A stretch of DNA of 64,000 nucleotides, taken from Alphaproteobacteria bacterium. Lineage in GTDB: Bacteria; Pseudomonadota; Alphaproteobacteria; RF32; CAG-239. How positions within the stretch are numbered: position 1 is the first letter of the stretch; each line of letters opens with the position of its first letter. Made by a program: the position numbers and the translations under genes. The notes below the pieces were generated by a model. It was not told the DNA's origin. It saw nothing but the letters and a program-made list of their open reading frames with translations, and did no database searches. Where the stretch lies: assembly GCA_045602545.1 (NCBI GenBank), contig JAZSBR010000033.1:14645-78644 (forward strand). The letters run 5' to 3'. Positions 1 through 64,000 of the stretch are shown here, in pieces.

Positions 1-130
1 ATATACTCTTACGAACTTGGGTTATAGCCTGAAACCTGTTTTGGATTCCATGCGTGAATGGGCAGAACAGTATTATAACCAAAATATGAAAGCTTTATTG
101 AAAGCTTAAATTGCTCAATATGAAATAACA

Positions 131-165
131 AAACCCGCCGAAGACAAAATCGGCGGGCTTCATTT
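131..165 (-). terminator. GC hairpin (cccgccgaag...cggcggg) followed by a T-run on the minus strand; likely intrinsic terminator of lpxA
   Basis: Inverted repeat cccgccg/cggcggg at 134-157, just downstream of the lpxA stop; reverse complement is followed by ttttgtt. Confidence 0.45.
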
Positions 166-183
166 TATATCAAACGATATATT

Positions 184-987
184 TTAATTTTGCTCAGCAA
201 TGGTAATGTTGCGCTTGCCGGCCAAAGACTGCTCAATAAATTCAACTTGTTCCATAACCATCGGATTATCGGCAAATTTTTCTTTTGCTTGTGCAACGCG
301 CTCGGCAAAATTACCGTCTTTACCTTTGAAAATAAACATAAAGGCACGGGTGCAGGCTTTGATGGTTTTTTCATCAATACCGCTACGGCTCATACCGATA
401 ACATTAAGACCGCGCAACGAGGCAGGCATTCCGTTGGCAATACCGAACGGAATAATATCGCGCGATATTCCCGAAACACCGCCGACCATAGCCTTGCGTC
501 CGATATGCACAAACTGGTGAACAGCGCAGTTTCCGCCCAAAATAACCCCGTCACCCAAATGAACGTGCCCGCCGATAACCGCGTTATTGGTCATAATCAC
601 ATTGTTTCCAACCACGCAATCATGAGCAATATGCGAGTTAATCATAAACATTCCGTCATTGCCGACCACTGTGGTAAAATGCTCTTTCGGTGTGCCGGAG
701 TGCATGGTAACATTTTCTCTGATGATATTGCGTTCACCGATTATCAGCTTTGCTTCCGGCTGAAATTCATTTCCGTGGTCTTGCGGACCGCAACCCAAGC
801 GCGCCCCCGGAAAAACAATGGTGCCATTACCGATGCTGGTGTTACCATACACCGTAACCTGCCCCAAAAGTTTTACATTTTCGCCGATTTTTGCTTGAGA
901 GCTTATCCAGCACATAGGTCCGATTTCAGCGCTGTCTGCGATTAAAGCTCCGTCTTCAATAATTGCTGAAGGATGAATTTTTGCCAT
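184..987 (-). CDS. lpxA: UDP-N-acetylglucosamine O-acyltransferase LpxA
   Basis: 267 aa; hexapeptide-repeat left-handed beta-helix sequence (IGxxVxIGxxxxI...); N-terminus MAKIHPSAIIEDGALIADSAEIGP is typical of LpxA; lpxI and lpxB lie nearby. Confidence 0.85.
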   Translation of the reverse strand: MAKIHPSAIIEDGALIADSAEIGPMCWISSQAKIGENVKLLGQVTVYGNTSIGNGTIVFPGARLGCGPQDHGNEFQPEAKLIIGERNIIRENVTMHSGTPKEHFTTVVGNDGMFMINSHIAHDCVVGNNVIMTNNAVIGGHVHLGDGVILGGNCAVHQFVHIGRKAMVGGVSGISRDIIPFGIANGMPASLRGLNVIGMSRSGIDEKTIKACTRAFMFIFKGKDGNFAERVAQAKEKFADNPMVMEQVEFIEQSLAGKRNITIAEQN

Positions 988-1175
988 ATTTTTATCTCCG
1001 TTAAAAAATTTTTTTCTGCAAGCAGCTTATTTTTTTTTATATAAAAAAGCAAAACACATAATGTTTCGTTTTATTTCCGCCATAATTTTATACCCACCGA
1101 AAAGCCGTTTGATTTGACTTTTTCTTTCAGCCGTCCTATAAAATAAAAGACTTCATTTTTTTTAGGAGAATATAA

Positions 1176-1484
1176 ATGAAAAAGCTTTTATTGGGTTTGG
1201 TTTTGATTTCCACTGTTTGCGCTTGTGAACACATTTCACAATTTACCGCAGGCGGAGCAGATAATTCTGCAAGAGCAAAAATGCGCACTTGTTTGATTAA
1301 TGATGCAACTGCCAGATATCAGGCCGGAACATTGTTTAATCAAGGTGTTACCGTCACCGCAAAAGAACTTGCCGGAGGTTGTATTAAAAAGCTAGCGCTC
1401 GAATCTGCCGGAATCAGCCAAGAATCACAATCTATGGCAACATCAATCATTCAAAATTTGCAAAACTTCGGTTCTGCACAATAA
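1176..1484 (+). CDS. small secreted protein or lipoprotein, unknown function
   Basis: 102 aa; N-terminal signal peptide MKKLLLGLVLISTVCAC; AGGAGA RBS upstream; terminator hairpin downstream. Confidence 0.5.
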   Translation: MKKLLLGLVLISTVCACEHISQFTAGGADNSARAKMRTCLINDATARYQAGTLFNQGVTVTAKELAGGCIKKLALESAGISQESQSMATSIIQNLQNFGSAQ

Positions 1485-1506
1485 GCTGATTTTTGCCGTT
1501 ATTTAT

Positions 1507-1545
1507 AAAAAGCGCCCTGTCCTTTTTCAGCGCGCTTTTTTTTGC
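1507..1545 (+). terminator. intrinsic terminator (aaagcgcc...gcgcttttttttt)
   Basis: Stem agcgc/gcgct followed by a T8 run, directly after the ORF at 1176..1484. Confidence 0.5.
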
Positions 1546-1848
1546 TTTACAAATAAAAGTTTTTTTGTTATTCTGACAATAGAATGATGTAACATCATTT
1601 CAGAAACTTCGGTTTCGGGGCTTTGAACGGCTCTATATACTCAGAGGTACATAGATACAGTGTCCCTCGGATGCTGTTTTTTTGTATCTGAATATCCCCA
1701 CTTTGGGTGGGGAGCCTGCGTCGTATGTACAAGCATTTTAAATGCTAAAGGATGTAGGAGTCATTGCTGAGTATATGATTGTTCAACTCCCCGCCGCCTC
1801 AAAAAAGGTGGCTTTGTGTTTTTAAAAGTTTTTAGAAAGGACAATGAC
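1546..1848 (+). promoter_or_regulatory. Type A conserved structured 5' leader, copy 1 (candidate promoter TTTACA-N17-TATTCT at 1546-1574, then about 250 nt of structured RNA up to the start codon)
   Basis: About 75% identical to 11771..12077 upstream of a paralogous gene; shared blocks agaaacttcggtttcggggc, cagtgtccctc..gatgctgttttttt, tccccRcWttgGKtgggga hairpin, ttttaaaagttttWagaaaggacaatgaYatg; compensatory changes keep hairpins intact (agcatttt-aaatgct vs ggcttttt-aaagct). Confidence 0.55.
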
Positions 1849-2676
1849 ATGAAAAAAAATGTTTTATTAATGAGTATGATAATACTGTTTAATACAATAT
1901 CCGAATCATCGGCAGATGATATAACACCGACTTCCGGAACTTGTAATACCGACGAAACTTGTTTATGGAGCATAGATTCTGCCGGAACTTTAACCATTTC
2001 CGCCAAAGACGGCGCAAATGATGTTATAATGGATGATTATTATTGCTATGCTAATCCCTGTAACCAATCATCATTAATTTCCCGACCTTGGGAAGCAAGC
2101 TTGCAGCAAATTAAAAGTGTTGTTATTGGTGACAATATTACACATATCGGTGATGATGCCTTCCAGAATGCTTCAAACCTAATATCAATTAGCGGAATGA
2201 AAAATATAAAAACAATCGGAGATGAAGGGGTTTTTGCTTACACCGGTTTAACTGAGATTACAATTCCGGATGGTGTAACATACATTGGTTCAGGTGCATT
2301 TGCCTACACTAAAAAATTGAAAAGTGTAACATTACCTGATACTATCAGCGATATTGGAATAGGAAGCAATGGTCAGAAGCTTTTTAAAGGACAAACTACT
2401 CTTGTTGAAATAAATTGCTTAAACACAAGCGGACAATGCGAAAAATTGCGCGGACTTCTTAAGGATATGATAGGGGATAAAACTTTCAATATCATTTCAC
2501 CTACCTCAAATTGCGAGACTTATAATAGCAAAGGATGCACATCTTGTGAAAAAGAATATTCTCTTGCAGATGGTATGTGCTGGGCAGCTTGGGAAAAAAA
2601 GCATTACACACCGGCTGAGGCTAATCAGTGGCTGAAAGATGACAACAACACCATAACGATTACCTTCAAAAAGTAA
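1849..2676 (+). CDS. secreted BspA-type leucine-rich-repeat protein with conserved C-terminal RYTPAEA...TITFKK domain (family member 1)
   Basis: ATG at 1849 with AAAGGA RBS 8 nt upstream (ORF track start 1816 is probably too early); signal peptide MKKNVLLMSMIILFNTISESSA; LRR_5/BspA-like repeats (ITIPDGVTYIGSGAFAY...VTLPDTISDIG); C-terminus CTSCEKEYSLADGMCWAAWEKKHYTPAEANQWLKDDNNTITITFKK shared with 4 paralogs. Confidence 0.7.
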   Translation: MKKNVLLMSMIILFNTISESSADDITPTSGTCNTDETCLWSIDSAGTLTISAKDGANDVIMDDYYCYANPCNQSSLISRPWEASLQQIKSVVIGDNITHIGDDAFQNASNLISISGMKNIKTIGDEGVFAYTGLTEITIPDGVTYIGSGAFAYTKKLKSVTLPDTISDIGIGSNGQKLFKGQTTLVEINCLNTSGQCEKLRGLLKDMIGDKTFNIISPTSNCETYNSKGCTSCEKEYSLADGMCWAAWEKKHYTPAEANQWLKDDNNTITITFKK

Positions 2677-2679
2677 CCC

Positions 2680-3657
2680 TTACAATTTTTCAATCATCTT
2701 AGCGATTTCGGTGGAAGCATTTAGGGCTTTTTGCGGTTTGAAATCAAAAGCCGATTTATCTTCCAAAGCAATCGCACATTTTGCGTCATAAAGCGAATTC
2801 ACAAAGCGCAAATGCTTTTCGCTTAACCAATCCTTACCGCAGAAAACCCACAAAGGCTTTCCCGGACCCGTTGCCTCGCAACACATTGAAACCGAATCAC
2901 CGGTAACCACCAAATTATCGGCACAAGCCAAATATCCGCCGTAAGGATTTTCGCTTTTATCGCCCCACAAAAATGTGTGTTGTGGAATATCTTTTATTTG
3001 CTCCATAATGATTTTTTGGGCTTCTTCGCCCGTGCGCCTTGAGGTTGTAATCAAAATTGAACCGCCGATTTTTGCTTTCAGCTCTTTTAAGGCTTTGCCG
3101 AGAGCAAGTGCATTTTGCGCCGAAAACGGCTTATTTTTGATTGCCCCGCCGACAATAACCGCCGTCAGCGGACGTGGAAGCGATGAAAAAGTTTCGCTCC
3201 ATTTTGCGCGTTCTTTTTCCAAAAATTCAGCCGTTATCCGGTGTGGACAACCGACAATGTAGTGAATATTCTTCCCCTTGGCTTTTTTTCTGTCATGCTC
3301 CGGCACAATCATCAAATCAAAATCATTTTGCCCCGTTTTTCCGGAATACATAAGCTGAATCAATTTTGTTTTCGGCGACATTTTTTTGATATATCTGGCA
3401 ACCGGAACCGTGCGACGACTGATTGATAAAACATAATCGGGAAACGGCGCTTTTATTTGCTCGGCGTTTTTTTTCGTCAGTCCCAAAAGTGTGCGTCCTC
3501 TGATAAAGTTCGGCAATCCGGCAAATTTATTATATTCCAGATTTTTTTCCTCCACCTCAAACAGGTCTTTATTCAAGGCTCCGATAATTCCCATCGCCTG
3601 CCCCACACTGCCGCGACGATCATCCATTAACGACCAAAAAACTTTTTTCATTCGCAC
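2680..3657 (-). CDS. ELM1/DUF1022-family protein (GT-B-like fold, sometimes annotated nucleoside-diphosphate-sugar epimerase); function unknown
   Basis: 325 aa; ITTSRRT and CPHRI motifs recalled from the ELM1 (PF06258) family; assignment from memory only. Confidence 0.35.
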   Translation of the reverse strand: MRMKKVFWSLMDDRRGSVGQAMGIIGALNKDLFEVEEKNLEYNKFAGLPNFIRGRTLLGLTKKNAEQIKAPFPDYVLSISRRTVPVARYIKKMSPKTKLIQLMYSGKTGQNDFDLMIVPEHDRKKAKGKNIHYIVGCPHRITAEFLEKERAKWSETFSSLPRPLTAVIVGGAIKNKPFSAQNALALGKALKELKAKIGGSILITTSRRTGEEAQKIIMEQIKDIPQHTFLWGDKSENPYGGYLACADNLVVTGDSVSMCCEATGPGKPLWVFCGKDWLSEKHLRFVNSLYDAKCAIALEDKSAFDFKPQKALNASTEIAKMIEKL

Positions 3658-3736
3658 TTCTCTTCATTTAATTTTAATTTTCAGTTTTTATATTATTAGC
3701 ACACGGATATTTTTTTTAAAAGAAAAAGGATGAATT

Positions 3737-4198
3737 ATGCGCACAATTTTATTTATAACAGCTTTGCTTTTTGCAACTCAGAGCTTTTCACAAAGCATAT
3801 ATCGCGGTGCCGTCAAAAGTGTTGACCAACCGCAAAACACATATTCTCAAGCAAGAGTGCCTGCAATAGAAAGACCTGAAACCGGCTTCAAAAATTCTGA
3901 ACGTTCGCAAGAAATGAAAGAAGATATCAAAAATATGCGCGGCATCATGGGTTCTTCTCAGGATGCCATAAAAGCCCGCAATTTATTGATGTTGAAAGAA
4001 GTACTTGATTTTAAGATGCAAGACGCAACGCTTGCGCCTGAAATAGAAAAATTAAAGCAAAATCGCGAGTTTAATACCAAATTATATAAAGCATTAAATC
4101 AGCTTGATAACAAAAAAAATCGCAACAGCAAAAATCAGGAAGTTATAAATATCTTGAATGACGCCGGAAACCGCATTTATAATTCTTTGGCAAATTAA
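3737..4198 (+). CDS. secreted hypothetical protein
   Basis: 153 aa; signal peptide MRTILFITALLFATQSFSQS; AAAGGA RBS. Confidence 0.5.
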   Translation: MRTILFITALLFATQSFSQSIYRGAVKSVDQPQNTYSQARVPAIERPETGFKNSERSQEMKEDIKNMRGIMGSSQDAIKARNLLMLKEVLDFKMQDATLAPEIEKLKQNREFNTKLYKALNQLDNKKNRNSKNQEVINILNDAGNRIYNSLAN

Positions 4199-4273
4199 GA
4201 ATTGTTTAACCGAACTGTGCTAATATGCCCTCAAATTGATAATAACCGCAAGGTTATCTTAAGTGAGGAAACA

Positions 4274-4609
4274 ATGAAAAAATATCTTGCTTTATTTTTG
4301 GTGTTGGTTGCGTGCATATCGTGTCATTCAACAAATAAAGACGAGGCAACCCGTCCGGCTCAAATAAATACCGTTGAAATTAAATCTCCTGACATAAATT
4401 ATCGTGAAAAAATCGTGGTAAAAGGCGGAGATGACAAGCATGTTATATATGAATACAGTGATGTACGCATTGATGATGTTGCAAGCCTTGCCATTGTATA
4501 TTGCGCGCGCATAAACCCTTCATACAAGGCCAATTTGCGCGATATTTATATGTATAAGAATCACAAAAGAAGAGCCACTTTTGATTGCGAATGTATTGCT
4601 AAACAATAA
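4274..4609 (+). CDS. hypothetical lipoprotein
   Basis: ATG at 4274 with GAGGAA RBS; MKKYLALFLVLVACISC lipobox-like signal; the ORF-track start at 4202 lacks an RBS. Confidence 0.5.
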   Translation: MKKYLALFLVLVACISCHSTNKDEATRPAQINTVEIKSPDINYREKIVVKGGDDKHVIYEYSDVRIDDVASLAIVYCARINPSYKANLRDIYMYKNHKRRATFDCECIAKQ

Positions 4610-4645
4610 AATTCTACCTATATAAACCTTTAGGAGTTGATTAAA

Positions 4646-5587
4646 ATGAACAAAGATTTGTATGAGGTATTAGGCTTAAAAAAGACGGCGAGTTCTGCGG
4701 AAATAAAATCCGCATACCGCAAGTTGGCGCGCAAATATCATCCGGACTTAAATAAAGATGATAAGACAGCCGCCGAAAAATTCAAGGAAATTTCCTCGGC
4801 TTATGATATTTTAGGCAATGAAGAAAAGCGCAAAAAATATGACAATAATGAAATTGACGCTGACGGAAAGCCAACCGGATTCGGTGCCGGATTTAACCCG
4901 AATGATTATGCTTCATACGGCTTTAACGGAGCAAATCCGTTCGGGGGCGGTTTTAAGAGTGGCAATTTTGACGGCGCGCAGGGATTTGATTTTTCTTCAA
5001 TTTTCGGAGAGGATATTTTCTCTTCATTTGCCGGCGGAAATGCCCGTGGCGGATTTTCGCGTTCAGCCCGCCCGCAAAAAGGCCAAGATGTGTCATATCG
5101 CTTAAAAGTGAACTTTCTTGACGCCGCAAACGGCGCCGAAAAAACCCTTAATTTAGGCGCAAAAAACATAAATGTAAAAATTCCTGCCGGCACAAAAGAC
5201 GGGCAGACTTTGCGCCTTAAAGGCTTGGGTGCAAGCAGTCCGAACGGCGGTGAAAACGGCGATGCTTTAATAACCGTTAATGTTGCCGAACATCCTTATT
5301 TCAAAAGTGATGAACTTAATGTTTTGCTTGACTTGCCGATTTCCTTAAAAGAAGCGATTATGGGTGCCAAAATCACGGTTCCGACCATCAGCGGCAAGGT
5401 TGCGGTCAAAATTCCTCCGCGCACATCGAGTGGCGAAAAATTGCGCCTGCGCGGTAAGGGCATCAAAACCAAATCAGCAACCGGCGATGAAATCATCAAT
5501 TTGCAAATTGTTTTGCCGAAAGACGGTTCCGCCGAGCTTGAAAAAATGGCGGAAAATCTTGATAATTATGCAGTCAGGAGTTTTTAA
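4646..5587 (+). CDS. cbpA: DnaJ-domain chaperone, CbpA-like (J domain plus DnaJ C-terminal domains, no zinc finger)
   Basis: J-domain [36 protein letters not shown] (HPD motif); Gly/Phe-rich linker; C-terminal DnaJ_C-like beta domains; ATG at 4646 follows an AGGAG RBS (track start 4637 is TTG). Confidence 0.75.
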
Positions 5588-6153
5588 TGCTGCTTGATGA
5601 CTTGAAAAAATTTGATTGGATTAACGAGCCGGAAAACGTGCGTTTTAATGATTTCGGAATGCTTGTGCGCGCCAAATATCGCACAGATTTTTGGAATTGT
5701 GCGCGCTATGATTTTCAAAAAAACGACGGGCATTTTTTCTTTTGCAAAGGCGAAGGCGATTTTTGTTGCGACATAAATTGGGAATTTGACGTTGCCAAAC
5801 AGTTTGACCAATGCGGAATTATGCTTCGTGCCGATGACGAAAATTGGTTTAAGGCTTCAATTATGTATGACAATCAAACCGAGCCGATGCTTGCCACCAG
5901 CTTAACAACGGCAGGTTTTTCCGATTTGGCAACCATCGCTTTGCCGACAGATACGCACCGCGTTTGGTATCGCATAAAGCGCCGCAAAGATTGCTATATT
6001 GCAAGTTATTCGCTTGATGGCGAAAATTTTTCGCAACTGCGCAAATTTTATCTGCTTAATGAACCGGAGCAACCTTTAATCGGCGCTTATATTTGCGCTC
6101 CTCAACGCGATGATTTCGAAGCCACCCTGCGCGGTATTGAAATCAGCGAATAA
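5587..6153 (+). CDS. DUF1349-like (concanavalin/glucanase-fold) hypothetical protein
   Basis: 188 aa; N-terminal WINEPENV...RT.F motif pattern recalled from DUF1349 proteins; weak. Confidence 0.35.
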   Translation: MLLDDLKKFDWINEPENVRFNDFGMLVRAKYRTDFWNCARYDFQKNDGHFFFCKGEGDFCCDINWEFDVAKQFDQCGIMLRADDENWFKASIMYDNQTEPMLATSLTTAGFSDLATIALPTDTHRVWYRIKRRKDCYIASYSLDGENFSQLRKFYLLNEPEQPLIGAYICAPQRDDFEATLRGIEISE

Positions 6154-6158
6154 GGATT

Positions 6159-7427
6159 TTATTTCTTAAACGTTATCGTCACCTCATTTGTGTTGTCATT
6201 TTTCAACACTTCCGCCGCCTCAGCCGGGGTATAGCGAATGCGGTTACACCATCCGCCCATATCTTTGCAAGATGAGCAACACTTGCGTTTGCTAACATCC
6301 GGCTCACGCACACAGCCAGCTCCGTTCCAAAAGTAATTACCGGAGGTACATTGCTCATAATTTGCCACAACCACATTACCGGCCAATTCCAATGTTTCTC
6401 TTGAATAATCTATGCCGTATTGCTCATATTCGTTAAATAGATTTTTAACGCGAGCGCATGACAGTTCATCTCCCAAACAAATAATCTGCATATTTTGAAT
6501 TGTCTTTTTATTAGTTCCCAAACTTCCAAGCTCTACTTCTTCTAGTGTATCAGGAACTATAATTGAGGGAGAAAAACCACCGGAACCAGCCCTAAAGGCA
6601 AACTCCCCGATTTTTTTCAGCGAATCGGATAGTTTTACGGTTGATATTGCGTTATTCCAAGCAAAGGCTCCTTCATTTATATCAGTTACCGTGTCACTCA
6701 TTTCAACAGCAGTTAACTGGTCACCTGAACGGCAAAAAGCGTATTTTCCGATTGTACTTAAGCCCTCAATTTTCACGGATTTAATTTTTTCTTTATATGC
6801 TTTCCATGGGGCAGTTGTGTATTGTGCATTTGTTTCACTATCTTTGGAGTAAGAATAATTATACATATTTCCACTTCCGGAAACGGATAATTTCCCGCTT
6901 ACTGTATCAAAGCTCCAATCGCAATTGTCACCGCACTTTTCGCAAGCAGTAATGCCATCTTCGCGCAATCCGTTTATGCAACTCACTTTTGTGCCTTCCG
7001 CCCTCGATTCGGCGGTGGTGATGAGCGTGAAAACAAGGGCAAACACCGGAATCGTCATTACGAGGAGCATTCTTTGAATGCGACGTGGTAATCTCATAAA
7101 ACAAGTGACGCTTGTAAATAAGGATTCTTCATTTGCATGAGTACCTTGCTCAGGGAGATAACCACGTCGGACTGAAGTCCTCCTCGTTATGACGTGCCTT
7201 AACAATTTTTCCATCACTTTGGCGGAGTTGCACAGCAACGATGTCAAAGTGCCAACCGCCGAAAGCGGTTTATTCGCACTGCCCTCACTCAACCGCTGAG
7301 TCTGTTTTATATCCGTACATATTGTCGCCGTCCCGCCGACGAGTGTTTCATACGAAACACTCTTGGAAAATTTATAGCAATCCTCGCCTGACTTTTGTGT
7401 TTGCTCTCTATTAAAAATATCATTCAT
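6159..7427 (-). CDS. secreted BspA-type LRR protein with conserved C-terminal domain (family member 2); N-terminal region carries a conserved pre-signal peptide and an in-frame palindromic insert
   Basis: ATG at 7427 with AAGGAAAGG RBS; alternative internal start MTIPVFALVFTLITTAESRA at 7058 (signal peptide shared with the 15165..16463 paralog); LRR_5 repeats; C-terminus CSSCKDMGGWCNRIRYTPAEAAEVLKNDNTNEVTITFKK. Confidence 0.65.
   Translation of the reverse strand: MNDIFNREQTQKSGEDCYKFSKSVSYETLVGGTATICTDIKQTQRLSEGSANKPLSAVGTLTSLLCNSAKVMEKLLRHVITRRTSVRRGYLPEQGTHANEESLFTSVTCFMRLPRRIQRMLLVMTIPVFALVFTLITTAESRAEGTKVSCINGLREDGITACEKCGDNCDWSFDTVSGKLSVSGSGNMYNYSYSKDSETNAQYTTAPWKAYKEKIKSVKIEGLSTIGKYAFCRSGDQLTAVEMSDTVTDINEGAFAWNNAISTVKLSDSLKKIGEFAFRAGSGGFSPSIIVPDTLEEVELGSLGTNKKTIQNMQIICLGDELSCARVKNLFNEYEQYGIDYSRETLELAGNVVVANYEQCTSGNYFWNGAGCVREPDVSKRKCCSSCKDMGGWCNRIRYTPAEAAEVLKNDNTNEVTITFKK
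7053..7194. repeat. palindromic (hairpin) insertion element inside the 5' coding region of the family gene; RPE- or MITE-like
   Basis: Terminal inverted repeats cgtcattacgaggag (7053-7067) and ctcctcgttatgacg (7180-7194); nested inverted repeat gcgacgtggtaatctc / gagataaccacgtcgg; the insert keeps the reading frame open. Confidence 0.5.
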
Positions 7428-7439
7428 TTTAACAGCCCT

Positions 7440-7680
7440 TTCCTTAAAAAAATTAAGCCACTGAGCATAAAAGAAAAACCTCCGAACGGAGGTCGGAAGT
7501 TGACAACTATGATACGATTAATAGTGTAGTATATTTGATAGTACTGTCTTATTCTACTACCTTCCGACCATAAAGTCAGAAGTACACATATCGTATCGAG
7601 GTTGTCACACCTCCGAGCCTTTTATGCTCGTTTAAAAGGTTAACAAAAAAATTTTGCTTTGTAAAGAAAAAAATCTTGCC
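7440..7680 (-). promoter_or_regulatory. Type B conserved structured 5' leader, copy 1 (promoter region plus about 200-nt structured RNA), upstream of the minus-strand family gene
   Basis: Shares with 16470..16745 and 29790..30000 the blocks tctttacaaagcaaaattttttt (promoter), gagcataaaaggctcRgaggt ... cttttatgctc terminal stem, and ggtcggaagg/cttccgacc; several internal stems. Confidence 0.55.
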
Positions 7681-7738
7681 TTTACGGCTTAATCTGCTAA
7701 TATCAGTAAAAAATCAACCCTTTTTACGGGCAAAAAAT

Positions 7739-8581
7739 ATGGATAAAACGCAAAAAAAACTTGGAATTATTGCCGGCGGAGGCACTCTGCCGCAAATTTT
7801 GATTAACCACTGCCTTGATACAAAACGTGAGTTCTTCGTTCTGGCGATTGAGGGAAATGCCGATAAGGCAATTTTTAATCCTTTAATCCCGCACAAATGG
7901 ATAAGAATTGGGCAAGCCGGCACCGGATTTAAGCTTATGCACGAGCAAAACGTTGAAGAAGTTGTGATGATCGGCACCATCAAGCGCCCTACTCTTTCCG
8001 ATTTGGTGCCGGATTTGCGAACAGCCGCGTTTTTTGCAAAAATAGGTCTTAAATCACTCGGAGATGACGGCATTTTGCGCGCTCTGATTAAGGAAATTGA
8101 ATCTGAAAATATGCGCGTTCTCGGCATTCATGAAGTTCTGCCAGAACTGCTGGTAAAAGAAGGCGTTTTAACCAAAGCAAAGCCTGATAAACAAGCTTTG
8201 GCTGATATCAATCGCGGTGTGGAAGTTGCGTTTGAACTCGGGCGCTTGGATGTGGGGCAATCAGTTATTGTGCAACAAGGCTTGGTGCTTGGCGTTGAGG
8301 GCATTGAAGGCACCGATGAGCTTATAAAACGTTGCGGGACATACAAGCGCAAAGGCTCAGGCGGAGTTCTGGTTAAACTGCGCAAACCGCAACAGGATAT
8401 GCGCATTGATTTACCGACCATCGGGGCAAAAACCATTGAACAGCTTCATGTTGCCGGCATGAAGGGACTTGCCATACACAGCGGAAACGCTCTCATTGTT
8501 AATGAGCCGGAAGTTATTGATTTGGCAAATAAATACGGCATTTTCATCAAGGGAATTGTGCCGACGGAGGCTGAAAAATGA
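7739..8581 (+). CDS. lpxI: UDP-2,3-diacylglucosamine hydrolase LpxI (DUF1009)
   Basis: MDKTQKKLGIIAGGGTLPQ... matches the LpxI N-terminus; 4-bp overlap with lpxB downstream; probable start ATG 7739 (track start 7676 lies in the intergenic leader). Confidence 0.75.
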   Translation: MDKTQKKLGIIAGGGTLPQILINHCLDTKREFFVLAIEGNADKAIFNPLIPHKWIRIGQAGTGFKLMHEQNVEEVVMIGTIKRPTLSDLVPDLRTAAFFAKIGLKSLGDDGILRALIKEIESENMRVLGIHEVLPELLVKEGVLTKAKPDKQALADINRGVEVAFELGRLDVGQSVIVQQGLVLGVEGIEGTDELIKRCGTYKRKGSGGVLVKLRKPQQDMRIDLPTIGAKTIEQLHVAGMKGLAIHSGNALIVNEPEVIDLANKYGIFIKGIVPTEAEK

Positions 8582-9729
8582 AATATTATCTGATTGCCGG
8601 TGAACCTTCCGGCGATGCATTGGGTTTCAAACTCATGCAAGCGTTAAAGGCCAAAGATAAAAAAGCCGAATTTGTCGGCATCGGCGGAGATTCCATGCAA
8701 TCTGCCGGCTTGAAATCGCTCTTTGATATCAGCGATTTGGCGATTATGGGTTTGGCTGAAGTAATTCCGAGCATTCCGCGCGTTTTGCGCCGTATCAGCG
8801 AAACCATTGAAGATATAAAAGCGCAAAATCCTGATGCCGTAATCAGCATAGACAGCTGGAGTTTTTGTGCGCGCATACACAAAAAATTGCGCAAACTAAA
8901 CCTCGGAATAAAGCAGATTCACTATGTTGCACCGCAAGTTTGGGCTTGGAAGAAAAAACGCGCCCGCACGATGTATAAATATATTGACCATTTGCTCACT
9001 CTATTCCCGCAAGAGCCGAAATACTTTACGCCCTACAATTTGCCGGCAACCTTTGTCGGCCATCCGGTGATTGAAAGTGAAATTGTCAACGGCGAAAAAA
9101 GTGATTTCAAAAAGCGCCACAAAATCCGTGAAAACTCAAAAATTATGCTGGTTCTCCCCGGTTCACGCCATAATGAGGTTGAGCGCCTGCTGCCCACATT
9201 TTTAGAGGTTGTGAAAAATGTTAAGGCAAAACATAAAGACTTTTCGTTTGTTGTTCCGACTGTCAGCACGGTGGCAAAAAAAGTCAAGGATATGGTAAAA
9301 GAATCCGGTCTGCCGATTATTGTGGTTGAGGGACAAAAAGAACGTCACGATGCCTTCAAAGAAGCCGAGGTTGCCATCGCCGCTTCGGGTACGGTGGCGC
9401 TGGAGCTGGCGATTGTTGACATTCCGCACATCATCGCTTATAAAGTGCCGAAACTTACCGAATGGATTGCGCGCCATTTCATTCATATTCAGTTTGTGAA
9501 TTTAACTAATATTCTGCTCGGACGCGAGGTTGTCCCTGAGCTTTTGCAAGATGATTGCAACCCGCAAAACATTGAACAATATGTTGAACAATTTATTGCA
9601 AAAAAAGACCTCTATAAGCACCAAATGGCAGGCTTTAAGGATGTGCGCAAGGTTCTGGGATTCGGCAAACAAACGCCAAGCCAAACGGCAGCCAAAACCA
9701 TTATTGAGGTAATCAAAAACAAAAAATGA
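8578..9729 (+). CDS. lpxB: lipid-A-disaccharide synthase LpxB
   Basis: 383 aa; MKYYLIAGEPSGDALG N-terminus and overall GT19 family sequence. Confidence 0.85.
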   Translation: MKYYLIAGEPSGDALGFKLMQALKAKDKKAEFVGIGGDSMQSAGLKSLFDISDLAIMGLAEVIPSIPRVLRRISETIEDIKAQNPDAVISIDSWSFCARIHKKLRKLNLGIKQIHYVAPQVWAWKKKRARTMYKYIDHLLTLFPQEPKYFTPYNLPATFVGHPVIESEIVNGEKSDFKKRHKIRENSKIMLVLPGSRHNEVERLLPTFLEVVKNVKAKHKDFSFVVPTVSTVAKKVKDMVKESGLPIIVVEGQKERHDAFKEAEVAIAASGTVALELAIVDIPHIIAYKVPKLTEWIARHFIHIQFVNLTNILLGREVVPELLQDDCNPQNIEQYVEQFIAKKDLYKHQMAGFKDVRKVLGFGKQTPSQTAAKTIIEVIKNKK

Positions 9730-11747
9730 TTCGCCGTTTTTTGCACAGCATTTACCTTAATTTCACGGAAGAGCAATCTCGCCATTTTGCGCTTGTGCCG
9801 ATTTTTTTCGCACTCGGAATCGGGCTTTATTTTTCTCTTTCTTTTGAACCGCAATATTGGGTTTGCCTTGTTGTTATTGAAGCTTTGCTACTGATTTTTT
9901 ATTTTGCCCGCCATAAAGAGGCGCTTCATTTACCTTTATTTGCTTTGTTTTTAATAACTTTAGGATTTGCCGATGCTCAGCTTCATACGCTTTATCAAAG
10001 TCGGCGCATTGAAAAAATCAGCGATGTTGCAACCTACATTTCCGGTCGGGTTATTGATATTTCGCAAAGCGCAAAAGGCAAAACGCGCTATACTTTAGAT
10101 AATGCTTTTGATTTTGAAAAACCGCTGAAGGGCAATTTTCGCCTTACTTCAATGGCAAAAAATAATGATTTTGCCGTCGGCGATTGTGTTGAAACGGCGG
10201 CAAAACTTCTCGAAGCATCGCCTATACCGCTCAAAAATTCTTTTGATTTGAACCGAAAATATTTTTTTGAAGGCTTGAGTGCAACCGGCTATACTTTGGG
10301 CGATACGTTTAAGATATCTTGCCCCGAAAACATAAAAAAATCTTCCGTTTTAACGGCAATAAATTCCTTTCGCCACAAAACCGCCGAACACATAAATTCC
10401 GTTCTTCCGATTGATGAAGCAGGAGTGATTGATGCCGTTTTAATCGGCGAAAAAAGCTATATTCCGCAGAATATTGTCGACAATTATCGCAACTCCGGAC
10501 TTGCGCATTTTTTGGCTGTTTCAGGTTTGCATTTAGGAACAATCGCCGGACTTGTGTTTTTTCTGGTGCGTTGGCTGGTTTCATTTTTTCCCAAAATTGT
10601 TTTGCGTTATGAAAGCAAAAAAATCGCCGCACTTTTTGCCATTCTTTTTGCTTTTATTTATCTGCTGATTTCCGGCATGGCAATTCCGGCGGAGCGCGCC
10701 TTTATTATGACCACAACCGTTTTAGTCGGCGTGATTTTTAATCGTCAGGCCATATCTTTGCGCATGGTAAGCTTTGCCGCTTTGATGGTGCTGATAATTT
10801 CGCCGTCGGCACTGGTTTCGGTAAGTTTTCAAATGTCGTTTGCCGCCGTCACGGCTTTAGTGGTTTTTTATGAAAAATTCGCCGCCAAAATTTCAGCTTG
10901 GAGTTATGACAAGGGCGTCATCACAAAGTTTTTATATTACCTTATCGGGGTGGTTATTTGTGATTTTGTGGCAAGTCTTGCAACCTCTCCGTTTGCGGTT
11001 TATCATTTTCAGCGCCTTGCGATATACACAAGCTTGGGCAATCTTTTAGCCGGTCCGTTGATTGCTTTCTGGCTGATGCCGACAATTTTGCTGTGCCTTG
11101 TATCATTGCCTTTCGGAGCGTTAATTTATCCGCTGAAATTATTGGGCTATGGCATTGCAATATTAAATCGCATAACCGCCTATGTTTCCGCTTTACCGGG
11201 GAGTGTTTTGTATGTTCATTCTTTAGATTTCAGCGGATTTATGTTGATTGTCTCAGGCGCAATTTGGCTGTGCTTATGGCAAAAGAATTGGCGTTATTTC
11301 GGGCTTGTTGCCATCATGGCAGGCTGTCTGACGATGTTTTTTAAGCCCGTTCCCGATGCAATCATCTCATTTAACGGAGAAGGCGTTGCTTTGCGCGCGC
11401 AAAACGGCGAGATGATTTTGGCTCCGCTCGCTAAAGCTGATAATTGGACCAAAACCATCTGGCAAGAAAATTTTGGCTTAAAAATTCCCGATAAAAAAGA
11501 AAAAAAATATTTTCAAAAAATCTTTACCGGCAAAGAAAATCCGCAAGATTTTATTGATATAAAATGTGATAAAAACAAAAATTGCTTGTATAAGAATGCG
11601 CTTAAATTGAATGCTGACGGCACCATCTTTTTACAAGATAAAATGATAGATAAAAAATTCGGCGCTTATATTTATTTTGATGGCGACAAAACATCTTTTG
11701 AACCGCTGTTATCTCCGACTTGCCGTCCGTGGCAAATTTGCAAATAA
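9726..11747 (+). CDS. comEC: ComEC/Rec2 family competence membrane protein
   Basis: 673 aa polytopic membrane protein; HFLAVSGLHLG competence-domain motif; start overlaps the lpxB stop. Confidence 0.7.
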   Translation: MIRRFLHSIYLNFTEEQSRHFALVPIFFALGIGLYFSLSFEPQYWVCLVVIEALLLIFYFARHKEALHLPLFALFLITLGFADAQLHTLYQSRRIEKISDVATYISGRVIDISQSAKGKTRYTLDNAFDFEKPLKGNFRLTSMAKNNDFAVGDCVETAAKLLEASPIPLKNSFDLNRKYFFEGLSATGYTLGDTFKISCPENIKKSSVLTAINSFRHKTAEHINSVLPIDEAGVIDAVLIGEKSYIPQNIVDNYRNSGLAHFLAVSGLHLGTIAGLVFFLVRWLVSFFPKIVLRYESKKIAALFAILFAFIYLLISGMAIPAERAFIMTTTVLVGVIFNRQAISLRMVSFAALMVLIISPSALVSVSFQMSFAAVTALVVFYEKFAAKISAWSYDKGVITKFLYYLIGVVICDFVASLATSPFAVYHFQRLAIYTSLGNLLAGPLIAFWLMPTILLCLVSLPFGALIYPLKLLGYGIAILNRITAYVSALPGSVLYVHSLDFSGFMLIVSGAIWLCLWQKNWRYFGLVAIMAGCLTMFFKPVPDAIISFNGEGVALRAQNGEMILAPLAKADNWTKTIWQENFGLKIPDKKEKKYFQKIFTGKENPQDFIDIKCDKNKNCLYKNALKLNADGTIFLQDKMIDKKFGAYIYFDGDKTSFEPLLSPTCRPWQICK

Positions 11748-11770
11748 AAACTATAAAATGTACTTTTTCT

Positions 11771-12077
11771 TTGACATCTGCTATTTTTTTTGCTAGTGTA
11801 ATATAAGAATGGCGGATACGCCGTTTTAAGAAACTTCGGTTTCGGGGCTGTAGCAGGCTCTTTGTCGATAGAGGTGCATTATTCAGTGTCCCTCTTGGAT
11901 GCTGTTTTTTTGTACCCAAAATCCCCGCATTGGTTGGGGAGATTATAGCGTATGTACAGGCTTTTTTAAAGCTAAAGGCTATAATAGTCATTACTATCGA
12001 CATGATTTGCTAACTCCCCGATCGCCTGCAATACCGGCGGTCTTTGAGTTTTAAAAGTTTTAAGAAAGGACAATGAT
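11771..12077 (+). promoter_or_regulatory. Type A conserved structured 5' leader, copy 2 (candidate promoter TTGACA-N17-TAGTGT at 11771-11799)
   Basis: Paralogous to 1546..1848; see copy 1. Confidence 0.55.
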
Positions 12078-12959
12078 ATGAAAAAGAAATTTAATAATGA
12101 ACACACGCCTAAATCAAGCGAGAATTGCGATAAATATTCCAAGAGTGTTTCGGTGGAAAAATTGTTGCAAATATCGCCTGTATTAAGGTTGGTAAAAGTT
12201 CTTGGTTTAGCGGCGGTTTTATCTTTAAATATAGTGAGCGAATCGCTGGCAGATTGCGAAAGACCAACCAATGGAATATGCAAAACACTTGGAGAAAAAG
12301 GCACTTGCGGCGAGGGTTGTTCTTATACTTATGATTCAGCTACGCAAACTGTTTACATAACCGCTACCGGTGATAATGCAAAAATTGCAGGAGCGGCTTT
12401 TCATAATTATTATTATGAAAATAATAGTATGCCGGCTCAAACTTTTATTATTAATGGTGCTATAAAAATCGGCAGTAATGCATTTAATTCACCCCAAAGA
12501 AAACTTATATCGGGAGCCGGAGGAGCATTGATTTTAACCGGAGTCAATCATGACGCATTCGGAAATGACACAACTTTATCAGGCACCATAATTATTCCGG
12601 AAGGAACAGAATTCGCTCCTCTTGCCTTTTACGGCGTAACTTTGGCAGATAATGCTAAAATATATTGCGGTGTAGAAGATTGCAAACAAAAAATGATTGA
12701 TTCTTGCAATGCTTGGGGACGTAATGAAAACGGAAATGTAACAAGTTGTCTTAATGCCGTGAACAATATGGGCAATAAATTACTTCCATATCCTGAAAAT
12801 TGCCTAAAGGTGGGAGCAATGGGTTGCACAAAGTGCAAAAATTCAAATTTCAAATTAAATGACGGCGAATGTGACAGACTGCGCTACACCCCTGCCGAGG
12901 CGGCTGAGGTTTTGCATAACGACAACACAAATTCGGTGACGATTACTTTCAAAAAATAA
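12078..12959 (+). CDS. secreted BspA-type LRR protein with conserved C-terminal domain (family member 3) and a conserved N-terminal pre-signal extension
   Basis: ATG 12078 with AAAGGA RBS; N-terminus MKKKFNNEHTPKSSENCDKYSKSVSVEKL matches the N-terminus of 6159..7427; signal-like VKVLGLAAVLSLNIVSESLA follows; C-terminus CTKCKNSNFKLNDGECDRLRYTPAEAAEVLHNDNTNSVTITFKK. Confidence 0.7.
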   Translation: MKKKFNNEHTPKSSENCDKYSKSVSVEKLLQISPVLRLVKVLGLAAVLSLNIVSESLADCERPTNGICKTLGEKGTCGEGCSYTYDSATQTVYITATGDNAKIAGAAFHNYYYENNSMPAQTFIINGAIKIGSNAFNSPQRKLISGAGGALILTGVNHDAFGNDTTLSGTIIIPEGTEFAPLAFYGVTLADNAKIYCGVEDCKQKMIDSCNAWGRNENGNVTSCLNAVNNMGNKLLPYPENCLKVGAMGCTKCKNSNFKLNDGECDRLRYTPAEAAEVLHNDNTNSVTITFKK

Positions 12960-12974
12960 TGCTCTTGAATTTTA

Positions 12975-13010
12975 TAAAAGCCCATCATCAGATGGGCTTT
13001 ACTTTTTTCA
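12975..13010. terminator. bidirectional intrinsic terminator hairpin (aaagcccatcatcagatgggcttt + T-run)
   Basis: Perfect 10-bp stem between convergent genes 12078..12959 (+) and 13026..13679 (-). Confidence 0.5.
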
Positions 13011-13025
13011 TCATAAACATAGTTT

Positions 13026-13679
13026 TTAATTAAACAAATCCCAGCGTCCGTGCTTAATGCCTTCAGCCTCTTGCTTTTTGACTTCTTCTTCAAATTTTTG
13101 TTGTTCTTCGGCCTTCTTTTTCTCTTCTTCCATTTGTTTGTTATCAAACTCAATAATTTTCTTTTCACGCTCAACTTGTTGCTGGACATTTCCGGCCAAA
13201 ACATCATATTTATCGCGATAGTTCTTTTGCTCTTTGCGCAATTCTTCAAAAACAGCCAACTGCTCGGCGTTAAGCAAACCCTTAAACTTTTCCAAACTCT
13301 GTTGTTCCAGTTCACGCGATTGGTCCCTAAGCATATAAATTGATTTCAAGAGAGATTCGCGCTTCAATCTGTCTTCTTCGCTGAATTTTTTAGCCTGATC
13401 AAGCTGATCCAAGCTCAAATCCATACGCTGGGTAAAAAAGCTGAGTGAATAGTTATTATCGGCAATTTCTTGTTTTGCTTTTGCTTCCGGAGTTAAGAAA
13501 ACTTCATTTTGCGGTTCTTGAACTTCATTTTCATTGTCAGTATTTTTTGTTTCAATCACAACAACTTCCTTTTGCTCTTCAACAACAGGCGCTGTTTGAT
13601 TTTGTTCGGCAACTTGTGCCGAGGCGTTTGCCATAATCACCAATGATAAAGCTACTGTCCACAAAGCAATATTTTTCAT
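13026..13679 (-). CDS. secreted coiled-coil protein, possibly LTXXQ/Spy-like periplasmic protein
   Basis: 217 aa; signal peptide MKNIALWTVALSLVIMANASA; Glu/Lys-rich helical repeats. Confidence 0.45.
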   Translation of the reverse strand: MKNIALWTVALSLVIMANASAQVAEQNQTAPVVEEQKEVVVIETKNTDNENEVQEPQNEVFLTPEAKAKQEIADNNYSLSFFTQRMDLSLDQLDQAKKFSEEDRLKRESLLKSIYMLRDQSRELEQQSLEKFKGLLNAEQLAVFEELRKEQKNYRDKYDVLAGNVQQQVEREKKIIEFDNKQMEEEKKKAEEQQKFEEEVKKQEAEGIKHGRWDLFN

Positions 13680-13752
13680 TAAAAATCTCCTGTAAAATAA
13701 CCTTTTGACCGAATTTTATACTTTAAAATCCTAAATTTCAACCATTTTATGT

Positions 13753-14151
13753 TTAATAGACGCGCATTTTTTTGCGGCTCGGTTTATCTTCGCCTTTATG
13801 CTCGTTATGCTGTTTTTTGAGTTGGTAGCGATACATATCAAACTTCACTTTTTGTTTTTCCGATAAAATATTTCTGATTTGTTCATCATTTTCTTCCGCC
13901 AAAGCCGCCATTTCATGATGAATGGTGTCAAGTTCCATCAAAAGAATGTTCATTTTTTCCTGATTTTGATTTCTGATATTTTTCACCTGCTCACTTTGAA
14001 AAGCCGTCAGCTTAACCTTTTTTTCCCAATCATGATTATAAAGCGACGGATATTTATCTTCCAAAGACTTTGCTTGCGCGCAAGAAAGCACCGCAAAAAA
14101 AGCAAATACAAATGCGAAAAATTTACTTAAATTCATCTTATACCCTTTCAA
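13753..14151 (-). CDS. periplasmic LTXXQ-motif protein (Spy/CpxP-like)
   Basis: 132 aa; signal peptide; LTAFQSEQVKNIRNQ... LTXXQ motif. Confidence 0.45.
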   Translation of the reverse strand: MKGYKMNLSKFFAFVFAFFAVLSCAQAKSLEDKYPSLYNHDWEKKVKLTAFQSEQVKNIRNQNQEKMNILLMELDTIHHEMAALAEENDEQIRNILSEKQKVKFDMYRYQLKKQHNEHKGEDKPSRKKMRVY

Positions 14152-14249
14152 AAAAACAAGTGCATTATACTGCCCAAAGCTTAAAATTTAAATAAAATAT
14201 TGCATAAATTTTCCGTTCCTTTTATAATGCGAGCCTGAAAGGAATTAAA

Positions 14250-15035
14250 ATGCGTTTTTTATATTGCGGAGATGTGGTTGCGCGCCCGGGACGTGAAGTT
14301 GTTTATAAAAATATGGCGCGCCTAAAAGAAGAATATAAACTTGATGTGATGATAGTTAATGTTGAAAATGCCGCACACGGTTTCGGCATAACAAGCGGAA
14401 TTGCGCGCGAATTTTTGGAAAAAGGCGCTGATGTTCTGGTTACCGGTAATCATTTTTTGAGCCAGAAAGATATTGCAAAATTTTTAGATGAGTGCAAGGT
14501 AATTATCAGGCCGGCGAATATTCCGCTCGGCAATGTCGGACGCGGATTTTGTGAATTTGAACTTGCCGACGGGCGCAAAATTGTGGTGATACAGGTTTTG
14601 GGGCGCTTATATATGGAAGCCGTTGATTGTCCGGTGCAAGCGGTTGATAATATTTTGAAAAATTATCATATGGGGAAGAATTGCTCGGCAATTTTGGTTG
14701 ATATTCATGCCGAAGCAACTTCGGAAAAACTTTCGCTCGGTTATTATCTTGACGGCAAAGTGTCTTGCGTTGCCGGAACTCATACGCATGTTCCGACAGC
14801 CGATGCCCGAATTTTGCCGCAAAAAACCGCTTATATAACCGATGTCGGCATGTGCGGAGATTATAATTCGATTTTGGGTTTTGAAACAGAAGCGCCGATA
14901 AATCGCCTGCGCCGTCATTACAGTGATGACCGTTTGACGCCGGCAAAGGGCAATGGTACGCTTTATGGAATTATTGTTGAAACGGATGATTCCACCGGCT
15001 TGGCAAAATCAATCACGCAAATAAAGTGCGACTGA
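14250..15035 (+). CDS. ymdB: YmdB-family metallophosphoesterase (2',3'-cyclic-nucleotide phosphodiesterase-like)
   Basis: MRFLYCGDVVARPGREVV...VNVENAAHGFGIT closely parallels the B. subtilis YmdB N-terminus (MRILFIGDVVGSPGR...INGENAAHGKG). Confidence 0.7.
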   Translation: MRFLYCGDVVARPGREVVYKNMARLKEEYKLDVMIVNVENAAHGFGITSGIAREFLEKGADVLVTGNHFLSQKDIAKFLDECKVIIRPANIPLGNVGRGFCEFELADGRKIVVIQVLGRLYMEAVDCPVQAVDNILKNYHMGKNCSAILVDIHAEATSEKLSLGYYLDGKVSCVAGTHTHVPTADARILPQKTAYITDVGMCGDYNSILGFETEAPINRLRRHYSDDRLTPAKGNGTLYGIIVETDDSTGLAKSITQIKCD

Positions 15036-15087
15036 TTATATTTGTCCTTTAAGGCAAAATCGATTGCAATAAAATATAGGTTAATTA

Positions 15088-15122
15088 CCCCAATGTTTCA
15101 CGTGAAACATTGGGGTAAGTGC
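15088..15122. terminator. perfect palindromic hairpin (ccccaatgtttcacgtgaaacattgggg), bidirectional terminator between convergent genes
   Basis: 12-bp perfect stem with 4-nt loop between ymdB (+) and the family gene (-). Confidence 0.5.
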
Positions 15123-15164
15123 TTGATTTTTCACAATATTATTGTCATTGTCATAAGATTTTTC

Positions 15165-16463
15165 TTATTTTTTGAAGGTTATCGTCACCTCGTTTGTGTT
15201 GTCATCTTTCAGCACCTCCGCCGCCTCGGCAGGAGTATAAATTTTGCGCAAGCACCAACCGTCATCTTCAAGCTTAAAACTGGCACTTTTGCATTTTGTG
15301 CATTTAAGATTAGCTTCCAGTTTTTCACAACCGTCAGGATAAACACTGAATTTTTTGGAAAGACTATTAAGACTCTGAAAGCAGGCTTCATTATTACTAC
15401 TTTCTTCGCAACCTTTCTTTGCCATATCATAACATGCTTTGGCACCGGAGGCACAATAGATTTTGCCGGTTATATTACTTACATTTACAGCAAAGTATTT
15501 AATACTATCAACAGAATCGGGAATAATAATATTTCCATCTATATTTGAACTTCCCAAAACCCAACCAGGCATCGTTTGCATATTTTCCGATATTATCACA
15601 TCTCCTTTGATATTTGCCCTTTCTAAAGAAGTAACCAATGGATTATTTAAATAAACATCACCATTTAAGGTTACACGATTGTTGCCATAAGTAGAATAAC
15701 TTCCAATATTATTAAATACAAATTTCCCGTTTGCGTTCAAAATTTGCGCTCCGGAATTGGCAAACGCATAATTTCCGATATTTTCAAAATCGTTATCTAA
15801 GACAATGTTTTGCAAGGGAATGACCTTATTTTGGGCGTCTTTAACCTGATTATCAGCGTAATAATATGGTGAAAATGCGCCATCGCGAATCGAGGCAGAC
15901 TTGGATATATCAGTTTTATATATATGCAAAACCTGTTGTCCGTTTTCATTAATAACTCTGTATGAACAATTGTCTCCGCAGGAATTGTTACCATTTGCAT
16001 CGGATAGTTTTTCAATGCAAGTGACTGTATAACCATGTCCTTCCTTGCAAACGGGTGTTTCTTCATCTGCTCGCGATTCGCCGGTGGTGATGAGGGTGAA
16101 AATGAGGGCAAGCGCCGGAATCGTCATTCTGAGTTGAGTTTTAGCGAAACGAAGAATCCACGGATTTAATATGAAGCGGCGTTTGTGTGCCTTACGGCAC
16201 GACGCCGGAGCGGAGATTCCTTGAGCGCCTGACGCACCGCGCAGGCGCAGGAATGACAGTACCTTTTCTGTCATCTTGAGCCTCGAGACGTTAGGCGAGC
16301 GGGCGTAAAGATCTCTTTTTGCAGAAACGCGGTATGCTTTTTGCTCCATATTTTTAACACAATCTCTACACTTGCAACATGAGATCTTGACGGGGATTTC
16401 GCTTGCGCTCAACCCCTCAAGATGACGGCAGATTATTTTTTCATTATTCTTAATTTCAAACAT
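15165..16463 (-). CDS. secreted BspA-type LRR protein with conserved C-terminal domain (family member 4); 5' region carries an in-frame GC-rich palindromic insert
   Basis: ATG 16463 with AAAGGA RBS; alternative internal start MTIPALALIFTLITTGESRA at 16127; LRR_5 repeats; C-terminus CTKCKSASFKLEDDGWCLRKIYTPAEAAEVLKDDNTNEVTITFKK. Confidence 0.65.
   Translation of the reverse strand: MFEIKNNEKIICRHLEGLSASEIPVKISCCKCRDCVKNMEQKAYRVSAKRDLYARSPNVSRLKMTEKVLSFLRLRGASGAQGISAPASCRKAHKRRFILNPWILRFAKTQLRMTIPALALIFTLITTGESRADEETPVCKEGHGYTVTCIEKLSDANGNNSCGDNCSYRVINENGQQVLHIYKTDISKSASIRDGAFSPYYYADNQVKDAQNKVIPLQNIVLDNDFENIGNYAFANSGAQILNANGKFVFNNIGSYSTYGNNRVTLNGDVYLNNPLVTSLERANIKGDVIISENMQTMPGWVLGSSNIDGNIIIPDSVDSIKYFAVNVSNITGKIYCASGAKACYDMAKKGCEESSNNEACFQSLNSLSKKFSVYPDGCEKLEANLKCTKCKSASFKLEDDGWCLRKIYTPAEAAEVLKDDNTNEVTITFKK
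16121..16437. repeat. GC-rich palindromic insertion element (RPE- or MITE-like) within the 5' coding region of the family gene
   Basis: Local GC far above flanks (gccttacggcacgacgccggagcggag...gcgcaggcgcagg); imperfect terminal inverted repeats cgtcattctgag (16122-) and ctcaagatgacgg (-16437); internal hairpins such as tgacagtaccttttctgtca; same relative position and TIR core (cgtcatt) as the 7053..7194 element. Confidence 0.45.
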
Positions 16464-16469
16464 TTGAAC

Positions 16470-16745
16470 ATTCCTTTTCTTAAAAAATTATACCACTTAA
16501 GCATAAAAGAAAATCGCCCAAAAAGGCGACTGGAAGCAGAAAACTATACAGATTAGATAGTGTGATTTATTCGCAAACCGAAGGGTTTCTTATTTCATCA
16601 CCTTCCAGCCATACGAATATGACTGAAAATAAAACTATCCCTACAAAAGGACAAATCTGTCTGAGGTTTTCTGACCTCCGAGCCTTTTATGCTCAATTAA
16701 AATGCTAGCAAAAAAATTTTGCTTTGTAAAGAGAAAAGTTAGAAA
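16470..16745 (-). promoter_or_regulatory. Type B conserved structured 5' leader, copy 2, with sigma70-like promoter TTTACA-N17-TAGCAT (complement 16702..16730)
   Basis: Paralogous to 7440..7680 and 29790..30000; terminal stem agcataaaag...cttttatgct. Confidence 0.55.
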
Positions 16746-16774
16746 AACAAATTTCAAATTAAAAAACAGTAGCG

Positions 16775-18124
16775 CTAATTTTCATCTGCCAAATCGGCTT
16801 TTATGCGCTGTCTTAAATCTTCAATTTTTAGACTGAGCTGTTTGTTCGGATTGCTTTGATGGGCATAAAAAAGCTGCTGCTTCGCCCCCTGAATATTGCC
16901 CAATCCGTAATTATATTCCGCCGCCGCATAATATGAATAAGCGCTGTCATCCGCCATCGCATATGCGCGTGAAAGCATTTGCCACCCGCTCAAACTCGGA
17001 CTTTTGTGTTGCTCCTGATTAAGCAGATTTATAACTTCCGACAATTCATCCTTATTCGGATTTGCCTCCAGCACCGACTGCGCCAAAGAAAGCTTTATCA
17101 ATCCGGAATTCGGCAAAAGTTTCAATGCCTGACGATATGCCGAAACGCTTTCTTTTGTCTTGCCGGTTTCAAACAAAAATTGCCCTTTTAGCTCATGAAA
17201 AAAAGGATTATTCGGCTGATTTTTTATCAAACCGTCAATTGTTTGCATGGCACGCGCCATATCGGCTTCTCTGAAATACAAAATTGCGTGCGCATATTGC
17301 GCTTCAGTTGAATTTGCTGATTTAGGATATAATCGCCAAGCTTTTGATTTATCACTCAAAAAGGCGATTATTTTTGCTTTTATGAGCTTTAATTTACCGT
17401 CTAACGGACTTTGTGCTGAAAATTTATTGCTCTTTGCCACGCTTTCAAAATGGCTTATGCGCTCGTTCGTCATCGGGTGAGTGGCAAAATATTCATTTTC
17501 TTCCATTCCGCTCAAAGCATAGCGGCGCTTGATTTTTTTCATAAATCTTTTTAAGCCCTCGGCAGATTGCTTGGTTGCACTCAAGAGTTTTACGGCGCTT
17601 TCATCGGCGCTTCGCTCTTCCTCCACCTGATGATGAAGCATGCTGTGCAAAGCCGAAGTTTGAGTTCCCAAAATCACCGCCATTGCCGCATCACCTCGCC
17701 CACTGCCGATAGCAGCCGCGCCGGCCGCCAACATTGAGCCCATCATAGCATATTGCATCTTCTTGATTTTGAGCTTTTGGCGAACAATATGCCCACCCAA
17801 AATATGTCCGGTTTCGTGCGCCAAAACTCCGGCAAGTTCATTGGTGTTATCAACTTCGGTTAATGTTCCCGTATTGATAAAAAGATAGTTGCCGTCACTG
17901 ACAAAAGCATTCAGCGAATTGTCATTAACAATTAAGATTTTATTTTCATCAAAAGGCAATCCCGCGGCCTTAAACAACGGTTGCACAACTTTTGAGAGAT
18001 AATCCGAAGTTTCTGCATCGCTGATTAAGGCAAGTTCATCAGCACAAGCGCATGGCGCCGATAAAAGCGCCGTGCTTATGCTTAAAAATATTCCGAAAAT
18101 CAGCCGATAAGCTTTTTCCACCAA
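16775..18124 (-). CDS. M48-family Zn metalloprotease with C-terminal TPR repeats (BepA/YfgC-like)
   Basis: 449 aa; signal peptide; HETGHILGGH (HExxH) motif; TPR-like helical C-terminal half. Confidence 0.7.
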   Translation of the reverse strand: MVEKAYRLIFGIFLSISTALLSAPCACADELALISDAETSDYLSKVVQPLFKAAGLPFDENKILIVNDNSLNAFVSDGNYLFINTGTLTEVDNTNELAGVLAHETGHILGGHIVRQKLKIKKMQYAMMGSMLAAGAAAIGSGRGDAAMAVILGTQTSALHSMLHHQVEEERSADESAVKLLSATKQSAEGLKRFMKKIKRRYALSGMEENEYFATHPMTNERISHFESVAKSNKFSAQSPLDGKLKLIKAKIIAFLSDKSKAWRLYPKSANSTEAQYAHAILYFREADMARAMQTIDGLIKNQPNNPFFHELKGQFLFETGKTKESVSAYRQALKLLPNSGLIKLSLAQSVLEANPNKDELSEVINLLNQEQHKSPSLSGWQMLSRAYAMADDSAYSYYAAAEYNYGLGNIQGAKQQLFYAHQSNPNKQLSLKIEDLRQRIKADLADEN

Positions 18125-20424
18125 GATTTTTTCTCCGGCTTAGGCTCTGGTTCTGTTGTGACCGGAGCCTCATTTCTGTGTTCACGGCGAAAACCGTTTT
18201 TGAAATGTCTGTTTCTTCTGTTTTTGCGGAAATAGTTATTGCGCTCGTCTTTAACATTGCCTTCATCTTGCGAATCGTAGTCATCAGTTTCATCCGGCTC
18301 ATCTTCATCAACATTATCGGCTTCATAACAAGTTGTGGCAACATCTTTTGCATTAACTTTTTTCTGAACATTTTTTTCTTTTGCGATTTTGAAATCCGAA
18401 ACATCTTTAATGCTCATATCGCCTGAAACAACAATACTTACGCCATACACTTCTTCCAAAGCCGCCAAATTGCGACGTTTTTGATTGAGTAAATAAGCCG
18501 CTGTTTCCGTCGGCGCACTGACGCTGATTTTGCAATTTTTGTTGCGAACACACTCGCCTTCCAAAGCACGCAAAACAAGCGTTGCACCTGATTCAATCGT
18601 ACGAATTACGCCATGCCCGTGGCAATACGGACAAACTTCATAATTGCTTTCAACAAAAGAAGAGTGCATTCTCTGGCGCGAAATTTCCAACAGTCCGAAA
18701 ATACTCATTTTAGCAACCTGAATGCGCGCTCTGTCGCCCTTTAAGGCTTCTTTCATTTTCTTTTCAACGGCAACATTGTTTTGCGGTTCATACATATCAA
18801 TAAAGTCAACAACCACAAGACCTGCCAAATCACGCATTTTCAGCTGTTTGGCAATTTCTTCCGCTGCTTCCAAATTTGTTTTCAAAGCGGTTTCTTCAAT
18901 GTCTTTTTCCTTTGTGGCGCGACCGGAGTTTACATCAATTGAAACAAGAGCTTCGGTCGGATTTATCACTAAATAACCGCCTGATGCCAGCTGAACAATC
19001 GGATTGTGTAATTTATCAAGCTGTGCCTCAATTTGAAAACGTTGAAATACCGGAACTTCGCCCGCTTTACGACACTTAATGTGCTTTAAGTTGTGCGGTG
19101 ACAAAACTTTAACAAACTCGCGCGCGGTTTTATAGGCTTCATCGCCGTCAATAATCACCTCGGAAATATCCTTGGTATACATATCACGCAACGCGCGCTT
19201 AATTAAGTTTCCTTCTTCATAGACCATTGCCGGCGGATTGTTGCGCAGTGCCGCATAACGAATGGCGTTCCAAGTGCGAATCAAATAGTTATAATCGCGC
19301 ACAATATCTGATTTTGTTTTATCTTCACCAGCGGTACGCACAATTAAAGACATATCATCAACAATCGGCAACTCACGCAAAATGCCTTTCAAGCGACGAC
19401 GGTCATTTGAACTGGTGATTTTGCGCGAAACACCACCGCTTTTAATGCGATTCGGCATCAAGACGCAATATCTTCCCGCCAAGGAAACATATGTTGTGCA
19501 AGCCGCACCTTTATTTCCGCGCTCTTCTTTTACTATCTGAACAAGCAAAACCTGCCCTTCTTTAATAACATCTTGAATCACGCTGCGATGATACAATTTT
19601 CTGGCTCTTAATAACTTGCGCTGAGCATCAAACGCGTGGTCATAAATTGAGGTGGCGTTTTCCATTGCCTCATCGTCTTCGTCATCGTCATCAACATCAA
19701 CCAAGTCTTCCAAAGCATCATCATCAATGCCGGTGGCATCGGCCATGGTTGTTGTTTTCTTTTTCTTTGAGGCATAAGGACGGCGACGGCGATATTTAAC
19801 TTTTTTAGCGCCGGATTCGCTCTGCTCTTGTTCAGCAACTTGTTCTTGACCTTCTTCCTGCGCCGGAATTTCTTCCTCGTCAACAGCATTGTTTTCGCTT
19901 TTCTCAGGCGGATTATTTTCCTGATTTTCCTCACTTATAACAACTGCTTCAATCTCTTCTTGTTCAGCATCAAATTCTTCCGGAAAAGCATTTTCAACCG
20001 GTTCAAGCTGAGAATCTTCAATTTGCGAAGTTTGCTCCGCCTCTAAACGACGCGCTGCTTCTTTAGCCTCTTTTTCGGCACGATAGCGCGCTTTTTGCTC
20101 TTCACGTTCTTTAATGCGATTGATTTTATTTTGGATTATTTCATTAACTTCGGCATCAACTTGCGCCAGAACTTCATCGGAAACATGATAATAATCCGGA
20201 TGAATTTCATTAAAAGCCAAAAAACCGTGTTTATTTCCGCCATAATCCACAAATGCCGCCTGCAATGACGGTTCAATTCTGATAACTTTGGCGAGATAAA
20301 TATTTCCTTTGATTTGCTTTCTGGAAGTGGATTCAAACTCCACATCTTCAACCTTATTTCCATCAACGATAACAACTCTGGTTTCTTCCGGTTGCGTATC
20401 ATCAATAAGCATTCTTTTTGTCAT
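18100..20424 (-). CDS. rne: ribonuclease E
   Basis: N-terminus MTKRMLIDDTQPEETRVVIVDGNKVEDVEFES...NIYLAKVIRIEPSLQAAFVDYG is typical of the RNase E/G S1 catalytic domain; acidic and Arg-rich C-terminal scaffold; probable start ATG 20424 (track 20493 extends into the UTR). Confidence 0.8.
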   Translation of the reverse strand: MTKRMLIDDTQPEETRVVIVDGNKVEDVEFESTSRKQIKGNIYLAKVIRIEPSLQAAFVDYGGNKHGFLAFNEIHPDYYHVSDEVLAQVDAEVNEIIQNKINRIKEREEQKARYRAEKEAKEAARRLEAEQTSQIEDSQLEPVENAFPEEFDAEQEEIEAVVISEENQENNPPEKSENNAVDEEEIPAQEEGQEQVAEQEQSESGAKKVKYRRRRPYASKKKKTTTMADATGIDDDALEDLVDVDDDDEDDEAMENATSIYDHAFDAQRKLLRARKLYHRSVIQDVIKEGQVLLVQIVKEERGNKGAACTTYVSLAGRYCVLMPNRIKSGGVSRKITSSNDRRRLKGILRELPIVDDMSLIVRTAGEDKTKSDIVRDYNYLIRTWNAIRYAALRNNPPAMVYEEGNLIKRALRDMYTKDISEVIIDGDEAYKTAREFVKVLSPHNLKHIKCRKAGEVPVFQRFQIEAQLDKLHNPIVQLASGGYLVINPTEALVSIDVNSGRATKEKDIEETALKTNLEAAEEIAKQLKMRDLAGLVVVDFIDMYEPQNNVAVEKKMKEALKGDRARIQVAKMSIFGLLEISRQRMHSSFVESNYEVCPYCHGHGVIRTIESGATLVLRALEGECVRNKNCKISVSAPTETAAYLLNQKRRNLAALEEVYGVSIVVSGDMSIKDVSDFKIAKEKNVQKKVNAKDVATTCYEADNVDEDEPDETDDYDSQDEGNVKDERNNYFRKNRRNRHFKNGFRREHRNEAPVTTEPEPKPEKKSWWKKLIG

Positions 20425-20806
20425 CTTTATAATTCCTTTTTTTAATTCCCTAAAAAAGGGAAAATTTCTCCGCGAGCACAGATAACACGGCAAGGAATAA
20501 CACCATCGGCAGTAAATCTGCCTGAAAATTTTTGGCGGTTAACAATTCCGCTATTTGCCCTATGCCGAACTAAAGTCTGCGTTTTTCTTCTTTTTTATTA
20601 AGACTTGTCCGGCAGGTTATCTTTACTCAATTTTCATTACCATAAACAGCTGATTTTCGCACGGTTTCCCTTTTATTTTCTACTCTCTGTCGGCGAAACT
20701 CAAGCCGGTAACTTTTTACACAATATAAGAATAAAATTAAATTACAACAAAAAAAGTGATTTATCGGAAATTTTTTATTTTTTTCCAGATTCTAAAGAAA
20801 AGACTA

Positions 20807-20846
20807 TTGACTTTTATTCAAAATTGCTGTACAAAATTTGTACAAA
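20807..20846 (+). promoter_or_regulatory. candidate promoter (TTGACT-N17-TACAAA) overlapped by a perfect 8-1-8 palindromic operator TGTACAAA-a-TTTGTACA (20828..20844)
   Basis: Inverted repeat read directly from sequence, 36 bp upstream of the ATG of the higher-GC gene. Confidence 0.4.
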
Positions 20847-20880
20847 TATTTTATTATTCATTCACCAAAACAATACAATT

Positions 20881-21534
20881 ATGAAAAAAAACTATGCTTC
20901 TCTGGTGCCTTTTACGGCTATCAGAAAAAATGAGTTCACGGTGTATGTGCTTCTTCAAGCCGGAAACACCGAAAAGTTAGTGCAAATGCTAAAAGATGGT
21001 CTGCTATTGTCGGCCTACTGCCTCACACTCATGGACATCTTCGGCATGAGTAAGGACGAAATCCGCGACATGGTCGCAACGGCCAAACGTGTTCAGAAAG
21101 ACACCTTCTGGTGGCTCAAGGACCGCTTCACGCTAGAGGAAATCAGCGGTCTTTTAAAGAAATGGAAGAATCGCCTGCCTAAGCGCCTCCTGACCGATGA
21201 AGAAAGGGCTGATTTAGGTATGTACAGCGTTCTTCTGAAACTTGAGCGCTATGACATCTTGGCCGAGCGTGCCCCGAAGGTGCTACTCTACCAAATTGTG
21301 CACCGAACCAAGGATATGTTTGCCTCCGCCAAGGCTTTGCTGGAGTACGACTTCAACAAGTATGCCGACTCCTTCTTTGAGAAAAGTTTGCAAGGCAGCT
21401 TCCTGGCCGTTGAGGGTGGCTGGAAATATCTGGTCAACCATGGCAAGAAGGACTTTGTCATTCAGAACATCGGCAACCAGTTTGCCAACCTTCCTCCTAA
21501 GGATGTTGTTTTGGCATACTGTGCCAACAGTTAA
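20881..21534 (+). CDS. hypothetical protein of probable foreign origin (higher GC, distinct codon usage)
   Basis: ATG 20881 (MKKNYASLVPFTAIRKNEF...); local GC near 48-50% vs about 38% flanks; frequent CTG/GCC/AAG codons unlike the rest of the window; the ORF-track start at 20605 runs through the AT-rich upstream region. Confidence 0.5.
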   Translation: MKKNYASLVPFTAIRKNEFTVYVLLQAGNTEKLVQMLKDGLLLSAYCLTLMDIFGMSKDEIRDMVATAKRVQKDTFWWLKDRFTLEEISGLLKKWKNRLPKRLLTDEERADLGMYSVLLKLERYDILAERAPKVLLYQIVHRTKDMFASAKALLEYDFNKYADSFFEKSLQGSFLAVEGGWKYLVNHGKKDFVIQNIGNQFANLPPKDVVLAYCANS

Positions 21535-21537
21535 AAA

Positions 21538-21578
21538 AAAGCACTCGGGTTTTATAACTCGGGTGCTTTTTGTTTGGC
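21538..21578. terminator. bidirectional intrinsic terminator (gcactcgggtt-ttataa-ctcgggtgc + T-run)
   Basis: 9-bp stem between convergent genes 20881..21534 (+) and 21589..24804 (-). Confidence 0.5.
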
Positions 21579-21588
21579 TTATAAATTA

Positions 21589-24500
21589 TTACTCATCGCC
21601 GAAATTTTCAAAATACCACTCTTTAAGCGAATTAGGGCTGAGCATAGAGAGCGAATTTATATCAATATCCGGATTTTCGGTGTCGCCCTCAATATCATAG
21701 GTGGCGGCAAAAATCGTTCCGTCCTTGCCCGCCAAAACATTACCGACAAGAGGAATTTTTCCCAAAAAGCGATTGACACTGTATGCCGGCGCGATAACTC
21801 CTTTAAGATTTATGCCGGTTGTGGCGCGGTTAAATGTGCCGTCAGCCGTAAGCCCCAAAACATTACCTTCTGCCTTGGCTTTTTTAAGAAGCAAAATTTT
21901 ACGATTATATTCAAACGGCGCATTAAAGTGCGTAAAAGTCAAACCATCGCCTTTAATTAAATCAATCATTCCCGTGAACGAGGCAACCGTCAAAAGTTTA
22001 GTCATGACCGGTGCGTTTTGAATGCTGAAATCACGCACAAGCGCATGCCCGATAAATTTTTTATCCTTACCGCGACGCGCTTCAATTTTCATTGTTCCGC
22101 CAACCATATTTTCATATAGGCGCAAAACCTTTAATGTGCTTCCGGCGTTGTTACTGTCAATAGAAAGATAATGCTCTCCGCCTGCTATCGGCGTATAATC
22201 CAATTTAAGCTTGATAGATTTATCTATCCCGTAATTTCCGACCATATGCACTTCTTCAAGCCCGACACCTTTTTTTAGCTGAACACTGCCGGCGAAATTT
22301 TGTATCGGGGTAGTTGCATTCGTCCAAAGGCTGTTCACATTAACAAAAATTTCTGTATTATATATATCTTCCAACCCGTCATCTTCATTGTCTTGCGAAG
22401 GATTTTTACCTTTATCCGCACCGGTATCTGCTTTATCAAAGAGAGGTATTAAGTTATAACTGCTACCGGAAACATCAACTTTAATTTTCGGATTATCGGC
22501 ATCGCTGATAGCAATTTTTGCTTTTGCCGAAGTTTTATCGCCGGTAATTTGACCGATATTAACGGTTTTAACTCTTCCGCTCGGGTGCATATCAACGTTG
22601 CCTGAAATATCAAATCCGAATTGGTGATAATTAAGGCTTTTAACCATACGCACTTTATTTTTTTCAACTTCTATAACAGCCTTCAAACTTGCCGGAACGC
22701 CGGCTTTTTTAGAAAATCCGAAATAAGGATAATTCAATTCGGTATTATTCAAATCGGCAACCGCCGAAATTTCTATTTTATCATCGGCATTAACCACCAC
22801 ATCTGCTGAAACTGAAGATTTTCCAATCATATTCGGCGCATCTAATATCGCCCAATCTATACCCAAATTTTTCTTTGCAACATTGTCTAAAACAAAGAAA
22901 ATCTTACACTTGCTTTTATACTTTTTATCCGTAAAATCCTCATCAATTTTAAGCTGAACCGGAATATCGTCATAGGTAATATCTCCGAGCAAATGCCAGC
23001 CCTTTGAATTTACCTTCAAATTCATTTCATCGGCACCGAGTTTATGTTGCGGAATGATTTTTTCAATATTAACTTTATGCAAATCAGCATTGACAACAAC
23101 CTTAATTTCTTCCGGCAACAGGTCTTGCTTTAGCTCAAAATCAAGTTTCAAATTAACATCCATATTTCCGCCGATGTCATTCGGATTTATTCCCATTTCT
23201 TTAGTAAATTCAAGCGGAGGATTATTTATCAATTTCAAGGCATCGGTTATGGATGAATTACCGGTCAAATCAATAGAAATATAGTTGTTATATTTATCCA
23301 AATCATAAATTTTTACCTTTCCGGATGTAACAATCACCCCGTCGGAAACACCTTTGTCAATATCAACGGTAATAGTGTTTTGCGTGAATTTTGCCAATCC
23401 GTAGACATCATGAACAACCGGCATTCCTTCCAGATAAAAAATATCTCCGTCATTCAAATAAGCATTGCCGTCAAGTTTCAACAAATCAAAAACTTCATTT
23501 TTTTTGTTATATCCGAAATCAAAAACAAATTTTCCGTTTTTTGCAATTCCCGATTTCAAGCTGTCTTTACACCATTCCCACGCCGGCTCGGCAAAATAAC
23601 GTGGCCAAAAACGAGGCAAATCGGAAAGCGAAAATTCTTCAATATTTGCTTCCATTTTAACAAACAAATCCTGCAGAGAATTTTCCCAAATATATGATTC
23701 CAAACCGCCGGCAGTAAAAGAAACCAAAGCCTTTTGCCCTCCGAGCTTAACCGTTGCATCTTTTATTCTCAACTCGTCAATACCGCCGGTCATCTCGCCG
23801 ACAAGTGAAAACTCATCAATATCATAGTTATATTTTTCGTCCTCGTTAAAAGCGATATGCCCGTGTCCGCCATCAAGCTCAAAACCGATTTTATCAACCG
23901 CACCACCCAAATAATCGGGAACTTCATCGGGATGAGCCAAAATATCAGCCAAAGCAATAGTAGTGTTAACTTTGCCGTTAAGCGGAATATTAAAACTCAT
24001 TGTTGCCAGATCACTTTCTTCGGTTGAAGAATTAAAGCTGTTCCAAAAATCGGAAATCGTCAAATCCGAAAAATATACTTCCAAATCAAGCTTATCATCC
24101 GCTGTGTGATATTCGCTTTCAAAACCGACGGAAGCAATTTTATCATCCAAATTAACAAGCGTATTGGCATTTGCTTTTAAGTTTATAAAATCTCGAGCAA
24201 ATTCAAAATTCAAGTCGGAAAAAAGCCACTTGCGCCCAAGCTCAACCTCATGAAGTTCTATTTCACCGTCTTTTACGGTTATGTTATTAACGAAGCTTTC
24301 CGGATATATTTTTTCTTCGGCATTGTAGTTTTTCAAAAACTCTTTAAATTTTTCAACATAGAACTGTGTTTTTTTCTTGCTGATTTCCAGCTCGCTTTTT
24401 TCTTCCAGACCATAATCGGCAAAAATATAAACGCTGGGATTTTCAACACTGATATCGCTCGGAGCAATTATACCTTTTAACAGCGCCCTAAGCGAAAATG

Positions 24501-24804
24501 AAAGATATAGTTTCGGCGCGCTGATTGAAAAAGTATCGTCTTTTTTCTTTAAGCTGATATTTTTGGCGGTAATTCTTATCGGCTGAATTGAGCGCACAAG
24601 CTCCATATTAACATCTTTTAAGCCAACCTTATATTCGCTGTCATCAAAATTAAGAGCCTGAATGATATATGGTTTTAAGTAAGGAACTGAAACCGGTCCG
24701 CGGTAAAGTGTCCAAAAAAACAACAGCACCACCAGCAACATTCCGACCACAAAATAGTCGAAAGTTTTTTTCAAAAAATAAAGCCGATGGGAAATCTTTT
24801 TCAT
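21589..24804 (-). CDS. AsmA/YhdP-like large envelope-biogenesis protein (DUF3971-type)
   Basis: 1071 aa; single N-terminal TM (FVVGMLLVVLLFFWTLY); long beta-rich periplasmic body; size and topology typical of alphaproteobacterial AsmA-family proteins. Confidence 0.5.
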   Translation of the reverse strand: MKKISHRLYFLKKTFDYFVVGMLLVVLLFFWTLYRGPVSVPYLKPYIIQALNFDDSEYKVGLKDVNMELVRSIQPIRITAKNISLKKKDDTFSISAPKLYLSFSLRALLKGIIAPSDISVENPSVYIFADYGLEEKSELEISKKKTQFYVEKFKEFLKNYNAEEKIYPESFVNNITVKDGEIELHEVELGRKWLFSDLNFEFARDFINLKANANTLVNLDDKIASVGFESEYHTADDKLDLEVYFSDLTISDFWNSFNSSTEESDLATMSFNIPLNGKVNTTIALADILAHPDEVPDYLGGAVDKIGFELDGGHGHIAFNEDEKYNYDIDEFSLVGEMTGGIDELRIKDATVKLGGQKALVSFTAGGLESYIWENSLQDLFVKMEANIEEFSLSDLPRFWPRYFAEPAWEWCKDSLKSGIAKNGKFVFDFGYNKKNEVFDLLKLDGNAYLNDGDIFYLEGMPVVHDVYGLAKFTQNTITVDIDKGVSDGVIVTSGKVKIYDLDKYNNYISIDLTGNSSITDALKLINNPPLEFTKEMGINPNDIGGNMDVNLKLDFELKQDLLPEEIKVVVNADLHKVNIEKIIPQHKLGADEMNLKVNSKGWHLLGDITYDDIPVQLKIDEDFTDKKYKSKCKIFFVLDNVAKKNLGIDWAILDAPNMIGKSSVSADVVVNADDKIEISAVADLNNTELNYPYFGFSKKAGVPASLKAVIEVEKNKVRMVKSLNYHQFGFDISGNVDMHPSGRVKTVNIGQITGDKTSAKAKIAISDADNPKIKVDVSGSSYNLIPLFDKADTGADKGKNPSQDNEDDGLEDIYNTEIFVNVNSLWTNATTPIQNFAGSVQLKKGVGLEEVHMVGNYGIDKSIKLKLDYTPIAGGEHYLSIDSNNAGSTLKVLRLYENMVGGTMKIEARRGKDKKFIGHALVRDFSIQNAPVMTKLLTVASFTGMIDLIKGDGLTFTHFNAPFEYNRKILLLKKAKAEGNVLGLTADGTFNRATTGINLKGVIAPAYSVNRFLGKIPLVGNVLAGKDGTIFAATYDIEGDTENPDIDINSLSMLSPNSLKEWYFENFGDE

Positions 24805-24822
24805 TTTGTGCCTCTTGTTTTT

Positions 24823-25936
24823 TTAAGATTTCTCCGTTTCTTGCAGATTTTGCGAAAGAGCAGCAGCTAAAAACATATCAATATCACCGTCCAAGACGCC
24901 TTTGCAATCGGCGGTTTCCGCATCGGTGCGCAAATCTTTAATCAGCCGATAAGGTTGCAAAACATAGGAACGAATCTGATATCCCCAGCCGTTATCGCCC
25001 TGATTATCACGCGCTTCTTGCGCAATGTCCGCTCTTTTTTGCATTTCTCTTTCATACAAACGCGCTTTCAACATTTTCCAGCAGTTATCACGGTTTTGAA
25101 ACTGCGAGCGTTGAGTTTGGCTTGAAACAACAATACCGGTCGGAATATGAGTAATGCGCACCGCCGAATCGGTTTTGTTGATGTGCTGACCGCCGGCACC
25201 TGAGGCGCGATATGTATCAATACGGCAATCCGCCTCATTTATCACAATATCAATATTATCATCAACCACCGGATAAACACCGACTGAAGCAAAGCTGGTA
25301 TGGCGTCTGGCGGCGCTGTCAAACGGCGAAATGCGCACCAAGCGATGAACTCCGCTTTCTTTTTTCAGCCAACCGTAGGCATTGTGTCCGTTTATTCTGA
25401 TTGTGACGGACTTTATGCCGGCAACATCGCCTTCCGTTTCTTCAATATATTCTGTTTTATAGTGATGATTTTCCGCCCAACGTGTGTACATTCTCAAGAG
25501 CATCTGCGCCCAATCCATTGCTTCGGTACCACCGCTTCCGGCATGAATTTCCAAATATGTATCATTTGCATCGGCTTCACCGCTCAAAAGCGCTTCTAAT
25601 TTTGCGTGATTAACTTCTGTTTGCAAATTGCTCAAATTTTCAAACAACTCAGAAAGCATTGCCTCATCATTTTCGGCTTCGGCAAACTCTTCCATTTCTT
25701 CATATTCTTGAACAGAGCGAACAAAACCTTCATATTTATCAAGTTTTTCTTCCAAAATATTTTTTTCGCTCATCAATTTTTGGGCTTTTTCCTGATTATC
25801 CCAAAGGTGCGGGTCAGAGGCAAGCGCGTTCAGCTCCTCTCGGCGCATAACGGCATTGTCATAGTCAAAGAGACCTCCTCAGCAGTTCAATAACCTGCTT
25901 AATTTCTTCAAATTTATTATAAAATTCTGCTTTCAT
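24823..25936 (-). CDS. prfB: peptide chain release factor 2 with programmed +1 ribosomal frameshift
   Basis: Frame-0 start ATG (complement 25934-25936) encodes MKAEFYNKFEEIKQVIELLRRSL then CTT-TGA-C (25864-25870), preceded by an internal AGGAGG (25874-25879) 3 nt upstream; the +1 frame continues DYDNAVMRREELNALASDPHLWDN...SGAGGQHINKTDSAVRITHIPTG (GGQ motif), equivalent to E. coli RF2 LRGYL-DYDAKKERLEE. Confidence 0.8.
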
Positions 25937-28356
25937 CAGTATTCTGCTCCAATTTGTAAAGAACCGTTGTCTTGTTCCGGTCCGGCAATATTATCGCCTT
26001 CTTCGCCGATAACACGTTGACGGTCATTAAATTCAAAGTCCGGTTTTAAGGCCTCGATAATTACCGTTCCGTCACCCGGAGCCGAAGGTTTTCCGGTGTT
26101 CGGATTTACACGAACAAGTTTGATTCCCTGCGGAATTCTAAATGATGTATCCGGAACATCTTTCAAGGCATCTTTCATAAAATCATAAAAAATCGGCAAG
26201 GCGGCTTGCGCACCGGTTTCAACGCGCCCCAAACTTCGCGGTTCATCAAATCCGACATACACACCGGCAACCAAATCCGGCGAGAATCCGACAAACCACG
26301 CGTCTTTTGTTTCATTCGTCGTACCAGTTTTTCCGGCCAAATGCCTGTGCAATCCGTTAAGTTTTGCACCGGTACCGCGCGTAGCAACACCTTCCAAAAT
26401 AGAGGTCATCTGATATGCCGAAAGCGGGTCAACAATCTGCTCTCTCACCGGCAAAAAGTCCGGAGCTTTTTGATTTTCCCATTTATCAGCCTTACAATCA
26501 TTACAAGGCGTTTGCTCATGTTTGTAGATGGTTTTTCCTTTGCGGTCCTGAATGCGCTCAATCAGATAAGGCGGAACTTTTTTGCCTCCGTTAACAATCA
26601 CGCTGTATGCCCCGACCATATCAATCAGACGTGTGTCTGCGGCACCGAGTGAGGCGGAAAGATACGGCGGAAGATGATCATTAACACCAATTCGTTTTGA
26701 CATTTCCACAATTTTATCCATGCCTATATCTTGTGCCAAACGCACCGTCATCAGGTTTTTGGAAAGCTCAACACCGCGACGAAGTGTCATAAGCCCGTAA
26801 AACTTTTTAGAATAGTTCACCGGCTTCCACTTCGGCATTCCGACACCTTGGTCCAAAACAAACGGCGCATCCAAAATCAAATCCGTCGGAGAATAGCCGA
26901 GTTCCAAAGCCGTTAAATATACAAACGGCTTGAAGGTTGAACCTGTTTGACGATAGGCCTGCGTTGCGCGATTAAATTGCGATTTTGCAAACGAAAATCC
27001 GCCCACAAGCGCCAAAACTTTACCGGTATGCGGATCCATCACGGCGAATGCACCTTCAACTTCCGGAACTTGTTTTAATCTGTATTCGTCTTTTTTGGCA
27101 TTTTTATCGCTTGCCTTTTCAACATAAATCACATCGCCTTTTTTCAAAACTTCAGATACTTTTTTCGGCTCCGGACCTATGTTTTTAATTTTTTCCGCCT
27201 TGCGCGCCCACTTCAACGCCGACATCGGAATAAAACCTTTTTCACCTGCAACTGTTTCAATATCTGCTTTATCATCGGTGGTTTTAAGAACAACGGCCTT
27301 TTCCCAATTCGGCTCCGCACCGGCCGTTAAAAGCGTATTTTTCAAGTTTTCTTTATAGTTTTCATCTATATTGATATTTGCGGTTGCCCCTCTCCAACCA
27401 TGGCGAGAATCGTATTCAATCAAGCCTTTGCGAAAAGCTTTTGTGGCAATTTCCTGAATTTTCGGGTCAATCGTGGTGCGCACAATCAAACCGCCCTGAT
27501 AAAGCGCCTCATCTCCGAAATTATGACTGATTGAACGGCGCACTTCTTCGCTGTAATATTCCGTACCGGCTAAGAATCCGCTTTTTCGTTCAACAACTTC
27601 CAGCGGTTTTTCTTCAGCTTCTTTAGCCTCTTCTTCGCTGATATATCCATCTTCCGCCATACGCCCCAAAACCCAGTTACGGCGCGCAATTGCCGCTTCA
27701 TATTTTGTTTTCGGATTATAATTATTCGGTCCTTTCGGCAATGCCGCCAAATAAGCAATTTCCTCTGTTGACAACTCATCAAGGGCTTTTCCGAAATAAT
27801 TCATCGCCGCCGCCGCAACACCATAAGAGCGATTACCGAGATAAATTTCGTTCAAATACAATTCCAAAACATGCTCTTTAGTAAAGGCCTTGCTGATACG
27901 GCGCGCCAGAATAGCCTCTTTAATTTTACGCGTATACGAAAGCTCTGAACTGAGCAAAAAGTTTTTCGCCACCTGTTGGGTAATGGTAGACGCACCGGCC
28001 GGACGTTTACCCGTGCCGTAATTTTTAATATTACCGATAATCGCACGGATAATACCGGAATAATCAACACCGCTGTGTTGATAAAAATGCTTATCTTCGG
28101 CGGCAATAAAAGCGTTTTTAACTTTTTCCGGAATTTTTTCAATCGGCACAAACAAGCGTTTTTCGGCAGCATATTCCATCATCAGTTGTCCATCGCCGGC
28201 AAAAAGTCGCGTGGTGACCGGCGGTTCATAATCGGCTAATTGGCGATAATCAGGCAACGAAACGTTAATCTTTGCCAATCCGTATGTAACGCTGATTGCA
28301 AAAACAATGATAAATAACAATGCCGTACTGGCTAAAAACGAGAGAAATCTGAGCAT
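25936..28356 (-). CDS. mrcA: bifunctional penicillin-binding protein 1A (glycosyltransferase/transpeptidase)
   Basis: 806 aa; N-terminal TM; GT51 motifs (EDKHFYQHSGVDY, RKIKEAIL); transpeptidase SxxK/KTG motifs (STFKP, KTGTT); TGA stop overlaps the prfB ATG (TGATG). Confidence 0.85.
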   Translation of the reverse strand: MLRFLSFLASTALLFIIVFAISVTYGLAKINVSLPDYRQLADYEPPVTTRLFAGDGQLMMEYAAEKRLFVPIEKIPEKVKNAFIAAEDKHFYQHSGVDYSGIIRAIIGNIKNYGTGKRPAGASTITQQVAKNFLLSSELSYTRKIKEAILARRISKAFTKEHVLELYLNEIYLGNRSYGVAAAAMNYFGKALDELSTEEIAYLAALPKGPNNYNPKTKYEAAIARRNWVLGRMAEDGYISEEEAKEAEEKPLEVVERKSGFLAGTEYYSEEVRRSISHNFGDEALYQGGLIVRTTIDPKIQEIATKAFRKGLIEYDSRHGWRGATANINIDENYKENLKNTLLTAGAEPNWEKAVVLKTTDDKADIETVAGEKGFIPMSALKWARKAEKIKNIGPEPKKVSEVLKKGDVIYVEKASDKNAKKDEYRLKQVPEVEGAFAVMDPHTGKVLALVGGFSFAKSQFNRATQAYRQTGSTFKPFVYLTALELGYSPTDLILDAPFVLDQGVGMPKWKPVNYSKKFYGLMTLRRGVELSKNLMTVRLAQDIGMDKIVEMSKRIGVNDHLPPYLSASLGAADTRLIDMVGAYSVIVNGGKKVPPYLIERIQDRKGKTIYKHEQTPCNDCKADKWENQKAPDFLPVREQIVDPLSAYQMTSILEGVATRGTGAKLNGLHRHLAGKTGTTNETKDAWFVGFSPDLVAGVYVGFDEPRSLGRVETGAQAALPIFYDFMKDALKDVPDTSFRIPQGIKLVRVNPNTGKPSAPGDGTVIIEALKPDFEFNDRQRVIGEEGDNIAGPEQDNGSLQIGAEY

Positions 28357-28438
28357 TTACTTTTTCTTTTTAATAACGTCCGATTATGTTAGAAATGTAT
28401 TACAATTTATAAATTTTGCAACTGTTTTTTTAAGGTTT

Positions 28439-29686
28439 TCAGCGTGAGGCAATTTCCGGATCTTTGAAGTATCGGTCTATGGCATTTGCCGCCGCATTAG
28501 CCAACTTTTGGCGATATGCCGGACGCTTCAGGTTTGCTTCTTCCGTGCGGTTTGAAAGATAGCCCATTTCCAACAATGATGACGGAATATCCGGCGCTTT
28601 CAAAACGGCGAATCCGGCAAAACGGTGCGTATTTTTTACCAGTTTCACGCTTTTAGCCATTTCTTTAACCAAATATGTTGCATATTTTGAAGATTTATTG
28701 CGCGTATCTGTTTGCGAAAGCGAAATCAAAATATCGTTCACTTCTTTAGTGTTTCCGCCTAAATCAACACCACCGATAATATCGGCTTTGTTTTCACGCT
28801 CGGCCAAAGCTGCAGCCTCAGCATCTGATGCGGTATCAGAAAGCGTATAAACCGACAAACCCGTTGCCTGACGGTTTTGTGCGCTGTCGGCATGAATTGA
28901 CATAAACAAATCTGCCTTATACTTCTGAGCAATTTTTATGCGCTGTCTGAGCGGAATAAAAATATCGGTACTGCGCGTTAAATAAACGGTATATCCGCGC
29001 TTTTGCAAAATAGTTTGCAATTCTTTTCCCATTGCCAGCGTAATATTTTTTTCATAAGTACCGCTTCCGCCGATTGCTCCCGGATCTTTTCCGCCATGCC
29101 CCGGATCCAAGACCACAATCCGCGCACGCTCTGTCTCTAAGCCTGATTTATCGGAGGAACTGCCGAACGAAAACCAACTTTTGCTCGGTTTTTCACTGCT
29201 TTCTTTCGGTTCAAATTTGCTGTCATTGGTAATAGCATTACGTTGTCCGGCTTTGTTATTAAATTCGCGGTCACCGGCAAATTCCGTATCAATCACGAAT
29301 CTCCAAGGCTTATCGCTTTGCGGAGGCAGAATAAAAGCTTTTTTCACAACGGCGGCGCGTTTCAAATCCAAAACAACTCGCTTGTTGTTGCCGTCAAGTT
29401 TTCCGACACGCGTTTGTTGCACAACCTGATTTTTCGGTGCCGGATAATTATTTTTTATCTCCGCATCGTCCAAATCTATAACCAAGCGCTTCGGCGAATC
29501 CAAAACAAACACGCGATAATTAACGCTTTTATCCAAATCAAACACAATTCGCGCACCGTTGGCTTGATTACCGATACGCAAATCCTTTACTTTTGTTATA
29601 GCAAAAACGTTTGTAATATTCACCAAAAGGCAGACAAACAGCACAACTGCCGTTATAAAACTTTTCTTTAAAAATCCGCGTAGCAT
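28439..29686 (-). CDS. amiC: N-acetylmuramoyl-L-alanine amidase (AMIN + Amidase_3), AmiC-like
   Basis: 415 aa; signal peptide; N-terminal AMIN-like domain; IVVLDPGHGGKDPGAIG Amidase_3 motif. Confidence 0.8.
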   Translation of the reverse strand: MLRGFLKKSFITAVVLFVCLLVNITNVFAITKVKDLRIGNQANGARIVFDLDKSVNYRVFVLDSPKRLVIDLDDAEIKNNYPAPKNQVVQQTRVGKLDGNNKRVVLDLKRAAVVKKAFILPPQSDKPWRFVIDTEFAGDREFNNKAGQRNAITNDSKFEPKESSEKPSKSWFSFGSSSDKSGLETERARIVVLDPGHGGKDPGAIGGSGTYEKNITLAMGKELQTILQKRGYTVYLTRSTDIFIPLRQRIKIAQKYKADLFMSIHADSAQNRQATGLSVYTLSDTASDAEAAALAERENKADIIGGVDLGGNTKEVNDILISLSQTDTRNKSSKYATYLVKEMAKSVKLVKNTHRFAGFAVLKAPDIPSSLLEMGYLSNRTEEANLKRPAYRQKLANAAANAIDRYFKDPEIASR

Positions 29687-29789
29687 ATTTTTAACAAACT
29701 CTAATCAGAAATTAACATTGTGCCGATTATAAACTTCACTTATTACCAATATGTTAAGAAAAGCAATATCTTTAGAAATTTTTCCTTTT

Positions 29790-30071
29790 TATTATTTTTT
29801 CTTTACAACACAAAATTTTTCTGCTAGCATTTCAGGTGAGCATAAAAGGCTCAGAGGTCTGATAGCCTCTAACACATTAGTCCTTTTCAGAGGATGGTTT
29901 TAATTTCAGTCATACGTTAAATATGACTGGAAGGTGGTGAAATAAGAAGGGGTAACCTTTACGAATAAATCACACTATCTAATGTGTTATAGTTATCAGC
30001 TTCCAGTCGCCTTTTTTGAGGGCGATTTTTCTTTTATGCGCGGTTTAATCTTTTTAAGAAAGGAAAAAATT
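29790..30071 (+). promoter_or_regulatory. Type B conserved structured 5' leader, copy 3, with sigma70-like promoter TTTACA-N17-TAGCAT (29802..29830)
   Basis: Reverse complement of the 16470..16745 element in the same orientation relative to its downstream gene; gagcataaaaggctcagaggt...ctggaaggtggtgaaataagaa...cttccagtcgcctttttt. Confidence 0.55.
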
Positions 30072-30737
30072 ATGAGTAATCAAAATGGTCGCAGTATGAT
30101 TGAAATGTTGGGCGTACTGGCAATAATCGGTGTTTTGAGCGTTGGCGGAATCGCCGGCTATTCCAAGGCGATGATGAAGTTTAAGATAAACAAAACTATT
30201 GAACAAATAACTACGATAATGACAAATTTTAAGACTCTAACTGTGGCTCAAACAAATAAAGAATATGAAGCAATAAATGCAAATCCTGACCTATTTTTTC
30301 CTGAAGACATGCTGTTTTGTGAATACGATGACGAAGGAAATATTGATTACTGCGACTGTTGCAAGAGTAATTGGGGAGAAATTGACTTTGGTGGATGTAA
30401 TAAAGGAAACTGTGATTATGAAGGAATTTATTTAGGATTTGATAATTTACCAAAAGAAGTTTGTATAGCTTTGGCAACTTATGATTGGAGTGTTATAGAA
30501 GGCATTATTGATATTTCTGCTTCACCTGATTCTTATTGGGCTTTTGGTTATGAAGGATGCAGTGGTTCAAAACTGGGTGAAAATGATGAAAATACACCTG
30601 TTAATTATGATTTCAGAGCTGCTGTTGCATGCAAAAAAGGTAGTGTCGTTTCTTTACCAATGCCGGTAAATATTGCTGCCGAAGCTTGCAACTGCGTAAA
30701 TAACAACAGTTGCGGATTTAATGTTGATTTTAAATGA
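30072..30737 (+). CDS. type IV prepilin-like protein (class III signal peptide) with Cys-rich C-terminal domain
   Basis: ATG 30072 with AAGGA RBS; MSNQNGRSMIEMLGVLAIIGVLSVGGIAGY resembles the prepilin G/xxxE N-methylation motif plus hydrophobic helix; more than 10 Cys in the mature part. Confidence 0.5.
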   Translation: MSNQNGRSMIEMLGVLAIIGVLSVGGIAGYSKAMMKFKINKTIEQITTIMTNFKTLTVAQTNKEYEAINANPDLFFPEDMLFCEYDDEGNIDYCDCCKSNWGEIDFGGCNKGNCDYEGIYLGFDNLPKEVCIALATYDWSVIEGIIDISASPDSYWAFGYEGCSGSKLGENDENTPVNYDFRAAVACKKGSVVSLPMPVNIAAEACNCVNNNSCGFNVDFK

Positions 30738-30778
30738 ATCTTCTTAAATATTTTTAGTATACCTAAATATAAAAAATA

Positions 30779-31252
30779 TCAATACACCGTTCGATATTGG
30801 CAACGGGTGATTGCCATTGCCAAAGCATCGGCGGAATCGTTGTTTTTCGGTTTGCAACCCGGAAGCAGAATTTTCACCATCGCCTCAACCTGCGCCTTTT
30901 CCGCACGCCCTACCCCGACAAGCGTTTTTTTAACCTTGGTCGGGTCATATTCAAAAAGCGGCAAATTATTATATCCGGCCGCCAAAATCACCACCCCGCG
31001 CGCCATACTGAGTTTAAGCGAGGTTTCCGGATTTGAGTTAAGAAACGTTTTTTCAATTGCCGCCTCTTGCGGTTTATATAAATCAATAACTTCGCACAGG
31101 GTTCTGAAAATCTGATCCAAGCGCTGTTCAATCGGCATTTTGGCATCGGTCGGAATAAAACCGTCCGCAACATATTGCAGACGGTTTGCATTCACTTCAA
31201 TTATGCCCCAACCGGTTGATGACAAACTCGGATCAAGACCTATAATTCGCAT
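30779..31252 (-). CDS. ruvC: crossover junction endodeoxyribonuclease RuvC
   Basis: 157 aa; MRIIGLDPSLSSTGWGIIEV N-terminus and RuvC family sequence. Confidence 0.85.
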   Translation of the reverse strand: MRIIGLDPSLSSTGWGIIEVNANRLQYVADGFIPTDAKMPIEQRLDQIFRTLCEVIDLYKPQEAAIEKTFLNSNPETSLKLSMARGVVILAAGYNNLPLFEYDPTKVKKTLVGVGRAEKAQVEAMVKILLPGCKPKNNDSADALAMAITRCQYRTVY

Positions 31253-32007
31253 TATTCACCTTCAAGCTGAGCCATCACATCATCTGAAATTTCGGCGTTG
31301 TGATAAACGTGTTGAACGTCCTCATCATCTTCCAAAGCATCAACAAATTCCAAGAATTTTTTGGCTGTTTCAACATCGGTTATATCAACTTTAACAGTCG
31401 GTTTCCAATCCAAACGTGAGGCAGAAGGAGTGCCGTATTTTGCTTCCAAAGCTGAAGTTACGGCTGCCAAGTCATCAGGCAAAGTTTCAATTTCGTGATT
31501 TTCTTCGTCGCTCACAACCTCATTGGCGCCGGCTTCCAAAGCAGCTTCAAACATTTCATCTGCCGAAGCAACCGAAACCGGATAAGCAATATAGCCGATA
31601 CGCTCAAAATTAAACACAACCGAACCGCTTTCACCCATAGCTCCGCCACGTTTTCCGAAAATCGTGCGCACATTACCGGCAGTACGATTTTTGTTATCGG
31701 TCAAAGCCTCAACAATTACGGCAACTTTATTGGAAGAAAAACCTTCATAGCGCATAGAAACGAAGTCTGCTCCGCCGGCAACGGTTGTTGCTTTTGCGAT
31801 AGCGCGTTCAATGTTGTCTTTCGGCATACTTTCGGCACGAGCCGCCTGAATTGCCAAGCGCAAGCGCGGGTTTTTATCTGGCTCAGGCAAACCGCTTTTG
31901 GCGGCAACGGTAATTTCACGAGCCAACTTTGCAAACACACGTGCCTTTTTGGCATCTTGTGCGCCTTTTCTATACATAATGTTTTTAAATTGCGAGTGTC
32001 CGGACAT
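31252..32007 (-). CDS. yebC: YebC/PmpR-family transcriptional regulator
   Basis: 251 aa; MSGHSQFKNIMYRKGAQDAKKARVFAKLAREI is the canonical YebC N-terminus; located upstream of ruvC as usual. Confidence 0.85.
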   Translation of the reverse strand: MSGHSQFKNIMYRKGAQDAKKARVFAKLAREITVAAKSGLPEPDKNPRLRLAIQAARAESMPKDNIERAIAKATTVAGGADFVSMRYEGFSSNKVAVIVEALTDNKNRTAGNVRTIFGKRGGAMGESGSVVFNFERIGYIAYPVSVASADEMFEAALEAGANEVVSDEENHEIETLPDDLAAVTSALEAKYGTPSASRLDWKPTVKVDITDVETAKKFLEFVDALEDDEDVQHVYHNAEISDDVMAQLEGE

Positions 32008-32101
32008 TTATTATCTCCATATTATAACTTTTAACTATGCCGTTTTTATAGCGCAAAAAATCTTTATTTTGCAAGCATTTTTTTGTTCTTTTGTAACAAA
32101 T

Positions 32102-32905
32102 TTATTCATCATCGGCGAGTTTGGCATTTATCAGCATATATTCGGGAGTTTTGCGCCCGAATGTGTGATATTTTTTCATCAAGCTGACCGCTTCAACATC
32201 ATAAGACAACTCATCGGCAATTTTTTCCTGCGGAGCTGATTTTTTCTCTTTCTTCACCTCCGGAAGCACCGAATCGCTGTTCACAGCCTCGGCTTCTTTA
32301 TCTTTATTAACCTTTATTTCCGCCGGAGTCTTTAAGATTTTATCTAAAATATCCTGCGTTTCGCGCGAACGACGGTTGGTAAAGACAATATTTTGCTTAT
32401 CCGCCGGCAAAACTTCCAGAATCTTTTCCAAATTTTTCAGCTGATGCAATTTTTTAATCAAGTTAATGTCATCAACAACCAAAATATCAACATTTGCAAG
32501 GCTGTTTTCATCTTCTTTCAACAAATCAAGCAACAAATCCGGCGAGGCAATAATCACATTTGCTTCCGATGGAACATCACTGCCGTTTTCGGTCAAAGTT
32601 GTTTCATTAACTTCGTGATATTTATTAAACACCGCGAATCGGTCTGAAACACCAACCGATTGCTTTGAGTTTGCCGTAATAATCAAAATATTTTTGGCCT
32701 TATTCTGGCTGATTATTTCAATAAGCGGAAAGACATAAGAACAGGTTTTTCCGCATCCGGCCGGAGCAATCGTAAAAACATCTTTACCTTCCAAAACCGA
32801 CGGGATAACATCAGCCTGCACGGTGGTCGGAGCTTTTATTCCCGCCTCATTGATTGCTTTAATTGTTTTTTCACTTAAACCTAAATCTGCAAAGTTCATT
32901 TTCAA
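32102..32905 (-). CDS. DEAD-box-helicase-like protein, N-terminal RecA domain only, with degenerate motifs
   Basis: 267 aa; Q-motif-like TTVQADVIP; Walker A APAGCGKT; motif II reads VVDD instead of DEAD; no helicase C-terminal domain. Confidence 0.5.
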   Translation of the reverse strand: MKMNFADLGLSEKTIKAINEAGIKAPTTVQADVIPSVLEGKDVFTIAPAGCGKTCSYVFPLIEIISQNKAKNILIITANSKQSVGVSDRFAVFNKYHEVNETTLTENGSDVPSEANVIIASPDLLLDLLKEDENSLANVDILVVDDINLIKKLHQLKNLEKILEVLPADKQNIVFTNRRSRETQDILDKILKTPAEIKVNKDKEAEAVNSDSVLPEVKKEKKSAPQEKIADELSYDVEAVSLMKKYHTFGRKTPEYMLINAKLADDE

Positions 32906-32920
32906 TCCTTCAATAAAATA

Positions 32921-34786
32921 TTACACTTCCGGAACCGAGGCTTTTGTGCGCTTTTCCGGCGGCACAGGCGTCTGTTCGCTTCGGTTTATTTCTTTTCCGG
33001 CCAAAATATCCTTAATTTCATCGCCGGTCAAGGTTTCAAATTCCATCAACGCATGCGCCAAAGTTTCCAAATCATCATCACGTTCGGTCAAAATGCGTTT
33101 TGCCTCATCATAGGCTTCGGTGACCAAGCGTTTGATTTCCATATCAACGAGTCGCGCCGTTTCCTCACTCATATTTTTGTTTTGCGTAACCGCACGACCT
33201 AAGAACACTTCATTTGAGTTTTCGGCATAAAGCACCGGTCCCAGAGCATCGCTCATTCCCCATTCGGTAACCATGGAGCGTGCCAAATTCGTGGCTGCTG
33301 CAATATCGGAAGATGCGCCCGAGGTAACTTTATCATAACCGAATTTGAGTTCCTCGCTCACGCGTCCGCCCATACAAATAATGAGTCTTGAAAGCATTTT
33401 TGCCCGCGTATAAGAATAGTGGTCTTTTTCCGGCAACTGCTGAACCATACCGAGCGCACGTCCGCGCGGAATAATCGTTGCCTTATGGATAGGGTCCGTT
33501 TCCTTCACATGAAGCGAGCAAATTGCATGTCCGGCCTCGTGATAAGCCGTGAGTTTTTTCTCCTCGTCATCCATCGCCATGGACTTGCGCTCATTACCCA
33601 TAAGCACTTTATCCTTGGCATTGTCAAAGTCTTCTGCCGTAACCTTGCGCTTGTTGCGACGCGCCGCCAACAATGCCGCTTCATTTACAAGATTAGCCAA
33701 ATCGGCACCCGAAAAACCTGAAGTACCGCGAGCCACAACAGCTAAATCAACATCTTTGGCAAGCGGAACTTTTTTGACGTGAACTTTCAAAATTTCTTCC
33801 CTGCCTTTAACATCAGGATTGCTGACCGTAACCTGACGATCAAAACGCCCCGGTCTTAAAAGCGCCGGATCCAAAACATCCGGTCTGTTTGTGGCCGCAA
33901 TCAAAATCACATTTTCATTAGCATCAAATCCATCCATCTCAACCAAAAGCTGGTTTAAGGTTTGCTCACGCTCATCATTGCCACCGCCTAAACCGGCACC
34001 GCGATGACGGCCAACCGCATCAATTTCATCAATAAACAGCAGGCACGGCGCATTTTTCTTGGCTTGAGCAAACATATCACGCACGCGCGATGCACCGACT
34101 CCGACAAACATTTCCACAAAATCAGAACCTGAAATTGAGAAAAACGGCACATTCGCCTCGCCGGCCACCGCTTTGGCAAGCAATGTCTTACCCGTTCCCG
34201 GAGGGCCGACCAACAAAACACCCTTTGGAATTTTTCCGCCCAAACGCTGGAATTTCTGCGGGTCTTTCAAAAAGTCAATAATCTCTTCCAATTCCTGCTT
34301 GGATTCATCTGCACCGGCAACATCGGCAAATGTCACTTTTTTGGTGTTTTCAACCAGCCTTGCACGTGATTTTCCGAAGCTCATCGCCTTATTATTTCCT
34401 GAACTTGCCTGACGCAAAAAGAATATCCATATACCGATTAACACAATCATCGGCAACCAAGAAATAATCATTCCTAAAAACGAATTTTCAGAATTTACCT
34501 CAGGTCTTGCTTCAATCTTCACCCCGTTTTCAAGCAGTTTATCTACCATATTCGGGCTTTGCGGAGCATATGTAAAAAACTTGCTTCCGCTTGTTGTTTC
34601 GCCGGAAATTTCCGAACCCGATATCACAACCTTGGCTACTTTTTTATTTTCAACTTCAGTCATAAACTCCGAAAACGGCAATTCAGAGAATTGTCCGCCG
34701 GCGCGATTTTGTTCAAAATAGCTCATCGCGATGCTTAAAAAGATGAACGCCAAAAGCCAGATAACGGCATTTTTACCCAATTTCAT
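32921..34786 (-). CDS. ftsH: ATP-dependent zinc metalloprotease FtsH
   Basis: 621 aa; two N-terminal TMs; AAA+ Walker [21 protein letters not shown] zinc-binding motif. Confidence 0.9.
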
Positions 34787-34938
34787 TTTTTATTCCTTAA
34801 ATTTTGCATTGTATTTTATATAAAGCTAAAAAAAACAAAACTCAAGTGTTTTTATAAATTTTATCAATACTTAGCACCAACAAAAAAACTCCGCCGGCTT
34901 TTACACCGACGGAGCAAGGGATTAACAATGAAAAACTG

Positions 34939-37491
34939 TTATTCTCTTCCGGAATTAAGCTTTCCTACGCCTTGAGCCACAGTCTTCACAGGAGTGTCAC
35001 CGCTTCCGGAGATAGCTGTATTATCCTTACCCGTAAATTTCTGTTCTCTCCAAGTGAAGTTGTGCTCATCAGGAGCCTTCTTCTGAACATTATTAACTGT
35101 TTCATCAACATTAGCGCCTTCAAGAGCCTTATGTTTATCAGCAAATGTTTCCTCAACTTTGGCAGCTTCCGGAGCCGGAGTATTTTCCGGAGCCGGAGTT
35201 TCAGGAGCCGGAGTATTATCAACACGCGGATGCTTATTAACAAAAGCATGTCTTTCCCAAGCATTTTGATAATCTTCGCAGTTAACTCTTGCACCGGCAA
35301 AGGTATTATTGGTAACACCGATATCAGCGCCTTCACCGATATACTTACCTTTTTCGTTAATAAGAGCCAATACACCATCAAGCTTATCAGCTGAAATGTC
35401 AGTAACTTCGTTACAAATAATGATTTTGTTCAAAGCGTGCATTTCTTCAGCATTAACCCAATACATCGGATTACCATCTTCACCGAGTTTTGTTACCAAA
35501 TAGTTTGTACCTTTAAGAACTTCAACTCTTTCTGTTTGTTTAATAAGCTGAATATACTTAAACAAAACTTCTTCGTTTGATTGGTTTTGGAAATATCCTG
35601 CTGCGCGAGCATTATCAATATTTTGATATACATTTTCCATTGCGTCTTTAGGATCAATATTTCCTTTTCCGAAGATATAAGCATGGTCTTTATAAATACC
35701 TGTAATATCGCGGTTCAAAGCATTCCATTGCTTTTCGGTGATATCTCCTTGCCATTCAACCGGAGTATGCTCAACTGTTGTACCTTCAACACCGGTACCA
35801 TCAGCACCACCATTTCCGGCACCTTCGGCACCACCGTTTCCGGCACCATCGGTACCACCATTTCCGGCACCATCAGCACCGCCGTTTCCGGCATCAGCAC
35901 CTGTAACACCATCTACACCTGCGCCTGCATTTTCAGCACCGCCATTTGCAATACTATCAGCATTTATTGCAGCACTCACTGCATTACTTAACAAAGCGGC
36001 ACCTGCTGAAATAAAGAAGCCTTTTTTAGCACTATCCAATGCTGCTTTATTTTCTTCAGTGGCATCTTTCTTATAATCACTACTAGCGAGAGCCCAGTTT
36101 GTTCCTTGAGATGAAACGCTTCCCAAAGATCTGGCCGCACCCATTGTGGCGCGAGCAAGCACAGTGTTTGCAGCAGCCGTTTTTGCTGCACCAAGACCCA
36201 AAGCAGTAGCCATTGCACCTGTTGCAGCCCAACCGAATAATCCGGCACCGGCAATACCTGCCGCAGCGGTCAAACCGCCATTTACTTTAAACTTACGATA
36301 TTTCTTTTCATCAGACCTAATGCCCTTCCATGCATTATTCAAACCTTTGAAACCGCTCCATTTTGCCTTATCTTCAGCTTTTGCTTTTTGATTACGACGC
36401 TCATCGTTAACAAGCCAAGCAAATGAACTTACCGCAAAATAAGTTGCCAATCCGGCAGCAGCTGCTATCGGCGCAACACCGGCAGTCAATCCGGCACCGG
36501 TAACAACAGCGGCATCAGTAATAATGCGAGCCTTGTTTTGCTTCAGTCCCTGCCATACGCCTTTTGCCATATCAAAAGCTTTGCCCCAGAATCCGCGGCG
36601 TTTTTGATTATAATCTTCTTTTACCTTATTAAAGGTGTTAGCGGATTTCTTAAGGTTTGCGGCACGCAAACCTTGTTCATATTCATCCATGGCAACGGAA
36701 GTATTTACGGTAGTATTAAGAATTTGTTTCGGTTTAACATTAACCGGTTTCTTAGTATAAAATGCTTCCAAAGCAGCACGCATATCAGCCAAAGCTTTTT
36801 GTTGATAAGATGAGTTTGCTTCTGTATTAGGCTTTGCTTCTTCGGCTGTTGCTTCTTTAACAGCGCTTGCTGCAACAGATTTTGCCATTTTGAAGTTGAA
36901 AACATCTGTAACGCTTTCTTCCAAAATCTTGCGTTTTTGTTCTTCGTCATAAGAAGCAAATTTTTCATCACGACCATAAAACATATAAACTTCGTGTTTT
37001 GCCGCTTCCAAAACTTCATTTAAAACAGTCTTACGAACTTGTTTTTCTTCGTCTTTTTGTTCCGGAGTTTTATCTTCTCCTTCACCTAAAATATTTCCAT
37101 CATTATCAACGCCAACGTGATTTGTATCACGATTAACAATCAAATTTAAGCGTGTCTTAAATCCTTCTTCCGCATAAATTGAGATAATGCCGTTAAGATT
37201 TTTCTCAACGTCTTCATCGTTATTCAAATCCTGATTTTCATCACCCAGAATTCCACGCTCATCTTTATCATTTTCCATTGCCTTAAGAGCTTTTTCAACG
37301 GTTTCATTAACACCGTCTTCAACTTCTTTAACTTCTTTAAGAGCCGGATTTTCCGGATCATACATTCTCAAATATTGCAAAGCAGCTTCAAAATCCTTGC
37401 CTCTTTCCTCAGAAGCCACGATTTCGCGTGCTCTATCCAAATTCATCTCAGCATTGTTAACGCCGTTTTGTTTATTTCTATTTTTTGCCAT
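34939..37491 (-). CDS. large hypothetical protein with central hydrophobic helical hairpin and low-complexity repeats (GADGAGNGG, TPAPE); candidate secreted or effector-like protein
   Basis: Start ATG 37491 with GGAG RBS (MAKNRNKQNG...); no N-terminal signal peptide; central TM-like segments (AAVVTGAGLTAGVAPIAAAAGLATYFAVSSFAWLV); Gly/Ala/Asn/Asp repeats; C-terminal PAPE repeats. Confidence 0.4.
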   Translation of the reverse strand: MAKNRNKQNGVNNAEMNLDRAREIVASEERGKDFEAALQYLRMYDPENPALKEVKEVEDGVNETVEKALKAMENDKDERGILGDENQDLNNDEDVEKNLNGIISIYAEEGFKTRLNLIVNRDTNHVGVDNDGNILGEGEDKTPEQKDEEKQVRKTVLNEVLEAAKHEVYMFYGRDEKFASYDEEQKRKILEESVTDVFNFKMAKSVAASAVKEATAEEAKPNTEANSSYQQKALADMRAALEAFYTKKPVNVKPKQILNTTVNTSVAMDEYEQGLRAANLKKSANTFNKVKEDYNQKRRGFWGKAFDMAKGVWQGLKQNKARIITDAAVVTGAGLTAGVAPIAAAAGLATYFAVSSFAWLVNDERRNQKAKAEDKAKWSGFKGLNNAWKGIRSDEKKYRKFKVNGGLTAAAGIAGAGLFGWAATGAMATALGLGAAKTAAANTVLARATMGAARSLGSVSSQGTNWALASSDYKKDATEENKAALDSAKKGFFISAGAALLSNAVSAAINADSIANGGAENAGAGVDGVTGADAGNGGADGAGNGGTDGAGNGGAEGAGNGGADGTGVEGTTVEHTPVEWQGDITEKQWNALNRDITGIYKDHAYIFGKGNIDPKDAMENVYQNIDNARAAGYFQNQSNEEVLFKYIQLIKQTERVEVLKGTNYLVTKLGEDGNPMYWVNAEEMHALNKIIICNEVTDISADKLDGVLALINEKGKYIGEGADIGVTNNTFAGARVNCEDYQNAWERHAFVNKHPRVDNTPAPETPAPENTPAPEAAKVEETFADKHKALEGANVDETVNNVQKKAPDEHNFTWREQKFTGKDNTAISGSGDTPVKTVAQGVGKLNSGRE

Positions 37492-37736
37492 TTTTATCTC
37501 CATCTATTCAAATTGTGAACACACCATACACCATTTTTTACCAAATTGCAAGACTTTTTTGTCAAAAAAATGAAAAAAAGTGCATTTTTTTCTACACTAA
37601 CTTATTTTTATATCCAAAATCGACAAATTACACATCTTTTGCGCAGTATAAAAGGCAAAAAAACTTGCTTATTTTAACACTTTATATTATAGATAGGCAA
37701 AACTTTGTTTTATAAACCAGTGTTCGGACGAAAAAT

Positions 37737-38816
37737 ATGAAGGTAGATTTATTTGATTTTGACTTAGACCGCGATTTAATTGCCAAACAGCCGGCGAATC
37801 CGCGCGACTCCTCGCGTTTGTTGGATTTATCCGACGAATCGACAATTTGTGACCGCCACTTTTATGATTTGCCTAAAATTTTGCGCGCCGGCGATGTTCT
37901 GGTTTTTAATGATACAAAGGTTATTCCGGCTCGGCTTTACGGACAGCGCGGTGAAGCTTTGGTTGAAGTGACGCTCTATCATCCGGAAGACGGTCTTTCT
38001 TGGTGGGCATTCATTAAAAATGCCAAACGTCTGCGAATCGGTGATTTTATTAAGTTTTATACCTCCGAAATCAGCGCCGAATCCTCTGATTTTGTGGCAG
38101 AAGTCCTGAAAAAAGATGCCGAAGACGGTGTTTTGATAAAGTTTACCTGCAATCCCGATGATTTAGGAAAAATGCTTGAAAAATACGGTTCAATGCCTCT
38201 TCCTCCTTATATCAAACGTGAAAAACCGCTTAAAGGCTTATGGAATCCGTATAATGATAAGGAAGACTATCAAACCGTTTATGCCAAGCACGAGGGTGCG
38301 GTTGCCGCTCCGACCGCCGGTCTGCACTTTACCGACCGCTTGTTAAAAGAAATTGATGACATGGGCGTGAAACGTGTATTTTTAACGCTTCATGTCGGTG
38401 CCGGAACATTTTTACCGGTCAAAACCGATGATACCGACAATCACAAAATGCATGCCGAATATGGTGTGATTTCGCCCGAATCAGCTGAGATAATCAATCA
38501 GGCAAAGCGCGAAGGTCGGCGGATTATTGCCGTCGGCACAACCTCGGTGCGCCTGCTTGAAAGCGCCGCCGATGAAAGCGGAATTTTGCACCCGTTTGTC
38601 GGCGAAACCGATATTTTTATCACTCCGGGCTATAAATTTAAGATTATTGATATGATAATCACCAATTTTCACCTGCCGAAATCAACTCTTTTTATGCTGA
38701 TTTGCGCCATTGCCGGCACCGAGCGTATGAAAAAAGCCTATGCACACGCCATAAAGGAAAAATATCGTTTTTATTCCTATGGCGATAGTTCTATCTTAAA
38801 ATGTGTGAATAAATAA
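37737..38816 (+). CDS. queA: S-adenosylmethionine:tRNA ribosyltransferase-isomerase QueA
   Basis: 359 aa; MKVDLFDFDLDRDLIAKQPANPRDSSRLL is the canonical QueA N-terminus. Confidence 0.85.
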   Translation: MKVDLFDFDLDRDLIAKQPANPRDSSRLLDLSDESTICDRHFYDLPKILRAGDVLVFNDTKVIPARLYGQRGEALVEVTLYHPEDGLSWWAFIKNAKRLRIGDFIKFYTSEISAESSDFVAEVLKKDAEDGVLIKFTCNPDDLGKMLEKYGSMPLPPYIKREKPLKGLWNPYNDKEDYQTVYAKHEGAVAAPTAGLHFTDRLLKEIDDMGVKRVFLTLHVGAGTFLPVKTDDTDNHKMHAEYGVISPESAEIINQAKREGRRIIAVGTTSVRLLESAADESGILHPFVGETDIFITPGYKFKIIDMIITNFHLPKSTLFMLICAIAGTERMKKAYAHAIKEKYRFYSYGDSSILKCVNK

Positions 38817-38975
38817 GCTTTATTTGATTTTCTGGCGCAACAGACATTTTTTATAGTAACAATCCGAAAAAGCTTTACTTTTCTGCCTTTTTATGTTATA
38901 CTGTTTAAAATGTGTAAAAGTAATTTTACTCATTAGTTTATATTTTAACTATTTTTTTGAAAAGGAATGTTTACG

Positions 38976-39863
38976 ATGAAAAATTTAAATAAAAACTTTT
39001 TTGCCCTTTCTATGGTCCTATGCCTTGGCATATCAACTCAAGCATGGGGAGGGGTAGATGATAATTCAGGAATACCTGATAACTGTGGTACCGGTTGCAC
39101 TTGGACATACAATAGCACCACCAAGACCTTAACAATTACCGGTTCCGGCAACACTATACCTGATGTTAATACATGGAAAAGCACAGCTATAAAGAAAGCT
39201 GAAAATTTGGTCATCACCGGTGTTAGTGAATTAAATAAAAATTCTGCCGGAGCTTTTGCTGATTTTAAATCTTTAAAAAATATTTCTGCTGATAATAATC
39301 TAAGGGTAATAGGTGAGGATGCGTTTAAAAATTGTAATGCCTTACAAAGTTTTGATATACCGTCATCTGTAACAACAATAGGAACAAACGCTTTTAGGAG
39401 TGCTTTTGCCACTTCTTACACAGATGAAAATGGTAATACGGTTGGAACAAGTTTAGTTATACCTGATAGTGTTACCAGTATCGGCAAACAGGCTTTTGAC
39501 GGTAACAAACTTTCAACGATAATTATACCTGATGATGTTACTCTAGGAACTAAGGCTCTTAATGGTTCTACTGCTGAAATCATCTGTCAGGGCAACTTAA
39601 CGCTTTGTGAACAAAAAGCCACAGCTGCAAAAGCTCCTGCCGGCTCCACAAAAGCTGCCAGTGAATTACAATGCTATGGCGATAAGCACTATTGGAACGG
39701 CACAAACTGCGTAAATGAGCCGAACAAGGCCAACCGCACCTGCTCTTCAAGCTATAAAATGAATGACGGGCTTTGTGACCGCGTACGTTACACTCCGGCT
39801 GAAGCCGCTAAAATGGTGACTAACGATAATAACAATTCCGTTACCATAACATTTAAAAAATAG
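38976..39863 (+). CDS. secreted BspA-type LRR protein with conserved C-terminal domain (family member 5; no conserved leader module)
   Basis: ATG 38976 with AAAGGA RBS 9 nt upstream; signal peptide MKNLNKNFFALSMVLCLGISTQAWG; LRR_5 repeats (DIPSSVTTIGTNAF...IPDSVTSIGKQAF...IPDDVTLGTKAL); C-terminus CSSSYKMNDGLCDRVRYTPAEAAKMVTNDNNNSVTITFKK. Confidence 0.7.
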   Translation: MKNLNKNFFALSMVLCLGISTQAWGGVDDNSGIPDNCGTGCTWTYNSTTKTLTITGSGNTIPDVNTWKSTAIKKAENLVITGVSELNKNSAGAFADFKSLKNISADNNLRVIGEDAFKNCNALQSFDIPSSVTTIGTNAFRSAFATSYTDENGNTVGTSLVIPDSVTSIGKQAFDGNKLSTIIIPDDVTLGTKALNGSTAEIICQGNLTLCEQKATAAKAPAGSTKAASELQCYGDKHYWNGTNCVNEPNKANRTCSSSYKMNDGLCDRVRYTPAEAAKMVTNDNNNSVTITFKK

Positions 39864-39912
39864 ATTGACACATTCAAAAATTGCGCTAAGCTTTATTGAG
39901 AGGTAATATCTT

Positions 39913-40380
39913 ATGACATCAAGTTTAGCGCAATTTAAGCAACAATTAAAGCCTTATAAAGCCATAATCGGATTTGATTATGGCTCAAAACGTTTGGGCA
40001 TAGCCGTATCTGATTTGTTGCTGACCGTGGCGACGCCTTATGCTATCTGGAGGCGCTCCGATTTTGCAAAAGATTTGGCTTATATTCAAAAAGTTATCGC
40101 TGAAAAAGAAGTCGGCGCCATTGTTTTCGGCCTGCCCTTGCAGATGAACGGTGAAGAAGGAGATATCGCCAAAGAAGTGCGCGCCTTTGCCGATAAACTA
40201 GCCGAGCATATTGATTTGCCGATGTTCTTTTGGGACGAGCGCCTATCATCATCCGCCATGGAAAATTTCTTAATCAAAGAAGTTGATATGTCACGTGCCA
40301 AGCGCAAAAAGGTTTTAGACGCCTCTGCCGCCTCATACATTTTACAAGGTGTTTTGGACGCACTGCAATATATTTCTTAA
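39913..40380 (+). CDS. ruvX: Holliday-junction-resolvase-like RuvX/YqgF
   Basis: 155 aa; IIGFDYGSKRLGIAVSD N-terminal motif of the YqgF family. Confidence 0.8.
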   Translation: MTSSLAQFKQQLKPYKAIIGFDYGSKRLGIAVSDLLLTVATPYAIWRRSDFAKDLAYIQKVIAEKEVGAIVFGLPLQMNGEEGDIAKEVRAFADKLAEHIDLPMFFWDERLSSSAMENFLIKEVDMSRAKRKKVLDASAASYILQGVLDALQYIS

Positions 40381-41351
40381 GTAACTTCCACAATCGCACG
40401 AGTGTTGCCGACACGGGCAATTTGCACCACATGAAGCTTGCGTTGCATTTCATCAAGTGTTTGTTCAACATTGACGGCACCAGCGGTTGAAGCCATAATA
40501 CGTTTAATAAATTGCAAATATGCCTCTTGTGAGCTTTCCGCGTGGATGGTGGCAAAGCAGTTGTCGTGACCTGAACCCATAAGTTGCCAAATACCGCTGG
40601 CATTACTGGTTGAAATCTCACCGCCGATAATGGCATCGGGAGTAAAACGTACCACCAAGTCAATAATGTTTGAATAGTCAATGGAGTTGGTTTGGTCGGT
40701 ACGTGACATAACAAGATGCACTCTGTTCGGGTGCGGAACAATAAGTTCTCGCGTATCTTCAACCGTTATAATACGTTTATGAATATCCAAAATCTTCAAT
40801 AAGTTGTTCAAAAAGGTTGTTTTACCGGTTGAGGTTGCACCGCTGACCAAAATATGTTCACCGCGTTTAATATATAAAAGCAAGCGCTCATAAGCATCAT
40901 CAGGAACCTTAATATCTTTCAGAGGGTTTAGTTTTTTCAAAGCCTGACCTTGGCGCATTCCGTAGTCTTCCAAACCGAAAGCAACATCGTCGGCATGAAG
41001 ACGCATGGTTAAGGCCACACCACCTGTCAAATCGTCATTATCATACATAATGTTTCGCCCGCAGATGGCAGAAAAACGGTGCCCGCCCGGAATAGTGGCA
41101 TAAACAAGAGGCGAACCCTGCAACGGGTCAAAACTTATCTCATAGGTATTGGCAATGATATAAAGAAGGTCAATCAAATATTCTTTGGTAAGCTTTTCAT
41201 CTTTATACATAACCCACGGATATGCCCTTTTTCCGCGCATTCTGAGCCATATCTGACCGGAGCGATTAACGGCGATTTCCTCCAAGTTATCTTGGTTATA
41301 CCAATAAGCCAGAGGTCTTAAAACAGATTCCAATACCGAAAAATCACTCAT
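40377..41351 (-). CDS. virB11: type IV secretion ATPase VirB11
   Basis: 324 aa; Walker A GATSTGKTTFLN; VirB11/GspE-family architecture; last gene of the virB-like cluster. Confidence 0.85.
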   Translation of the reverse strand: MSDFSVLESVLRPLAYWYNQDNLEEIAVNRSGQIWLRMRGKRAYPWVMYKDEKLTKEYLIDLLYIIANTYEISFDPLQGSPLVYATIPGGHRFSAICGRNIMYDNDDLTGGVALTMRLHADDVAFGLEDYGMRQGQALKKLNPLKDIKVPDDAYERLLLYIKRGEHILVSGATSTGKTTFLNNLLKILDIHKRIITVEDTRELIVPHPNRVHLVMSRTDQTNSIDYSNIIDLVVRFTPDAIIGGEISTSNASGIWQLMGSGHDNCFATIHAESSQEAYLQFIKRIMASTAGAVNVEQTLDEMQRKLHVVQIARVGNTRAIVEVT

Positions 41352-41361
41352 TTTTCCCTCC

Positions 41362-44300
41362 TTACATCAAATCCGGAACAGCCCCGACATCGCCCTGCGG
41401 AGATGATTGCTGTGTTGTTGCCGGAACATTTGATTGACGACGTTTACGCGTGTTTGCATTTGTCGGGTTGCTGGTTGTGAGCGAAGCCGGAGCAACCTCT
41501 TCTTCATATTCTTCGTCATAATCAACCTTATTTCCGCCACCTGATGAACCTTCACTTATAGTACCGGCGCGCGCATCAGTATTTTCTGAAGTCAAGCCTT
41601 TTTCCATGCTGTCAACTTCTCTTGCCTGACGCTCCTGATTACGCTTTTCGCTGTTAAGCCACAAATCCTCGTTCGGAAAAATGATGATTCTGGTACCGGC
41701 CGGAACATAAGTAACCGAACGAATTTTAACCTTGTCCTCCATCATATCATTAATCATTTTATCCATTTGTGCCAAAAATTCCGTACGAGCCTGATCAGCT
41801 GCACGGGCCTTATCATCTTCCGTTGTAGTACCGTTATTATTGGTTTTAGACCCACCGCTTGCTGCCGTAACATAAGAAATTGCACTAGATAATACGGTAG
41901 CGGCAAGAGGCTCGGCATATTTTTTCAAGAGTTGCTGATCCAAATAACCGATAGCGCCTGCACGACCTTGAGCATCGGCTGTTTGGGCCGAATTAAGCAA
42001 GAATTGCGCTCCGTCCGGACGAATAATTCTTTTCCATTCAATACCGATTTTAACGGCTCCGCCCGTATTTCCGCCGGTATTTGCTCCGCCACCGCTGACA
42101 GCACCGATAGCACGACTGCCGGCCGGAATAATTATGTTTCTGCCGTCTTCGGCATAAATATTTCGCTCAACAATTGCCGTTACCGGAATATTATCGCTAA
42201 ATCCTTCCGAGGCATAAACCGAACGAGCCAAAACTGCCGGAATCGGCTTGTCTTCCAAAATCATCTGGCTCATATCAACACGCCAGCTTGAAATATTTTT
42301 TTCAACTCCCGGCCAACCGTCTTCTTCATATCCGGTAAAGTTAGAAACTTCAAAGTTTGAAGAAATCGGCTTTACGGATATGTTTTTACGGCGCATCTGT
42401 TGCAATTCCGAAAGCGCTCTGGCACGATTCGGATCATATCTTTCGCCTTGACCGAAGCCACCGCCCGGTCCCAAGTTTGTAGGTTGCGAGCCTATACCAT
42501 AAGCGTTTCCGTTACCGAAAGCACCGGCCGGCACAAACATATTTTCAGCCGATGTGCGCTTAATTTCCTCAATACCGATAGGATTATAATCCATATCAAC
42601 AATAATTCCGTCCGATGTTCTGAAACCGATTTGCGTACCGTTTGCATCGCGCACCGTGTTATCATCATAAATATCACCGATAACATCTCCGTCCGGACTT
42701 AAAGCGATACCGATAATTTTTTTGCTCAAATCTTTTATTACGGACGAATCTTTACCTTTTGATTTTGAGGTTGTACGTTCATCTTGCACACCGACTTTTT
42801 TATTATCGGCCCAGCTGTCATCTCCGCGCAGATTTTTCAGACCTTGCCCTTGATAATATTGCAAAGGATAGGCGTTGGCAATTATATCTCCGTTTGAATT
42901 TTTGATTGCGCCGTTATCAGTGATATAGCCGATATTTTGATTTTCATAATCAATCACATTACCGTCAAAACCGAGTTCACCTAAGGCATTGTTACTGCTA
43001 TCTCTGATGGTATAATCACGATTTGCTCTGGCAACAACTTTGTTTTCACGATCTATCACAAAACCATGATCCAAAAATCCGAGCCTGCTTCCGACACTGC
43101 TCAAAACAGTTCCGTCTTTTGTAAAATAGCCGTATGTAATAAAGTTTTCATCATAGGCATAAAAATCATACATTGCATAACCGACAACTTCGCCCTTATT
43201 GACAACCGAGCCGTCAAAAGCAATTTGACCCACTGTTTTTCCGGCATCATCTACAACCGCACCGGAATTTTTCACCAATCCCAAAAACTTGTTTTGTTCA
43301 TCAAAAGCAACCTTATAGCGCATAACATTACCGAGAGTTTTTTTGGATTTTGAAACCACATTTCCATTCGGTTGCATATAACCGATAATCGCATTTTTGG
43401 CATTAACCGCGCTACCGTCTGCCTGAATTTGACCGATTATGTTGTTTTCAAAATCAATCACGGAATCTTGCGAAATAACACCATATTTCCACTTATTGGC
43501 ATCATCTTTGATAATTCCTTGACGATTGATACAACCGATATTGTTGCCGATATAATCCAAACCGCTTCCGTTGTTGACTACGCCTGCAAAGTTTCCGTTA
43601 AAATCAATCAAACCTTTTTGAAAAATACCATATCCGAGATAGCTTCCGACATCGGAAATTGCCTGTCCGTTCGGCAAAACTCTTCCGATAATAACTTCTC
43701 TTGAATTTACCACATCGCCATGACCGTTCATAACACCAAGATTATCGCATTTATCGTTTTGAACACTGATAAACGGCACTGCTTTTCCCACAACATTTGA
43801 AGAATTGTCCAAAACATAGTTGCCATAAACCACAAAACCTCTTGTATTTGAGTTTAAATCAGCAACTTTTCCGGCATTATTGACATATCCGAGCAAATCA
43901 CCGCTGTTGCTGACTGCAACCATGGTTTTTCCGGCATAGCCGGCAAGTGGCATTACATTGTTTTCAGATTGTCCGGCAGTAGCAACCACATAATTTTCCG
44001 GAGTTATTTTATAGGCAATATCCCCGTCTTTGTTCATTATAGTATTGTTATTCATCAAATAACCCAAACTTTCACCTTGCTGATTATATGAAAAGGCAAA
44101 ATTGAGCTTATCGGCAACAAAACCTTCTTTTCCGATTGCCATTCCGTTCGGCGAAACAGTAACATTATCAGACCCGCGATAAAGCGTTCCGTTCGGGGTA
44201 ATATTTGAATAAAAATTTCCTTCCAAGCTATACATCGGAGCCGTTTCAAAACCGGAACCGATAACTTTTTTCTCCGAGTTCAATAAATATCCGAACGGAG

Positions 44301-45552
44301 AAACCGTATTTTTATCATTTGCCAAACCCACTGTTCCGGATGTTTCAACCGTGCCGAGAGGCTTATTATAGGTATTGACTGCCAACATATTTTTGTTGAT
44401 ACCGCCAATCATCAGACCGTTTGTATCAAAGGCAAAATTATTAATCGTGCGCCCGATGGTATTTCCTCCGGTTGCCACCAGCGAGCCGTTATTCATACCC
44501 TCACCCTTTAATGAGCCAAGCACATCAAACACCGGACCGGTTTGAATTGCTTGTCCGATTAACTCGCCTTTATCATTATAAACATAGTTTTTTGCACCGA
44601 TATGCCCGATTGTTTCCGTGCCTTTAATTACATTTCCGTCCGGCACGACACGACCGATATATTTACCGTTCAAGTCAGAAACGGCGGAAGCAATATCCAA
44701 AGTATATCCTATAATTTTTCCGTTTTCATCAACAATCGTTCCATCACTGCGATAATGTCCGATTTCCTCGTTTGACGCATTTAATACCGTTCCGTTATAA
44801 CTGATAATACCTAAATATTTTCCCTTAACATCAAAAGCATATCCCGACATAACAACTCGGCCGATAATTTTTCCGCCTTCATCATAAACATATCCGTTGG
44901 CATGTACATTACCGACCTTTTTGGCTTCAAAGTCAATAACTTCACCTGAAGGAGAGATGCTACCCAAAAACTTTCCGTCGTTTGAAACAACCATTTTAGA
45001 CGAGATTAAACGACCATCAATAACATAACTGTCCGCCGTTTTACGATAAGCATAACCGCCGGCAGAAATAAAACCGAGTTCTTGTCCGTCCATATCGGTA
45101 TATGTTCCGGCACCGGTCATGCGGCCGACAACATTGCCGTCATCAGAATAAATTATTCCCGGAAACAAAATAGCGCCGATAATCTCGTCTTTATTATTGA
45201 TAACCAAACCATTCGGCAAACCGCGCCCCAAATCCTTGCCGGCAAAACTTCTCAAAACACCGTCGCTGTGCATTTTTCCCAAGAGCTTATTATCATAGCC
45301 GATAACAATACCTTGAGGCAAGACACCGCCCAAAATTTTTCCTTCATCATTAACAACCAAACTGTCCGCAGTGATATAACCGATATTTTCGCCATCGGAA
45401 TTGATAACCATACCGGAAGAAATCACCTGTCCGAGAACTTTTCCGTTAAAGTCAACCGTCGTAATTTCCGCCAAAGCAGATTTTACATAAGAAGTAAAAA
45501 ATGCCAAAGCAACTACGGACAGCTTAAAAATATGGTTACTGCTTTTGAACAT
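41362..45552 (-). CDS. virB10: giant VirB10: Sec signal + about 1000 aa of about 20-residue Gly/Asp beta-repeats + VirB10/TrbI C-terminal domain
   Basis: 1396 aa; signal peptide MFKSSNHIFKLSVVALAFFTSYVKSALA; repeats of the type G-x-[VI]-x-D-x-[ND]-G-x-[IL]-[IL]-G; C-terminal region ...PVTAIVERNIYAEDGRNIIIPAGSRAIGAVSG...IGIEWKRIIRPDGAQFLL...AGAIGYLDQQLL... reads as a VirB10/TrbI (PF03743-like) domain; Pro/Ser-rich acidic C-terminal tail. Confidence 0.7.
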   Translation of the reverse strand: MFKSSNHIFKLSVVALAFFTSYVKSALAEITTVDFNGKVLGQVISSGMVINSDGENIGYITADSLVVNDEGKILGGVLPQGIVIGYDNKLLGKMHSDGVLRSFAGKDLGRGLPNGLVINNKDEIIGAILFPGIIYSDDGNVVGRMTGAGTYTDMDGQELGFISAGGYAYRKTADSYVIDGRLISSKMVVSNDGKFLGSISPSGEVIDFEAKKVGNVHANGYVYDEGGKIIGRVVMSGYAFDVKGKYLGIISYNGTVLNASNEEIGHYRSDGTIVDENGKIIGYTLDIASAVSDLNGKYIGRVVPDGNVIKGTETIGHIGAKNYVYNDKGELIGQAIQTGPVFDVLGSLKGEGMNNGSLVATGGNTIGRTINNFAFDTNGLMIGGINKNMLAVNTYNKPLGTVETSGTVGLANDKNTVSPFGYLLNSEKKVIGSGFETAPMYSLEGNFYSNITPNGTLYRGSDNVTVSPNGMAIGKEGFVADKLNFAFSYNQQGESLGYLMNNNTIMNKDGDIAYKITPENYVVATAGQSENNVMPLAGYAGKTMVAVSNSGDLLGYVNNAGKVADLNSNTRGFVVYGNYVLDNSSNVVGKAVPFISVQNDKCDNLGVMNGHGDVVNSREVIIGRVLPNGQAISDVGSYLGYGIFQKGLIDFNGNFAGVVNNGSGLDYIGNNIGCINRQGIIKDDANKWKYGVISQDSVIDFENNIIGQIQADGSAVNAKNAIIGYMQPNGNVVSKSKKTLGNVMRYKVAFDEQNKFLGLVKNSGAVVDDAGKTVGQIAFDGSVVNKGEVVGYAMYDFYAYDENFITYGYFTKDGTVLSSVGSRLGFLDHGFVIDRENKVVARANRDYTIRDSSNNALGELGFDGNVIDYENQNIGYITDNGAIKNSNGDIIANAYPLQYYQGQGLKNLRGDDSWADNKKVGVQDERTTSKSKGKDSSVIKDLSKKIIGIALSPDGDVIGDIYDDNTVRDANGTQIGFRTSDGIIVDMDYNPIGIEEIKRTSAENMFVPAGAFGNGNAYGIGSQPTNLGPGGGFGQGERYDPNRARALSELQQMRRKNISVKPISSNFEVSNFTGYEEDGWPGVEKNISSWRVDMSQMILEDKPIPAVLARSVYASEGFSDNIPVTAIVERNIYAEDGRNIIIPAGSRAIGAVSGGGANTGGNTGGAVKIGIEWKRIIRPDGAQFLLNSAQTADAQGRAGAIGYLDQQLLKKYAEPLAATVLSSAISYVTAASGGSKTNNNGTTTEDDKARAADQARTEFLAQMDKMINDMMEDKVKIRSVTYVPAGTRIIIFPNEDLWLNSEKRNQERQAREVDSMEKGLTSENTDARAGTISEGSSGGGNKVDYDEEYEEEVAPASLTTSNPTNANTRKRRQSNVPATTQQSSPQGDVGAVPDLM

Positions 45553-45554
45553 CT

Positions 45555-64000: not shown

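What the first reader, a model, noticed from the sequence alone, without database searches (positions are those of the whole stretch)
1546..1848. Type A repeated structured 5' leader (2 copies) with compensatory base changes
About 250 nt upstream of family genes 1849..2676 and 12078..12959 are about 75% identical, yet the genes' signal peptides differ. Conserved blocks include agaaacttcggtttcggggc, cagtgtccctc..gatgctgttttttt (hairpin + U-run, attenuator-like) and the hairpin tccccRcWttgGKtgggga. The stem agcattt/aaatgct in copy 1 becomes gcttt/aaagc in copy 2, which is covariation supporting RNA structure. Each copy has its own candidate promoter (TTTACA-N17-TATTCT; TTGACA-N17-TAGTGT). Together this suggests a cis-regulatory RNA (riboswitch- or attenuator-like, or an sRNA/Hfq platform) controlling this surface-protein family.
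Basis: seen in the sequence. Interest (0 to 1): 0.7.

Follow-up and report, generated by a model that had tools for sequence, protein, structure and literature searches.

The report
Widespread structured leader RNA, two copies
The two repeated upstream regions are real, heavily base-paired RNA leaders that belong to a large RNA family, barely catalogued so far, found in front of many different accessory genes on alphaproteobacterial chromosomes, plasmids and prophages; they probably switch the downstream gene on or off.

Summary

They are not private to this surface-protein family. A covariance model built only from metagenome members hits both window copies full length (63 and 57 bits). Rfam 15 has no match at threshold. 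The only recurring weak hit is sRNA-Xcc1 (RF02221; 18 bits here, 27-32 bits for typical members, cut-off 53), which models only the 3' three-way junction.

The consensus fold is a four-way junction closed by a long helix of variable sequence, with very strong covariation (36 of 49 pairs with double changes). A second, mutually exclusive fold is 96% pairable.

82% of members precede a same-strand ORF, and the output module differs between lineages. In the window it is an intrinsic terminator abutting the last conserved strand.

Best reading: a cis-acting two-state attenuator, closest in logic to the phage IsrK/C4 antirepressor leaders. The trigger is unknown. Main rival: a stand-alone small RNA.

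The parts
1546..1574 (+). Copy 1 promoter-like site, TTTACA-N17-TATTCT. The inferred transcription start is near 1581.
   Evidence: Promoter scan. The position is conserved relative to the copy 2 promoter.
1583..1616 (+). Copy 1 5' hairpins. P0 is AATGATG-TAA-CATCATT (1583-1599). H1 is GAAAC-UUCG-GUUUC (1603-1616).
   Evidence: Compensated in copy 2 (ATGGCG/CGCCGT), in L013 (GAACC/GGTTC) and in L015 (GAACCT/AGGTTC). Both form in the MFE of growing transcripts.
1617..1644 (+). Copy 1 5' strand of the closing stem: G1 GGGG (1617-1620), b1 TTGAAC (1623-1628), a1 ATATACTCAG (1635-1644).
   Evidence: It pairs with 1767-1792. The model match starts at 1617. Family-wide covariation in helices 1, 2 and 4. 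Cognate duplexes average -23.3 kcal/mol against -12.1 for swapped partners.
1657..1683 (+). Copy 1 arm H3: ACAGTGTCC-CTC-GGATGCTGT followed by U7. This is terminator-like site T1.
   Evidence: Terminator scan. In the MFE the U-run pairs with AUAGAUA to lengthen the arm. The U-run is present in the AT-rich subgroup and in E. coli phage members, but not in GC-rich members.
1696..1714 (+). Copy 1 arm H4: C2 CCCCAC (1696-1701) paired with GTGGGG of G2 GGGTGGGGAG (1705-1714). G2 can alternatively pair with 1787-1796 (helix Px).
   Evidence: Helices 7-9. Px is 97% pairable, with compensated flank positions.
1715..1758 (+). Copy 1 arm H5: an 8-bp outer helix, the conserved internal loop GUAUGUACA/AAAG, and an inner hairpin AGCAT..ATGCT.
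   Evidence: The outer helix is fully compensated between copies. Helix 10 is 97.5% paired, with 7 of 8 pairs changed on both sides. This core was the search pattern.
1759..1792 (+). Copy 1 3' strand of the closing stem: a' CTGAGTATAT (1767-1776), b' GTTCAA (1781-1786), C3 CTCCCC (1787-1792). The alternative local hairpin H6 is TCAT/ATGA (1761-1778).
1793..1823 (+). Copy 1 terminator T2: GCCGCC-TCAAAAAA-GGTGGC followed by TTTGTGTTTTT. Its first 3-4 bases are also the 3' flank of Px.
   Evidence: Terminator scan. A terminator starts 0-2 nt after C3 in 7 of 10 AT-rich relatives, and one starts within 45 nt of C3 in 25 of 121 members overall against 1 of 114 control flanks.
1820..1851 (+). Copy 1 conserved translation-initiation block: SD AAAGGA (1836-1841) and ATG (1849-1851) of gene 1849-2676 (BspA-type LRR protein).
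   Evidence: No promoter-like site lies between T2 and the start codon.
11771..11799 (+). Copy 2 promoter-like site, TTGACA-N17-TAGTGT.
   Evidence: Read from the sequence. It aligns with the copy 1 promoter. The scan does not call it.
11808..12019 (+). Copy 2 structured leader. P0 11808-11825. H1 11830-11843. G1 11844. b1 11851-11855. a1 11863-11871. H3/T1 11884-11904 plus U7. C2 11923-11928. G2 11932-11941. H5 11942-11985. H6 and a' 11988-12005. b' 12008-12012. C3 12014-12019.
   Evidence: Model R1 gives 63 bits, E 7e-13, full length over 11844-12023. Coordinates. MFE.
12020..12080 (+). Copy 2 terminator T2, GATCGCC-TGCAATACC-GGCGGTC followed by TTTGAGTTTT. Then the conserved initiation block and the ATG (12078) of gene 12078-12959.
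   Evidence: stem of 7 pairs, loop of 9..

Best explanation
Each type A region is the 5' leader of its gene and an AT-rich member of a large family of structured leader RNAs of about 200-250 nt.

Shown:
- The RNA folds into a four-way junction (arms H3, H4, H5).
- The junction is closed by a stem of about 20 bp. Its sequence is private to each copy (a1b1 pairing with a'b'), plus a conserved GGGG/CCCC clamp.
- The same bases can form a second, mutually exclusive fold. This fold has a local GGGG..CCCC hairpin, a helix Px between the conserved GGGGAG and CUCCCC, and a local hairpin H6. It is the three-way junction that Rfam models as sRNA-Xcc1.
- In the window, an intrinsic terminator (T2) begins directly after CUCCCC and shares 3-4 bases with Px. 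There is no promoter between T2 and the start codon.

Inferred:
- Transcription from the leader promoter must read through T2 to express the surface protein.
- The thermodynamically favoured fold (closing stem plus T2) is the off state.
- Formation of Px, or anything that occupies a1b1, weakens T2 and lets the polymerase through.
- The mid-leader hairpin plus U-run (T1) may release a short RNA of about 100 nt that carries a1b1. That RNA could act on read-through transcripts of its own gene, as short IsrK does in Salmonella.

The input signal is unknown.
For: Family membership. A covariance model built from 46 metagenome sequences, none from this lineage, matches both copies end to end (63 and 57 bits; E 7e-13 and 2e-11).

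Structure. On 96 distinct sequences, 88.7% of cells pair. 36 of 49 pairs show changes on both sides, in 913 cells. The covariation score is 0.516 against 0.18 in shuffles and at most 0.10 when partners are slid. Column pair 10/268 reads AU33 GC33 CG17 UA12. Swapped-partner duplex energies confirm that the long helix is copy-specific. Single-sequence MFE gives this fold for all ten sequences folded, which include both window copies, gut/rumen relatives and typical GC-rich members.

Second fold. It is 96.4% pairable, and 9 of 18 pairs have double changes. RNAalifold predicts it on the MAFFT alignment. It corresponds to RF02221.

Cis role. 99 of 121 members have an SD, a start codon and an open frame within 200 nt on the same strand, against 22 of 114 control flanks. 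Output modules differ between lineages: a terminator in 25 of 121 against 1 of 114, or an SD within 40 nt in 33 of 121. The SDs are G-rich and complementary to CUCCCC in about 75% of cases against 30% of background (the second comparison is rough).

Window-specific. T2 is called in copy 1 by the scan tool and in both copies by my own script. No promoter lies downstream of T2. Growing-transcript folds show local hairpins first and then a global refold once a'b' emerges.

Analogue. The isrK leader has an inactive long-range helix, an alternative active fold and a terminated short RNA acting in trans (PMC4825925). isrK plus C4 and an RF02221 element occupy equivalent places before two neighbouring antirepressor-type genes in Stx phages.
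Against: No expression data exist for this uncultured organism.

At equilibrium the off fold is favoured by 12-21 kcal/mol, so switching must be kinetic or factor-driven. No factor has been identified.

Covariation specific to the second fold is modest, because its strands are nearly invariant.

The RBS-proximal target copy (a2b2), which makes the phage members interpretable, is absent in type A and is not general in the family.

T1's U-run can be explained simply as the 3' strand of an extended arm.

sRNA-Xcc1 itself accumulates as a discrete 88-nt RNA (PMC2996969). That fits a processed or stand-alone RNA at least as well.
Confidence: 0.5

Rival explanations
1. It is a stand-alone small RNA gene. 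The promoter-to-T2 unit makes a stable RNA of about 240 nt, or a processed three-way-junction RNA of about 90 nt like sRNA-Xcc1 and C4, that acts in trans. The downstream gene is merely a neighbour, expressed by leaky read-through.
For: The leader has its own promoter and two terminator-like sites. sRNA-Xcc1 is an 88-nt RNA by RACE and about 100 nt on Northern blots (PMC2996969). C4 is cut from a longer transcript by RNase P at a GGW motif at the 5' end of its closing stem (PMC5320573). Px in typical family members begins with GGU and is followed by ACCA. The most stable fold is a compact four-way junction.
Against: There is a strong same-strand ORF association at short, lineage-specific distances: 82% against 19% in controls. 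The output modules vary between lineages. The SDs are complementary to the conserved CUCCCC. There is no room for a separate promoter before the window genes. The a'b' sequences are private to each copy and match only their own a1b1 within the window. Type A lacks the ACCA tail.
Confidence: 0.27
2. It is a riboswitch. The four-way junction with the invariant H5 internal loop binds a small molecule or second messenger. Binding stabilises the closing stem and so sets the choice between terminator or SD masking and Px.
For: The unpaired nucleotides are invariant (CGUAUGUNCA/CUAAAGG and the junction bases) while the stems covary. There are alternative folds and several kinds of expression platform. 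The regulon is very diverse and enriched in signalling, surface and regulator genes, reminiscent of GEMM.
Against: A closing stem of about 20 bp worth about -23 kcal/mol is far stronger than a typical riboswitch P1, leaving little for a ligand to add. The downstream genes point to no common metabolite. The frequent location on plasmids, prophages and integron-type relatives fits mobile-element regulation better. No binding data exist.
Confidence: 0.12
3. It is a DNA-level element: a MITE-like repeat, a recombination site or a single-strand origin whose hairpins act in DNA. Alternatively, it is only a remnant of the duplication of the gene's upstream region.
For: The element is common on conjugative plasmids (205 of 247 records) and in prophages. 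Relatives lie in integron cassettes (bioRxiv 10.1101/2025.06.18.660453). Homologous genes carry different leader types.
Against: Helices change sequence completely while keeping their pairing, whereas loops stay invariant. That is the opposite of what a recently spread repeat shows. Many conserved G-U pairs are strand-specific (for example GU88 at column pair 182/218 and GU57 at 155/280). The element has a UUCG tetraloop. It keeps a fixed orientation and distance to the downstream start codon. It has no terminal inverted repeats or target duplications.
Confidence: 0.04

Closest known systems
sRNA-Xcc1 (Rfam RF02221), from Xanthomonas integron cassettes, Xylella islands, and APSE and Stx phages
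   Same: It has the same three-way junction: a closing helix GG.CGGGG../..CCCCG.CC, a first arm with an asymmetric A/U-rich internal loop, and a second short arm. It is the only recurrent Rfam hit on the family, always over this domain. Bona fide RF02221 members in E. coli prophages (79.8 bits) also carry the upstream promoter, the GG..-loop-..CC hairpin, an a1b1 strand complementary to the second arm, and a mid-leader hairpin plus U7. They lie just upstream of a same-strand gene (antB, ORF6N or BRO-N; symE in Xanthomonas).
   Different: Scores are far below the cut-off: 18 bits for copy 1 and 27-32 bits for typical members, against 53. My model in turn does not find the E. coli members at E<=1. 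The internal-loop sequence differs (UAAUACAAUA/GAAAUA against CGUAUGUCCA/UAAAG). RF02221 covers only 87 nt and is described as a trans-acting sRNA. The phage members have a third copy of the variable sequence at the SD (a2b2), which type A lacks.
IsrK / C4 antisense RNA modules (Rfam RF01394 and RF01695) of P1, P7, Gifsy-1 and Stx prophages
   Same: A leader transcribed from its own promoter pairs its 5' part over a long range with a downstream three-stem domain. There are two alternative conformations, one of them inactive. A terminator inside the leader yields a short RNA. The variable loops (a', b') give specificity. The module lies before antirepressor-type genes (PMC4825925; PMC5320573). 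In phage P13374-type prophages, isrK plus C4 and an RF02221 leader stand before two adjacent genes.
   Different: There is no sequence or model match to C4 or isrK in the window. In C4 and IsrK the output is RBS occlusion at a2b2 or orf45, whereas type A has no such site and instead has a terminator. RNase P processing and trans action are untested here.
Terminator/antiterminator leaders (classical attenuators and riboswitch expression platforms)
   Same: A conserved helix (Px) overlaps the 5' strand of an intrinsic terminator by 3-4 bases. The output module is exchangeable between lineages (terminator or SD masking).
   Different: No leader peptide, tRNA, protein or ligand input has been identified. 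The sensor-like domain is closed by an unusually long helix that is specific to each copy.

Membership tests
Alpha-type sRNA-Xcc1-like leader family (defined here by model R1 and alignment A6) | Full-length match to a covariance model built without the query lineage | tested here: met
   Window 11844-12023: 63 bits, E 7e-13. Window 1617-1796: 57 bits, E 2e-11. Both cover model positions 1-151.
Alpha-type sRNA-Xcc1-like leader family (defined here by model R1 and alignment A6) | A long copy-specific closing helix (a1b1:a'b') plus a GGGG/CCCC clamp | tested here: met
   10 bp and 6 bp segments in copy 1; 9 bp and 5 bp in copy 2. Both are completely compensated. Duplex energy is -21.3 and -22.9 kcal/mol.
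Alpha-type sRNA-Xcc1-like leader family (defined here by model R1 and alignment A6) | H5 arm with the internal loop CGUAUGUNCA / CUAAAGG | tested here: met
   Exact in both copies. This was the search pattern.
Alpha-type sRNA-Xcc1-like leader family (defined here by model R1 and alignment A6) | A conserved GGGGAG with two alternative C-rich partners (C2 upstream, C3 CUCCCC downstream) | tested here: met
   1696-1701, 1705-1714 and 1787-1792 in copy 1; 11923-11928, 11932-11941 and 12014-12019 in copy 2.
Alpha-type sRNA-Xcc1-like leader family (defined here by model R1 and alignment A6) | A same-strand ORF shortly downstream | tested here: met
   The ATG lies 57 nt (copy 1) and 59 nt (copy 2) after C3. 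The family rate is 82%.
Rfam RF02221 sRNA-Xcc1 | Score at or above the gathering cut-off (53 bits) | tested here: not met
   18.2 bits over 1706-1803. No hit at gathering threshold anywhere in the window.
Rfam RF02221 sRNA-Xcc1 | Three-way junction: a closing stem and two arms, the first with an asymmetric internal loop | tested here: met
   The cmscan alignment places all three helices.
Rfam RF02221 sRNA-Xcc1 | Accumulates as a discrete RNA of about 88 nt | not testable with these tools
   Known only for Xanthomonas (PMC2996969).
C4 antisense RNA / IsrK module | Match to RF01695 or RF01394 | tested here: not met
   No hit in the window at gathering threshold or at E<=10. Both models do find the Stx-phage control.
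C4 antisense RNA / IsrK module | Variable loops complementary to a site at the RBS of the regulated gene (a2b2) | tested here: not met
   No second copy of a1 lies near the start codons. Family-wide, cognate and swapped duplex energies are equal. The feature is present in the E. coli RF02221 members.
C4 antisense RNA / IsrK module | An upstream complementary copy (a1b1) on the same transcript, giving a long-range inactive structure | tested here: met
C4 antisense RNA / IsrK module | RNase P processing at GGW; short terminated RNA acting in trans | not testable with these tools
   GGU starts Px in most family members and in copy 2 (GGUU). Copy 1 has GGGU.
Metabolite or second-messenger riboswitch | Specific ligand binding by the conserved domain | not testable with these tools
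   Only indirect features are available: invariant loops, alternative folds and varied platforms.

The most novel reading that the evidence does not exclude
The alpha-type family is an uncatalogued, very widespread class of self-addressed RNA switches. Each copy carries a private 'address' (a1b1/a'b'). A short RNA released at the internal terminator would then activate, or silence, only read-through transcripts of its own gene. In this way accessory genes would get individual, bistable control. Such genes include plasmid traM and MarR-type regulators, prophage morons and, in gut Alphaproteobacteria, paralogous BspA-like surface proteins. For the surface-protein family this would be an RNA-based route to variable expression of individual paralogues. 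sRNA-Xcc1, now treated as a trans-acting virulence sRNA, would be reinterpreted as the 3' half of such a leader.
Probability: 0.2. Interest if true: 0.8.

Novelty: new variant of a known kind. Interest (0 to 1): 0.62.

Why it matters
If the family is what it appears to be, a large structured RNA with unusually clear covariation has gone largely unnoticed. It is common on Agrobacterium, Rhizobium and Bradyrhizobium conjugative plasmids, in prophages and in environmental Alphaproteobacteria, yet the RNA-family catalogue holds only a short, distantly related model (sRNA-Xcc1).

It links three things so far treated separately: sRNA-Xcc1, the phage IsrK/C4 antirepressor leaders, and the 5' regions of many orphan accessory genes.

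It also offers culturable organisms in which the mechanism can be tested directly, for example the traM leader of quorum-regulated plasmids.

For the organism in the window, it identifies how at least two BspA-type surface proteins are probably gated. Other paralogues carry two further leader types built on the same plan.

Tried and rejected
1. A genome-contig scan with the 19-mer GAAACTTCGGTTTCGGGGC gave only 12 unrelated chance hits.
2. Exact-protein look-ups failed for the window proteins and for several NCBI-only homologues.
3. Look-ups of close homologues of the copy 2 protein mostly returned type B leaders, not type A.
4. The idea that the variable loop targets the downstream RBS, as in C4, was tested and rejected for type A and for the alpha-type family. 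It holds only for the E. coli RF02221 members.
5. The idea that downstream genes share a function was rejected: 61 ORFs, mostly without a Pfam match, and no family found in more than 3 of them.
6. Type B and type C leaders are not detectable relatives of type A with model R1 at E<=10. They resemble it in layout only.
7. Text searches for core sequence strings and for related terms found no description of the family.
8. A resemblance of the H5 loop to the CsrA consensus was considered and dropped, because the GGA core is not conserved.

Full report
**Observation**

The two regions exist as described. Positions 1546-1848 and 11775-12077 are 72% identical over ungapped columns (84% mean column identity in the wider MAFFT alignment).

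Both regions precede secreted proteins whose N-termini differ. One carries a BspA-type LRR domain.

The scan tool calls the copy 1 promoter TTTACA-N17-TATTCT, and it calls the hairpin plus U-run in both copies.

- Hairpin P0: ATGATG/CATCAT becomes ATGGCG/CGCCGT.
- The 8-bp helix CCTGCGTC/GATGTAGG becomes ATTATAGC/GCTATAAT.
- A long-range pair, ATATACTCAG (1635-1644) with CTGAGTATAT (1767-1776), becomes TGTCGATAG with CTATCGACA.

A second terminator-like hairpin lies at 1793-1812, followed by TTTGTGTTTTT. In copy 2 the corresponding hairpin is at 12020-12042.

**Source organism and close relatives**

Neighbouring genes (LpxI, LpxB, ComEC, an ELM1-like protein) and named homologues point to an uncultured gut Alphaproteobacterium.

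A wolf-gut contig carries the syntenic orthologue of copy 2, with compensated changes (GAAAC/GTTTC to GAACC/GGTTC).

A MAG contig (GCA_017484225.1) carries a more diverged type A leader before a homologous gene. Its long-range helix is different again (TATCCAGAG/CTCTGGATA).

Other homologues carry a different leader, type B. The window has three type B copies.

**The element belongs to a large family**

I scanned the metagenome collection for the H5 core together with the preceding GGGGAG, a pattern with 22 specified bases. They come from soil, peat, rhizosphere, marine and gut samples.

The hits share the whole architecture, not just the pattern.

The same pattern occurs in 15 IMG/VR viral contigs.

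A typical member finds 247 PLSDB plasmids by blastn. Most are conjugative replicons of Agrobacterium (103), Rhizobium (60) and Bradyrhizobium (19). On these plasmids it lies just upstream of same-strand genes for a MarR regulator, an HTH regulator and TraM.

I built covariance model R1 from 46 metagenome members only. It matches both window copies over its full length, at 63 and 57 bits. It also matches 98 sites in 100 sources and the plasmid and viral members at 93-134 bits.

**Structure**

Single-sequence MFE gives the same fold for all ten sequences folded, both GC-rich and AT-rich members:
- a 5' hairpin (H1);
- a closing stem made of GGGG/CCCC plus two variable segments (b1:b' and a1:a');
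- a four-way junction with a variable arm (H3), a CCCC..GGGG arm (H4) and an arm (H5) carrying the invariant internal loop CGUAUGUNCA/CUAAAGG.

On the model-based alignment of 96 distinct sequences:
- 88.7% of cells pair.
- 36 of 49 pairs show changes on both sides, in 913 cells.
- The covariation score is 0.516, against 0.18 for shuffles (0 of 500 reach it) and at most 0.10 when partners are slid by 1-3 columns.

An alignment-free test agrees. The 5' and 3' variable segments of the same molecule form duplexes averaging -23.3 kcal/mol, against -12.1 for partners swapped between molecules.

The same sequences can also form a second, incompatible fold. It consists of a local GGGG..CCCC hairpin, a 10-bp helix Px between GG.CGGGGAG and CUCCCCG.CC, and a local hairpin H6. 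This fold is 96.4% pairable, and 9 of 18 pairs have double changes. RNAalifold predicts it on the plain MAFFT alignment.

The AG of GGGGAG and the CU of CUCCCC are unpaired in the first fold yet invariant, and they pair with each other in Px.

**Relation to known families**

Rfam 15 gives nothing at gathering thresholds for the window or for 20 family loci.

At relaxed thresholds the one recurrent hit is sRNA-Xcc1 (RF02221), always on the Px-H5-H6 domain. It scores 18 bits for copy 1 and 27-32 bits for 7 of 18 other loci, against a cut-off of 53.

A blast of the RF02221 consensus finds true RF02221 members (79.8 bits) in E. coli prophages, in 223 of 5,426 genomes. They lie upstream of the antB, ORF6N or BRO-N antirepressor-type genes of Stx phages.

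Reading these sequences shows that they too have several features in common with the window leaders:
- a promoter;
- a GG..CC hairpin whose loop pairs downstream;
- an a1 segment complementary to the H6 loop;
- a mid-leader hairpin plus U7.

So the 87-nt Rfam model is the 3' half of a longer leader.

In these phage members the variable sequence appears a third time, at the Shine-Dalgarno site. It covaries between two phages (CAAGUAG against UGCAAAG). This is the a1b1 / a'b' / a2b2 logic of the phage P1 C4 RNA.

In one prophage, isrK and C4 (both above the Rfam cut-off) stand before the neighbouring Rha-type gene.

The literature places sRNA-Xcc1 upstream of symE in Xanthomonas integron cassettes, upstream of an ORF6N gene in APSE phages and in tandem arrays in Xylella. 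Experimentally it is an 88-nt RNA.

The isrK leader has been shown to have an inactive long-range helix, an alternative active fold and a terminated short RNA acting in trans. C4 is processed by RNase P at a GGW motif.

**Function**

Of 121 distinct family members with enough flank, 99 have an SD, a start codon and an open frame within 200 nt on the same strand, against 22 of 114 control flanks.

The output part differs between lineages:
- 33 members have the SD within 40 nt of CUCCCC.
- Many have a further hairpin with a conserved GGGCGYA loop before the SD.
- 25 have a terminator-like hairpin starting within 45 nt, against 1 of 114 controls.
- In the AT-rich gut and rumen subgroup, 7 of 10 have a terminator starting 0-2 nt after CUCCCC.

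The SDs are unusually G-rich (GGGGAG-like) in about 75% of cases, against 30% of other ORFs in the same loci. This comparison is rough. Such SDs are complementary to CUCCCC.

Downstream genes have no common function.

The a2b2 target site is not general and is absent from type A.

For the window copies there is no promoter between T2 and the start codon, so expression requires read-through. T2 shares 3-4 bases with Px.

Folding of growing transcripts gives local hairpins first. Once a'b' is made, the RNA refolds globally into the closing stem, followed by T2. This state is 12-21 kcal/mol more stable than a forced Px state. Any switching must therefore be kinetic or driven by a factor.

**Verdict**

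- The element is a genuine structured RNA.
- It is a divergent member of a widespread leader family that is related at the level of architecture, and weakly of sequence, to sRNA-Xcc1.
- It is analogous in logic to the IsrK/C4 leaders.
- A cis-acting two-state attenuator is the best-supported mechanism (about 0.5).
- A stand-alone or processed small RNA is the main rival (about 0.27).
- A riboswitch (0.12) and a DNA-level element (0.04) are less likely.
- I did not find the family described as such, but the search library is incomplete.

Noticed in passing
window 7428-7672 (-), 16464-16737 (-), 29795-29981 (+); also L014:595-927, L016:450-716, L019:60-440: A second leader type (type B) precedes other members of the same surface-protein family. 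Its sequence is unrelated: model R1 does not hit it and Rfam has no match. Its plan is the same. It has a promoter, two 5' hairpins, a covarying long-range helix, a CUGGAAG/CUUCCAG helix, a terminator, and an extra outer pairing GAGCAUAAAAGG/CUUUUAUGCUC that spans the terminator.
   Followed up: partly
L015:12278-12560 (-): A third leader type (type C) precedes an LRR_5 gene in a related MAG. It too has a long-range helix (UUUAGUAAAAAC/GUUUUUACUAAA), a GCGGAUGU/ACAUCCGC helix and a terminator.
   Followed up: partly
L014:595-1935, compared with window 11775-12959: Proteins 65% identical to the copy 2 protein carry a type B leader instead of type A. Leaders and coding regions have therefore been recombined within the gene family.
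   Followed up: no
window 1585-1593 and 11810-11830: Very short ORFs sit at the extreme 5' end of both type A leaders, inside hairpin P0: ATG ATG TAA in copy 1, and ATG GCG GAT ACG CCG TTT TAA in copy 2. L015 has none, so they are probably incidental.
   Followed up: no
L141:1963-2150 and 2986-3069 (E. coli O104:H4 Stx prophage): isrK (61.8 bits) plus C4 (77.4 bits) lie before a Rha-family gene, and an sRNA-Xcc1 element (79.6 bits) lies before the next gene (ORF6N, antB2). Two different RNA leaders of the same logic stand in tandem.
   Followed up: partly
L159:3015-3167 (Bradyrhizobium japonicum plasmid pS11L-2): A full-length family member (112.6 bits) lies about 60 nt upstream of traM, the anti-activator of TraR quorum-sensing control of conjugation.
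   Followed up: no
L085:725-868 and 1253-1397; L149:7494-7641 and 10411-10559: Two family members lie close together on one contig, 530 nt apart on L085 and 2.9 kb apart on L149. Each has its own variable helix. This is reminiscent of the tandem sRNA-Xcc1 copies reported in Xylella.
   Followed up: no
many GC-rich family members, e.g. L024, L021, L149 (20-60 nt after CUCCCC): A further hairpin has a covarying stem and a conserved loop GGGCGYA. The 5' hairpin H1 has a conserved loop ACGCRC. The two loops are complementary over 4 nt (ACGC/GCGU), which suggests a kissing contact. Type A lacks both loops.
   Followed up: no
window 41362-49346 (-): Two very large ORFs (1,396 and 1,263 aa) are built from 51-nt and 153-nt periodic repeats. 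They are probably repeat-rich surface or adhesin proteins.
   Followed up: no

What the first reader, a model, noticed from the sequence alone, without database searches (positions are those of the whole stretch)
7053..7194. In-frame palindromic insertion (RPE-like) between conserved N-terminal peptide and signal peptide
A 142-bp imperfect palindrome with terminal inverted repeats cgtcattacgaggag/ctcctcgttatgacg lies inside the open reading frame of gene 6159..7427. It sits between the conserved N-terminal peptide (MNDIFNREQTQKSGEDCYKFSKSVSYETL) and the internal Met of the signal peptide (MTIPVFALVF). The 123 codons upstream of that Met contain no stop codon, as with Rickettsia palindromic elements that insert in frame. 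In the mRNA the TIRs would pair and sequester the internal AUG-ACG, so it could also act as a translational switch.
Basis: seen in the sequence. Interest (0 to 1): 0.65.

Follow-up and report, generated by a model that had tools for sequence, protein, structure and literature searches.

The report
In-frame palindromic repeat in surface-protein gene
A 142-base palindromic repeat of a known selfish-DNA class (the class that includes some Rickettsia palindromic elements and the hairpin repeats flanking Ssn nuclease genes) sits, without breaking the reading frame, in the stretch ahead of the export signal of a variable surface protein of an uncultured gut alphaproteobacterium.

Summary
Window 7053-7194 is a 142-nt imperfect palindrome (TIR 14/15; RNA fold -63.8 kcal/mol, z -7.7). 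It lies inside ORF 6159-7427 (-), and the 123 codons before the internal Met-Thr have no stop, while the other five frames have 5-9.

It is an inverted pair of CGTC-tagged hairpin units. This is the repeat class of Neisseria dRS3/NTS and Rickettsia RPE-4/-6. In other phyla, arms of the same family bracket small GIY-YIG (Ssn-like) nuclease genes. The element is the gene-less short form.

It is not a simple insertion, and it is not dispersed in the window. It travels with the adjacent signal-peptide codons as a ~205-nt block. That block occurs at 92-98% identity in other genes of one BspA-type LRR surface-protein family, always just before 'MTIP...'. A positional orthologue from a ~95%-identical genome has a different 79-nt signal block instead.

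Two other CGTC palindromes sit in frame at the same place in paralogue 15165-16463.

Best reading: a tolerated selfish repeat translated within a long pre-signal extension that I infer is cleaved off, and spread by recombination among paralogues. A translational switch is untested.

Verdict: new member of a known kind, in an unusual context.

The parts
7053..7194 (-). Palindromic element 'C': an inverted, tail-to-tail pair of CGTC-tagged hairpin units around a spacer. In the gene's frame it encodes VITRRTSVRRGYLPEQGTHANEESLFTSVTCFMRLPRRIQRMLLVMT.
   Evidence: copies at 93-98% identity in L001, L115, L116, L117, L118
7154..7194 (-). Left arm unit in mRNA sense: CGTC tag, basal stem ATAAC/GTTAT, internal loop, apical hairpin GGAC-TTCA-GTCC, tail CTC.
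   Evidence: ssDNA fold. It has the same dot-bracket shape as the arm that flanks a GIY-YIG gene in L023. Invariant in 5 copies except the first base, C/T.
7053..7096 (+). Right arm unit, read on the + strand: CGTC tag, basal stem ATTAC/GTAAT, apical hairpin GCATTC-TTT-GAATGC, tail CTC. Its reverse complement ends in ATGACG, the Met-Thr of the signal peptide.
   Evidence: Among copies, variation is confined to the apical loop and one tag base.
7097..7153 (-). Central spacer of the element, with a decayed inner hairpin. It carries most of the between-copy variation (10 of 57 columns, against 5 of 85 in the arms).
   Evidence: Fisher p = 0.048
6999..7058 (-). Signal-peptide segment MTIPVFALVFTLITTAESRA. 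Its ATG ACG is the last 6 nt of the palindrome.
   Evidence: It is homologous in all copies, with many synonymous differences (17 of 57 columns vary).
6997..7201 (-). ~205-nt block (7 nt + palindrome + signal segment) shared at 92% identity with an otherwise unrelated gene (P0102, L001 10272-10476) and with L116 and L117. In the positional orthologue L112, the window stretch 7002-7200 is replaced by 79 nt encoding QMSPIFKLVKIISLAVLSISVVSESQ.
7200..7340 (-). Module B: a second in-frame stretch, absent from paralogue 12078 and P0007 but present in orthologue L112. It has weak terminal inverted repeats CACTCGTCGGCGG / CTCCGCCAAAGTG.
   Evidence: read from sequence
7341..7427 (-). Conserved N-terminal peptide (module A, MNDIFNREQTQKSGEDCYKFSKSVSYETL), preceded by a Shine-Dalgarno sequence AAGGAAAGG.
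   Evidence: In paralogue 12078 and in P0007 it runs straight into a signal peptide that has no internal Met, so there it must be translated.
6159..7427 (-). Host ORF, 422 aa: BspA-type LRR_5 surface protein with the family's C-terminal tail ...CNRIRYTPAEAAEVLKNDNTNEVTITFKK.
16122..16258 (-). Sister element 'D' in paralogue 15165-16463. It has arms TGTCATTCC... and ...CTCAGAATGACG, lies in frame, and again ends in the ATGACG of MTIPALALIF.
16269..16427 (-). Sister element 'E' in the same paralogue (arms CGTCATCTTGAG... / ...CTCAAGATGACA), in frame.
   Evidence: The pre-signal stretch of ~111 codons has 0 stops, against 4-10 in the other frames.

Best explanation
The 142-nt palindrome is a non-autonomous repeat made of two inverted CGTC-tagged hairpin units. 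This is the repeat class whose long form carries a small single-domain GIY-YIG (Ssn-type) ssDNA nuclease gene between the same two arms. The window copy is the gene-less short form.

It lies in the 5' coding part of a secreted BspA-type LRR protein, between the real start codon (7427, with a Shine-Dalgarno sequence and a conserved leader) and the hydrophobic core of the signal peptide. It is read through by ribosomes as a 47-residue arginine-rich filler.

That position tolerates insertions. Everything upstream of the signal-peptidase site (…AESRA|EG) would be removed from the mature protein. Selection therefore only requires an open frame and a working hydrophobic core, which explains why only stop-free, in-frame copies are seen.

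The element does not hop freely here. It is carried with the adjacent signal-peptide codons as a ~205-nt block that has been exchanged among paralogous surface-protein genes by homologous recombination or gene conversion. The sharp 5' breakpoint falls exactly at the CGTC tag.

Shown:
- the palindrome and its architecture;
- the class relationship of the arms;
- the open frame;
- block sharing and the orthologue polymorphism.

Inferred:
- translation through the element;
- cleavage of the extension;
- the mode of spread;
- any role of an Ssn nuclease in this genome.
For: Architecture and structure:
- Searches show the architecture and predicted fold.
- A pattern built from the arms (TCATWACGAGGAG-N8-15-CGACGTGG) hit more than 109 stretches in very diverse phyla. 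All share the layout tag-stem-hairpin-CGACGTGGYAATC ... GATTGCCACG-hairpin-CTCGCAATGAC.

Link to GIY-YIG genes:
- In L021, L023 and L046 the two arms bracket a 95-96-aa GIY-YIG ORF (PF01541, E 1e-16 to 1e-18). In L009 and L103 an arm abuts such a gene.
- Published background: CGTC-tagged REPs include RPE-4/-6 and dRS3 (PMC3733652). Ssn GIY-YIG ssDNA nucleases are flanked by CGTCAT-hairpin repeats (PMC11893778).

Open frame:
- Gene 1 has 0 stops in the used frame against 5-9 elsewhere, and 11 of 20,000 shuffles are open. Gene 3 has 0 against 4-10, and 48 of 20,000.
- L080, found by DNA pattern and not through a protein database, has three such units in frame between an SD-ATG and 'AMTIQTLTLALIL'.
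- The start peptide must be translated in paralogues that lack any internal Met.
- L117 has ATA in place of the internal ATG.

Block behaviour:
- The 5' boundary is sharp at the tag, with three different upstream contexts. The 3' flank is always the MTIP signal segment.
- Variable columns number 15 of 142 in the palindrome, 17 of 57 in the signal segment and 37 of 45 upstream.
- Orthologue L112 is 94.9% identical over 1,644 nt of flanking genes and has the same promoter, yet it has a 79-nt block where the window has 199 nt.
- Substitutions inside the palindrome are mostly non-synonymous, while those in the signal segment are mostly synonymous (read). The palindrome-encoded peptide therefore appears not to be under protein-level constraint.
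Against: - No expression or proteomic data exist. A 123-residue extension ahead of a signal peptide is unusually long, and export competence is assumed.
- Several in-frame Mets (MRLPRRIQRM..., RMLLV, MT) could serve as internal starts.
- No ssn-like gene is in the window or in the alphaproteobacterial loci fetched, so the class link rests on other phyla.
- The arms do not match the published SRM search pattern (0 hits).
- The single arms are weak hairpins as ssDNA (-4 to -6.5 kcal/mol; one has z of about 0).
- Most in-frame copies were found through protein databases, which can only show open copies.
- High conservation of the palindrome relative to its flanks could also mean that it is functional and not merely tolerated.
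Confidence: 0.6

Rival explanations
1. Domesticated recombination site. The CGTC palindromes at the 5' ends of these surface-protein genes are kept because they promote cassette exchange among paralogues. For example, nicking of the extruded ssDNA hairpins by an Ssn-type nuclease could trigger it. This would diversify signal and N-terminal modules and passenger domains, giving antigenic variation.
For: - All six CGTC hairpin units in the 64-kb window lie in the pre-signal regions of two of the four family genes and nowhere else.
- The N-termini across the family are mosaics of a few modules (A, A', B, C, D, E) in different orders.
- Between two ~95%-identical genomes, the orthologous gene differs by a replaced signal block and a completely different LRR middle, while its ends are conserved.
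- The arms are more conserved than the spacer.
- In Neisseria, NTS/dRS3 repeats cluster around variable surface and virulence genes and modulate recombination of incoming DNA (PMC11893778).
Against: - Mosaicism is expected for any repeated sequence shared by paralogues and does not need a dedicated mechanism.
- No nuclease gene was found nearby.
- No within-population variants were examined.
- The hypervariable middle of the gene is not flanked by such repeats on its 3' side in the window.
Confidence: 0.2
2. 5'-UTR structure or translational switch. The mature protein is made from an internal start (ATG ACG at 7058, or ATG AGA at 7097-7095, which gives MRLPRRIQRMLLVMTIP...). The palindrome hairpin hides that start until it is melted by temperature, a factor, or ribosomes translating the upstream ORF.
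For: - The predicted hairpin is very stable and buries both candidate AUGs.
- MRLPRRIQRM-LLVMTIPVFALVF... has the shape of a textbook signal peptide (read).
- In L111 and L118 an IS110 insertion cuts the gene off from everything upstream, and gene callers start the protein at ATGACG.
Against: - There is no Shine-Dalgarno sequence before either internal ATG and no promoter-like site near the palindrome.
- The upstream frame is kept open far beyond chance in two genes of the window and in L080. A pure UTR would not require this.
- L117 has ATA for the ATG.
- Paralogues without the element need the upstream start.
Confidence: 0.12
3. The extension is a functional protein domain, and the palindromy is incidental or secondary.
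For: The peptide is 86-94% identical across about 10 protein clusters.
Against: - The between-copy changes are mainly non-synonymous, whereas the neighbouring signal segment changes mainly synonymously.
- Conservation follows the DNA arms, not the codons.
- The same arm sequences occur in intergenic DNA of many phyla.
- No Pfam match falls in residues 1-123.
Confidence: 0.03

Closest known systems
Rickettsia palindromic elements (RPE), especially RPE-4 and RPE-6
   Same: - Imperfect palindrome of ~100-150 bp.
- Lies in frame inside a protein-coding gene and adds a peptide.
- One end carries the CGTC tag (PMC3733652).
- The host is an alphaproteobacterium.
- An arm matches a Rickettsia-endosymbiont locus (L050) at 88% over 42 nt.
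   Different: - RPEs are scattered through many unrelated housekeeping genes of one genome (PMC10969869).
- Here the element is single-copy in 64 kb and confined to the pre-signal N-terminus of one surface-protein family.
- It is always fused to the same signal segment.
- I did not align it directly to RPE consensus sequences.
CGTC-tagged REP super-family (Di Nocera, De Gregorio & Rocco 2013), including Neisseria dRS3
   Same: - Unpaired 5' CGTC/TGTC tag.
- The stem starts with A-T, T-A pairs.
- Short unpaired tail.
- Units are paired in inverted orientation.
- Found mainly in Alphaproteobacteria and sometimes inside genes.
   Different: - The published units have one 8-9-bp stem and a 4-5-nt loop.
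- The units here are 41-48 nt, with a 5-7-bp basal stem, an internal loop and a second apical hairpin.
- The dimer is tail-to-tail (tags outward), which that paper calls rare.
Ssn-related motifs (SRM/NTS) flanking ssn GIY-YIG ssDNA-nuclease genes (Chenal et al. 2025, Nat Commun 16:2388)
   Same: - CGTCAT followed by a hairpin and ...ATC.
- The same arm family brackets ~95-aa single-domain GIY-YIG genes in L021, L023 and L046.
- The repeats sit next to surface and variable genes.
   Different: - The arms do not match the published degenerate SRM pattern (0 hits in the window).
- No ssn gene is in the window.
- In-frame intragenic arrays ahead of a signal peptide are not described there.
REPINs (REP doublets forming hairpins; Bertels & Rainey 2011)
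   Same: - Two inverted repeat units around a spacer form one long hairpin.
- Non-autonomous.
- The arms are more conserved than the spacer.
   Different: REPINs carry GTAG-type REPs and are tied to RAYT tyrosine transposases. Here the tag is CGTC and the associated gene in the long form is a GIY-YIG nuclease.
Extended signal peptides (e.g. the ESPR of autotransporters)
   Same: A conserved N-terminal extension precedes a classical signal peptide in surface proteins.
   Different: The ESPR adds ~25 residues of conserved protein sequence. Here the extension reaches 111-123 residues and is built from DNA repeats whose peptide sequence appears unconstrained.

Membership tests
Rickettsia palindromic elements (RPE) | Imperfect palindrome of about 100-150 bp able to form a long hairpin | tested here: met
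   142 nt, TIR 14/15, 69% self-complementary, z -7.7
Rickettsia palindromic elements (RPE) | Inserted in frame in protein-coding genes without stops | tested here: met
   0 stops in 123 codons against 5-9 in the other frames; 11 of 20,000 shuffles are open; all homologous copies are in frame
Rickettsia palindromic elements (RPE) | Many copies dispersed in unrelated genes and spacers of the same genome | tested here: not met
   - One copy in the 64-kb window.
- Every in-frame copy in 1.84e9 representative proteins is at the N-terminus of one protein family.
- The rest of the genome could not be scanned.
Rickettsia palindromic elements (RPE) | Sequence similarity to an RPE family consensus | not tested
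   Indirect evidence only: the shared CGTC tag (PMC3733652) and an 88% match over 42 nt to a Rickettsia-endosymbiont locus, L050
CGTC-tagged REP super-family | Unpaired terminal CGTC (or TGTC) tag at one end of each unit | tested here: met
   Both arms of C, and the arms of D and E, start with CGTC or TGTC, unpaired in the ssDNA folds
CGTC-tagged REP super-family | Stem begins with complementary A and T in the first and second positions; short unpaired tail | tested here: met
   ATAAC/GTTAT, ATTAC/GTAAT, ATTCC/GGAAT and ATCTTG/CAAGAT, with tail CTC (CCA in many relatives)
CGTC-tagged REP super-family | Single stem of 8-9 bp with a loop of 4-5 nt | tested here: not met
   Units of 41-48 nt with a 5-7-bp basal stem, an internal loop and an apical hairpin
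Ssn-related motif (SRM/NTS) | Match to the published search pattern HGTCWYN(0-2)YYVSBRHN(0-5)WNVSBRGN(0-2)RNCYNB | tested here: not met
   0 matches in the window on both strands; 0.13 expected by chance
Ssn-related motif (SRM/NTS) | Repeats flank a single-domain ~95-aa GIY-YIG (ssn) gene on both sides | tested here: inconclusive
   - Met for the same arm family in other phyla: L021, L023 and L046 on both sides, L009 and L103 on one side.
- No such gene in the window or in the alphaproteobacterial loci.
- Assignment of those genes to cd10448 could not be made with these libraries.
Ssn-related motif (SRM/NTS) | Bound and cut as single-stranded DNA by the cognate Ssn nuclease | not testable with these tools
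   Needs biochemistry
REPIN | Two inverted REP units separated by a spacer, folding into one hairpin | tested here: met
REPIN | GTAG-type REP sequence and an associated RAYT transposase | tested here: not met
   The tag is CGTC. The gene found between such arms elsewhere is a GIY-YIG nuclease, not a RAYT.
MITE | Terminal inverted repeats plus a target-site duplication | tested here: not met
   TIRs are present, but the flanks ...AAGGCA | element | ATTCCGG... show no direct repeat in any of the five copies

The most novel reading that the evidence does not exclude
In this lineage of gut Alphaproteobacteria, CGTC/Ssn-type palindromes have been recruited as in-frame junction modules of a cassette system. 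They sit between a shared riboswitch-like leader and start peptide on one side and the signal peptide on the other. Their ATGACG tag doubles as Met-Thr of the signal peptide. ssDNA-hairpin nicking at the tags drives exchange of 5' modules and passenger domains among dozens of BspA-type surface-protein genes. This would be a previously undescribed antigenic-variation mechanism built on a selfish nuclease-repeat pair.
Probability: 0.15. Interest if true: 0.75.

Novelty: new member of a known kind. Interest (0 to 1): 0.5.

Why it matters
- It extends 'protein-coding palindromes', so far a Rickettsia curiosity, to uncultured gut Alphaproteobacteria.
- It ties them concretely to the CGTC-REP / Ssn-nuclease repeat class, through a long-armed variant that the published search pattern misses.
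- It points to a natural safe harbour for such insertions: the pre-signal extension of secreted proteins, which I infer is cleaved off. If so, this would explain how selfish DNA can live inside genes at little cost.
- If the repeats also steer recombination among surface-protein paralogues, they would be part of an antigenic-variation system.
- For annotation, it warns that these 110-125-residue N-terminal 'domains' are translated repeats and not protein domains.

Tried and rejected
- Rfam: no family at the gathering threshold in the window or in 18 related loci. Only chance-level hits appeared at E up to 10 around the element.
- Exact 22-mer of the left arm in JGI metagenome contigs: 0 hits, so no frame-unbiased census of this exact element was possible.
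- Word-indexed protein search with the 49-aa peptide returned nothing, although known carriers exist. This is a limit of the tool for short queries. The exhaustive phmmer search replaced it.
- Exact-protein look-ups for the window's own proteins and for the NCBI relatives P0001, P0002 and P0008 found no contigs. The source MAG and its accession therefore stay unidentified.
- Full-text search for the arm sequence found only primer coincidences.
- The published SRM pattern gave 0 hits.
- 'Simple insertion with an empty site' was rejected. The orthologue shows a block replacement, not a clean excision site.
- MITE with target-site duplication was rejected.
- P0003 and P0005, which start at MTI..., looked like evidence for an internal start. 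They are in fact cut off by an IS110-family insertion.
- Compensatory-change analysis of the long hairpin was not pursued. The five copies differ at only 15 positions, and the central stem changes are not compensatory.
Full report

Yes.
- The terminal inverted repeats are 15 nt and 14/15 complementary.
- The whole 142 nt aligns with its own reverse complement at 69% identity.
- The mRNA-sense strand of 7040-7210 folds at -63.8 kcal/mol, against -36.1 +/- 3.6 for dinucleotide shuffles (z -7.7; 0 of 200 shuffles fold as well).

The element lies inside ORF 6159-7427 on the minus strand (422 aa).
- From the ATG at 7427 to the codon before the ATG at 7058 there are 123 codons without a stop.
- The other two sense frames have 8 and 9 stops, and each antisense frame has 5. 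Only 11 of 20,000 shuffles keep the used frame open.
- The palindrome is open in only one of its six frames.

Two corrections apply.
- A further ~141-nt in-frame stretch (7200-7340, 'module B') separates the conserved N-terminal peptide from the palindrome.
- The window holds no second copy of this element.

**2. Anatomy**

The element is an outward-tagged inverted pair of hairpin units around a 57-nt spacer.

| Unit | Coordinates | Sequence |
|---|---|---|
| Left (mRNA sense) | 7194-7154 | CGTC-ATAAC-GAGGAG-[GGAC TTCA GTCC]-GACGTG-GTTAT-CTC |
| Right (+ strand) | 7053-7096 | CGTC-ATTAC-GAGGAG-[GCATTC TTT GAATGC]-GACGTG-GTAAT-CTC |

As single-stranded DNA, each unit gives an unpaired CGTC tag, a basal stem starting A-T/T-A, an internal loop, an apical hairpin and an unpaired tail. 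The dot-bracket shape is identical to that of an arm flanking a GIY-YIG gene in L023. The single units are weak, at -4.1 and -6.5 kcal/mol.

The reverse complement of the right tag, ATGACG, is the Met-Thr of MTIPVFALVFTLITTAESRA, the hydrophobic signal segment.

**3. The host gene and its family**

- The protein (P0001, from an NCBI MAG contig of 109,109 bp) is a BspA-type LRR_5 protein.
- It belongs to a large family in uncultured, mostly gut or rumen, 'Alphaproteobacteria bacterium' MAGs. Members share a C-terminal tail ...CNRIRYTPAEAAxVLxDDNTNEVTITFKK around very different passenger domains.
- Four members lie in the window: ~1849-2676(+), 6159-7427(-), 12078-12959(+) and 15165-16463(-).
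- In paralogue 12078 and in P0007, the start peptide (MKKKFNNEHTPKSSENCDKYSKSVSVEKL...) runs straight into a signal peptide that has no internal Met. The upstream ATG is therefore a real start there.
- Paralogue 15165-16463 has an open pre-signal stretch of ~111 codons before MTIPALALIF. The used frame has 0 stops against 4-10 in the other frames, and 48 of 20,000 shuffles are open.
- That stretch contains two other palindromes of the same build, both in frame. E is at 16269-16427. D is at 16122-16258 and again ends in ATGACG.
- All six CGTC hairpin units of the window are in these two genes.

**4. Copies elsewhere and the unit of exchange**

An exhaustive phmmer search of the 49-aa palindrome peptide against 1.84 billion representative proteins gave 11 hits. 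Ten have E < 1e-10 and are 86-94% identical. All are near the N-terminus of proteins of this family. About 25 of the 120 best family members carry the peptide, and 57 of 124 have their first strongly hydrophobic segment after residue 45.

DNA copies were recovered from L001, L115, L116, L117 and L118, at 93-98% identity. The five-copy alignment, which omits L118, shows the following.

| Segment | Variable columns |
|---|---|
| Palindrome, all | 15 of 142 |
| Arms only | 5 of 85 (three of the five lie in an apical loop) |
| Spacer only | 10 of 57 (arms vs spacer, Fisher p = 0.048) |
| Signal segment downstream | 17 of 57, largely synonymous |
| Upstream flank | 37 of 45 |

- Conservation starts exactly at the (C/T)GTC tag.
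- Three unrelated upstream contexts occur: module B, a half of element D, or a short linker.
- Downstream, homology always continues into the MTIP signal segment.
- Changes inside the palindrome are mostly non-synonymous (for example E->K, T->A, CF->WL, Q->L, M->I).
- The block shared with the otherwise unrelated gene P0102 is window 6997-7201 (205 nt, 92% identity).

**5. The positional orthologue**

L112 (a JGI metagenome contig) has the same neighbours (DUF1349, DnaJ) at 94.9% identity over 1,644 nt. Its promoter is identical, and it has the same leader, module A and module B. It lacks the palindrome.
- Window 7002-7200 (199 nt: AAGGCA, palindrome, IPVFALVFTLITTAESR) corresponds to 79 nt in L112 encoding QMSPIFKLVKIISLAVLSISVVSESQ.
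- Identity resumes at GCGGAAGGCACAAAAGTGAG.
- The length difference is 120 nt, so the frame is kept.
- The LRR middle of the gene is also unalignable between the two.

The locus is therefore a recombinational mosaic. The palindrome arrived, or left, as part of a block, not by a clean cut-and-paste.

**6. What class of repeat is it?**

These come from Bacteroidota, Clostridia, Gastranaerophilales, Rickettsiales, Holosporaceae, CPR and others. The hits share one layout: tag-stem-hairpin-CGACGTGGYAATC ... variable ... GATTGCCACG-hairpin-CTCGCAATGAC.

- In L021, L023 and L046 the variable middle is a 95-96-aa ORF with a GIY-YIG domain (PF01541, E about 1e-16 to 1e-18). In L009 and L103 an arm abuts such a gene. 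Seven such genes occur in ~0.8 Mb of these loci, and none in the window.
- The short palindromes are therefore gene-less versions of a nuclease-carrying unit.
- This matches published work. Di Nocera et al. 2013 defined CGTC-tagged REPs, including Neisseria dRS3 and R. conorii RPE-4/-6, and found no dedicated transposase (PMC3733652).
- Chenal et al. 2025 showed that single-domain GIY-YIG 'Ssn' proteins are site-specific ssDNA nucleases. Their genes are flanked by CGTCAT-hairpin repeats (NTS/SRM), which cluster around surface and virulence genes in Neisseria (PMC11893778).
- The units here are a long-armed variant. They fail the published SRM pattern (0 hits) and exceed the 8-9-bp stem of the 2013 families.
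- In the broad family, most arms are intergenic. Only 18 of 122 lie in open spans of 150 codons or more, and several of those are chance matches.
- In alphaproteobacterial MAG RUG13901 the arms are intergenic or at gene 3' ends.
- In Rhodospirillaceae RUG410 (L080), which was found by DNA pattern, three units sit in frame between an SD-ATG and ...AMTIQTLTLALIL... of a secreted repeat protein.

**7. How it most likely works**

*Shown:*
- a palindromic CGTC-unit dimer;
- an open frame maintained beyond chance in two window genes and in L080;
- a start peptide that is demonstrably translated in paralogues;
- block sharing and an orthologue polymorphism.

*Inferred:*
- Ribosomes start at 7427 and read through modules B and C.
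- The arginine-rich end of C (…MRLPRRIQRMLLV) serves as the positively charged n-region.
- The hydrophobic core and AESRA|EG direct export and cleavage, so the repeat-encoded residues never reach the mature protein.

This makes the pre-signal stretch a permissive site in which only frame-preserving, stop-free copies survive. The same filter argument is used for RPEs (PMC10969869). The element's high identity among genes whose mature parts are 35-60% identical points to recent spread by gene conversion among paralogues, to constraint on the arms, or to both.

*Rivals:*
- A domesticated recombination site: probability 0.2.
- A 5'-UTR structure or translational switch with an internal start: 0.12. 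This is weakened by the open frames, the lack of a Shine-Dalgarno sequence or promoter, and the ATA variant in L117.
- A functional protein domain: 0.03.

**8. Novelty and verdict**

The element is a new member of a known kind, namely CGTC-REP / SRM-type palindromes, with RPE-like in-frame residence. I did not find the following described:
- the long-armed unit;
- confinement to the pre-signal extension of one surface-protein family;
- the fusion of the tag with the Met-Thr of the signal peptide;
- the block-wise exchange.

Interest is moderate, at 0.5.

Noticed in passing
window 7428-7640 (-), 16464-16705 (-), 29827-30071 (+); L112 84-328; L115 419-662: - A conserved ~190-nt structured 5' leader lies upstream of two surface-protein genes and a type IV pilin-like gene.
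- The closing stem GAGCAUAAAAGG/UCUUUUAUGCUC is invariant.
- RNAalifold predicts 71 pairs, and 18 show compensatory double changes among only 5 sequences.
- A terminator-like hairpin plus U-run (7501-7477) overlaps the 3' strand of the closing stem and is followed by an SD and ATG.
- A promoter-like TTTACA-17-TAACCT sits just upstream and is 100% conserved in L112.
- There is no Rfam match.
- It looks like an undescribed cis-regulatory RNA or riboswitch candidate.
   Followed up: partly
window ~1539-1873 (+) and ~11761-12077 (+); L001 9680-9942; L114 ~3560-3830; L080 upstream of the array: A second conserved leader type (…GGGGAGATTrTrGyGTATGTaCAGGC…AAAGGyyAyAATAGTCATT…) lies upstream of other members of the same surface-protein family. 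In some database entries (for example P0002) it has been translated spuriously as an N-terminal extension.
   Followed up: no
L118 312-1463 and L111 1-65: - An IS110-family insertion sequence (310-aa DEDD_Tnp_IS110/Transposase_20 ORF) is inserted exactly in the terminal tag of the palindrome: CTCCTCGTAAT | IS | GATGACGATTCCGG.
- It cuts the surface-protein gene off from its leader and start.
- The same IS end precedes ATGACG in L111.
- This suggests the IS targets this repeat, as other IS110 elements target REPs.
- The IS is not present in the window.
   Followed up: partly
window 6338-6852 versus L112 781-1337: Between two genomes that are ~95% identical in flanking genes and in the 3' end of the gene, the LRR middle of the orthologous surface-protein gene is unalignable. 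The passenger region behaves as a hypervariable cassette.
   Followed up: no
window 7200-7340 (-): - Module B is a ~141-nt in-frame stretch absent from paralogue 12078 and P0007, but present in many family members including orthologue L112.
- It has weak terminal inverted repeats and internal hairpins (for example 7215-7251).
- Differences from L112 are mostly non-synonymous, with one 3-nt indel.
- It is probably an older repeat insertion.
   Followed up: partly
protein P0124 (110 aa): A diverged copy of the palindrome peptide has an E-type repeat peptide (SAVILSPE…VVDDGAKT…) nested in its centre. One repeat appears to have inserted into the spacer of another.
   Followed up: no
L001 9456-9560: A tRNA gene (minus strand) lies next to a short duplication of its 3' end (…CCCCATAACTGAGCTATATCCCCATAA…). 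This looks like an integration scar, just upstream of the leader of the P0102 gene.
   Followed up: no
window 15085-15118: A perfect 34-nt palindrome (TTACCCCAATGTTTCAC/GTGAAACATTGGGGTAA, no spacer) lies between the convergent genes 14250-15035 (+) and 15165-16463 (-).
   Followed up: no

Follow-up and report, generated by a model that had tools for sequence, protein, structure and literature searches.

What keeps the extreme C-terminus of five secreted proteins nearly constant when their bodies differ so widely? This question is raised by the 64-kb stretch of alphaproteobacterial DNA analysed here, which we refer to as the window.

Five window genes end in a common C-terminal module

A six-frame scan returned exactly five copies of YTPAEA...[TI]ITFKK in the 64 kb, each directly 5' of a stop codon, and exactly five window ORFs ending in ...[YW]TPAEA...TITFKK-stop. 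Numbered along the window, the modules occupy 2536..2673 (+) in paralog 1 (gene 1849..2676; ...CEKEYSLADGMCWAAWEKKHYTPAEANQWLKDDNNTITITFKK), 6162..6299 (-) in paralog 2 (gene 6159..7427; ...CCSSCKDMGGWCNRIRYTPAEAAEVLKNDNTNEVTITFKK), 12819..12956 (+) in paralog 3 (gene 12078..12959; ...CTKCKNSNFKLNDGECDRLRYTPAEAAEVLHNDNTNSVTITFKK), 15168..15305 (-) in paralog 4 (gene 15165..16463; KCTKCKSASFKLEDDGWCLRKIYTPAEAAEVLKDDNTNEVTITFKK-stop, the last 46 codons of the gene) and 39723..39860 (+) in paralog 5 (gene 38976..39863; ...CSSSYKMNDGLCDRVRYTPAEAAKMVTNDNNNSVTITFKK). The module of paralog 1 belongs to a subtype B, which is also present in two relatives (L002 and L003). The scan thus bears out the five ORFs with a common module described in an earlier, sequence-only reading of this DNA, but the regular expression proposed there is not literally matched by all five. 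Paralog 4 has R-K-I-Y in place of R-[IL]-[RH]-Y, paralog 5 lacks the C-x-x-C, and paralog 1 has four residues inserted and ends in a tail that is shorter by one.

In the alignment of the five modules, two Cys, a G, YTPAEA, DN, N and TITFKK are invariant. Pairwise identity among the paralogs is 20-33% in the bodies, 49-75% over the last 45 residues and 65-96% over the last 24, in agreement with the previous statement that the bodies are far more divergent than the module.

All five proteins carry a signal-peptide-like segment. In paralog 1 (+), the signal peptide (MKKNVLLMSMIILFNTISESSA/DD) is followed by a BspA-type LRR body, a Cys-rich stalk and the module; paralog 5 (+) combines a signal peptide (..LCLGISTQAWG/G) with a clear LRR_5 body, a Cys-rich stalk and the module. 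The segment lies behind an extension in the other three: 123 open codons in paralog 2 (-; MTIPVFALVFTLITTAESRA/EG, then an LRR_5 body, a Cys-rich stalk and the module), 34 codons in paralog 3 (+; ..VLGLAAVLSLNIVSESLA/DCE, then a divergent LRR-like body and the module) and 112 open codons in paralog 4 (-; MTIPALALIFTLITTGESRA/DE, then a divergent LRR body and the module). The mature parts contain 9-13 Cys each. Lipoprotein anchoring was considered and rejected, since the cleavage region ...SES.A/[DE]C, judged by eye, is no lipobox.

The proteins had been called LRR paralogs, which the Pfam LRR_5 threshold bears out for three of them. Against the gathering cut-off of Pfam PF13306 (LRR_5; 27.7 bits), paralogs 1, 2 and 5 score 64.9, 40.7 and 113.7 bits (best E 7e-33), whereas paralog 4 stays below threshold (20.9 bits) and paralog 3 gives no LRR_5 match in the Pfam scan. 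Both of the latter are nevertheless homologous: their bodies match each other (E 5e-10), and that of paralog 4 weakly matches paralog 5 (E 1e-3). The body fold matches BspA-type LRR structures (Foldseek E 6e-6 to 1e-2). By sequence and fold, the bodies therefore belong with BspA-type LRR proteins (PF13306) such as Bacteroides BACOVA_04585, T. pallidum TpLRR and pneumococcal PcpA. Known members of this class are anchored through T9SS CTDs, choline-binding repeats, lipidation or transmembrane anchors. None of the LRR_5, NCBIfam or solved-structure matches found here reaches over the tail.

The module is under selection and outside described families

Over the tail, all paralog pairs have pS values of 0.56-1.05, near or at saturation, and pN values of 0.02-0.17; different paralogs use different codons at the invariant residues. 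Synonymous sites are saturated while the amino acids are kept, so the tail is under strong purifying selection at the protein level and its similarity does not stem from recent copying.

Neither Pfam nor NCBIfam placed anything on the module when the five proteins, 31 modules and 139 relatives were scanned. The NCBIfam CTERM models gave no match to it at E <= 1, nor, at the same level and over these three sets, did Por_Secre_tail and TIGR04183/TIGR04131. Profile searching of PDB sequences gave nothing better than E 0.077, and in the literature searched the module's motif strings turned up only in an unrelated paper on laminin. In Foldseek, the module model came no closer than E 1.7 to any fold (R-spondin furin repeat, EGF), a resemblance confined to the disulfide hairpins. 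The earlier impression that the motif lies outside any described family is upheld, the module being uncovered in Pfam, NCBIfam, PDB sequences and the searched literature.

Two further candidates were set aside. An LRR C-terminal cap (LRRCT-like) was rejected because a variable Cys-rich stalk separates the LRRs from the module and because the module also occurs without LRRs and in minimal proteins. An N-glycosylation sequon in DDNTN was rejected because neither D/E-x-N-x-S/T nor N-x-S/T fits the conserved positions.

A family of proteins with the same stop-anchored tail

An exhaustive HMM search with the module gave 332 cluster representatives (clusters at 50% identity). Family size is taken from this search; a word-index protein search, which returned 27 fragments, badly understates it. 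All 150 matches listed from the HMM search end at most three residues from the C-terminus, and in 158 of 160 proteins the distance from the core Y/W to the stop is 23-25 residues. Among these 160, 70 end in TITFKK, 31 in TITFRK and 25 in TFKVNR, and almost every one has a basic last residue (terminal dipeptides: KK 90, RK 36, NR 25, KM 5). Conservation across the family spans about the last 40 residues, with the consensus ...C-N-R-I-R-Y-TPAEAA-x-VL-x-DDNTN-x-VTITFKK-stop. T-P-A-E-A is conserved at 99-100%, C(-5) at 100% and R(-3) at 92%; C(-5), R(-3), [YW]TPAEAA, VL, DDN, N and VTITFKK carry near-maximal information.

Signal peptides in the relatives were called by a hydrophobicity heuristic, which found 73 at the N-terminus and 29 more after an extension among 127 long members; the other 25 look 5'-truncated. 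The family is thus overwhelmingly signal-peptide-bearing by this heuristic, as the sequence-only reading had supposed from the five window proteins.

The bodies vary. LRR_5 bodies are present in 72 of 139 relatives. The module also follows RHS, MORN and furin-like bodies, and in a 3.4-kb contig of 50% GC labelled Selenomonas it follows a body without LRRs. Some complete proteins of about 100 aa consist solely of the module and, ahead of it, a signal peptide and a short Cys-rich stretch. Outside the last 60 residues, 66% of member pairs have no BLASTP match at E <= 1e-3, and all 123 bodies form one single-linkage cluster. The genome matches listed were to rumen MAGs on short contigs, two of them alphaproteobacterial and one the contig labelled Selenomonas. 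The best reading is that the family belongs to uncultured gut and rumen Alphaproteobacteria and is rare elsewhere. The module was absent from the JGI metagenome contigs scanned. No match was found in viral contigs, and a phage origin of the module was rejected on this basis.

Anatomy and predicted structure of the tail

The module begins with a disulfide-type beta-hairpin, C-x2-[FY]-[KR]-x3-G-x-C, followed by [ND]-R-x-R. A short helix, [YW]-TPAEAA-x-VL, leads into an Asp/Asn-rich turn (DDNTN), and the protein ends with an amphipathic strand and basic residues, VTITF[KR]K-COOH. In the AF2 full-length model of paralog 5 (pLDDT 89 overall, 95-98 in the body), confidence drops to 75, 66 and 64 through the last 30 residues; the final 15 are coil and the tail is left unpacked. 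A module-only model, predicted as a hairpin, a helix and a coil, behaved likewise. Such a tail, conserved yet modelled as unpacked, is what a segment that folds upon binding a partner typically looks like.

The tail contains no transmembrane segment according to its hydropathy: in the last 45 aa of 171 proteins, the maximum 15-residue Kyte-Doolittle mean has a median of -0.07 and reaches 0.90 at most, against 2.28 for N-terminal signal regions.

A candidate docking or sorting tag

We tentatively favour, at somewhat less than even chances, the reading of the module as a portable C-terminal docking or sorting tag of about 40 residues on Sec-exported, Cys-rich, mostly BspA-type LRR proteins of the envelope or surface. 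This reading draws on the strict terminal position, the multiplicity, the purifying selection, the export signals, the portability, the unpacked tail and the attributes of small C-terminal sorting domains set out by Haft (bioRxiv 10.1101/2023.06.07.544157). The module shows five of these seven attributes. Its core keeps a fixed distance from the stop and the listed HMM matches are all C-terminal; five genes carry it within one 64-kb window; T-P-A-E-A, C(-5) and R(-3) provide a signature motif; the 73 plus 29 signal peptides among 127 members, called heuristically, provide the export signal; and the basic cluster of two to five residues is present in its minimal, two-residue form, Lys-rich rather than Arg-rich. 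The sixth attribute, member pairs without homology outside the tag, may apply in part. The seventh, a long hydrophobic transmembrane segment, is missing. The sorting or anchoring role proposed for the tail from its sequence alone is therefore plausible as to position, multiplicity, motif, basic end and signal peptide, and falls short in the membrane segment.

If the docking or sorting reading holds, the proteins would first be exported by Sec and form their disulfides in the periplasm. The free tail would then be bound by a common, hypothetical partner. Its V-T-I-T-F strand would probably dock by strand addition, and the basic carboxy-terminus would act as a determinant. This partner, which could be a scaffold in the outer membrane or at the surface, or else part of a transport system, would retain or route every family member alike while the LRR bodies diversify. 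No partner, cognate machinery or processing enzyme for the tail was identified.

Two features of the family sit less easily with such a tag. Since all bodies fall in one single-linkage cluster, what looks like a tag passed among unrelated cargo may instead be the constrained end of a single old, divergent family. In addition, a minimal protein without cargo is odd for a pure secretion signal.

Comparison with known C-terminal signals places the module near several classes. Like LPXTG/sortase, PEP-CTERM/exosortase, GlyGly-CTERM/rhombosortase and MYXO-CTERM/myxosortase domains, it stands at the extreme C-terminus, occurs in several copies per genome and has a motif in which three or more residues are invariant; it further resembles these tripartite domains in its basic end and in the N-terminal signal peptides, and perhaps in the many member pairs that are dissimilar elsewhere. 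However, the tripartite domains place a hydrophobic transmembrane segment between motif and basic end, which the module lacks, and their basic cluster is Arg-rich where the module has Lys-Lys or Arg-Lys. No candidate intramembrane protease for the module was identified.

The closest functional analogy is the T9SS CTD, as on Tannerella BspA. This domain too is C-terminal without being a membrane segment, and the Sec-exported proteins that carry it differ greatly in their bodies, BspA-type LRRs included. The T9SS CTD is recognised in the periplasm and serves both outer-membrane transit and surface attachment. It is, however, a beta-sandwich of 70-100 residues restricted to Bacteroidota, whereas the module has about 40 residues (hairpin, helix, strand) and no sequence match to it; no T9SS genes were seen within the 64-kb window. 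With the beta-signal recognised by BAM, the module shares a terminal amphipathic strand with alternating hydrophobics and a conserved Phe (V-T-I-T-F), but here two basic residues come after the Phe, there is no beta-barrel ahead of the strand and the body is a soluble LRR solenoid. The Giardia variant-specific surface proteins, CXXC-rich and ending in CRGKA, resemble the family in their Cys-rich, variable multigene make-up, conserved signal peptide and invariant basic extreme C-terminus, and the Cys-rich hairpins of the module weakly resemble furin-like or EGF repeats. These proteins differ in being eukaryotic and in having a transmembrane helix ahead of CRGKA, and no homology to the module was detected.

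A bolder version of the sorting reading would make the tail a new class of diderm C-terminal sorting or secretion signal, a helix-turn-strand of about 25 residues that lacks a membrane anchor and leaves its basic carboxy-terminus free. It would be read in the periplasm by a machine not yet linked to such tags (the VirD4-less T4SS of the window, working in a Ptl-like way, or a pilus or outer-membrane scaffold). Gut and rumen Alphaproteobacteria would thereby display a diversifying set of LRR adhesins, part of which would be expressed under the control of a new structured leader RNA of about 220 nt. We regard this combination as unlikely.

Conserved C-terminal tags have repeatedly led to envelope sorting machines (sortase, exosortase, rhombosortase, T9SS and myxosortase). 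The tail has the statistical hallmarks of this class, minus the membrane segment, and is carried by the main candidate adhesins of an uncultured gut and rumen alphaproteobacterial lineage that is functionally almost uncharted. If a partner exists, the tag would be a handle for finding it by phylogenetic profiling; it also offers a ready-made metagenomic marker for the surface proteome of the lineage.

Alternative explanations for the conserved tail

Instead of being sorted by any machinery, the proteins might use the tail as an intrinsic assembly element, a small C-terminal oligomerisation or nucleation motif or a cap stabilising the Cys-rich stalk. We give this explanation roughly one chance in four. 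In size and position the tail compares with the fibritin foldon of 27 residues, and the low AF2 confidence of the tail in monomer models would be equally expected for a motif that folds only in the oligomer. A structural need shared by bodies of one homologous cluster could explain the conservation, and minimal proteins of stalk and tail would be understandable as subunits of a joint assembly. One of the non-significant fold matches is to a foldon fusion (rank 43, E 8.7). However, the tail has no significant sequence or fold match to oligomerisation domains and lacks the core Trp of the foldon, and a strictly basic carboxy-terminus at an exact distance from the stop speaks more for a terminus that is recognised than for one packed into a core.

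It is less probable still that the tail is the business end of these proteins and the LRR body has another role. The tail would then be a small ligand-binding peptide, for instance one that offers its free C-terminal Lys/Arg to a receptor on a host, a protist or a bacterium, or else a DDNxN loop that binds Ca2+. The near-invariance of the basic carboxy-terminus (KK, RK, NR) and the conserved Asp/Asn-rich turn are in line with this proposal, as are stand-alone minimal proteins carrying their own conserved regulated leader. The occurrence of the module in a compositionally different organism also argues against a need for lineage-specific machinery. On the other hand, the tail matches no known binding domain, LRRs are the canonical binding module of such proteins, and partner-exposed binding surfaces usually diversify in families of this kind, whereas the tail is the least variable part.

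The window also holds a chromosomal T4SS locus (40377..63409, -) with VirB11, a TrbI/VirB10 with a beta-flower extension, a beta-flower/RHS protein, CagX/VirB9, two VirB8, unknown ORFs and VirB4. The sequence-only reading had linked the tail to this "adjacent virB locus". The locus is real and paralog 5 adjoins it, about 0.5 kb from virB11, but 24-38 kb separate the locus from the other four genes, whose neighbours are lpx, comEC, dnaJ-like and further housekeeping genes. With only one of five genes adjoining the locus, the T4SS link of the module is weak. Classical T4SS substrates are not Sec-exported. VirB/D4 substrates with positively charged tails, BID domains or XVIPCD are comparable to the module in the C-terminal location and net positive end of their signals, and a T4SS is present in the window; they are, however, cytoplasmic proteins recognised by VirD4, without Sec signal peptides or disulfides, and have no sequence similarity to the module. 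The five window proteins do not fit this description, with five signal-peptide-like segments, 9-13 mature Cys and no VirD4 seen in the 64 kb.

A Ptl-like route would come closer: the tail could be a recognition tag by which Sec-delivered periplasmic proteins leave through the neighbouring VirB-type T4SS, as pertussis toxin does and with no need for VirD4. We consider this improbable, and more so than a role in ligand binding. The substrate that Ptl exports is periplasmic, Sec-dependent and disulfide-bonded, the window locus encodes VirB4, VirB8, VirB9, VirB10 and VirB11 with no VirD4 seen next to virB11, and the tail end is basic, as in many T4SS signals. Against it, Ptl substrates are not known to carry a linear C-terminal tag, VirD4 may lie beyond the window, four paralogs are remote from the locus, and a tail-bearing protein occurs on the Selenomonas-labelled contig, where no T4SS gene is found among the few ORFs of its 3.4 kb.

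Finally, recent duplication or 3'-end gene conversion of an unconstrained peptide is a barely credible source of the similarity; recent duplication without constraint is the outcome that the earlier reading had named as fatal to its proposal. In its favour, the 3' ends of paralogs 2 and 4 are 79% identical in DNA across 97 nt, and the two genes have 5' elements in common. The saturated pS and low pN of all pairs, the different codons at invariant residues and the same tail retained in the 332 clusters, from many samples, stand against it.

Upstream elements of the paralogs

The upstream regions fall into two classes. A structured 5' leader RNA of about 220 nt with strong covariation (class 1) is shared by two window genes and two metagenomic relatives. 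It lies at 1601..1816 (+) ahead of paralog 1, where a terminator-like hairpin forms its end 32 nt 5' of the ATG, and at 11828..12045 (+) upstream of paralog 3. At gathering thresholds, no Rfam family was found in the window, and the leader gave a chance-level match only. This leader is a separate candidate for a new class of cis-regulatory RNA controlling surface-protein genes.

A conserved class-2 element is located at 7598..7672 (-) upstream of paralog 2, where it comprises a sigma-70-like TTTACA-17-TAGCAT and the start of the 5' UTR, and at 16618..16737 (-) upstream of paralog 4. The same element, at 29795..29914 (+), precedes a type IV pilin-like gene (29982..30737), which suggests that this gene is co-regulated with paralogs 2 and 4.

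A C-terminal tail shared by five genes and maintained by purifying selection

All five translated ORFs (1849..2676 (+), 6159..7427 (-), 12078..12959 (+), 15165..16463 (-), and 38976..39863 (+), named here by first coordinate) carry ...[YW]TPAEA...[TI]ITFKK immediately 5' of the stop codon. Scanning the window from end to end in all six frames turned up exactly these five copies and none besides. In gene 15165, the module occupies the final 46 codons (15168-15305, (-)). Among the paralogs, identity is 20–33% over the mature bodies, 49–75% over the last 45 residues, and 65–96% over the last 24, so the shared tail described in the sequence-only reading is indeed far better kept than the bodies. 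In the alignment, conservation is complete at two Cys, one Gly, YTPAEA, DN, N, and TITFKK. The regular expression given in that reading captures a real motif but is drawn a little too tightly: R-K-I-Y is found in 15165, 38976 has no C-x-x-C, and the tail of 1849 carries an insertion and is one residue shorter than the others. The description of the genes as LRR paralogs was strictly demonstrated for three bodies (Pfam LRR_5, 64.9, 40.7, and 113.7 bits), whereas 12078 and 15165 are tied in by homology, being related to each other (E 5e-10), with a weak match of 15165 to 38976 via the BspA repeat unit.

Nei-Gojobori counts over the 24-codon tail, for all equal-length paralog pairs, gave a pS of 0.56–1.05, at or near saturation, versus a pN of 0.02–0.17. 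As the codons of the invariant residues also differ from paralog to paralog, it is purifying selection at the peptide level that maintains the tail. Unconstrained recent copying, the objection raised beforehand against the motif, is an explanation to which we give almost no credence, since saturated synonymous sites beside low pN, together with the differing codons, rule out recent duplication or gene conversion of the tails.

The module matches no described domain

In the five proteins, Pfam and NCBIfam matches all end well upstream of the module. When 31 isolated modules were compared with NCBIfam, no model matched at E <= 1, the CTERM and T9SS models of the library included, and in 139 relatives no Pfam family extends across the module. 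Against all PDB sequences, a profile search gave E 0.077 at best, and a full-text literature search with motif strings returned nothing relevant. As first supposed, the motif belongs to no family in these collections; the module is an undescribed, real, and strongly constrained C-terminal element.

Family size and distribution

A word-indexed protein search yielded 27 unnamed metagenomic fragments. An exhaustive search of 1.84 billion cluster representatives with an HMM of the module, as had been proposed, yielded 332 proteins at E <= 1e-3, mostly of 200–600 aa; 236 of them reach E <= 1e-10. Among the matches listed, the alignment always stops at most 3 residues from the C-terminus. Of 160 sequences anchored on the core, 158 have the core Y/W 23–25 residues before the stop; the sequences end in TITFKK (70), TITFRK (31), TFKVNR (25), or minor variants, and the last residue is basic in nearly all. 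Per-position information sets the module length at about 40 residues, with the consensus C-x2-[FY]-[KR]-x3-G-x-C-[ND]-R-x-R-[YW]-TPAEAA-x-VL-x-DDN-x-N-x-VTITF[KR]K. Three subtypes were distinguished: A, the majority; B, with KK[HR]YTPAEANQW, to which the tail of 1849 belongs; and C, ending in TFKVNR.

Within 185,579 species-representative genomes, three module loci were found, every one from rumen MAGs. They are labelled "Alphaproteobacteria bacterium", "uncultured Rhodospirillaceae bacterium" (a 401-aa protein with signal peptide, LRRs, Cys repeats, and tail), and, on a 3.4-kb contig, Selenomonas ruminantium. One module locus is labelled gut metagenome, and neither viral contigs nor JGI metagenome contigs gave a module match. 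This family of exported LRR proteins is sizeable and ecologically narrow. The window itself has the look of an alphaproteobacterial chromosome (LpxA, LpxI, LpxB, ComEC, an ELM1-like protein, RNase E, FtsH, PBP1a, and others) and a GC content of 41%. GC is 50% in the Selenomonas-labelled contig versus 37–43% in all other loci, so that the module is not strictly confined to one lineage. On that contig, the gene at 2029-3084 joins a subtype-B tail (...KKHYTPAEANQWLIDDNNNTITIIFKK) to a non-LRR body, through either cross-phylum module transfer or a binning artefact.

Conserved ends and variable bodies

A hydrophobicity heuristic placed an N-terminal signal peptide on 73 of the 127 long relatives and one behind a 27–198-residue extension in 29. 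The remaining 25 appear 5'-truncated. A signal-peptide c-region ending in ...SES[RWQLS]A recurs throughout the family, and the signal peptides of the window's other exported proteins are unrelated to it. With this c-region and the conserved tail, both protein ends are family-specific and the middle is variable. LRR_5 was detected in 72 of 139 bodies, and LRR_8, RHS, furin-like, or MORN repeats in a few; the remainder have no recognised domain. Minimal complete genes, with a 365-nt intergenic region upstream, encode about 100 aa: the signal peptide is followed by a short Cys-rich stretch and then the module. Although 66% of member pairs have no BLASTP similarity outside the last 60 residues, all bodies fall into one single-linkage cluster, so that portability of the module between bodies is suggested, short of proof.

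Three window genes have extensions ahead of a signal-peptide-like segment: 6159 (7064-7427 (-), 123 codons), 15165 (16128-16463 (-), 112 codons), and 12078 (12078-12179 (+), 34 codons). In the first two, the gene frame alone is open, with 0 stops versus 4–10 per other frame (chance probability 0.0004 for 6159 and 0.0024 for 15165). The extensions are composed of palindromic units, including a 130-nt hairpin (z = -4.8) with the AUG of MTIP... within its 3' arm, and 29 metagenomic relatives carry recurrent modular counterparts of their blocks. One possible reading of the extensions is an extended signal-peptide region; another is a leader that is structured and contains an internal start.

In L004, a locus outside the window, a module-family gene is split at 7440-7470 by a poly-A run one base short (AAGAAAAAATAG). 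An extra A restores ...DCKKKIADSCNDD...; an error in the assembly would account for the split, as would slipped-strand phase variation. Another relative (L006/L007) is broken into three ORFs, in identical fashion in two independent samples.

Structure models and putative function of the tail

The suggested structure prediction of the module, from a 31-sequence alignment, gave two disulfide-type hairpins, a short helix across TPAEAAE, and an unpacked tail (pLDDT 75), with no significant structural neighbour (the best, a furin-like or EGF repeat, at E 1.7). Mature 38976, modelled from a 107-sequence alignment (pLDDT 89, pTM 0.84), has an LRR body at pLDDT 95–98 that resembles BspA-type "cell surface" LRR structures (B. 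ovatus 4fs7, T. pallidum TpLRR 6mlx). Over its last three 10-residue blocks pLDDT declines to 75, 66, and 64, and secondary structure is lacking throughout the final 15 residues. Because this end is unpacked and of low confidence, the most conserved stretch is predicted not to dock on its own protein; the models fit a segment that would fold on a partner or within an oligomer.

A docking or sorting role, still putative, is the most likely function of the module. We tentatively favor a portable tag to which a shared envelope partner would bind following export by Sec: the proteins would cross the inner membrane by Sec, disulfides would form in the exported proteins, and the shared partner would bind the tail. 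Small C-terminal sorting domains were characterised by Haft (bioRxiv 10.1101/2023.06.07.544157) through seven attributes. The module has five of them (terminal position, multiplicity per genome, an invariant signature motif, a basic end, and N-terminal signal peptides). For a sixth, pairs without other homology, the picture is mixed: 66% of pairs lack such similarity, as noted above, but all bodies join in a single cluster. The transmembrane segment is clearly absent, which places the module outside the tripartite class. The initial idea of a sorting or anchoring signal is plausible. A C-terminal domain that lacks a membrane segment and is recognised in the periplasm, such as that of T9SS, offers the nearest functional parallel; however, the module resembles the T9SS domain in neither sequence nor size, and no T9SS gene was seen in the window.

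An intrinsic oligomerisation or stabilising motif, with which an end folding within an oligomer would also agree, is a rather unlikely alternative to the docking tag, and a ligand-binding end is improbable.

The T4SS locus

An unusual chromosomal virB-type T4SS locus lies at 40377-63409 (-), with VirB11, TrbI/VirB10, CagX/VirB9, two VirB8, and VirB4. TrbI/VirB10 (1396 aa) has seven beta-flower repeats and adjoins a 1263-aa beta-flower/RHS-repeat protein. The locus also holds a 1380-aa ORF without domain match and several unknown exported proteins; four small exported proteins are Lys/Glu-rich. No VirD4 was seen beside virB11 or elsewhere in the window, which makes a Ptl-like periplasmic route conceivable. 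That the tail is a recognition tag for this machine, as had been proposed from the neighboring locus, we judge more doubtful still than ligand binding: one of the five genes, 38976, adjoins the locus, with ruvX between, and nothing positive ties the tail to the machine.

The window also contains an 854-aa ORF at 34939-37503 (-) without Pfam match, in which 24-nt tandem units (35792-35947) encode a Gly/Asn/Ala-rich repeat.

Elements upstream of the module genes

About 290 nt 5' of 1849, 12078, and the minimal gut-metagenome gene (L008) share 85% mean column identity, and RNAalifold folded the three sequences with 89 pairs. In this alignment, 95.5% of cells pair versus 40–47% with partners slid, and 23 pairs are compensated versus 0–3 in slid controls, a number attained by 0 of 500 shuffles. 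With a covariance model of these three, a fourth, independent copy was located at L004 6648-6865 (165 bits). Once it was added, 98.2% of cells paired, and compensation was present in 24 of 70 pairs, versus 0–4 in slid controls. The covarying, structured 5' leader RNA of about 220 nt lies at 1601-1816 and 11828-12045 (both (+)) in the window and at 269-490 in L008, each copy directly upstream of a module gene; the four come from at least three samples. G·U pairs show that the sense strand is the one that folds. Inside the leader are two terminator-like hairpins with U-runs, and a comparison with Rfam gave no match. We regard the leader as a candidate for a new cis-regulatory RNA, attenuator or riboswitch-like, that would act on surface-protein genes.

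A distinct conserved element of 75–120 nt, with a sigma-70-like promoter (TTTACA-17-TAGCAT) and small hairpins, precedes 6159 (7598-7672 (-)), 15165 (16618-16737 (-)), and a type IV pilin-like gene (29795-29914 (+)). It suggests that surface structures may be co-regulated. The latter gene (29982-30737 (+)) encodes a Cys-rich type IV pilin/pseudopilin-like protein, without Pfam match, that has a prepilin-type N-terminus (...GRSMIEMLGVLAIIGVLS...) and ends in ...FNVDFK.

What the first reader, a model, noticed from the sequence alone, without database searches (positions are those of the whole stretch)
16121..16437. GC-rich mosaic palindromic insert in the 5' region of paralog 15165..16463
About 320 bp with strikingly higher GC than its surroundings (gccttacggcacgacgccggagcggag...cgcaggcgcagg). 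It has multiple nested inverted repeats (cgtcattctgag / ctcaagatgacgg; tgacagtaccttttctgtca; gagatcttgac/aagatctc). It sits in the same relative position (immediately upstream of MTIPALALIF) as the 7053..7194 element and shares its TIR core (cgtcatt). The frame stays open for 112 codons. It looks like a second, larger member of the same insertion-element family, possibly a composite of two insertions.
Basis: seen in the sequence. Interest (0 to 1): 0.6.

Follow-up and report, generated by a model that had tools for sequence, protein, structure and literature searches.

The report
In-frame hairpin-repeat array in signal peptide
The GC-rich stretch is two small palindromic repeat units sitting in frame inside the signal-peptide coding region of a strain-variable surface-protein gene; the units resemble the mosaic hairpin arrays that flank antigen genes in Neisseria, but here they lie inside the gene.

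Summary
Window 16122-16427 (306 bp, exactly 102 codons, 49.5% GC against a 40.8% mean) consists of two adjacent palindromic units on the minus strand. Unit A is 16269-16427 and unit B is 16122-16268.

Each unit is bounded by inverted hairpin arms that share one grammar: GTC, then an AT-stem, a loop, the complementary stem ending in AT, then C.

The units are not upstream of the gene. The real start (conserved RBS and ATG at 16463) lies 12 codons before A. Only the gene's frame is free of stop codons. The "MTIP" ATG is part of B's terminal repeat.

Orthologues at 50-55% identity have a plain signal peptide. A strain about 94% identical keeps B but carries other units in place of A. The related unit C (7053-7194) is 98.6% identical to a copy in an unrelated gene.

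In about 190 kb of related DNA, and in 1.84 billion representative proteins, these units appear only at the 5' ends of this one gene family, with up to six in tandem.

Best reading: this is a mosaic hairpin-repeat array like Neisseria NIME/NTS arrays and Rickettsia palindromic elements. It is translated as a disordered extension of a signal peptide that is later cleaved off, and it spreads by hairpin- or recombination-driven exchange rather than random transposition. It is a new variant of a known kind.

The parts
16702..16730 (-). Promoter-like site (TTTACA-17-TAGCAT, with a TG extension) of the gene cassette
   Evidence: The same TTTACA-N17-TAnnnT arrangement stands ahead of the other cassettes.
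16500..16700 (-). Type-1 structured 5' leader, ending in a terminator-like hairpin at 16512-16531. It forms the context of the insert and is not part of it.
   Evidence: Three copies in the window plus copies in L012, L013 and L015. Terminator-like site. No Rfam match.
16428..16478 (-). Native ribosome-binding site (AAAAGGAA, 16471-16478), start codon at 16463, and the first 12 codons (MFEIKNNEKIIC), which form the native n-region of the signal peptide
   Evidence: The RBS-ATG context is homologous to that of uninterrupted paralogues and of L001, L015 and L017.
16269..16427 (-). Unit A: 159 bp (53 codons), 47% GC. It has a perfect 11-bp terminal inverted repeat, hairpin arms at 16381-16427 and 16269-16315, and an inner GAGATCT stem.
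   Evidence: The homologue in L001 is 82% identical with indels.
16122..16268 (-). Unit B: 147 bp (49 codons), 55% GC. It has a closing stem GTCATTC/GAATGAC, a B1 arm hairpin (16213-16258), a B2 hairpin, and a right arm (16122-16160). Its last five bases, ATGAC, supply the 'MT' of MTIP.
   Evidence: Copies are 91-93% identical in L011 and L015. A variant, B', in L015 has 6 compensatory pairs in the B1 hairpin.
16068..16121 (-). Native h- and c-regions of the signal peptide (IPALALIFTLITTGESRA), with a predicted signal-peptidase site after ESRA
   Evidence: Predicted helix at residues 115-128. Aligns with the signal peptides of orthologues that lack the extension. The cleavage site itself is inferred from the -3/-1 rule.
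15165..16067 (-). Mature BspA-type LRR surface protein, with the family's conserved C-terminal domain (..YTPAEAAEVLKDDNTNEVTITFKK)
   Evidence: Pfam LRR_5. pLDDT above 90 from residue 134. C-terminal domain shared by all 113 homologues.
7053..7194 (-). Unit C, in paralogue 7427..6159: 142 bp, 15-bp terminal inverted repeat CGTCATWACGAGGAG, arms at 7053-7095 and 7155-7194. Same superfamily as A.
   Evidence: 98.6% identical to the copy at L017 10279-10420, which lies in an unrelated gene, and 95% identical to the copy in L002. Homology ends sharply at CGTCAT.
7215..7352 (-). Unit D, a further in-frame palindromic insert of a different type (arms CACTTTG..CAAAGTG). It is absent from paralogue 12078.
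   Evidence: Flanks ccaagagtgtttcg / tggaaaaattgtt are shared with paralogue 12078. Inverted repeat I2. D shows no similarity to A, B or C.

Best explanation
Window 16122-16427 is a two-unit mosaic array of small palindromic repeat units. It lies in frame between the n-region and the h-region of the signal peptide of a BspA-type LRR surface protein.

Each unit is a pair of inverted hairpin arms around a short core. Each arm has the head (N)GTC, an AT-stem, a loop, the complementary stem ending in AT, and the tail C(TC).

Shown:
- The units are discrete.
- They are absent from more distant orthologues.
- They differ between strains about 94% identical.
- They are far better conserved than their host genes.
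- They are stop-free only in the gene's frame.
- They are found only at the 5' ends of this gene family.

Inferred:
- The array is transcribed and translated from the native ATG at 16463 as a basic, disordered 100-residue extension of the signal-peptide n-region. It is removed with the signal peptide after ESRA, so the mature protein is unchanged. This explains why inserts are tolerated here.
- The units spread among the family's 5' ends in one of two ways. One is a process directed at single-stranded DNA hairpins, of the kind proposed for Neisseria dRS3/NTS repeats (an Ssn-type GIY-YIG nuclease or a Piv/IS110-type recombinase). The other is homologous recombination through the shared arms. 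Random cut-and-paste transposition is not the route.

Speculative: the array acts as a recombination hot spot that helps these strain-variable surface-protein cassettes to be exchanged, and its mRNA hairpins or long n-region tune expression or export.
For: Anatomy.

The true start is at 16463. It has the family's conserved RBS, no Shine-Dalgarno sequence precedes 16127, and L002 reads ATA where the window has the 'MTIP' ATG.

The array is 306 bp, exactly 102 codons. For each of A, B and C only one frame in six is open. All 8 extensions available as DNA have 0 stops in the gene's frame and 1-13 in each of the other five; the chance of an open frame in shuffles is 0.014 or less.

The left half of A-type copies is read in a different frame in other genes yet stays open.

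Orthologues without any extension.

The syntenic orthologue in L011 keeps B (92% identical) but has units F/E instead of A.

C is 98.6% identical in an unrelated MORN-like gene, while the adjoining signal-peptide DNA is only about 76-80% identical, and the boundary is sharp.

The unit-encoded peptides are 60-90% identical between proteins whose bodies are about 30% identical.

An exhaustive phmmer search found 21 hits, and all the real ones are N-termini of this family. The word-index search gave the same picture.

No unit copy lies outside family 5' ends in about 147 kb of related DNA, and none occurs in the 40 kb of L018/L019.

The arm grammar gives 8 hits against 1.5 in shuffles, and 6 of the 8 are the arms of A, B and C. 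Mismatches between the two terminal repeats are compensated inside each arm: ATAAC/GTTAT against ATTAC/GTAAT, and ATTCC/GGAAT against ATTCT/AGAAT.

Residues 1-100 have pLDDT 29-44, while the body is above 90.

Literature parallels: NTS and SRM hairpins start CGTCAT and end ATC (PMC11893778). NIME arrays lie next to variable surface-antigen genes and differ between strains (PMC1797815). Palindromic elements inserted in frame are known from Rickettsia (PMC2229807 and PMC10969869).
Against: No experiment shows translation from 16463 or cleavage of the signal peptide.

The published SRM search pattern gives 0 hits in the window, and canonical dRS3 and NTS are absent. The arms have 15-30-nt interiors rather than 3-8-nt loops.

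Four of the six arms are not stable as stand-alone hairpins (z about 0), so pairing between arms (the MITE-like form) may be the relevant structure.

No GIY-YIG or recombinase gene appears in the DNA in hand.

The full genome could not be reached, so dispersed intergenic copies are not excluded. Because only one frame is open, protein searches would under-detect such copies.

Most related loci were found through proteins called from these ORFs, which biases the open-frame count. The two window genes were not selected that way.
Confidence: 0.62

Rival explanations
1. These are ordinary non-autonomous transposons (MITEs) mobilised in trans by an IS transposase and dispersed around the genome. 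Their presence here is incidental, and only in-frame, stop-free insertions into a dispensable, cleaved-off segment have survived.
For: Terminal inverted repeats of 11-15 bp, a size of 140-160 bp, and long stem-loop folds (z -3.9 to -6.9). Sharp unit boundaries and a 98.6% identical copy in an unrelated gene. The survivorship argument explains why only one frame is open.
Against: No target-site duplication is visible at any junction. No copy lies outside family 5' ends in the 64-kb window or in about 125 kb of related loci, even though short intergenic spacers are available. No other protein family carries the peptides among 1.84 billion representatives. No transposase lies nearby. Arms are swapped between unit types, which points to recombination.
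Confidence: 0.17
2. The array is an untranslated 5'-UTR element made of regulatory or stabilising RNA hairpins. The protein starts at the ATG in B's terminal repeat (16127, MTIPALALIF).
For: Every unit ends in ATGAC, in frame with the downstream ORF. The whole 16100-16500 RNA folds better than shuffles (z -3.0). Some related short ORFs end in a stop just after a unit (for example P0159, P0163 and P0167), so in some genes a unit may lie in an upstream ORF or UTR.
Against: No Shine-Dalgarno sequence precedes 16127, whereas 16463 has the family's conserved RBS and N-terminal peptide. L002 has ATA at this position yet keeps the frame open. All 8 of 8 extensions are stop-free only in frame, which an untranslated region would not require. 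MTIPALALIF lacks a basic n-region.
Confidence: 0.08
3. The units are intragenic invertible segments (phase-variation switches). A recombinase flips a unit between its inverted repeats, and the flipped orientation introduces a stop codon that turns the surface protein off.
For: Perfect 11-bp inverted repeats flank 135 bp in A. The inverted orientation of A carries a stop in the gene's frame. The host is a variable surface-protein family.
Against: No case was found of the same unit in both orientations at one site. P0077 has swapped arms but a core in the forward orientation, so it is not a simple inversion. No recombinase gene is nearby. B's closing repeat is only 7 bp.
Confidence: 0.05
4. The stretch is a genuine conserved protein segment (a pro-peptide or domain), and its GC shift reflects amino-acid composition.
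For: The frame is open and the peptides recur in many proteins.
Against: It is absent from orthologues. The same DNA is read in different frames in different genes. There are compensatory changes in the DNA hairpins. The segment is predicted to be disordered, with pLDDT about 30. No Pfam or NCBIfam model matches it.
Confidence: 0.02

Closest known systems
Neisserial intergenic mosaic elements (NIMEs: dRS3/NTS hairpins flanking RS units) and, more broadly, Ssn-related motifs (SRM) bound by small GIY-YIG single-stranded-DNA nucleases (PMC1797815, PMC11893778)
   Same: The hairpin repeats have the head CGTCAT and the tail ATC(YNB). B's arm reads ATTCC...GGAAT, against ATTCCC-N8-GGGAAT for dRS3. 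Units of about 50-150 bp sit between inverted hairpins. The arrays are mosaic and built from many unit families. They are associated with variable surface-protein genes, and syntenic arrays differ between closely related strains.
   Different: The arms are 39-47 nt with structured interiors, not 20-28 nt. Canonical dRS3, NTS and the published SRM pattern do not match. The arrays are intragenic and kept in frame, not intergenic. Copies are confined to one gene family's 5' end rather than present at hundreds of sites. No ssnA or Piv-type gene could be examined. The host is an uncultured, roughly 41% GC Gram-negative bacterium from metagenomes, not Neisseria.
Rickettsia palindromic elements (RPE; Ogata et al. 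2000, as reviewed in PMC2229807 and PMC10969869)
   Same: They are 105-150-bp palindromic units with terminal repeats of about 12 bp and long stem-loop folds. They are inserted in frame into protein-coding genes and contribute a peptide in one open frame. No clear target-site duplication is seen. The inserts are tolerated by the host protein.
   Different: RPEs are spread over many unrelated housekeeping genes, RNA genes and intergenic regions. Here all copies lie in the signal-peptide n-region of a single paralogous family, often as tandem arrays of 2-6 units. No sequence or profile similarity to RPEs was detected.
REP/BIME and REPIN elements mobilised by RAYT transposases; pneumococcal BOX elements
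   Same: They show a modular, mosaic combination of a few hairpin motif types. Inverted doublets form a larger hairpin. They can be amplified in tandem at one locus.
   Different: REPs have a GTAG head, are extragenic, and occur at hundreds of loci. BOX modules are intergenic. No RAYT gene was seen here.
YPAL/ERIC-type enterobacterial MITEs fused to ORFs (Delihas 2007, reviewed in PMC2229807)
   Same: These are MITE sequences translated in frame, in some cases contributing part of a signal peptide.
   Different: Those are single, sporadic fusions of dispersed elements. They are not family-specific arrays placed between the n- and h-regions.

Membership tests
MITE (generic prokaryotic miniature inverted-repeat transposable element) | Small size (about 100-400 bp), terminal inverted repeats, and no transposase gene | tested here: met
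   A is 159 bp with an 11/11 terminal repeat. C is 142 bp with a 14/15 terminal repeat. B is 141-147 bp with a 7-bp closing stem.
MITE (generic prokaryotic miniature inverted-repeat transposable element) | Target-site duplication flanking the element | tested here: not met
   No direct repeat is present at any of the junctions read in the window, L001, L002, L011, L015 or L017.
MITE (generic prokaryotic miniature inverted-repeat transposable element) | Multiple copies dispersed at unrelated genomic sites | tested here: inconclusive
   Many copies exist, but all are in family 5' ends, both in about 190 kb of DNA and in 1.84 billion representative proteins. The whole genome was not available.
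MITE (generic prokaryotic miniature inverted-repeat transposable element) | A cognate IS element with the same terminal repeats | not testable with these tools
   The source genome could not be reached. The genome-contig scan returned only chance hits.
Rickettsia palindromic elements (RPE) | A palindromic unit of 100-150 bp inserted in frame, with one open reading frame | tested here: met
Rickettsia palindromic elements (RPE) | Insertion into many unrelated genes, RNA genes and intergenic regions | tested here: not met
   Copies were found only in N-termini of one family.
Rickettsia palindromic elements (RPE) | Sequence homology to the RPE families | tested here: inconclusive
   No NCBIfam or Pfam model matched the encoded peptides at E values up to 10. 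No RPE DNA consensus was available for comparison.
Neisseria dRS3 / NTS / NIME | dRS3 (ATTCCC-N8-GGGAAT) or the 28-nt NTS consensus | tested here: not met
   NTS gives 0 matches at up to 3 mismatches. The dRS3 pattern does not exceed chance, and none of its matches lies in the units.
Neisseria dRS3 / NTS / NIME | Arrays of hairpins separating repeat units of 50-150 bp, with unit content that varies between strains, next to variable surface-protein genes | tested here: met
   Window against L011 at the same locus. Arrays of up to 6 units. The host genes are presence/absence cassettes.
Neisseria dRS3 / NTS / NIME | Intergenic location | tested here: not met
   The array lies inside the ORF and is kept in frame.
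Ssn-related motif (SRM) repeats | Match to the published pattern HGTCWYN(0-2)YYVSBRHN(0-5)WNVSBRGN(0-2)RNCYNB | tested here: not met
   0 hits in the window on either strand.
Ssn-related motif (SRM) repeats | Head HGTCWY, a 20-50-nt hairpin, a C directly after the palindrome, and a tail RNCYNB | tested here: met
   All arms of A, B, C, F and E fit. There are 8 hits against 1.5 in shuffles in the window, 5 against 0.2-0.4 in each of L015 and L017, and covariation within arms.
Ssn-related motif (SRM) repeats | A cd10448 GIY-YIG (ssnA) gene in the genome, typically flanked by the motif, that cleaves the hairpin as single-stranded DNA | not testable with these tools
   No GIY-YIG ORF was found in the DNA in hand. 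The genome is unavailable and no biochemistry was possible.
Integron attC sites | Paired inverse-core and core sites (RYYYAAC...GTTRRRY) and an adjacent integrase | not tested
   By eye, only one GCCTAAC/GTTAGGC occurs in A. No integrase appears among the Pfam hits. This was not pursued.

The most novel reading that the evidence does not exclude
The arrays are the working parts of a dedicated diversification system for a surface-protein family. On this reading, GTCAT-hairpin arms are recognised as single-stranded DNA by an Ssn-like nuclease or a Piv-like recombinase. That enzyme drives the exchange of units, and of whole promoter-leader-gene cassettes, between paralogues and strains. Placement in the cleaved signal peptide would be a selected 'safe harbour' that also tunes export. 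This would amount to an intragenic, non-neisserial counterpart of NIME-mediated antigenic variation.
Probability: 0.15. Interest if true: 0.8.

Novelty: new variant of a known kind. Interest (0 to 1): 0.62.

Why it matters
In-frame palindromic repeats are known mainly from Rickettsia, and mosaic hairpin arrays beside antigen genes mainly from Neisseria. A 2007 paper stated that such arrays had not been seen outside that genus (PMC1797815).

Here both features are combined in an uncultured metagenome-derived bacterium. Arrays of one to six hairpin-bounded units are kept open in a single frame. They are confined to the part of a secreted protein that is discarded after export, and they turn over between strains about 94% identical.

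Three things follow:
- It is a natural example of a 'safe-harbour' site for selfish or recombinogenic DNA inside genes.
- It extends the grammar of Ssn/NTS-type hairpin repeats to longer arms.
- It offers a tractable system for asking whether such hairpins promote the exchange of surface-protein genes.

It also matters for annotation. Gene callers will give these proteins spurious 60-180-residue N-terminal 'domains', or will call short false ORFs.

Tried and rejected
Searches that led nowhere:
- The genome-contig scan with a 21-mer from B returned 5 hits, all 21-27-nt chance matches in unrelated GC-rich genomes.
- The metagenome-contig scan with a pattern from B2 returned 0 hits.
- The second metagenome scan, by protein family, returned only two loci from a distant relative that lacks the units.
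- The viral-contig scan with a 24-mer from C returned 0 hits.
- The look-up of encoding contigs failed for the NCBI-only proteins P0001, P0053 and P0039, so the rest of the 109-kb source contig and the organism name could not be obtained. The listing of cluster members gave no names.
- Rfam gave nothing, either at gathering thresholds on the whole window or at E-value thresholds on the leader and insert regions.
- Pfam and NCBIfam gave nothing for the unit-encoded peptides.
- Literature searches for the peptide or DNA strings of these units returned only unrelated primer matches.

Ideas considered and set aside:
- Target-site duplications: none seen by inspection at any junction.
- A nested reading, with one large element (outer arms 16122-16160 and 16390-16427) carrying an internal insert. 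It was suggested by the RNA fold. It was rejected because A and B each occur as separate units elsewhere.
- Inversion switch: no unit was found in both orientations.
- Integron attC: only a single core-like heptamer and no integrase.
- An assembly artefact: rejected because the same units recur in independent ENA, Logan and NCBI assemblies.
Full report
OBSERVATION

The stretch is real. Window 16121-16437 is 49.5% GC against a window mean of 40.8% (z 1.95; top 2.1% of 317-bp windows). The adjoining gene body is 37.8% GC and the upstream leader 33%.

- A perfect 11-bp pair, GTCATCTTGAG/CTCAAGATGAC, at 16270-16280 and 16416-16426.
- A 12-nt pair linking 16122-16133 to 16416-16427.
- A 20-nt inner pair containing GAGATCT.

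The palindrome 'tgacagtaccttttctgtca' is simply the point where the ATGAC end of one unit meets the GTCAT end of the next.

ANATOMY

All genes here are on the minus strand. Read in that direction, the region resolves into two self-contained units.

Unit A (16427..16269, 159 bp) has a perfect terminal repeat and an inner stem. It folds as a long stem-loop (consensus with its L001 homologue).

Unit B (16268..16122, 147 bp, 55% GC) has three structural parts:
- a closing stem, GTCATTC/GAATGAC;
- a strong GC-rich hairpin, B1;
- an inner stem enclosing a second hairpin, B2.

A variant of B in locus L015 changes six B1 base pairs on both sides and keeps every pair.

The element at 7053-7194 (unit C) has a 15-bp terminal repeat, CGTCATWACGAGGAG, and the best fold of the three (z -6.9).

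A and C are distantly but significantly alike (z 4.1). A and B share an arm (z 4.6). B and C share only their termini.

Paralogue 7427..6159 carries a further insert, D (7215-7352), of an unrelated hairpin type. It shows up by comparison with paralogue 12078.

THE INSERT IS INSIDE THE GENE

The ORF runs from 16463 to 15165 (432 aa). Its start has the sequence TTTTTAAGAAAAGGA-N8-ATG. The same context precedes the starts of the uninterrupted paralogues and of related genes in other assemblies.

The first 12 codons (MFEIKNNEKIIC) match the n-region of ordinary signal peptides in this family. An example is MKNLNKNFFALSMVLCLGISTQAWG in the paralogue starting at 38967.

A plus B is 306 bp, exactly 102 codons. 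IPALALIFTLITTGESRA follows directly.

The ATG of 'MTIP' (16127-16125) is part of B's terminal ATGAC. It has no ribosome-binding site, and it reads ATA in locus L002 although that frame stays open.

For each of A, B and C only one frame in six is free of stops, and it is the frame the gene uses. In all eight extensions for which I hold DNA, the gene frame has 0 stops and each of the other five frames has 1-13. Shuffled sequences are open in at most 1.4% of trials.

A-type copies in other genes read their left half in a different frame and still stay open. Selection is therefore for an open frame and not for a particular peptide.

AlphaFold gives residues 1-100 a pLDDT of 29-44 with no secondary structure. 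It predicts a helix at 115-128 and a confident LRR solenoid from residue 134.

IT IS AN INSERT, AND IT TURNS OVER QUICKLY

Of the 113 homologues, the orthologues at 50-55% identity (P0008, P0010, P0011, P0013-16) begin directly with a plain signal peptide. Others carry extensions assembled from a limited set of recurring units. Each unit begins at GTCAT (read as VIL.., CH/RH.. or ..SF.., depending on frame). Each ends at ATGAC (..L[KR]MT or ..RDD).

Locus L011 is about 94% identical to the window along the syntenic backbone. It has the orthologous gene at the same site after ymdB. It retains B at 92% identity but has units F/E where the window has A.

Unit C is 98.6% identical between the window's LRR gene and a 638-residue MORN-like gene in L017, and 95% identical in L002. 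On the upstream side the homology stops exactly at CGTCAT. The signal-peptide DNA downstream is only about 76-80% identical.

Unit-encoded peptides are 60-90% identical between proteins whose bodies are about 30% identical.

DISTRIBUTION

In the 64-kb window, and in about 125 kb of related loci, every copy of every unit lies at the 5' end of a gene of this family.

A word-index protein search with unit peptides returned 33 hits. All begin with the family's N-terminal peptides, many are cut by contig ends, and some hold up to six units in tandem.

An exhaustive phmmer search of 1.84 billion representative proteins with the A+B peptide returned 21 hits. All the real ones belong to the same family.

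No target-site duplication is visible at any junction. No transposase or recombinase gene lies in the window or the loci.

The source genome itself could not be retrieved, so a genome-wide census remains undone.

WHAT THE ARMS LOOK LIKE

Every arm of A, B, C, F and E obeys one grammar: (N)GTC, then a stem beginning with AT, an interior of 15-30 nt, the complementary stem ending in AT, then C, usually followed by TC.

This grammar occurs 8 times in the window against 1.5 in shuffles, and six of the eight are the arms of A, B and C. In L015 and L017 it occurs 5 times each, against 0.2-0.4 expected.

Where the two terminal repeats of a unit differ, the difference is compensated inside each arm:
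- C: ATAAC/GTTAT against ATTAC/GTAAT.
- B: ATTCC/GGAAT against ATTCT/AGAAT.
- F/E: ATCGCT/AGCGAT against ATCCCT/AGGGAT.

This argues that each arm is a hairpin unit in its own right. As isolated single strands, however, only B1 (z -5.3) and A's left arm (z -2.8) are clearly stable.

COMPARISON WITH KNOWN SYSTEMS

The grammar is that of the Neisseria NTS (CGTCATTCCCGCGMAVGCGGGAATCYRG, which contains dRS3, ATTCCC-N8-GGGAAT). More generally it is that of the 'Ssn-related motifs'. These are hairpins bound and cut as single-stranded DNA by small GIY-YIG nucleases (PMC11893778).

In Neisseria, dRS3 hairpins flank RS units of 50-150 bp and form mosaic arrays (NIMEs). These arrays sit beside variable surface-antigen genes, differ between strains, and were proposed to promote recombination (PMC1797815).

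The present arrays share the head and tail of the hairpins, the unit size, the mosaic make-up, the link with variable surface proteins, and the strain-to-strain turnover.

They fail the strict definitions. The published SRM pattern, NTS and dRS3 do not match, the arms are longer, and the arrays are intragenic.

In being palindromic units of about 150 bp kept in frame within a coding sequence, they behave like Rickettsia palindromic elements (PMC2229807, PMC10969869). RPEs, however, are scattered over unrelated genes.

I therefore file this as a new variant of a known kind. It works like NIME/SRM arrays and like RPEs, but it is not a demonstrated member of either.

MECHANISM

Shown:
- Discrete units bounded by hairpins.
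- In-frame placement between the n- and h-regions.
- A frame kept open.
- Absence from orthologues.
- Exchange that is independent of the host gene.

Inferred:
- Translation from 16463 into a basic, disordered extension that signal peptidase removes after ESRA. This makes the site a safe harbour.
- Spread by a hairpin-directed or homologous recombination process, not by random transposition.

Speculative:
- A role in promoting the exchange of the host cassettes, or in tuning expression or export.

CONTEXT NOTICED ON THE WAY

The host genes are themselves presence/absence cassettes. Locus L010 is 93-95% identical to window 429-18799, yet it lacks all four family genes there, with clean junctions in A/T runs. 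L011 lacks three of the four.

Each cassette carries a promoter-like site and one of two structured leaders that match nothing in Rfam. Leader type 2 shows 20 compensatory pairs out of 64 among only four sequences.

Its gene content indicates a Gram-negative bacterium: LpxI, LpxB, an ELM1-like protein, YhdP, and AmiC with an AMIN domain. An assignment to Alphaproteobacteria would be my inference only.

Noticed in passing
window 11815-12079 (+), 1590-1852 (+); L015 4262-4541; L017 9733-10003; L018 8515-8755: Type-2 leader, about 200 nt. It is a multi-stem structured RNA lying between a TTTACA-N17-TAnnnT promoter-like site and the RBS of family genes. 20 of 64 predicted pairs show compensatory changes among only 4 sequences. 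It is conserved (71-73%) in a distant relative. No Rfam family matches. It is a candidate new cis-regulatory RNA.
   Followed up: partly
window 16461-16705 (-), 7425-7640 (-), 29830-30075 (+); L013 1-185; L015 11114-11255: Type-1 leader (GAGCATAAAAGGCTC...CTTTTATGCTC closing stem, with a terminator-like hairpin just before the RBS). It lies upstream of two LRR genes and of a pilin-like gene. 9 of 61 pairs are compensatory in 3 sequences. No Rfam match. Its layout resembles a riboswitch or attenuator.
   Followed up: partly
window 1542-2671, 6161-7645, 11751-12975, 15034-16790 compared with L010 and L011: Four complete promoter-leader-gene cassettes of the LRR family are absent from a syntenic contig that is 93-95% identical. 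In their place are 0-19 bp, with clean junctions in A/T runs and no target duplication. L011 has only the fourth cassette. This is a high rate of gain and loss of surface-protein genes between housekeeping genes.
   Followed up: partly
window 15165-15300 (-) and the C-termini of all 113 homologues: A conserved C-terminal module of about 45-55 residues (C..C..C...[YW]TPAEAAEVL.DDNTNEVTITFKK). It is shared by proteins with otherwise different bodies: LRR_5, MORN_2 (P0058), and RHS- or YwqK-annotated proteins (P0074, P0083). It may be a sorting or secretion tag. No Pfam match.
   Followed up: no
window 29982-30737 (+): A gene with a prepilin-type N-terminal methylation motif (MIEMLGVLAIIGVLS) is driven by the same type-1 leader as the LRR genes. 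This suggests that several surface structures are regulated together.
   Followed up: no
window 7215-7352 (-): Unit D is an in-frame palindromic insert of a different family (arms CACTTTG..CAAAGTG). Its end motif, CGCCAAAGTGA, recurs as the 'spacer' before B in L011, L015 and L017.
   Followed up: partly
protein P0187 (110 aa, metagenome): A mini-gene made only of the end of unit C, part of unit B, a signal peptide and the family's C-terminal module, with no LRR body. It looks like the product of recombination between the conserved gene ends.
   Followed up: no
L018 8760-8830: In the distant relative (FLNY01 contig), the n-region of the family gene contains an E-like sequence (..LLEFFRILRKNKD..). 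This resembles unit E (SLEKFFKKNFRDD / LEFFRILRKNRDD), so some units may be ancient.
   Followed up: no

What the first reader, a model, noticed from the sequence alone, without database searches (positions are those of the whole stretch)
16470..16745. Type B repeated promoter + 200-nt structured leader (3 copies), shared by LRR genes and a pilin-like gene
Copies at 7440..7680 (-), 16470..16745 (-) and 29790..30071 (+) share a sigma70-like promoter (TTTACA-N17-TAGCAT; degenerate in copy 1). The transcribed part is closed by an 11-bp terminal stem (gagcataaaag...cttttatgctc) with internal stems (ggtcggaagg/cttccgacc; cctccgNNcggagg in copy 1). Its orientation relative to the downstream gene is always the same. 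It fronts two LRR family genes and the Cys-rich prepilin-like gene, implying a co-regulated surface-protein regulon driven by a mobile or duplicated promoter-leader cassette. The terminal inverted repeats also allow for a MITE carrying an outward promoter.
Basis: seen in the sequence. Interest (0 to 1): 0.7.

Follow-up and report, generated by a model that had tools for sequence, protein, structure and literature searches.

The report
Structured terminator-containing leader RNA before surface-protein genes
Three surface-protein genes of an uncultured gut alphaproteobacterium each begin with the same promoter and a folded RNA leader of about 170-205 nt that carries a transcription terminator and a competing anti-terminator. 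It looks like a new riboswitch-like on/off element, and it travels with strain-variable adhesin and pilin gene cassettes.

Summary
There are three copies: c1 7463-7665(-), c2 16499-16730(-) and c3 29802-30041(+). Each has a sigma70-like promoter ending 7-8 nt before GAGCAU, then a 167-204 nt RNA.

More copies sit before genes of the same protein family in five other gut metagenome samples: three complete, one interrupted by an assembly gap, and one diverged. All have the same orientation and position. None is solitary.

All six complete copies fold on their own into one architecture. Covariation is strong: 31 of 61 pairs change on both sides, against 12.7±2.4 in shuffles. G·U outnumbers A·C 39 to 7, so the structure belongs to the sense RNA.

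Each copy contains an intrinsic terminator. The foot of that terminator is also complementary to the 3' strand of an internal hairpin, and this alternative pairing covaries across three sequence variants.

My best reading is a new transcription-attenuation leader whose effector is unknown. No Rfam family matches. The MITE reading is not supported: a conspecific contig lacks whole promoter-leader-gene cassettes, not the repeat-bounded element. A cwpV-like invertible switch remains a minor rival. A second leader class, type A, shares the same outer design.

The parts
16702..16730 (-). c2 promoter: -35 TTTACA (16730-16725), 17-nt spacer with a T7 run and TG, -10 TAGCAT (16707-16702). Predicted transcription start about 16695.
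   Evidence: The same layout ends 7-8 nt before GAGCAU in all 7 type B copies.
16499..16694 (-). c2 leader RNA, long variant, 196 nt from the P1 5' arm to the P1 3' arm.
   Evidence: (187.5 bits).
16684..16694 (-). c2 P1 5' arm GAGCAUAAAAG. In the nascent RNA, GAGC pairs with GCUC as a small hairpin, P0.
16663..16679 (-). c2 GGAGG-U-CAGAAAAC-CUC. These are the 5' strands of the closing helices P2a and P2b, or alternatively the local hairpin P2' (GAGGU/ACCUC).
16602..16629 (-). c2 P5 hairpin. Its 3' strand GGCUGGAAG (16610-16602) is also the 5' strand of the candidate antiterminator.
16562..16601 (-). c2 P6 hairpin, with covarying stems and a conserved purine-rich internal loop (GAAAUAAG / GAAUAA).
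   Evidence: helix 7: 5 of 5 pairs change on both sides.
16528..16536 (-). c2 'foot' CUUCCAGUC. It pairs with GGAGG (P2a) plus the terminator 3' arm, or with GGCUGGAAG (antiterminator).
16502..16531 (-). c2 intrinsic terminator: stem-loop AGUCGCCUUUUUGGGCGAUU (16531-16512) plus U-rich tail UUCUUUUAUG. The tail overlaps the P1 3' arm (16509-16499).
15165..16463 (-). c2 downstream gene: a BspA-type LRR protein with the conserved C-terminus ...RYTPAEAAEVL..NTNEVTITFKK. RBS at 16471-16481.
15034..16790 (-). The whole c2 cassette (promoter, leader, gene and flanks). A conspecific contig, L018, has 14 nt here instead.
7463..7665 (-). c1: promoter (7665-7637, degenerate -10 TAACCT) plus the short-variant leader without P4 (7629-7463). 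The terminator is ACCUCCGUUCGGAGGU (7493-7478). Antiterminator strands are GGUCGGAAG (7569-7561) and CUUCCGACC (7499-7491).
   Evidence: (156.5 bits).
6159..7427 (-). c1 downstream LRR gene. The cassette 6161-7645 is absent from L018.
29802..30041 (+). c3: promoter (29802-29830) plus the long-variant leader (29838-30041). Terminator at 30005-30027. Antiterminator strands at 29925-29933 and 30000-30008.
   Evidence: (175.4 bits).
30072..30737 (+). c3 downstream gene: a monocistronic type IVb prepilin-like protein (bundlin/PilS-type relatives).

Best explanation
This is a previously undescribed cis-regulatory leader RNA that most likely works by transcription attenuation.

**Layout.** A sigma70-type promoter starts transcription at the first base of the element. 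The RNA is about 170 nt in the short form and about 200 nt in the long form.

**Closed fold.** The RNA can fold into a compact form. A long closing helix (P2a GGAGG/CUUCC, P2b, internal loop CUC/AUA, P3) encloses a multi-branch core: P5, P6 with a conserved purine-rich internal loop, and P4 in the long form. A GC-rich hairpin with a U-run, which is an intrinsic terminator, follows immediately. In this state transcription stops before the gene. This is the thermodynamic default.

**Open fold.** The sequence at the foot of the terminator (CUUCCAGUC or CUUCCGACC) is also complementary to the 3' strand of P5. That pairing is an antiterminator. It removes 3-4 pairs from the terminator and is accompanied by two local hairpins, P2' (GAGGU/ACCUC) and P3alt (ACUAU/AUAGU).

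**Decision point.** The choice is probably made while the RNA is being transcribed. It would be made in the short interval when the pre-formed P2' hairpin must be displaced by the closing helix. An unknown effector (a small molecule, protein or RNA) would bias that choice.

**After read-through.** The 5' end pairs with the U-run region (P1). This closes the leader and leaves the ribosome-binding site free about 30 nt downstream.

**What is shown and what is inferred.** Shown: the conserved covarying structure on the sense strand, the terminator consensus, the covarying alternative pairing, and the fixed position between promoter and gene. Inferred: transcription from the predicted promoter, actual termination and read-through, the existence of an effector, and the direction of control.

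**Genomic setting.** The promoter-leader is a module inside single-gene surface-protein cassettes that are strain-variable and mosaic.
For: 1. **Homologs.** There are eight: three in the window, plus L022:2052-2226, L023:5459-5658, L024:9839-10008, L025:11114-11256 (partial, interrupted by an assembly gap), and a diverged copy at L030:9777-9970 (40.7 bits, E 9e-10). All lie directly upstream of a family gene, on the same strand, each with a sigma70-like promoter that ends 7-8 nt before the RNA in the seven type B copies.
2. **One fold.** All six complete copies fold independently into the same architecture, although the P2b, P3 and P6 sequences differ.
3. **Covariation on the MAFFT alignment.** 62 pairs, 90.4% paired against 42-50% when the partners are slid. 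22 pairs change on both sides against 9.6±1.9 in shuffles (0 of 500).
4. **Covariation on the model-based alignment of 8 sequences.** 92.5% paired, and 31 pairs change on both sides against 12.7±2.4. In P3 and P6a every pair changes on both sides.
5. **Sense-strand RNA.** G.U pairs number 39 against 7 A.C. The sense strand folds 6-18 kcal/mol better than the antisense strand.
6. **Terminator.** Terminator-like sites are called in all three window copies and in all six complete copies by my own scan.
7. **Antiterminator.** The helix is 98% paired and 4 of its 9 pairs change on both sides across three variants: GGCUGGAAG/CUUCCAGUC, GGUCGGAAG/CUUCCGACC, and GCGGAUGU/ACAUCCGC in the diverged copy. 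In that copy a U-to-A change keeps the antiterminator pair but breaks the P2a pair. P3alt has one compensatory change.
8. **Nascent-transcript folds.** P0 and P2' form first. The exchange of P2' for P2b is nearly isoenergetic until CUUCC pairs with GGAGG, just before the terminator is made.
9. **Type A leaders.** They have the same logic: closing strand CGGGG/CCCCG, an internal hairpin whose 3' strand GGGGAG is complementary to the foot CUCCCC, then a terminator.
Against: - There are no expression data. The promoter, the termination and the read-through are all predictions.
- The antiterminator state is 10-16 kcal/mol less stable than the terminator state in nested folding. Switching therefore needs kinetic control or a strong effector, or a pseudoknotted form that I could not evaluate.
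- The P0, P2' and P3alt sequences are invariant among the type B copies. Their only covariation comes from the single diverged sequence.
- Only 8 related sequences were available, from about 6 samples. The shuffle controls ignore phylogeny, and the model-based alignment leans towards the model.
- P1 never varies among the type B copies, so its pairing is neither supported nor contradicted by covariation. Its invariance could reflect a constraint at the DNA level.
- No candidate ligand or regulator was identified.
Confidence: 0.55

Rival explanations
1. The leader is constitutive and structural, with no switch. The fold, closed by pairing of the 5' end, protects the mRNA 5' end from RNase E-type decay or is a processing site. 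The terminator is a leaky attenuator that also releases a stable RNA of about 185 nt, which may act in trans. The alternative pairings would be by-products.
For: The closed fold is strongly favoured thermodynamically. P1 pairs the exact 5' end with the region of the U-run. The leader occurs in several copies per genome, as small-RNA families often do.
Against: The foot's complementarity to the P5 3' strand is kept through three different sequence variants, once at the expense of P2a. That is hard to explain without a functional alternative structure. A terminator between a gene and its own promoter is costly unless it is regulated.
Confidence: 0.22
2. It is a cwpV-type invertible DNA switch. 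A site-specific recombinase would invert the segment between the 11-bp inverted repeats GAGCATAAAAG and CTTTTATGCTC. The promoter stays outside. The assembled orientation makes a terminator (OFF) and the flipped orientation does not (ON).
For: The layout matches cwpV, which has its promoter outside a 195-bp segment flanked by inverted repeats, no ORF inside, and a terminator only in the OFF transcript (PMC2784873). The repeat arms are invariant in sequence while the inner helices vary. Flipping in silico removes the terminator in 4 of 6 copies and leaves only weak sites in 2. Consensus assemblies would show only the majority orientation.
Against: All 8 copies from 6 samples have the same orientation. 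No recombinase was found among the window ORFs that I scanned. Inversion needs neither the dense nested covariation in P2b, P3, P5 and P6 nor the excess of G.U over A.C pairs. The diverged copy has only a weak terminal repeat.
Confidence: 0.1
3. It is a MITE with terminal inverted repeats that carries or creates an outward promoter.
For: It has terminal inverted repeats of 11 bp, several near-identical copies, and hairpins next to both ends.
Against: No solitary copy or copy in random orientation occurs in the window or in about 290 kb of related loci. No target-site duplication flanks the repeats. The promoter lies outside the repeat-bounded segment. The presence/absence polymorphism against L018 covers the whole promoter-leader-gene unit, with imprecise ends. 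There is no match in plasmids, phages or viral contigs.
Confidence: 0.03

Closest known systems
Riboswitch-type terminator/antiterminator leaders, in particular the c-di-GMP riboswitches of Clostridioides difficile that precede the type IV pilin gene pilA1 and adhesin genes (PMC6200980)
   Same: One leader class sits in the 5' UTR of both a pilin gene and several adhesin-like surface-protein genes. Premature termination yields truncated leader RNAs, and read-through depends on an alternative fold. The sensor domain is structured and covaries.
   Different: No sequence or structure match to GEMM-I, c-di-GMP-II or any other Rfam family. The architecture differs: a long closing helix, a three- or four-way core, and a terminator inside a helix that joins the 5' end to the U-run. 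The ligand is unknown. The host is an uncultured alphaproteobacterium.
cwpV phase-variation switch of C. difficile (PMC2784873)
   Same: The order is promoter, then a segment of about 170-195 bp flanked by inverted repeats, then the gene for a surface protein. An intrinsic terminator forms in the leader in the assembled orientation.
   Different: The repeats are 11 bp rather than 21 bp. No second orientation and no recombinase were seen. The cwpV model needs neither the covariation of the RNA structure nor the alternative antiterminator.
Co-transcribed repeat elements with inverted-repeat ends, such as the Neisseria Correia elements (from my own knowledge, not checked here)
   Same: A repeated intergenic element with terminal inverted repeats that is transcribed as part of the 5' UTR and folds into a hairpin.
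   Different: There are no solitary copies and no target-site duplication. The position relative to promoter and start codon is fixed. The multi-branch structure covaries.
Type A leader of the same genomes (window 1590-1848 and 11815-12077)
   Same: It precedes the same gene family with the same kind of promoter and the same outer plan: a 5' hairpin, a closing helix of CGGRG/CYCCG type, an internal hairpin whose 3' strand matches the terminator foot, then the terminator. The outer ends look homologous (AAAAGGnnUCGGAG ... CAACUyUCCGACC).
   Different: The inner domain has a different sequence and branching. Model R1 scores type A at only 23-33 bits.

Membership tests
Transcription-attenuation leader (terminator/antiterminator expression platform) | Lies between a promoter and the start codon, on the sense strand | tested here: met
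   All 8 copies lie with the 3' end of the RNA about 30-36 nt before the start codon. Each has a sigma70-like promoter, ending 7-8 nt before the RNA in the seven type B copies.
Transcription-attenuation leader (terminator/antiterminator expression platform) | Intrinsic terminator (GC-rich hairpin followed by a U-run) upstream of the ORF | tested here: met
   The stem sequence differs between subtypes (GUCGCC/GGCGAU against CCUCCG/CGGAGG), but the hairpin and U-run are kept.
Transcription-attenuation leader (terminator/antiterminator expression platform) | A conserved, mutually exclusive pairing that overlaps the terminator 5' arm | tested here: met
   The antiterminator helix is 98% paired and 4 of its 9 pairs change on both sides across three variants. 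It is 10-16 kcal/mol less stable than the terminator state.
Transcription-attenuation leader (terminator/antiterminator expression platform) | Regulated termination or read-through in response to an effector | not testable with these tools
   Needs Term-seq, in vitro transcription or reporter assays.
Riboswitch (ligand-binding aptamer) | Conserved, covarying structured domain with conserved unpaired nucleotides | tested here: met
   Invariant unpaired blocks are CUC/AUA, GAAAUAAG/GAAUAA and ACUAU.
Riboswitch (ligand-binding aptamer) | Direct binding of a small molecule | not testable with these tools
   No candidate ligand. The downstream genes are surface proteins, not enzymes or transporters, so gene context gives no clue to a ligand.
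Known Rfam families, including c-di-GMP-I and c-di-GMP-II | Match to a family covariance model at its gathering score | tested here: not met
   No match in the whole window at gathering scores. At permissive E-values there are only chance-level hits to unrelated eukaryotic and small-RNA models over c2, c3 and L022-L024.
cwpV-type invertible 5'-UTR switch | Inverted repeats flank a segment that holds neither the promoter nor the ORF, with the promoter upstream | tested here: met
   The 11-bp arms are at 16694-16684 and 16509-16499, with the promoter at 16730-16702.
cwpV-type invertible 5'-UTR switch | Both orientations occur in populations or strains | tested here: inconclusive
   8 of 8 assembled copies have one orientation, but consensus assemblies hide minority orientations. 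No reads were available.
cwpV-type invertible 5'-UTR switch | A site-specific recombinase that catalyses the inversion | tested here: inconclusive
   None was found among the window ORFs scanned against Pfam. Such an enzyme can be encoded elsewhere in the genome.
MITE | Dispersed copies independent of gene context, in either orientation | tested here: not met
   every copy sits upstream of a family gene in one orientation.
MITE | Target-site duplication, and empty and filled sites that differ by the element alone | tested here: not met
   No duplication flanks the repeats. The differences from L018 are whole cassettes of 1.1-1.8 kb with imprecise ends.

The most novel reading that the evidence does not exclude
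Types A and B may be two sensor domains mounted on one shared terminator/antiterminator platform. That would make them new riboswitch classes, or new targets of an RNA-binding regulator. They would travel as portable promoter-switch modules with single-gene adhesin and pilin cassettes inserted between housekeeping genes. A gut symbiont's strain-variable surface repertoire would then be placed under one or two common chemical or physiological signals.
Probability: 0.3. Interest if true: 0.75.

Novelty: new member of a known kind. Interest (0 to 1): 0.6.

Why it matters
The host clade is an uncultured gut alphaproteobacterium. Its nearest relatives are metagenome-assembled genomes labelled only 'Alphaproteobacteria bacterium', and I know of no genetics or described regulatory RNAs for this clade.

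The element is a well-supported, unannotated RNA structure that appears to gate expression of adhesin-like LRR proteins and a type IVb pilin. These genes decide attachment and antigenic appearance, and here they differ between conspecific strains.

If the attenuator model holds, it gives:
- a new orphan riboswitch-like motif with a clear expression platform that can be tested in vitro;
- an example of a regulatory module that moves between unrelated surface-protein genes;
- with type A, a possible case of sensor swapping on a common platform.

Tried and rejected
- **Public DNA scans with the conserved 5' block.** The pattern was GAGCATAAAAGGCTCNGAGG or a shorter form. GTDB representative genomes gave 4 hits, JGI metagenomes 11 and IMG/VR 2. 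All match only the seed of about 20 nt and are chance hits. The element is therefore absent from, or diverged in, those collections.
- **Exact-protein look-up of the window's pilin.** Not on record.
- **The closest fetched pilin homolog (L005, 44% identity).** It has a different upstream region of about 900 nt, with tandem repeats and a terminator but no type B leader.
- **Relatives found through the neighbouring M48 protease (L019-L021).** They lack the cassettes.
- **The LRR family in viral contigs.** None found.
- **The c2 leader against plasmids and phages.** No match.
- **RNAalifold on the raw MAFFT alignment.** It preferred the local P2' hairpin and missed the long-range helices because P3 is misaligned. 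I replaced it with a consensus built from the per-sequence lowest-energy folds and with a covariance model.
- **Leader-peptide attenuation.** Rejected. The only short ORF (MAGR*/MVGR*) lacks a ribosome-binding site and is absent from L022.
- **ANTAR-type two-hairpin target.** Considered and rejected by comparison with my recollection of that motif. The loop sequences and lengths do not fit.
- **CsrA binding at GGA motifs.** Considered but not testable here.

Full report
**1. The observation**

The three copies are real: c1 7440-7680(-), c2 16470-16745(-) and c3 29790-30071(+).
- They align over about 300 nt with 75% mean column identity.
- A profile built from them finds only these three full copies in the window (E 3e-68 to 7e-85).
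- The promoter TTTACA-N17-TAGCAT, with a TG-extended -10, is called in c2 and c3. In c1 the -10 is degenerate (TAACCT).
- Each RNA folds far better than shuffled sequence (z -6.9 to -7.9).
- Downstream genes are two BspA-type LRR proteins and a prepilin whose relatives carry bundlin/PilS domains, so it is a type IVb pilin.

**2. Organism and relatives**

Protein neighbours are metagenome-assembled genomes labelled Alphaproteobacteria bacterium, from gut-type samples.

DNA scans of GTDB representative genomes, JGI metagenomes and IMG/VR with the conserved 5' block gave only chance seed matches.

Homologs of the LRR family form a small group of 194 proteins, mostly on short ENA contigs. Fetching their contigs yielded further type B leaders:
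- L022:2052-2226, L023:5459-5658 and L024:9839-10008, all complete.
- L025:11114-11256, a partial copy interrupted by a scaffold gap. It precedes a Cys-rich non-LRR protein that has the same C-terminus, RYTPAEAA..NTN.VTITFKK.

A covariance model (R1) also found a diverged copy, B', at L030:9777-9970 (40.7 bits, E 9e-10). It sits directly upstream of another LRR gene.

All eight copies are on the gene's strand, immediately 5' of the start codon. Each has a sigma70-like promoter, which in the seven type B copies ends 7-8 nt before GAGCAU. No solitary copy occurs in about 290 kb of fetched DNA.

**3. Structure**

The six complete copies fold independently into one architecture:
- P1, pairing the exact 5' end GAGCAUAAAAG with CUUUUAUGCUC.
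- P2a (GGAGG/CUUCC).
- P2b.
- An invariant 3x3 internal loop (CUC/AUA).
- P3.
- A core of P5 and P6, plus P4 in the long subtype (c2, c3, L023).
- A GC-rich hairpin with a U-run, lying between P2a and the 3' arm of P1.

| Measure | MAFFT alignment | Model-based alignment of 8 |
|---|---|---|
| Pairs | 62 | 61 |
| Cells paired | 90.4% | 92.5% |
| Paired when partners are slid | 42-50% | 43-48% |
| Pairs changed on both sides | 22 | 31 |
| Same in 500 shuffles | 9.6±1.9 (0 of 500 reach the observed value) | 12.7±2.4 (0 of 500 reach the observed value) |

On the model-based alignment, P3 (6 of 6 pairs) and P6a (5 of 5) change on both sides in every pair. The P3 sequences are essentially unrelated between copies: ACAGAUU, AACACAUUAG, UGGAAAU, GAUACGAU, AAUAUAACAAA and AACACAAAA.

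Caveats:
- The sequences are few and related.
- The shuffle control ignores phylogeny.
- The second alignment is fitted to the model.

G.U pairs outnumber A.C by 39 to 7. The sense strand folds 6-18 kcal/mol better than the antisense strand. The structure therefore belongs to the transcribed sense strand, not to double-stranded DNA.

**4. Terminator and alternative fold**

The hairpin plus U-run meets the terminator consensus in every complete copy. It is kept through a complete change of stem sequence between subtypes.

The nine nucleotides at its foot, CUUCCAGUC or CUUCCGACC, are complementary both to GGAGG (P2a) plus the terminator 3' arm, and to the 3' strand of P5 (GGCUGGAAG or GGUCGGAAG).
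- In B' the same relation holds with unrelated sequence (GCGGAUGU/ACAUCCGC).
- Counted on the alignment, this antiterminator helix is 98% paired and 4 of its 9 pairs change on both sides.
- In B' a U-to-A change keeps the antiterminator pair while breaking the P2a pair.

Two further local hairpins are compatible only with the open state:
- P2' is GAGGU/ACCUC in type B. In B' it reads AGGG/CCCU; this is my reading of the sequence.
- P3alt is ACUAU/AUAGU in type B and GCCAU/AUGGU in B', with one compensatory change.

Forcing the antiterminator costs 10-16 kcal/mol in nested folding, so the terminator state is the default.

Folding of nascent transcripts shows that P0 and P2' form first. Replacing P2' with P2b is nearly isoenergetic until CUUCC pairs with GGAGG, just before the terminator is transcribed. 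That gives a plausible kinetic decision point.

I therefore read the element as a transcription-attenuation leader with an unknown effector. The structure and the alternative pairings are shown. Transcription, termination and regulation are inferred.

**5. Genomic behaviour**

A contig from the same species (L018, about 94% nucleotide identity, 97% identity for the M48 protease) is collinear with window 1214-18799. It lacks four segments:

| Window segment | Content |
|---|---|
| 15034-16790 | c2 leader + LRR gene |
| 6161-7645 | c1 leader + LRR gene |
| 11751-12975 | type A leader + LRR gene |
| 1542-2671 | type A leader + LRR gene |

- Each missing segment is one promoter-leader-gene unit.
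- The ends are imprecise and have no target duplication.
- Homology with a more distant relative (L021) stops 29 nt before the c3 -35 box.
- c2 and c3 share 83-93% identity from the -35 box to the ribosome-binding site and nothing beyond it, although their genes are unrelated.
- The LRR genes are mosaics of modules shared in different combinations.

So the leader is not itself a transposable unit. It is a module within highly recombining, strain-variable surface-protein cassettes.

**6. Comparison with known systems**

No Rfam family matches at gathering scores or at permissive thresholds. There is no match in plasmids or phages.

- **Closest in function:** terminator/antiterminator riboswitch leaders. 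The nearest example is the C. difficile c-di-GMP riboswitches that precede pilA1 and adhesin genes (PMC6200980). Membership in those families was tested and not met.
- **Closest in layout:** the cwpV invertible switch. It has its promoter outside a 195-bp segment flanked by 21-bp inverted repeats, and a terminator only in the OFF transcript (PMC2784873). The 11-bp invariant arms and the orientation-specific terminator keep this rival alive. Against it, all copies share one orientation, no recombinase was seen, and inversion does not need the sense-strand covariation.
- **MITE:** fails its defining tests.

**7. Type A**

The other LRR genes carry a second leader class: window 1590-1848 and 11815-12077, L025, L027, and two copies in L030.
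- It has 54 predicted pairs, 20 of them with compensatory changes.
- It follows the same outer plan, including an internal hairpin 3' strand (GGGGAG) that is complementary to the terminator foot (CUCCCC or CUCUCC).
- Its outer ends resemble those of type B.

This suggests a shared expression platform with two different inner domains.

**8. Verdict**

- Best explanation: a new attenuator, riboswitch-like leader RNA (confidence about 0.55).
- Novelty: a new member of a known kind.
- Interest: about 0.6.

Noticed in passing
window 1542-2671, 6161-7645, 11751-12975, 15034-16790 (compared with L018): Four single-gene LRR cassettes, each a promoter, leader and gene, are present in the window but absent from a conspecific contig of about 94% identity. 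They lie between housekeeping genes (M48/YmdB, ComEC, LpxI/DUF1349, Elm1). Their ends are imprecise and there is no target duplication. How they are gained or lost is unknown.
   Followed up: partly
window 1590-1848 (+) and 11815-12077 (+); L025:~4265-4538; L027:~5985-6257; L030:3581-3799 and 13847-14081: The type A leader is a second conserved structured leader of about 250 nt with a terminator, found before LRR genes. RNAalifold predicts 54 pairs, 20 of them with compensatory changes, and there is no Rfam match. It has the same outer design as type B and apparently homologous outer ends.
   Followed up: partly
window 6159-6255, 15165-15261, 12843-12959, 2604-2676, 39830-39866; L025:10116-10200: All family proteins end in a conserved C-terminal motif, RYTPAEAAEVLxxDNTNxVTITFKK*. 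This includes a Cys-rich non-LRR protein in L025. The motif may be a sorting or secretion signal. The family is small (194 proteins in 5.8 billion) and strongly mosaic.
   Followed up: partly
window 7066-7427 and 16120-16463; L022:2260-2325: The c1 and c2 ORFs have 110-125 codons before the signal-peptide-like segment (MTIPxxALxFTLITTxESRA). The first 27 codons of c1 resemble the start of the 12078 gene. In L022 this extension is cut by a stop codon after 21 codons, and the gene is called further downstream. The extension may therefore be dispensable, or a upstream ORF.
   Followed up: no
window 16708-16724, 7643-7659, 29808-29824, 1554-1570, 11773-11790: Every cassette promoter has a run of 5-8 T in its 17-nt spacer and a TG-extended -10. 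Slipped-strand changes in spacer length could give phase variation. All spacers seen were 17 nt.
   Followed up: no
window 38967-39863 (+): A fifth LRR gene of the same family lies between queA and ruvX. Its upstream region is only about 150 nt, with a promoter-like TTTACT-N17-TATACT and no structured leader.
   Followed up: partly
window 40377-63977 (-): A chromosomal type IV secretion system is encoded here: VirB11-like ATPase, VirB9/CagX, two VirB8 paralogs and VirB4. It is interleaved with giant proteins (41362-45552, 45555-49346, 52841-56983), the first two built from repeats of 51 nt (17 aa).
   Followed up: partly
window 16790-20755 and 22447-29773 (compared with L021); ORF 20605-21534: Relative to a related species, the block 22447-29773 is inverted, with c3 at one breakpoint. 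The 1.7 kb at the other breakpoint holds a 309-aa ORF with no Pfam match.
   Followed up: no
L005:9090-10000: The closest fetched homolog of the pilin has an unrelated upstream region of about 900 nt. It contains two tandem repeats of about 117 nt and a terminator just before the gene. Long terminator-bearing leaders before pilin genes may be common in this clade.
   Followed up: no
window 29851-29872 (-): On the opposite strand, the P2' hairpin followed by the complement of the P1 5' arm scores as a weak terminator-like site. The element is thus quasi-symmetrical, with a hairpin next to each repeat arm.
   Followed up: partly
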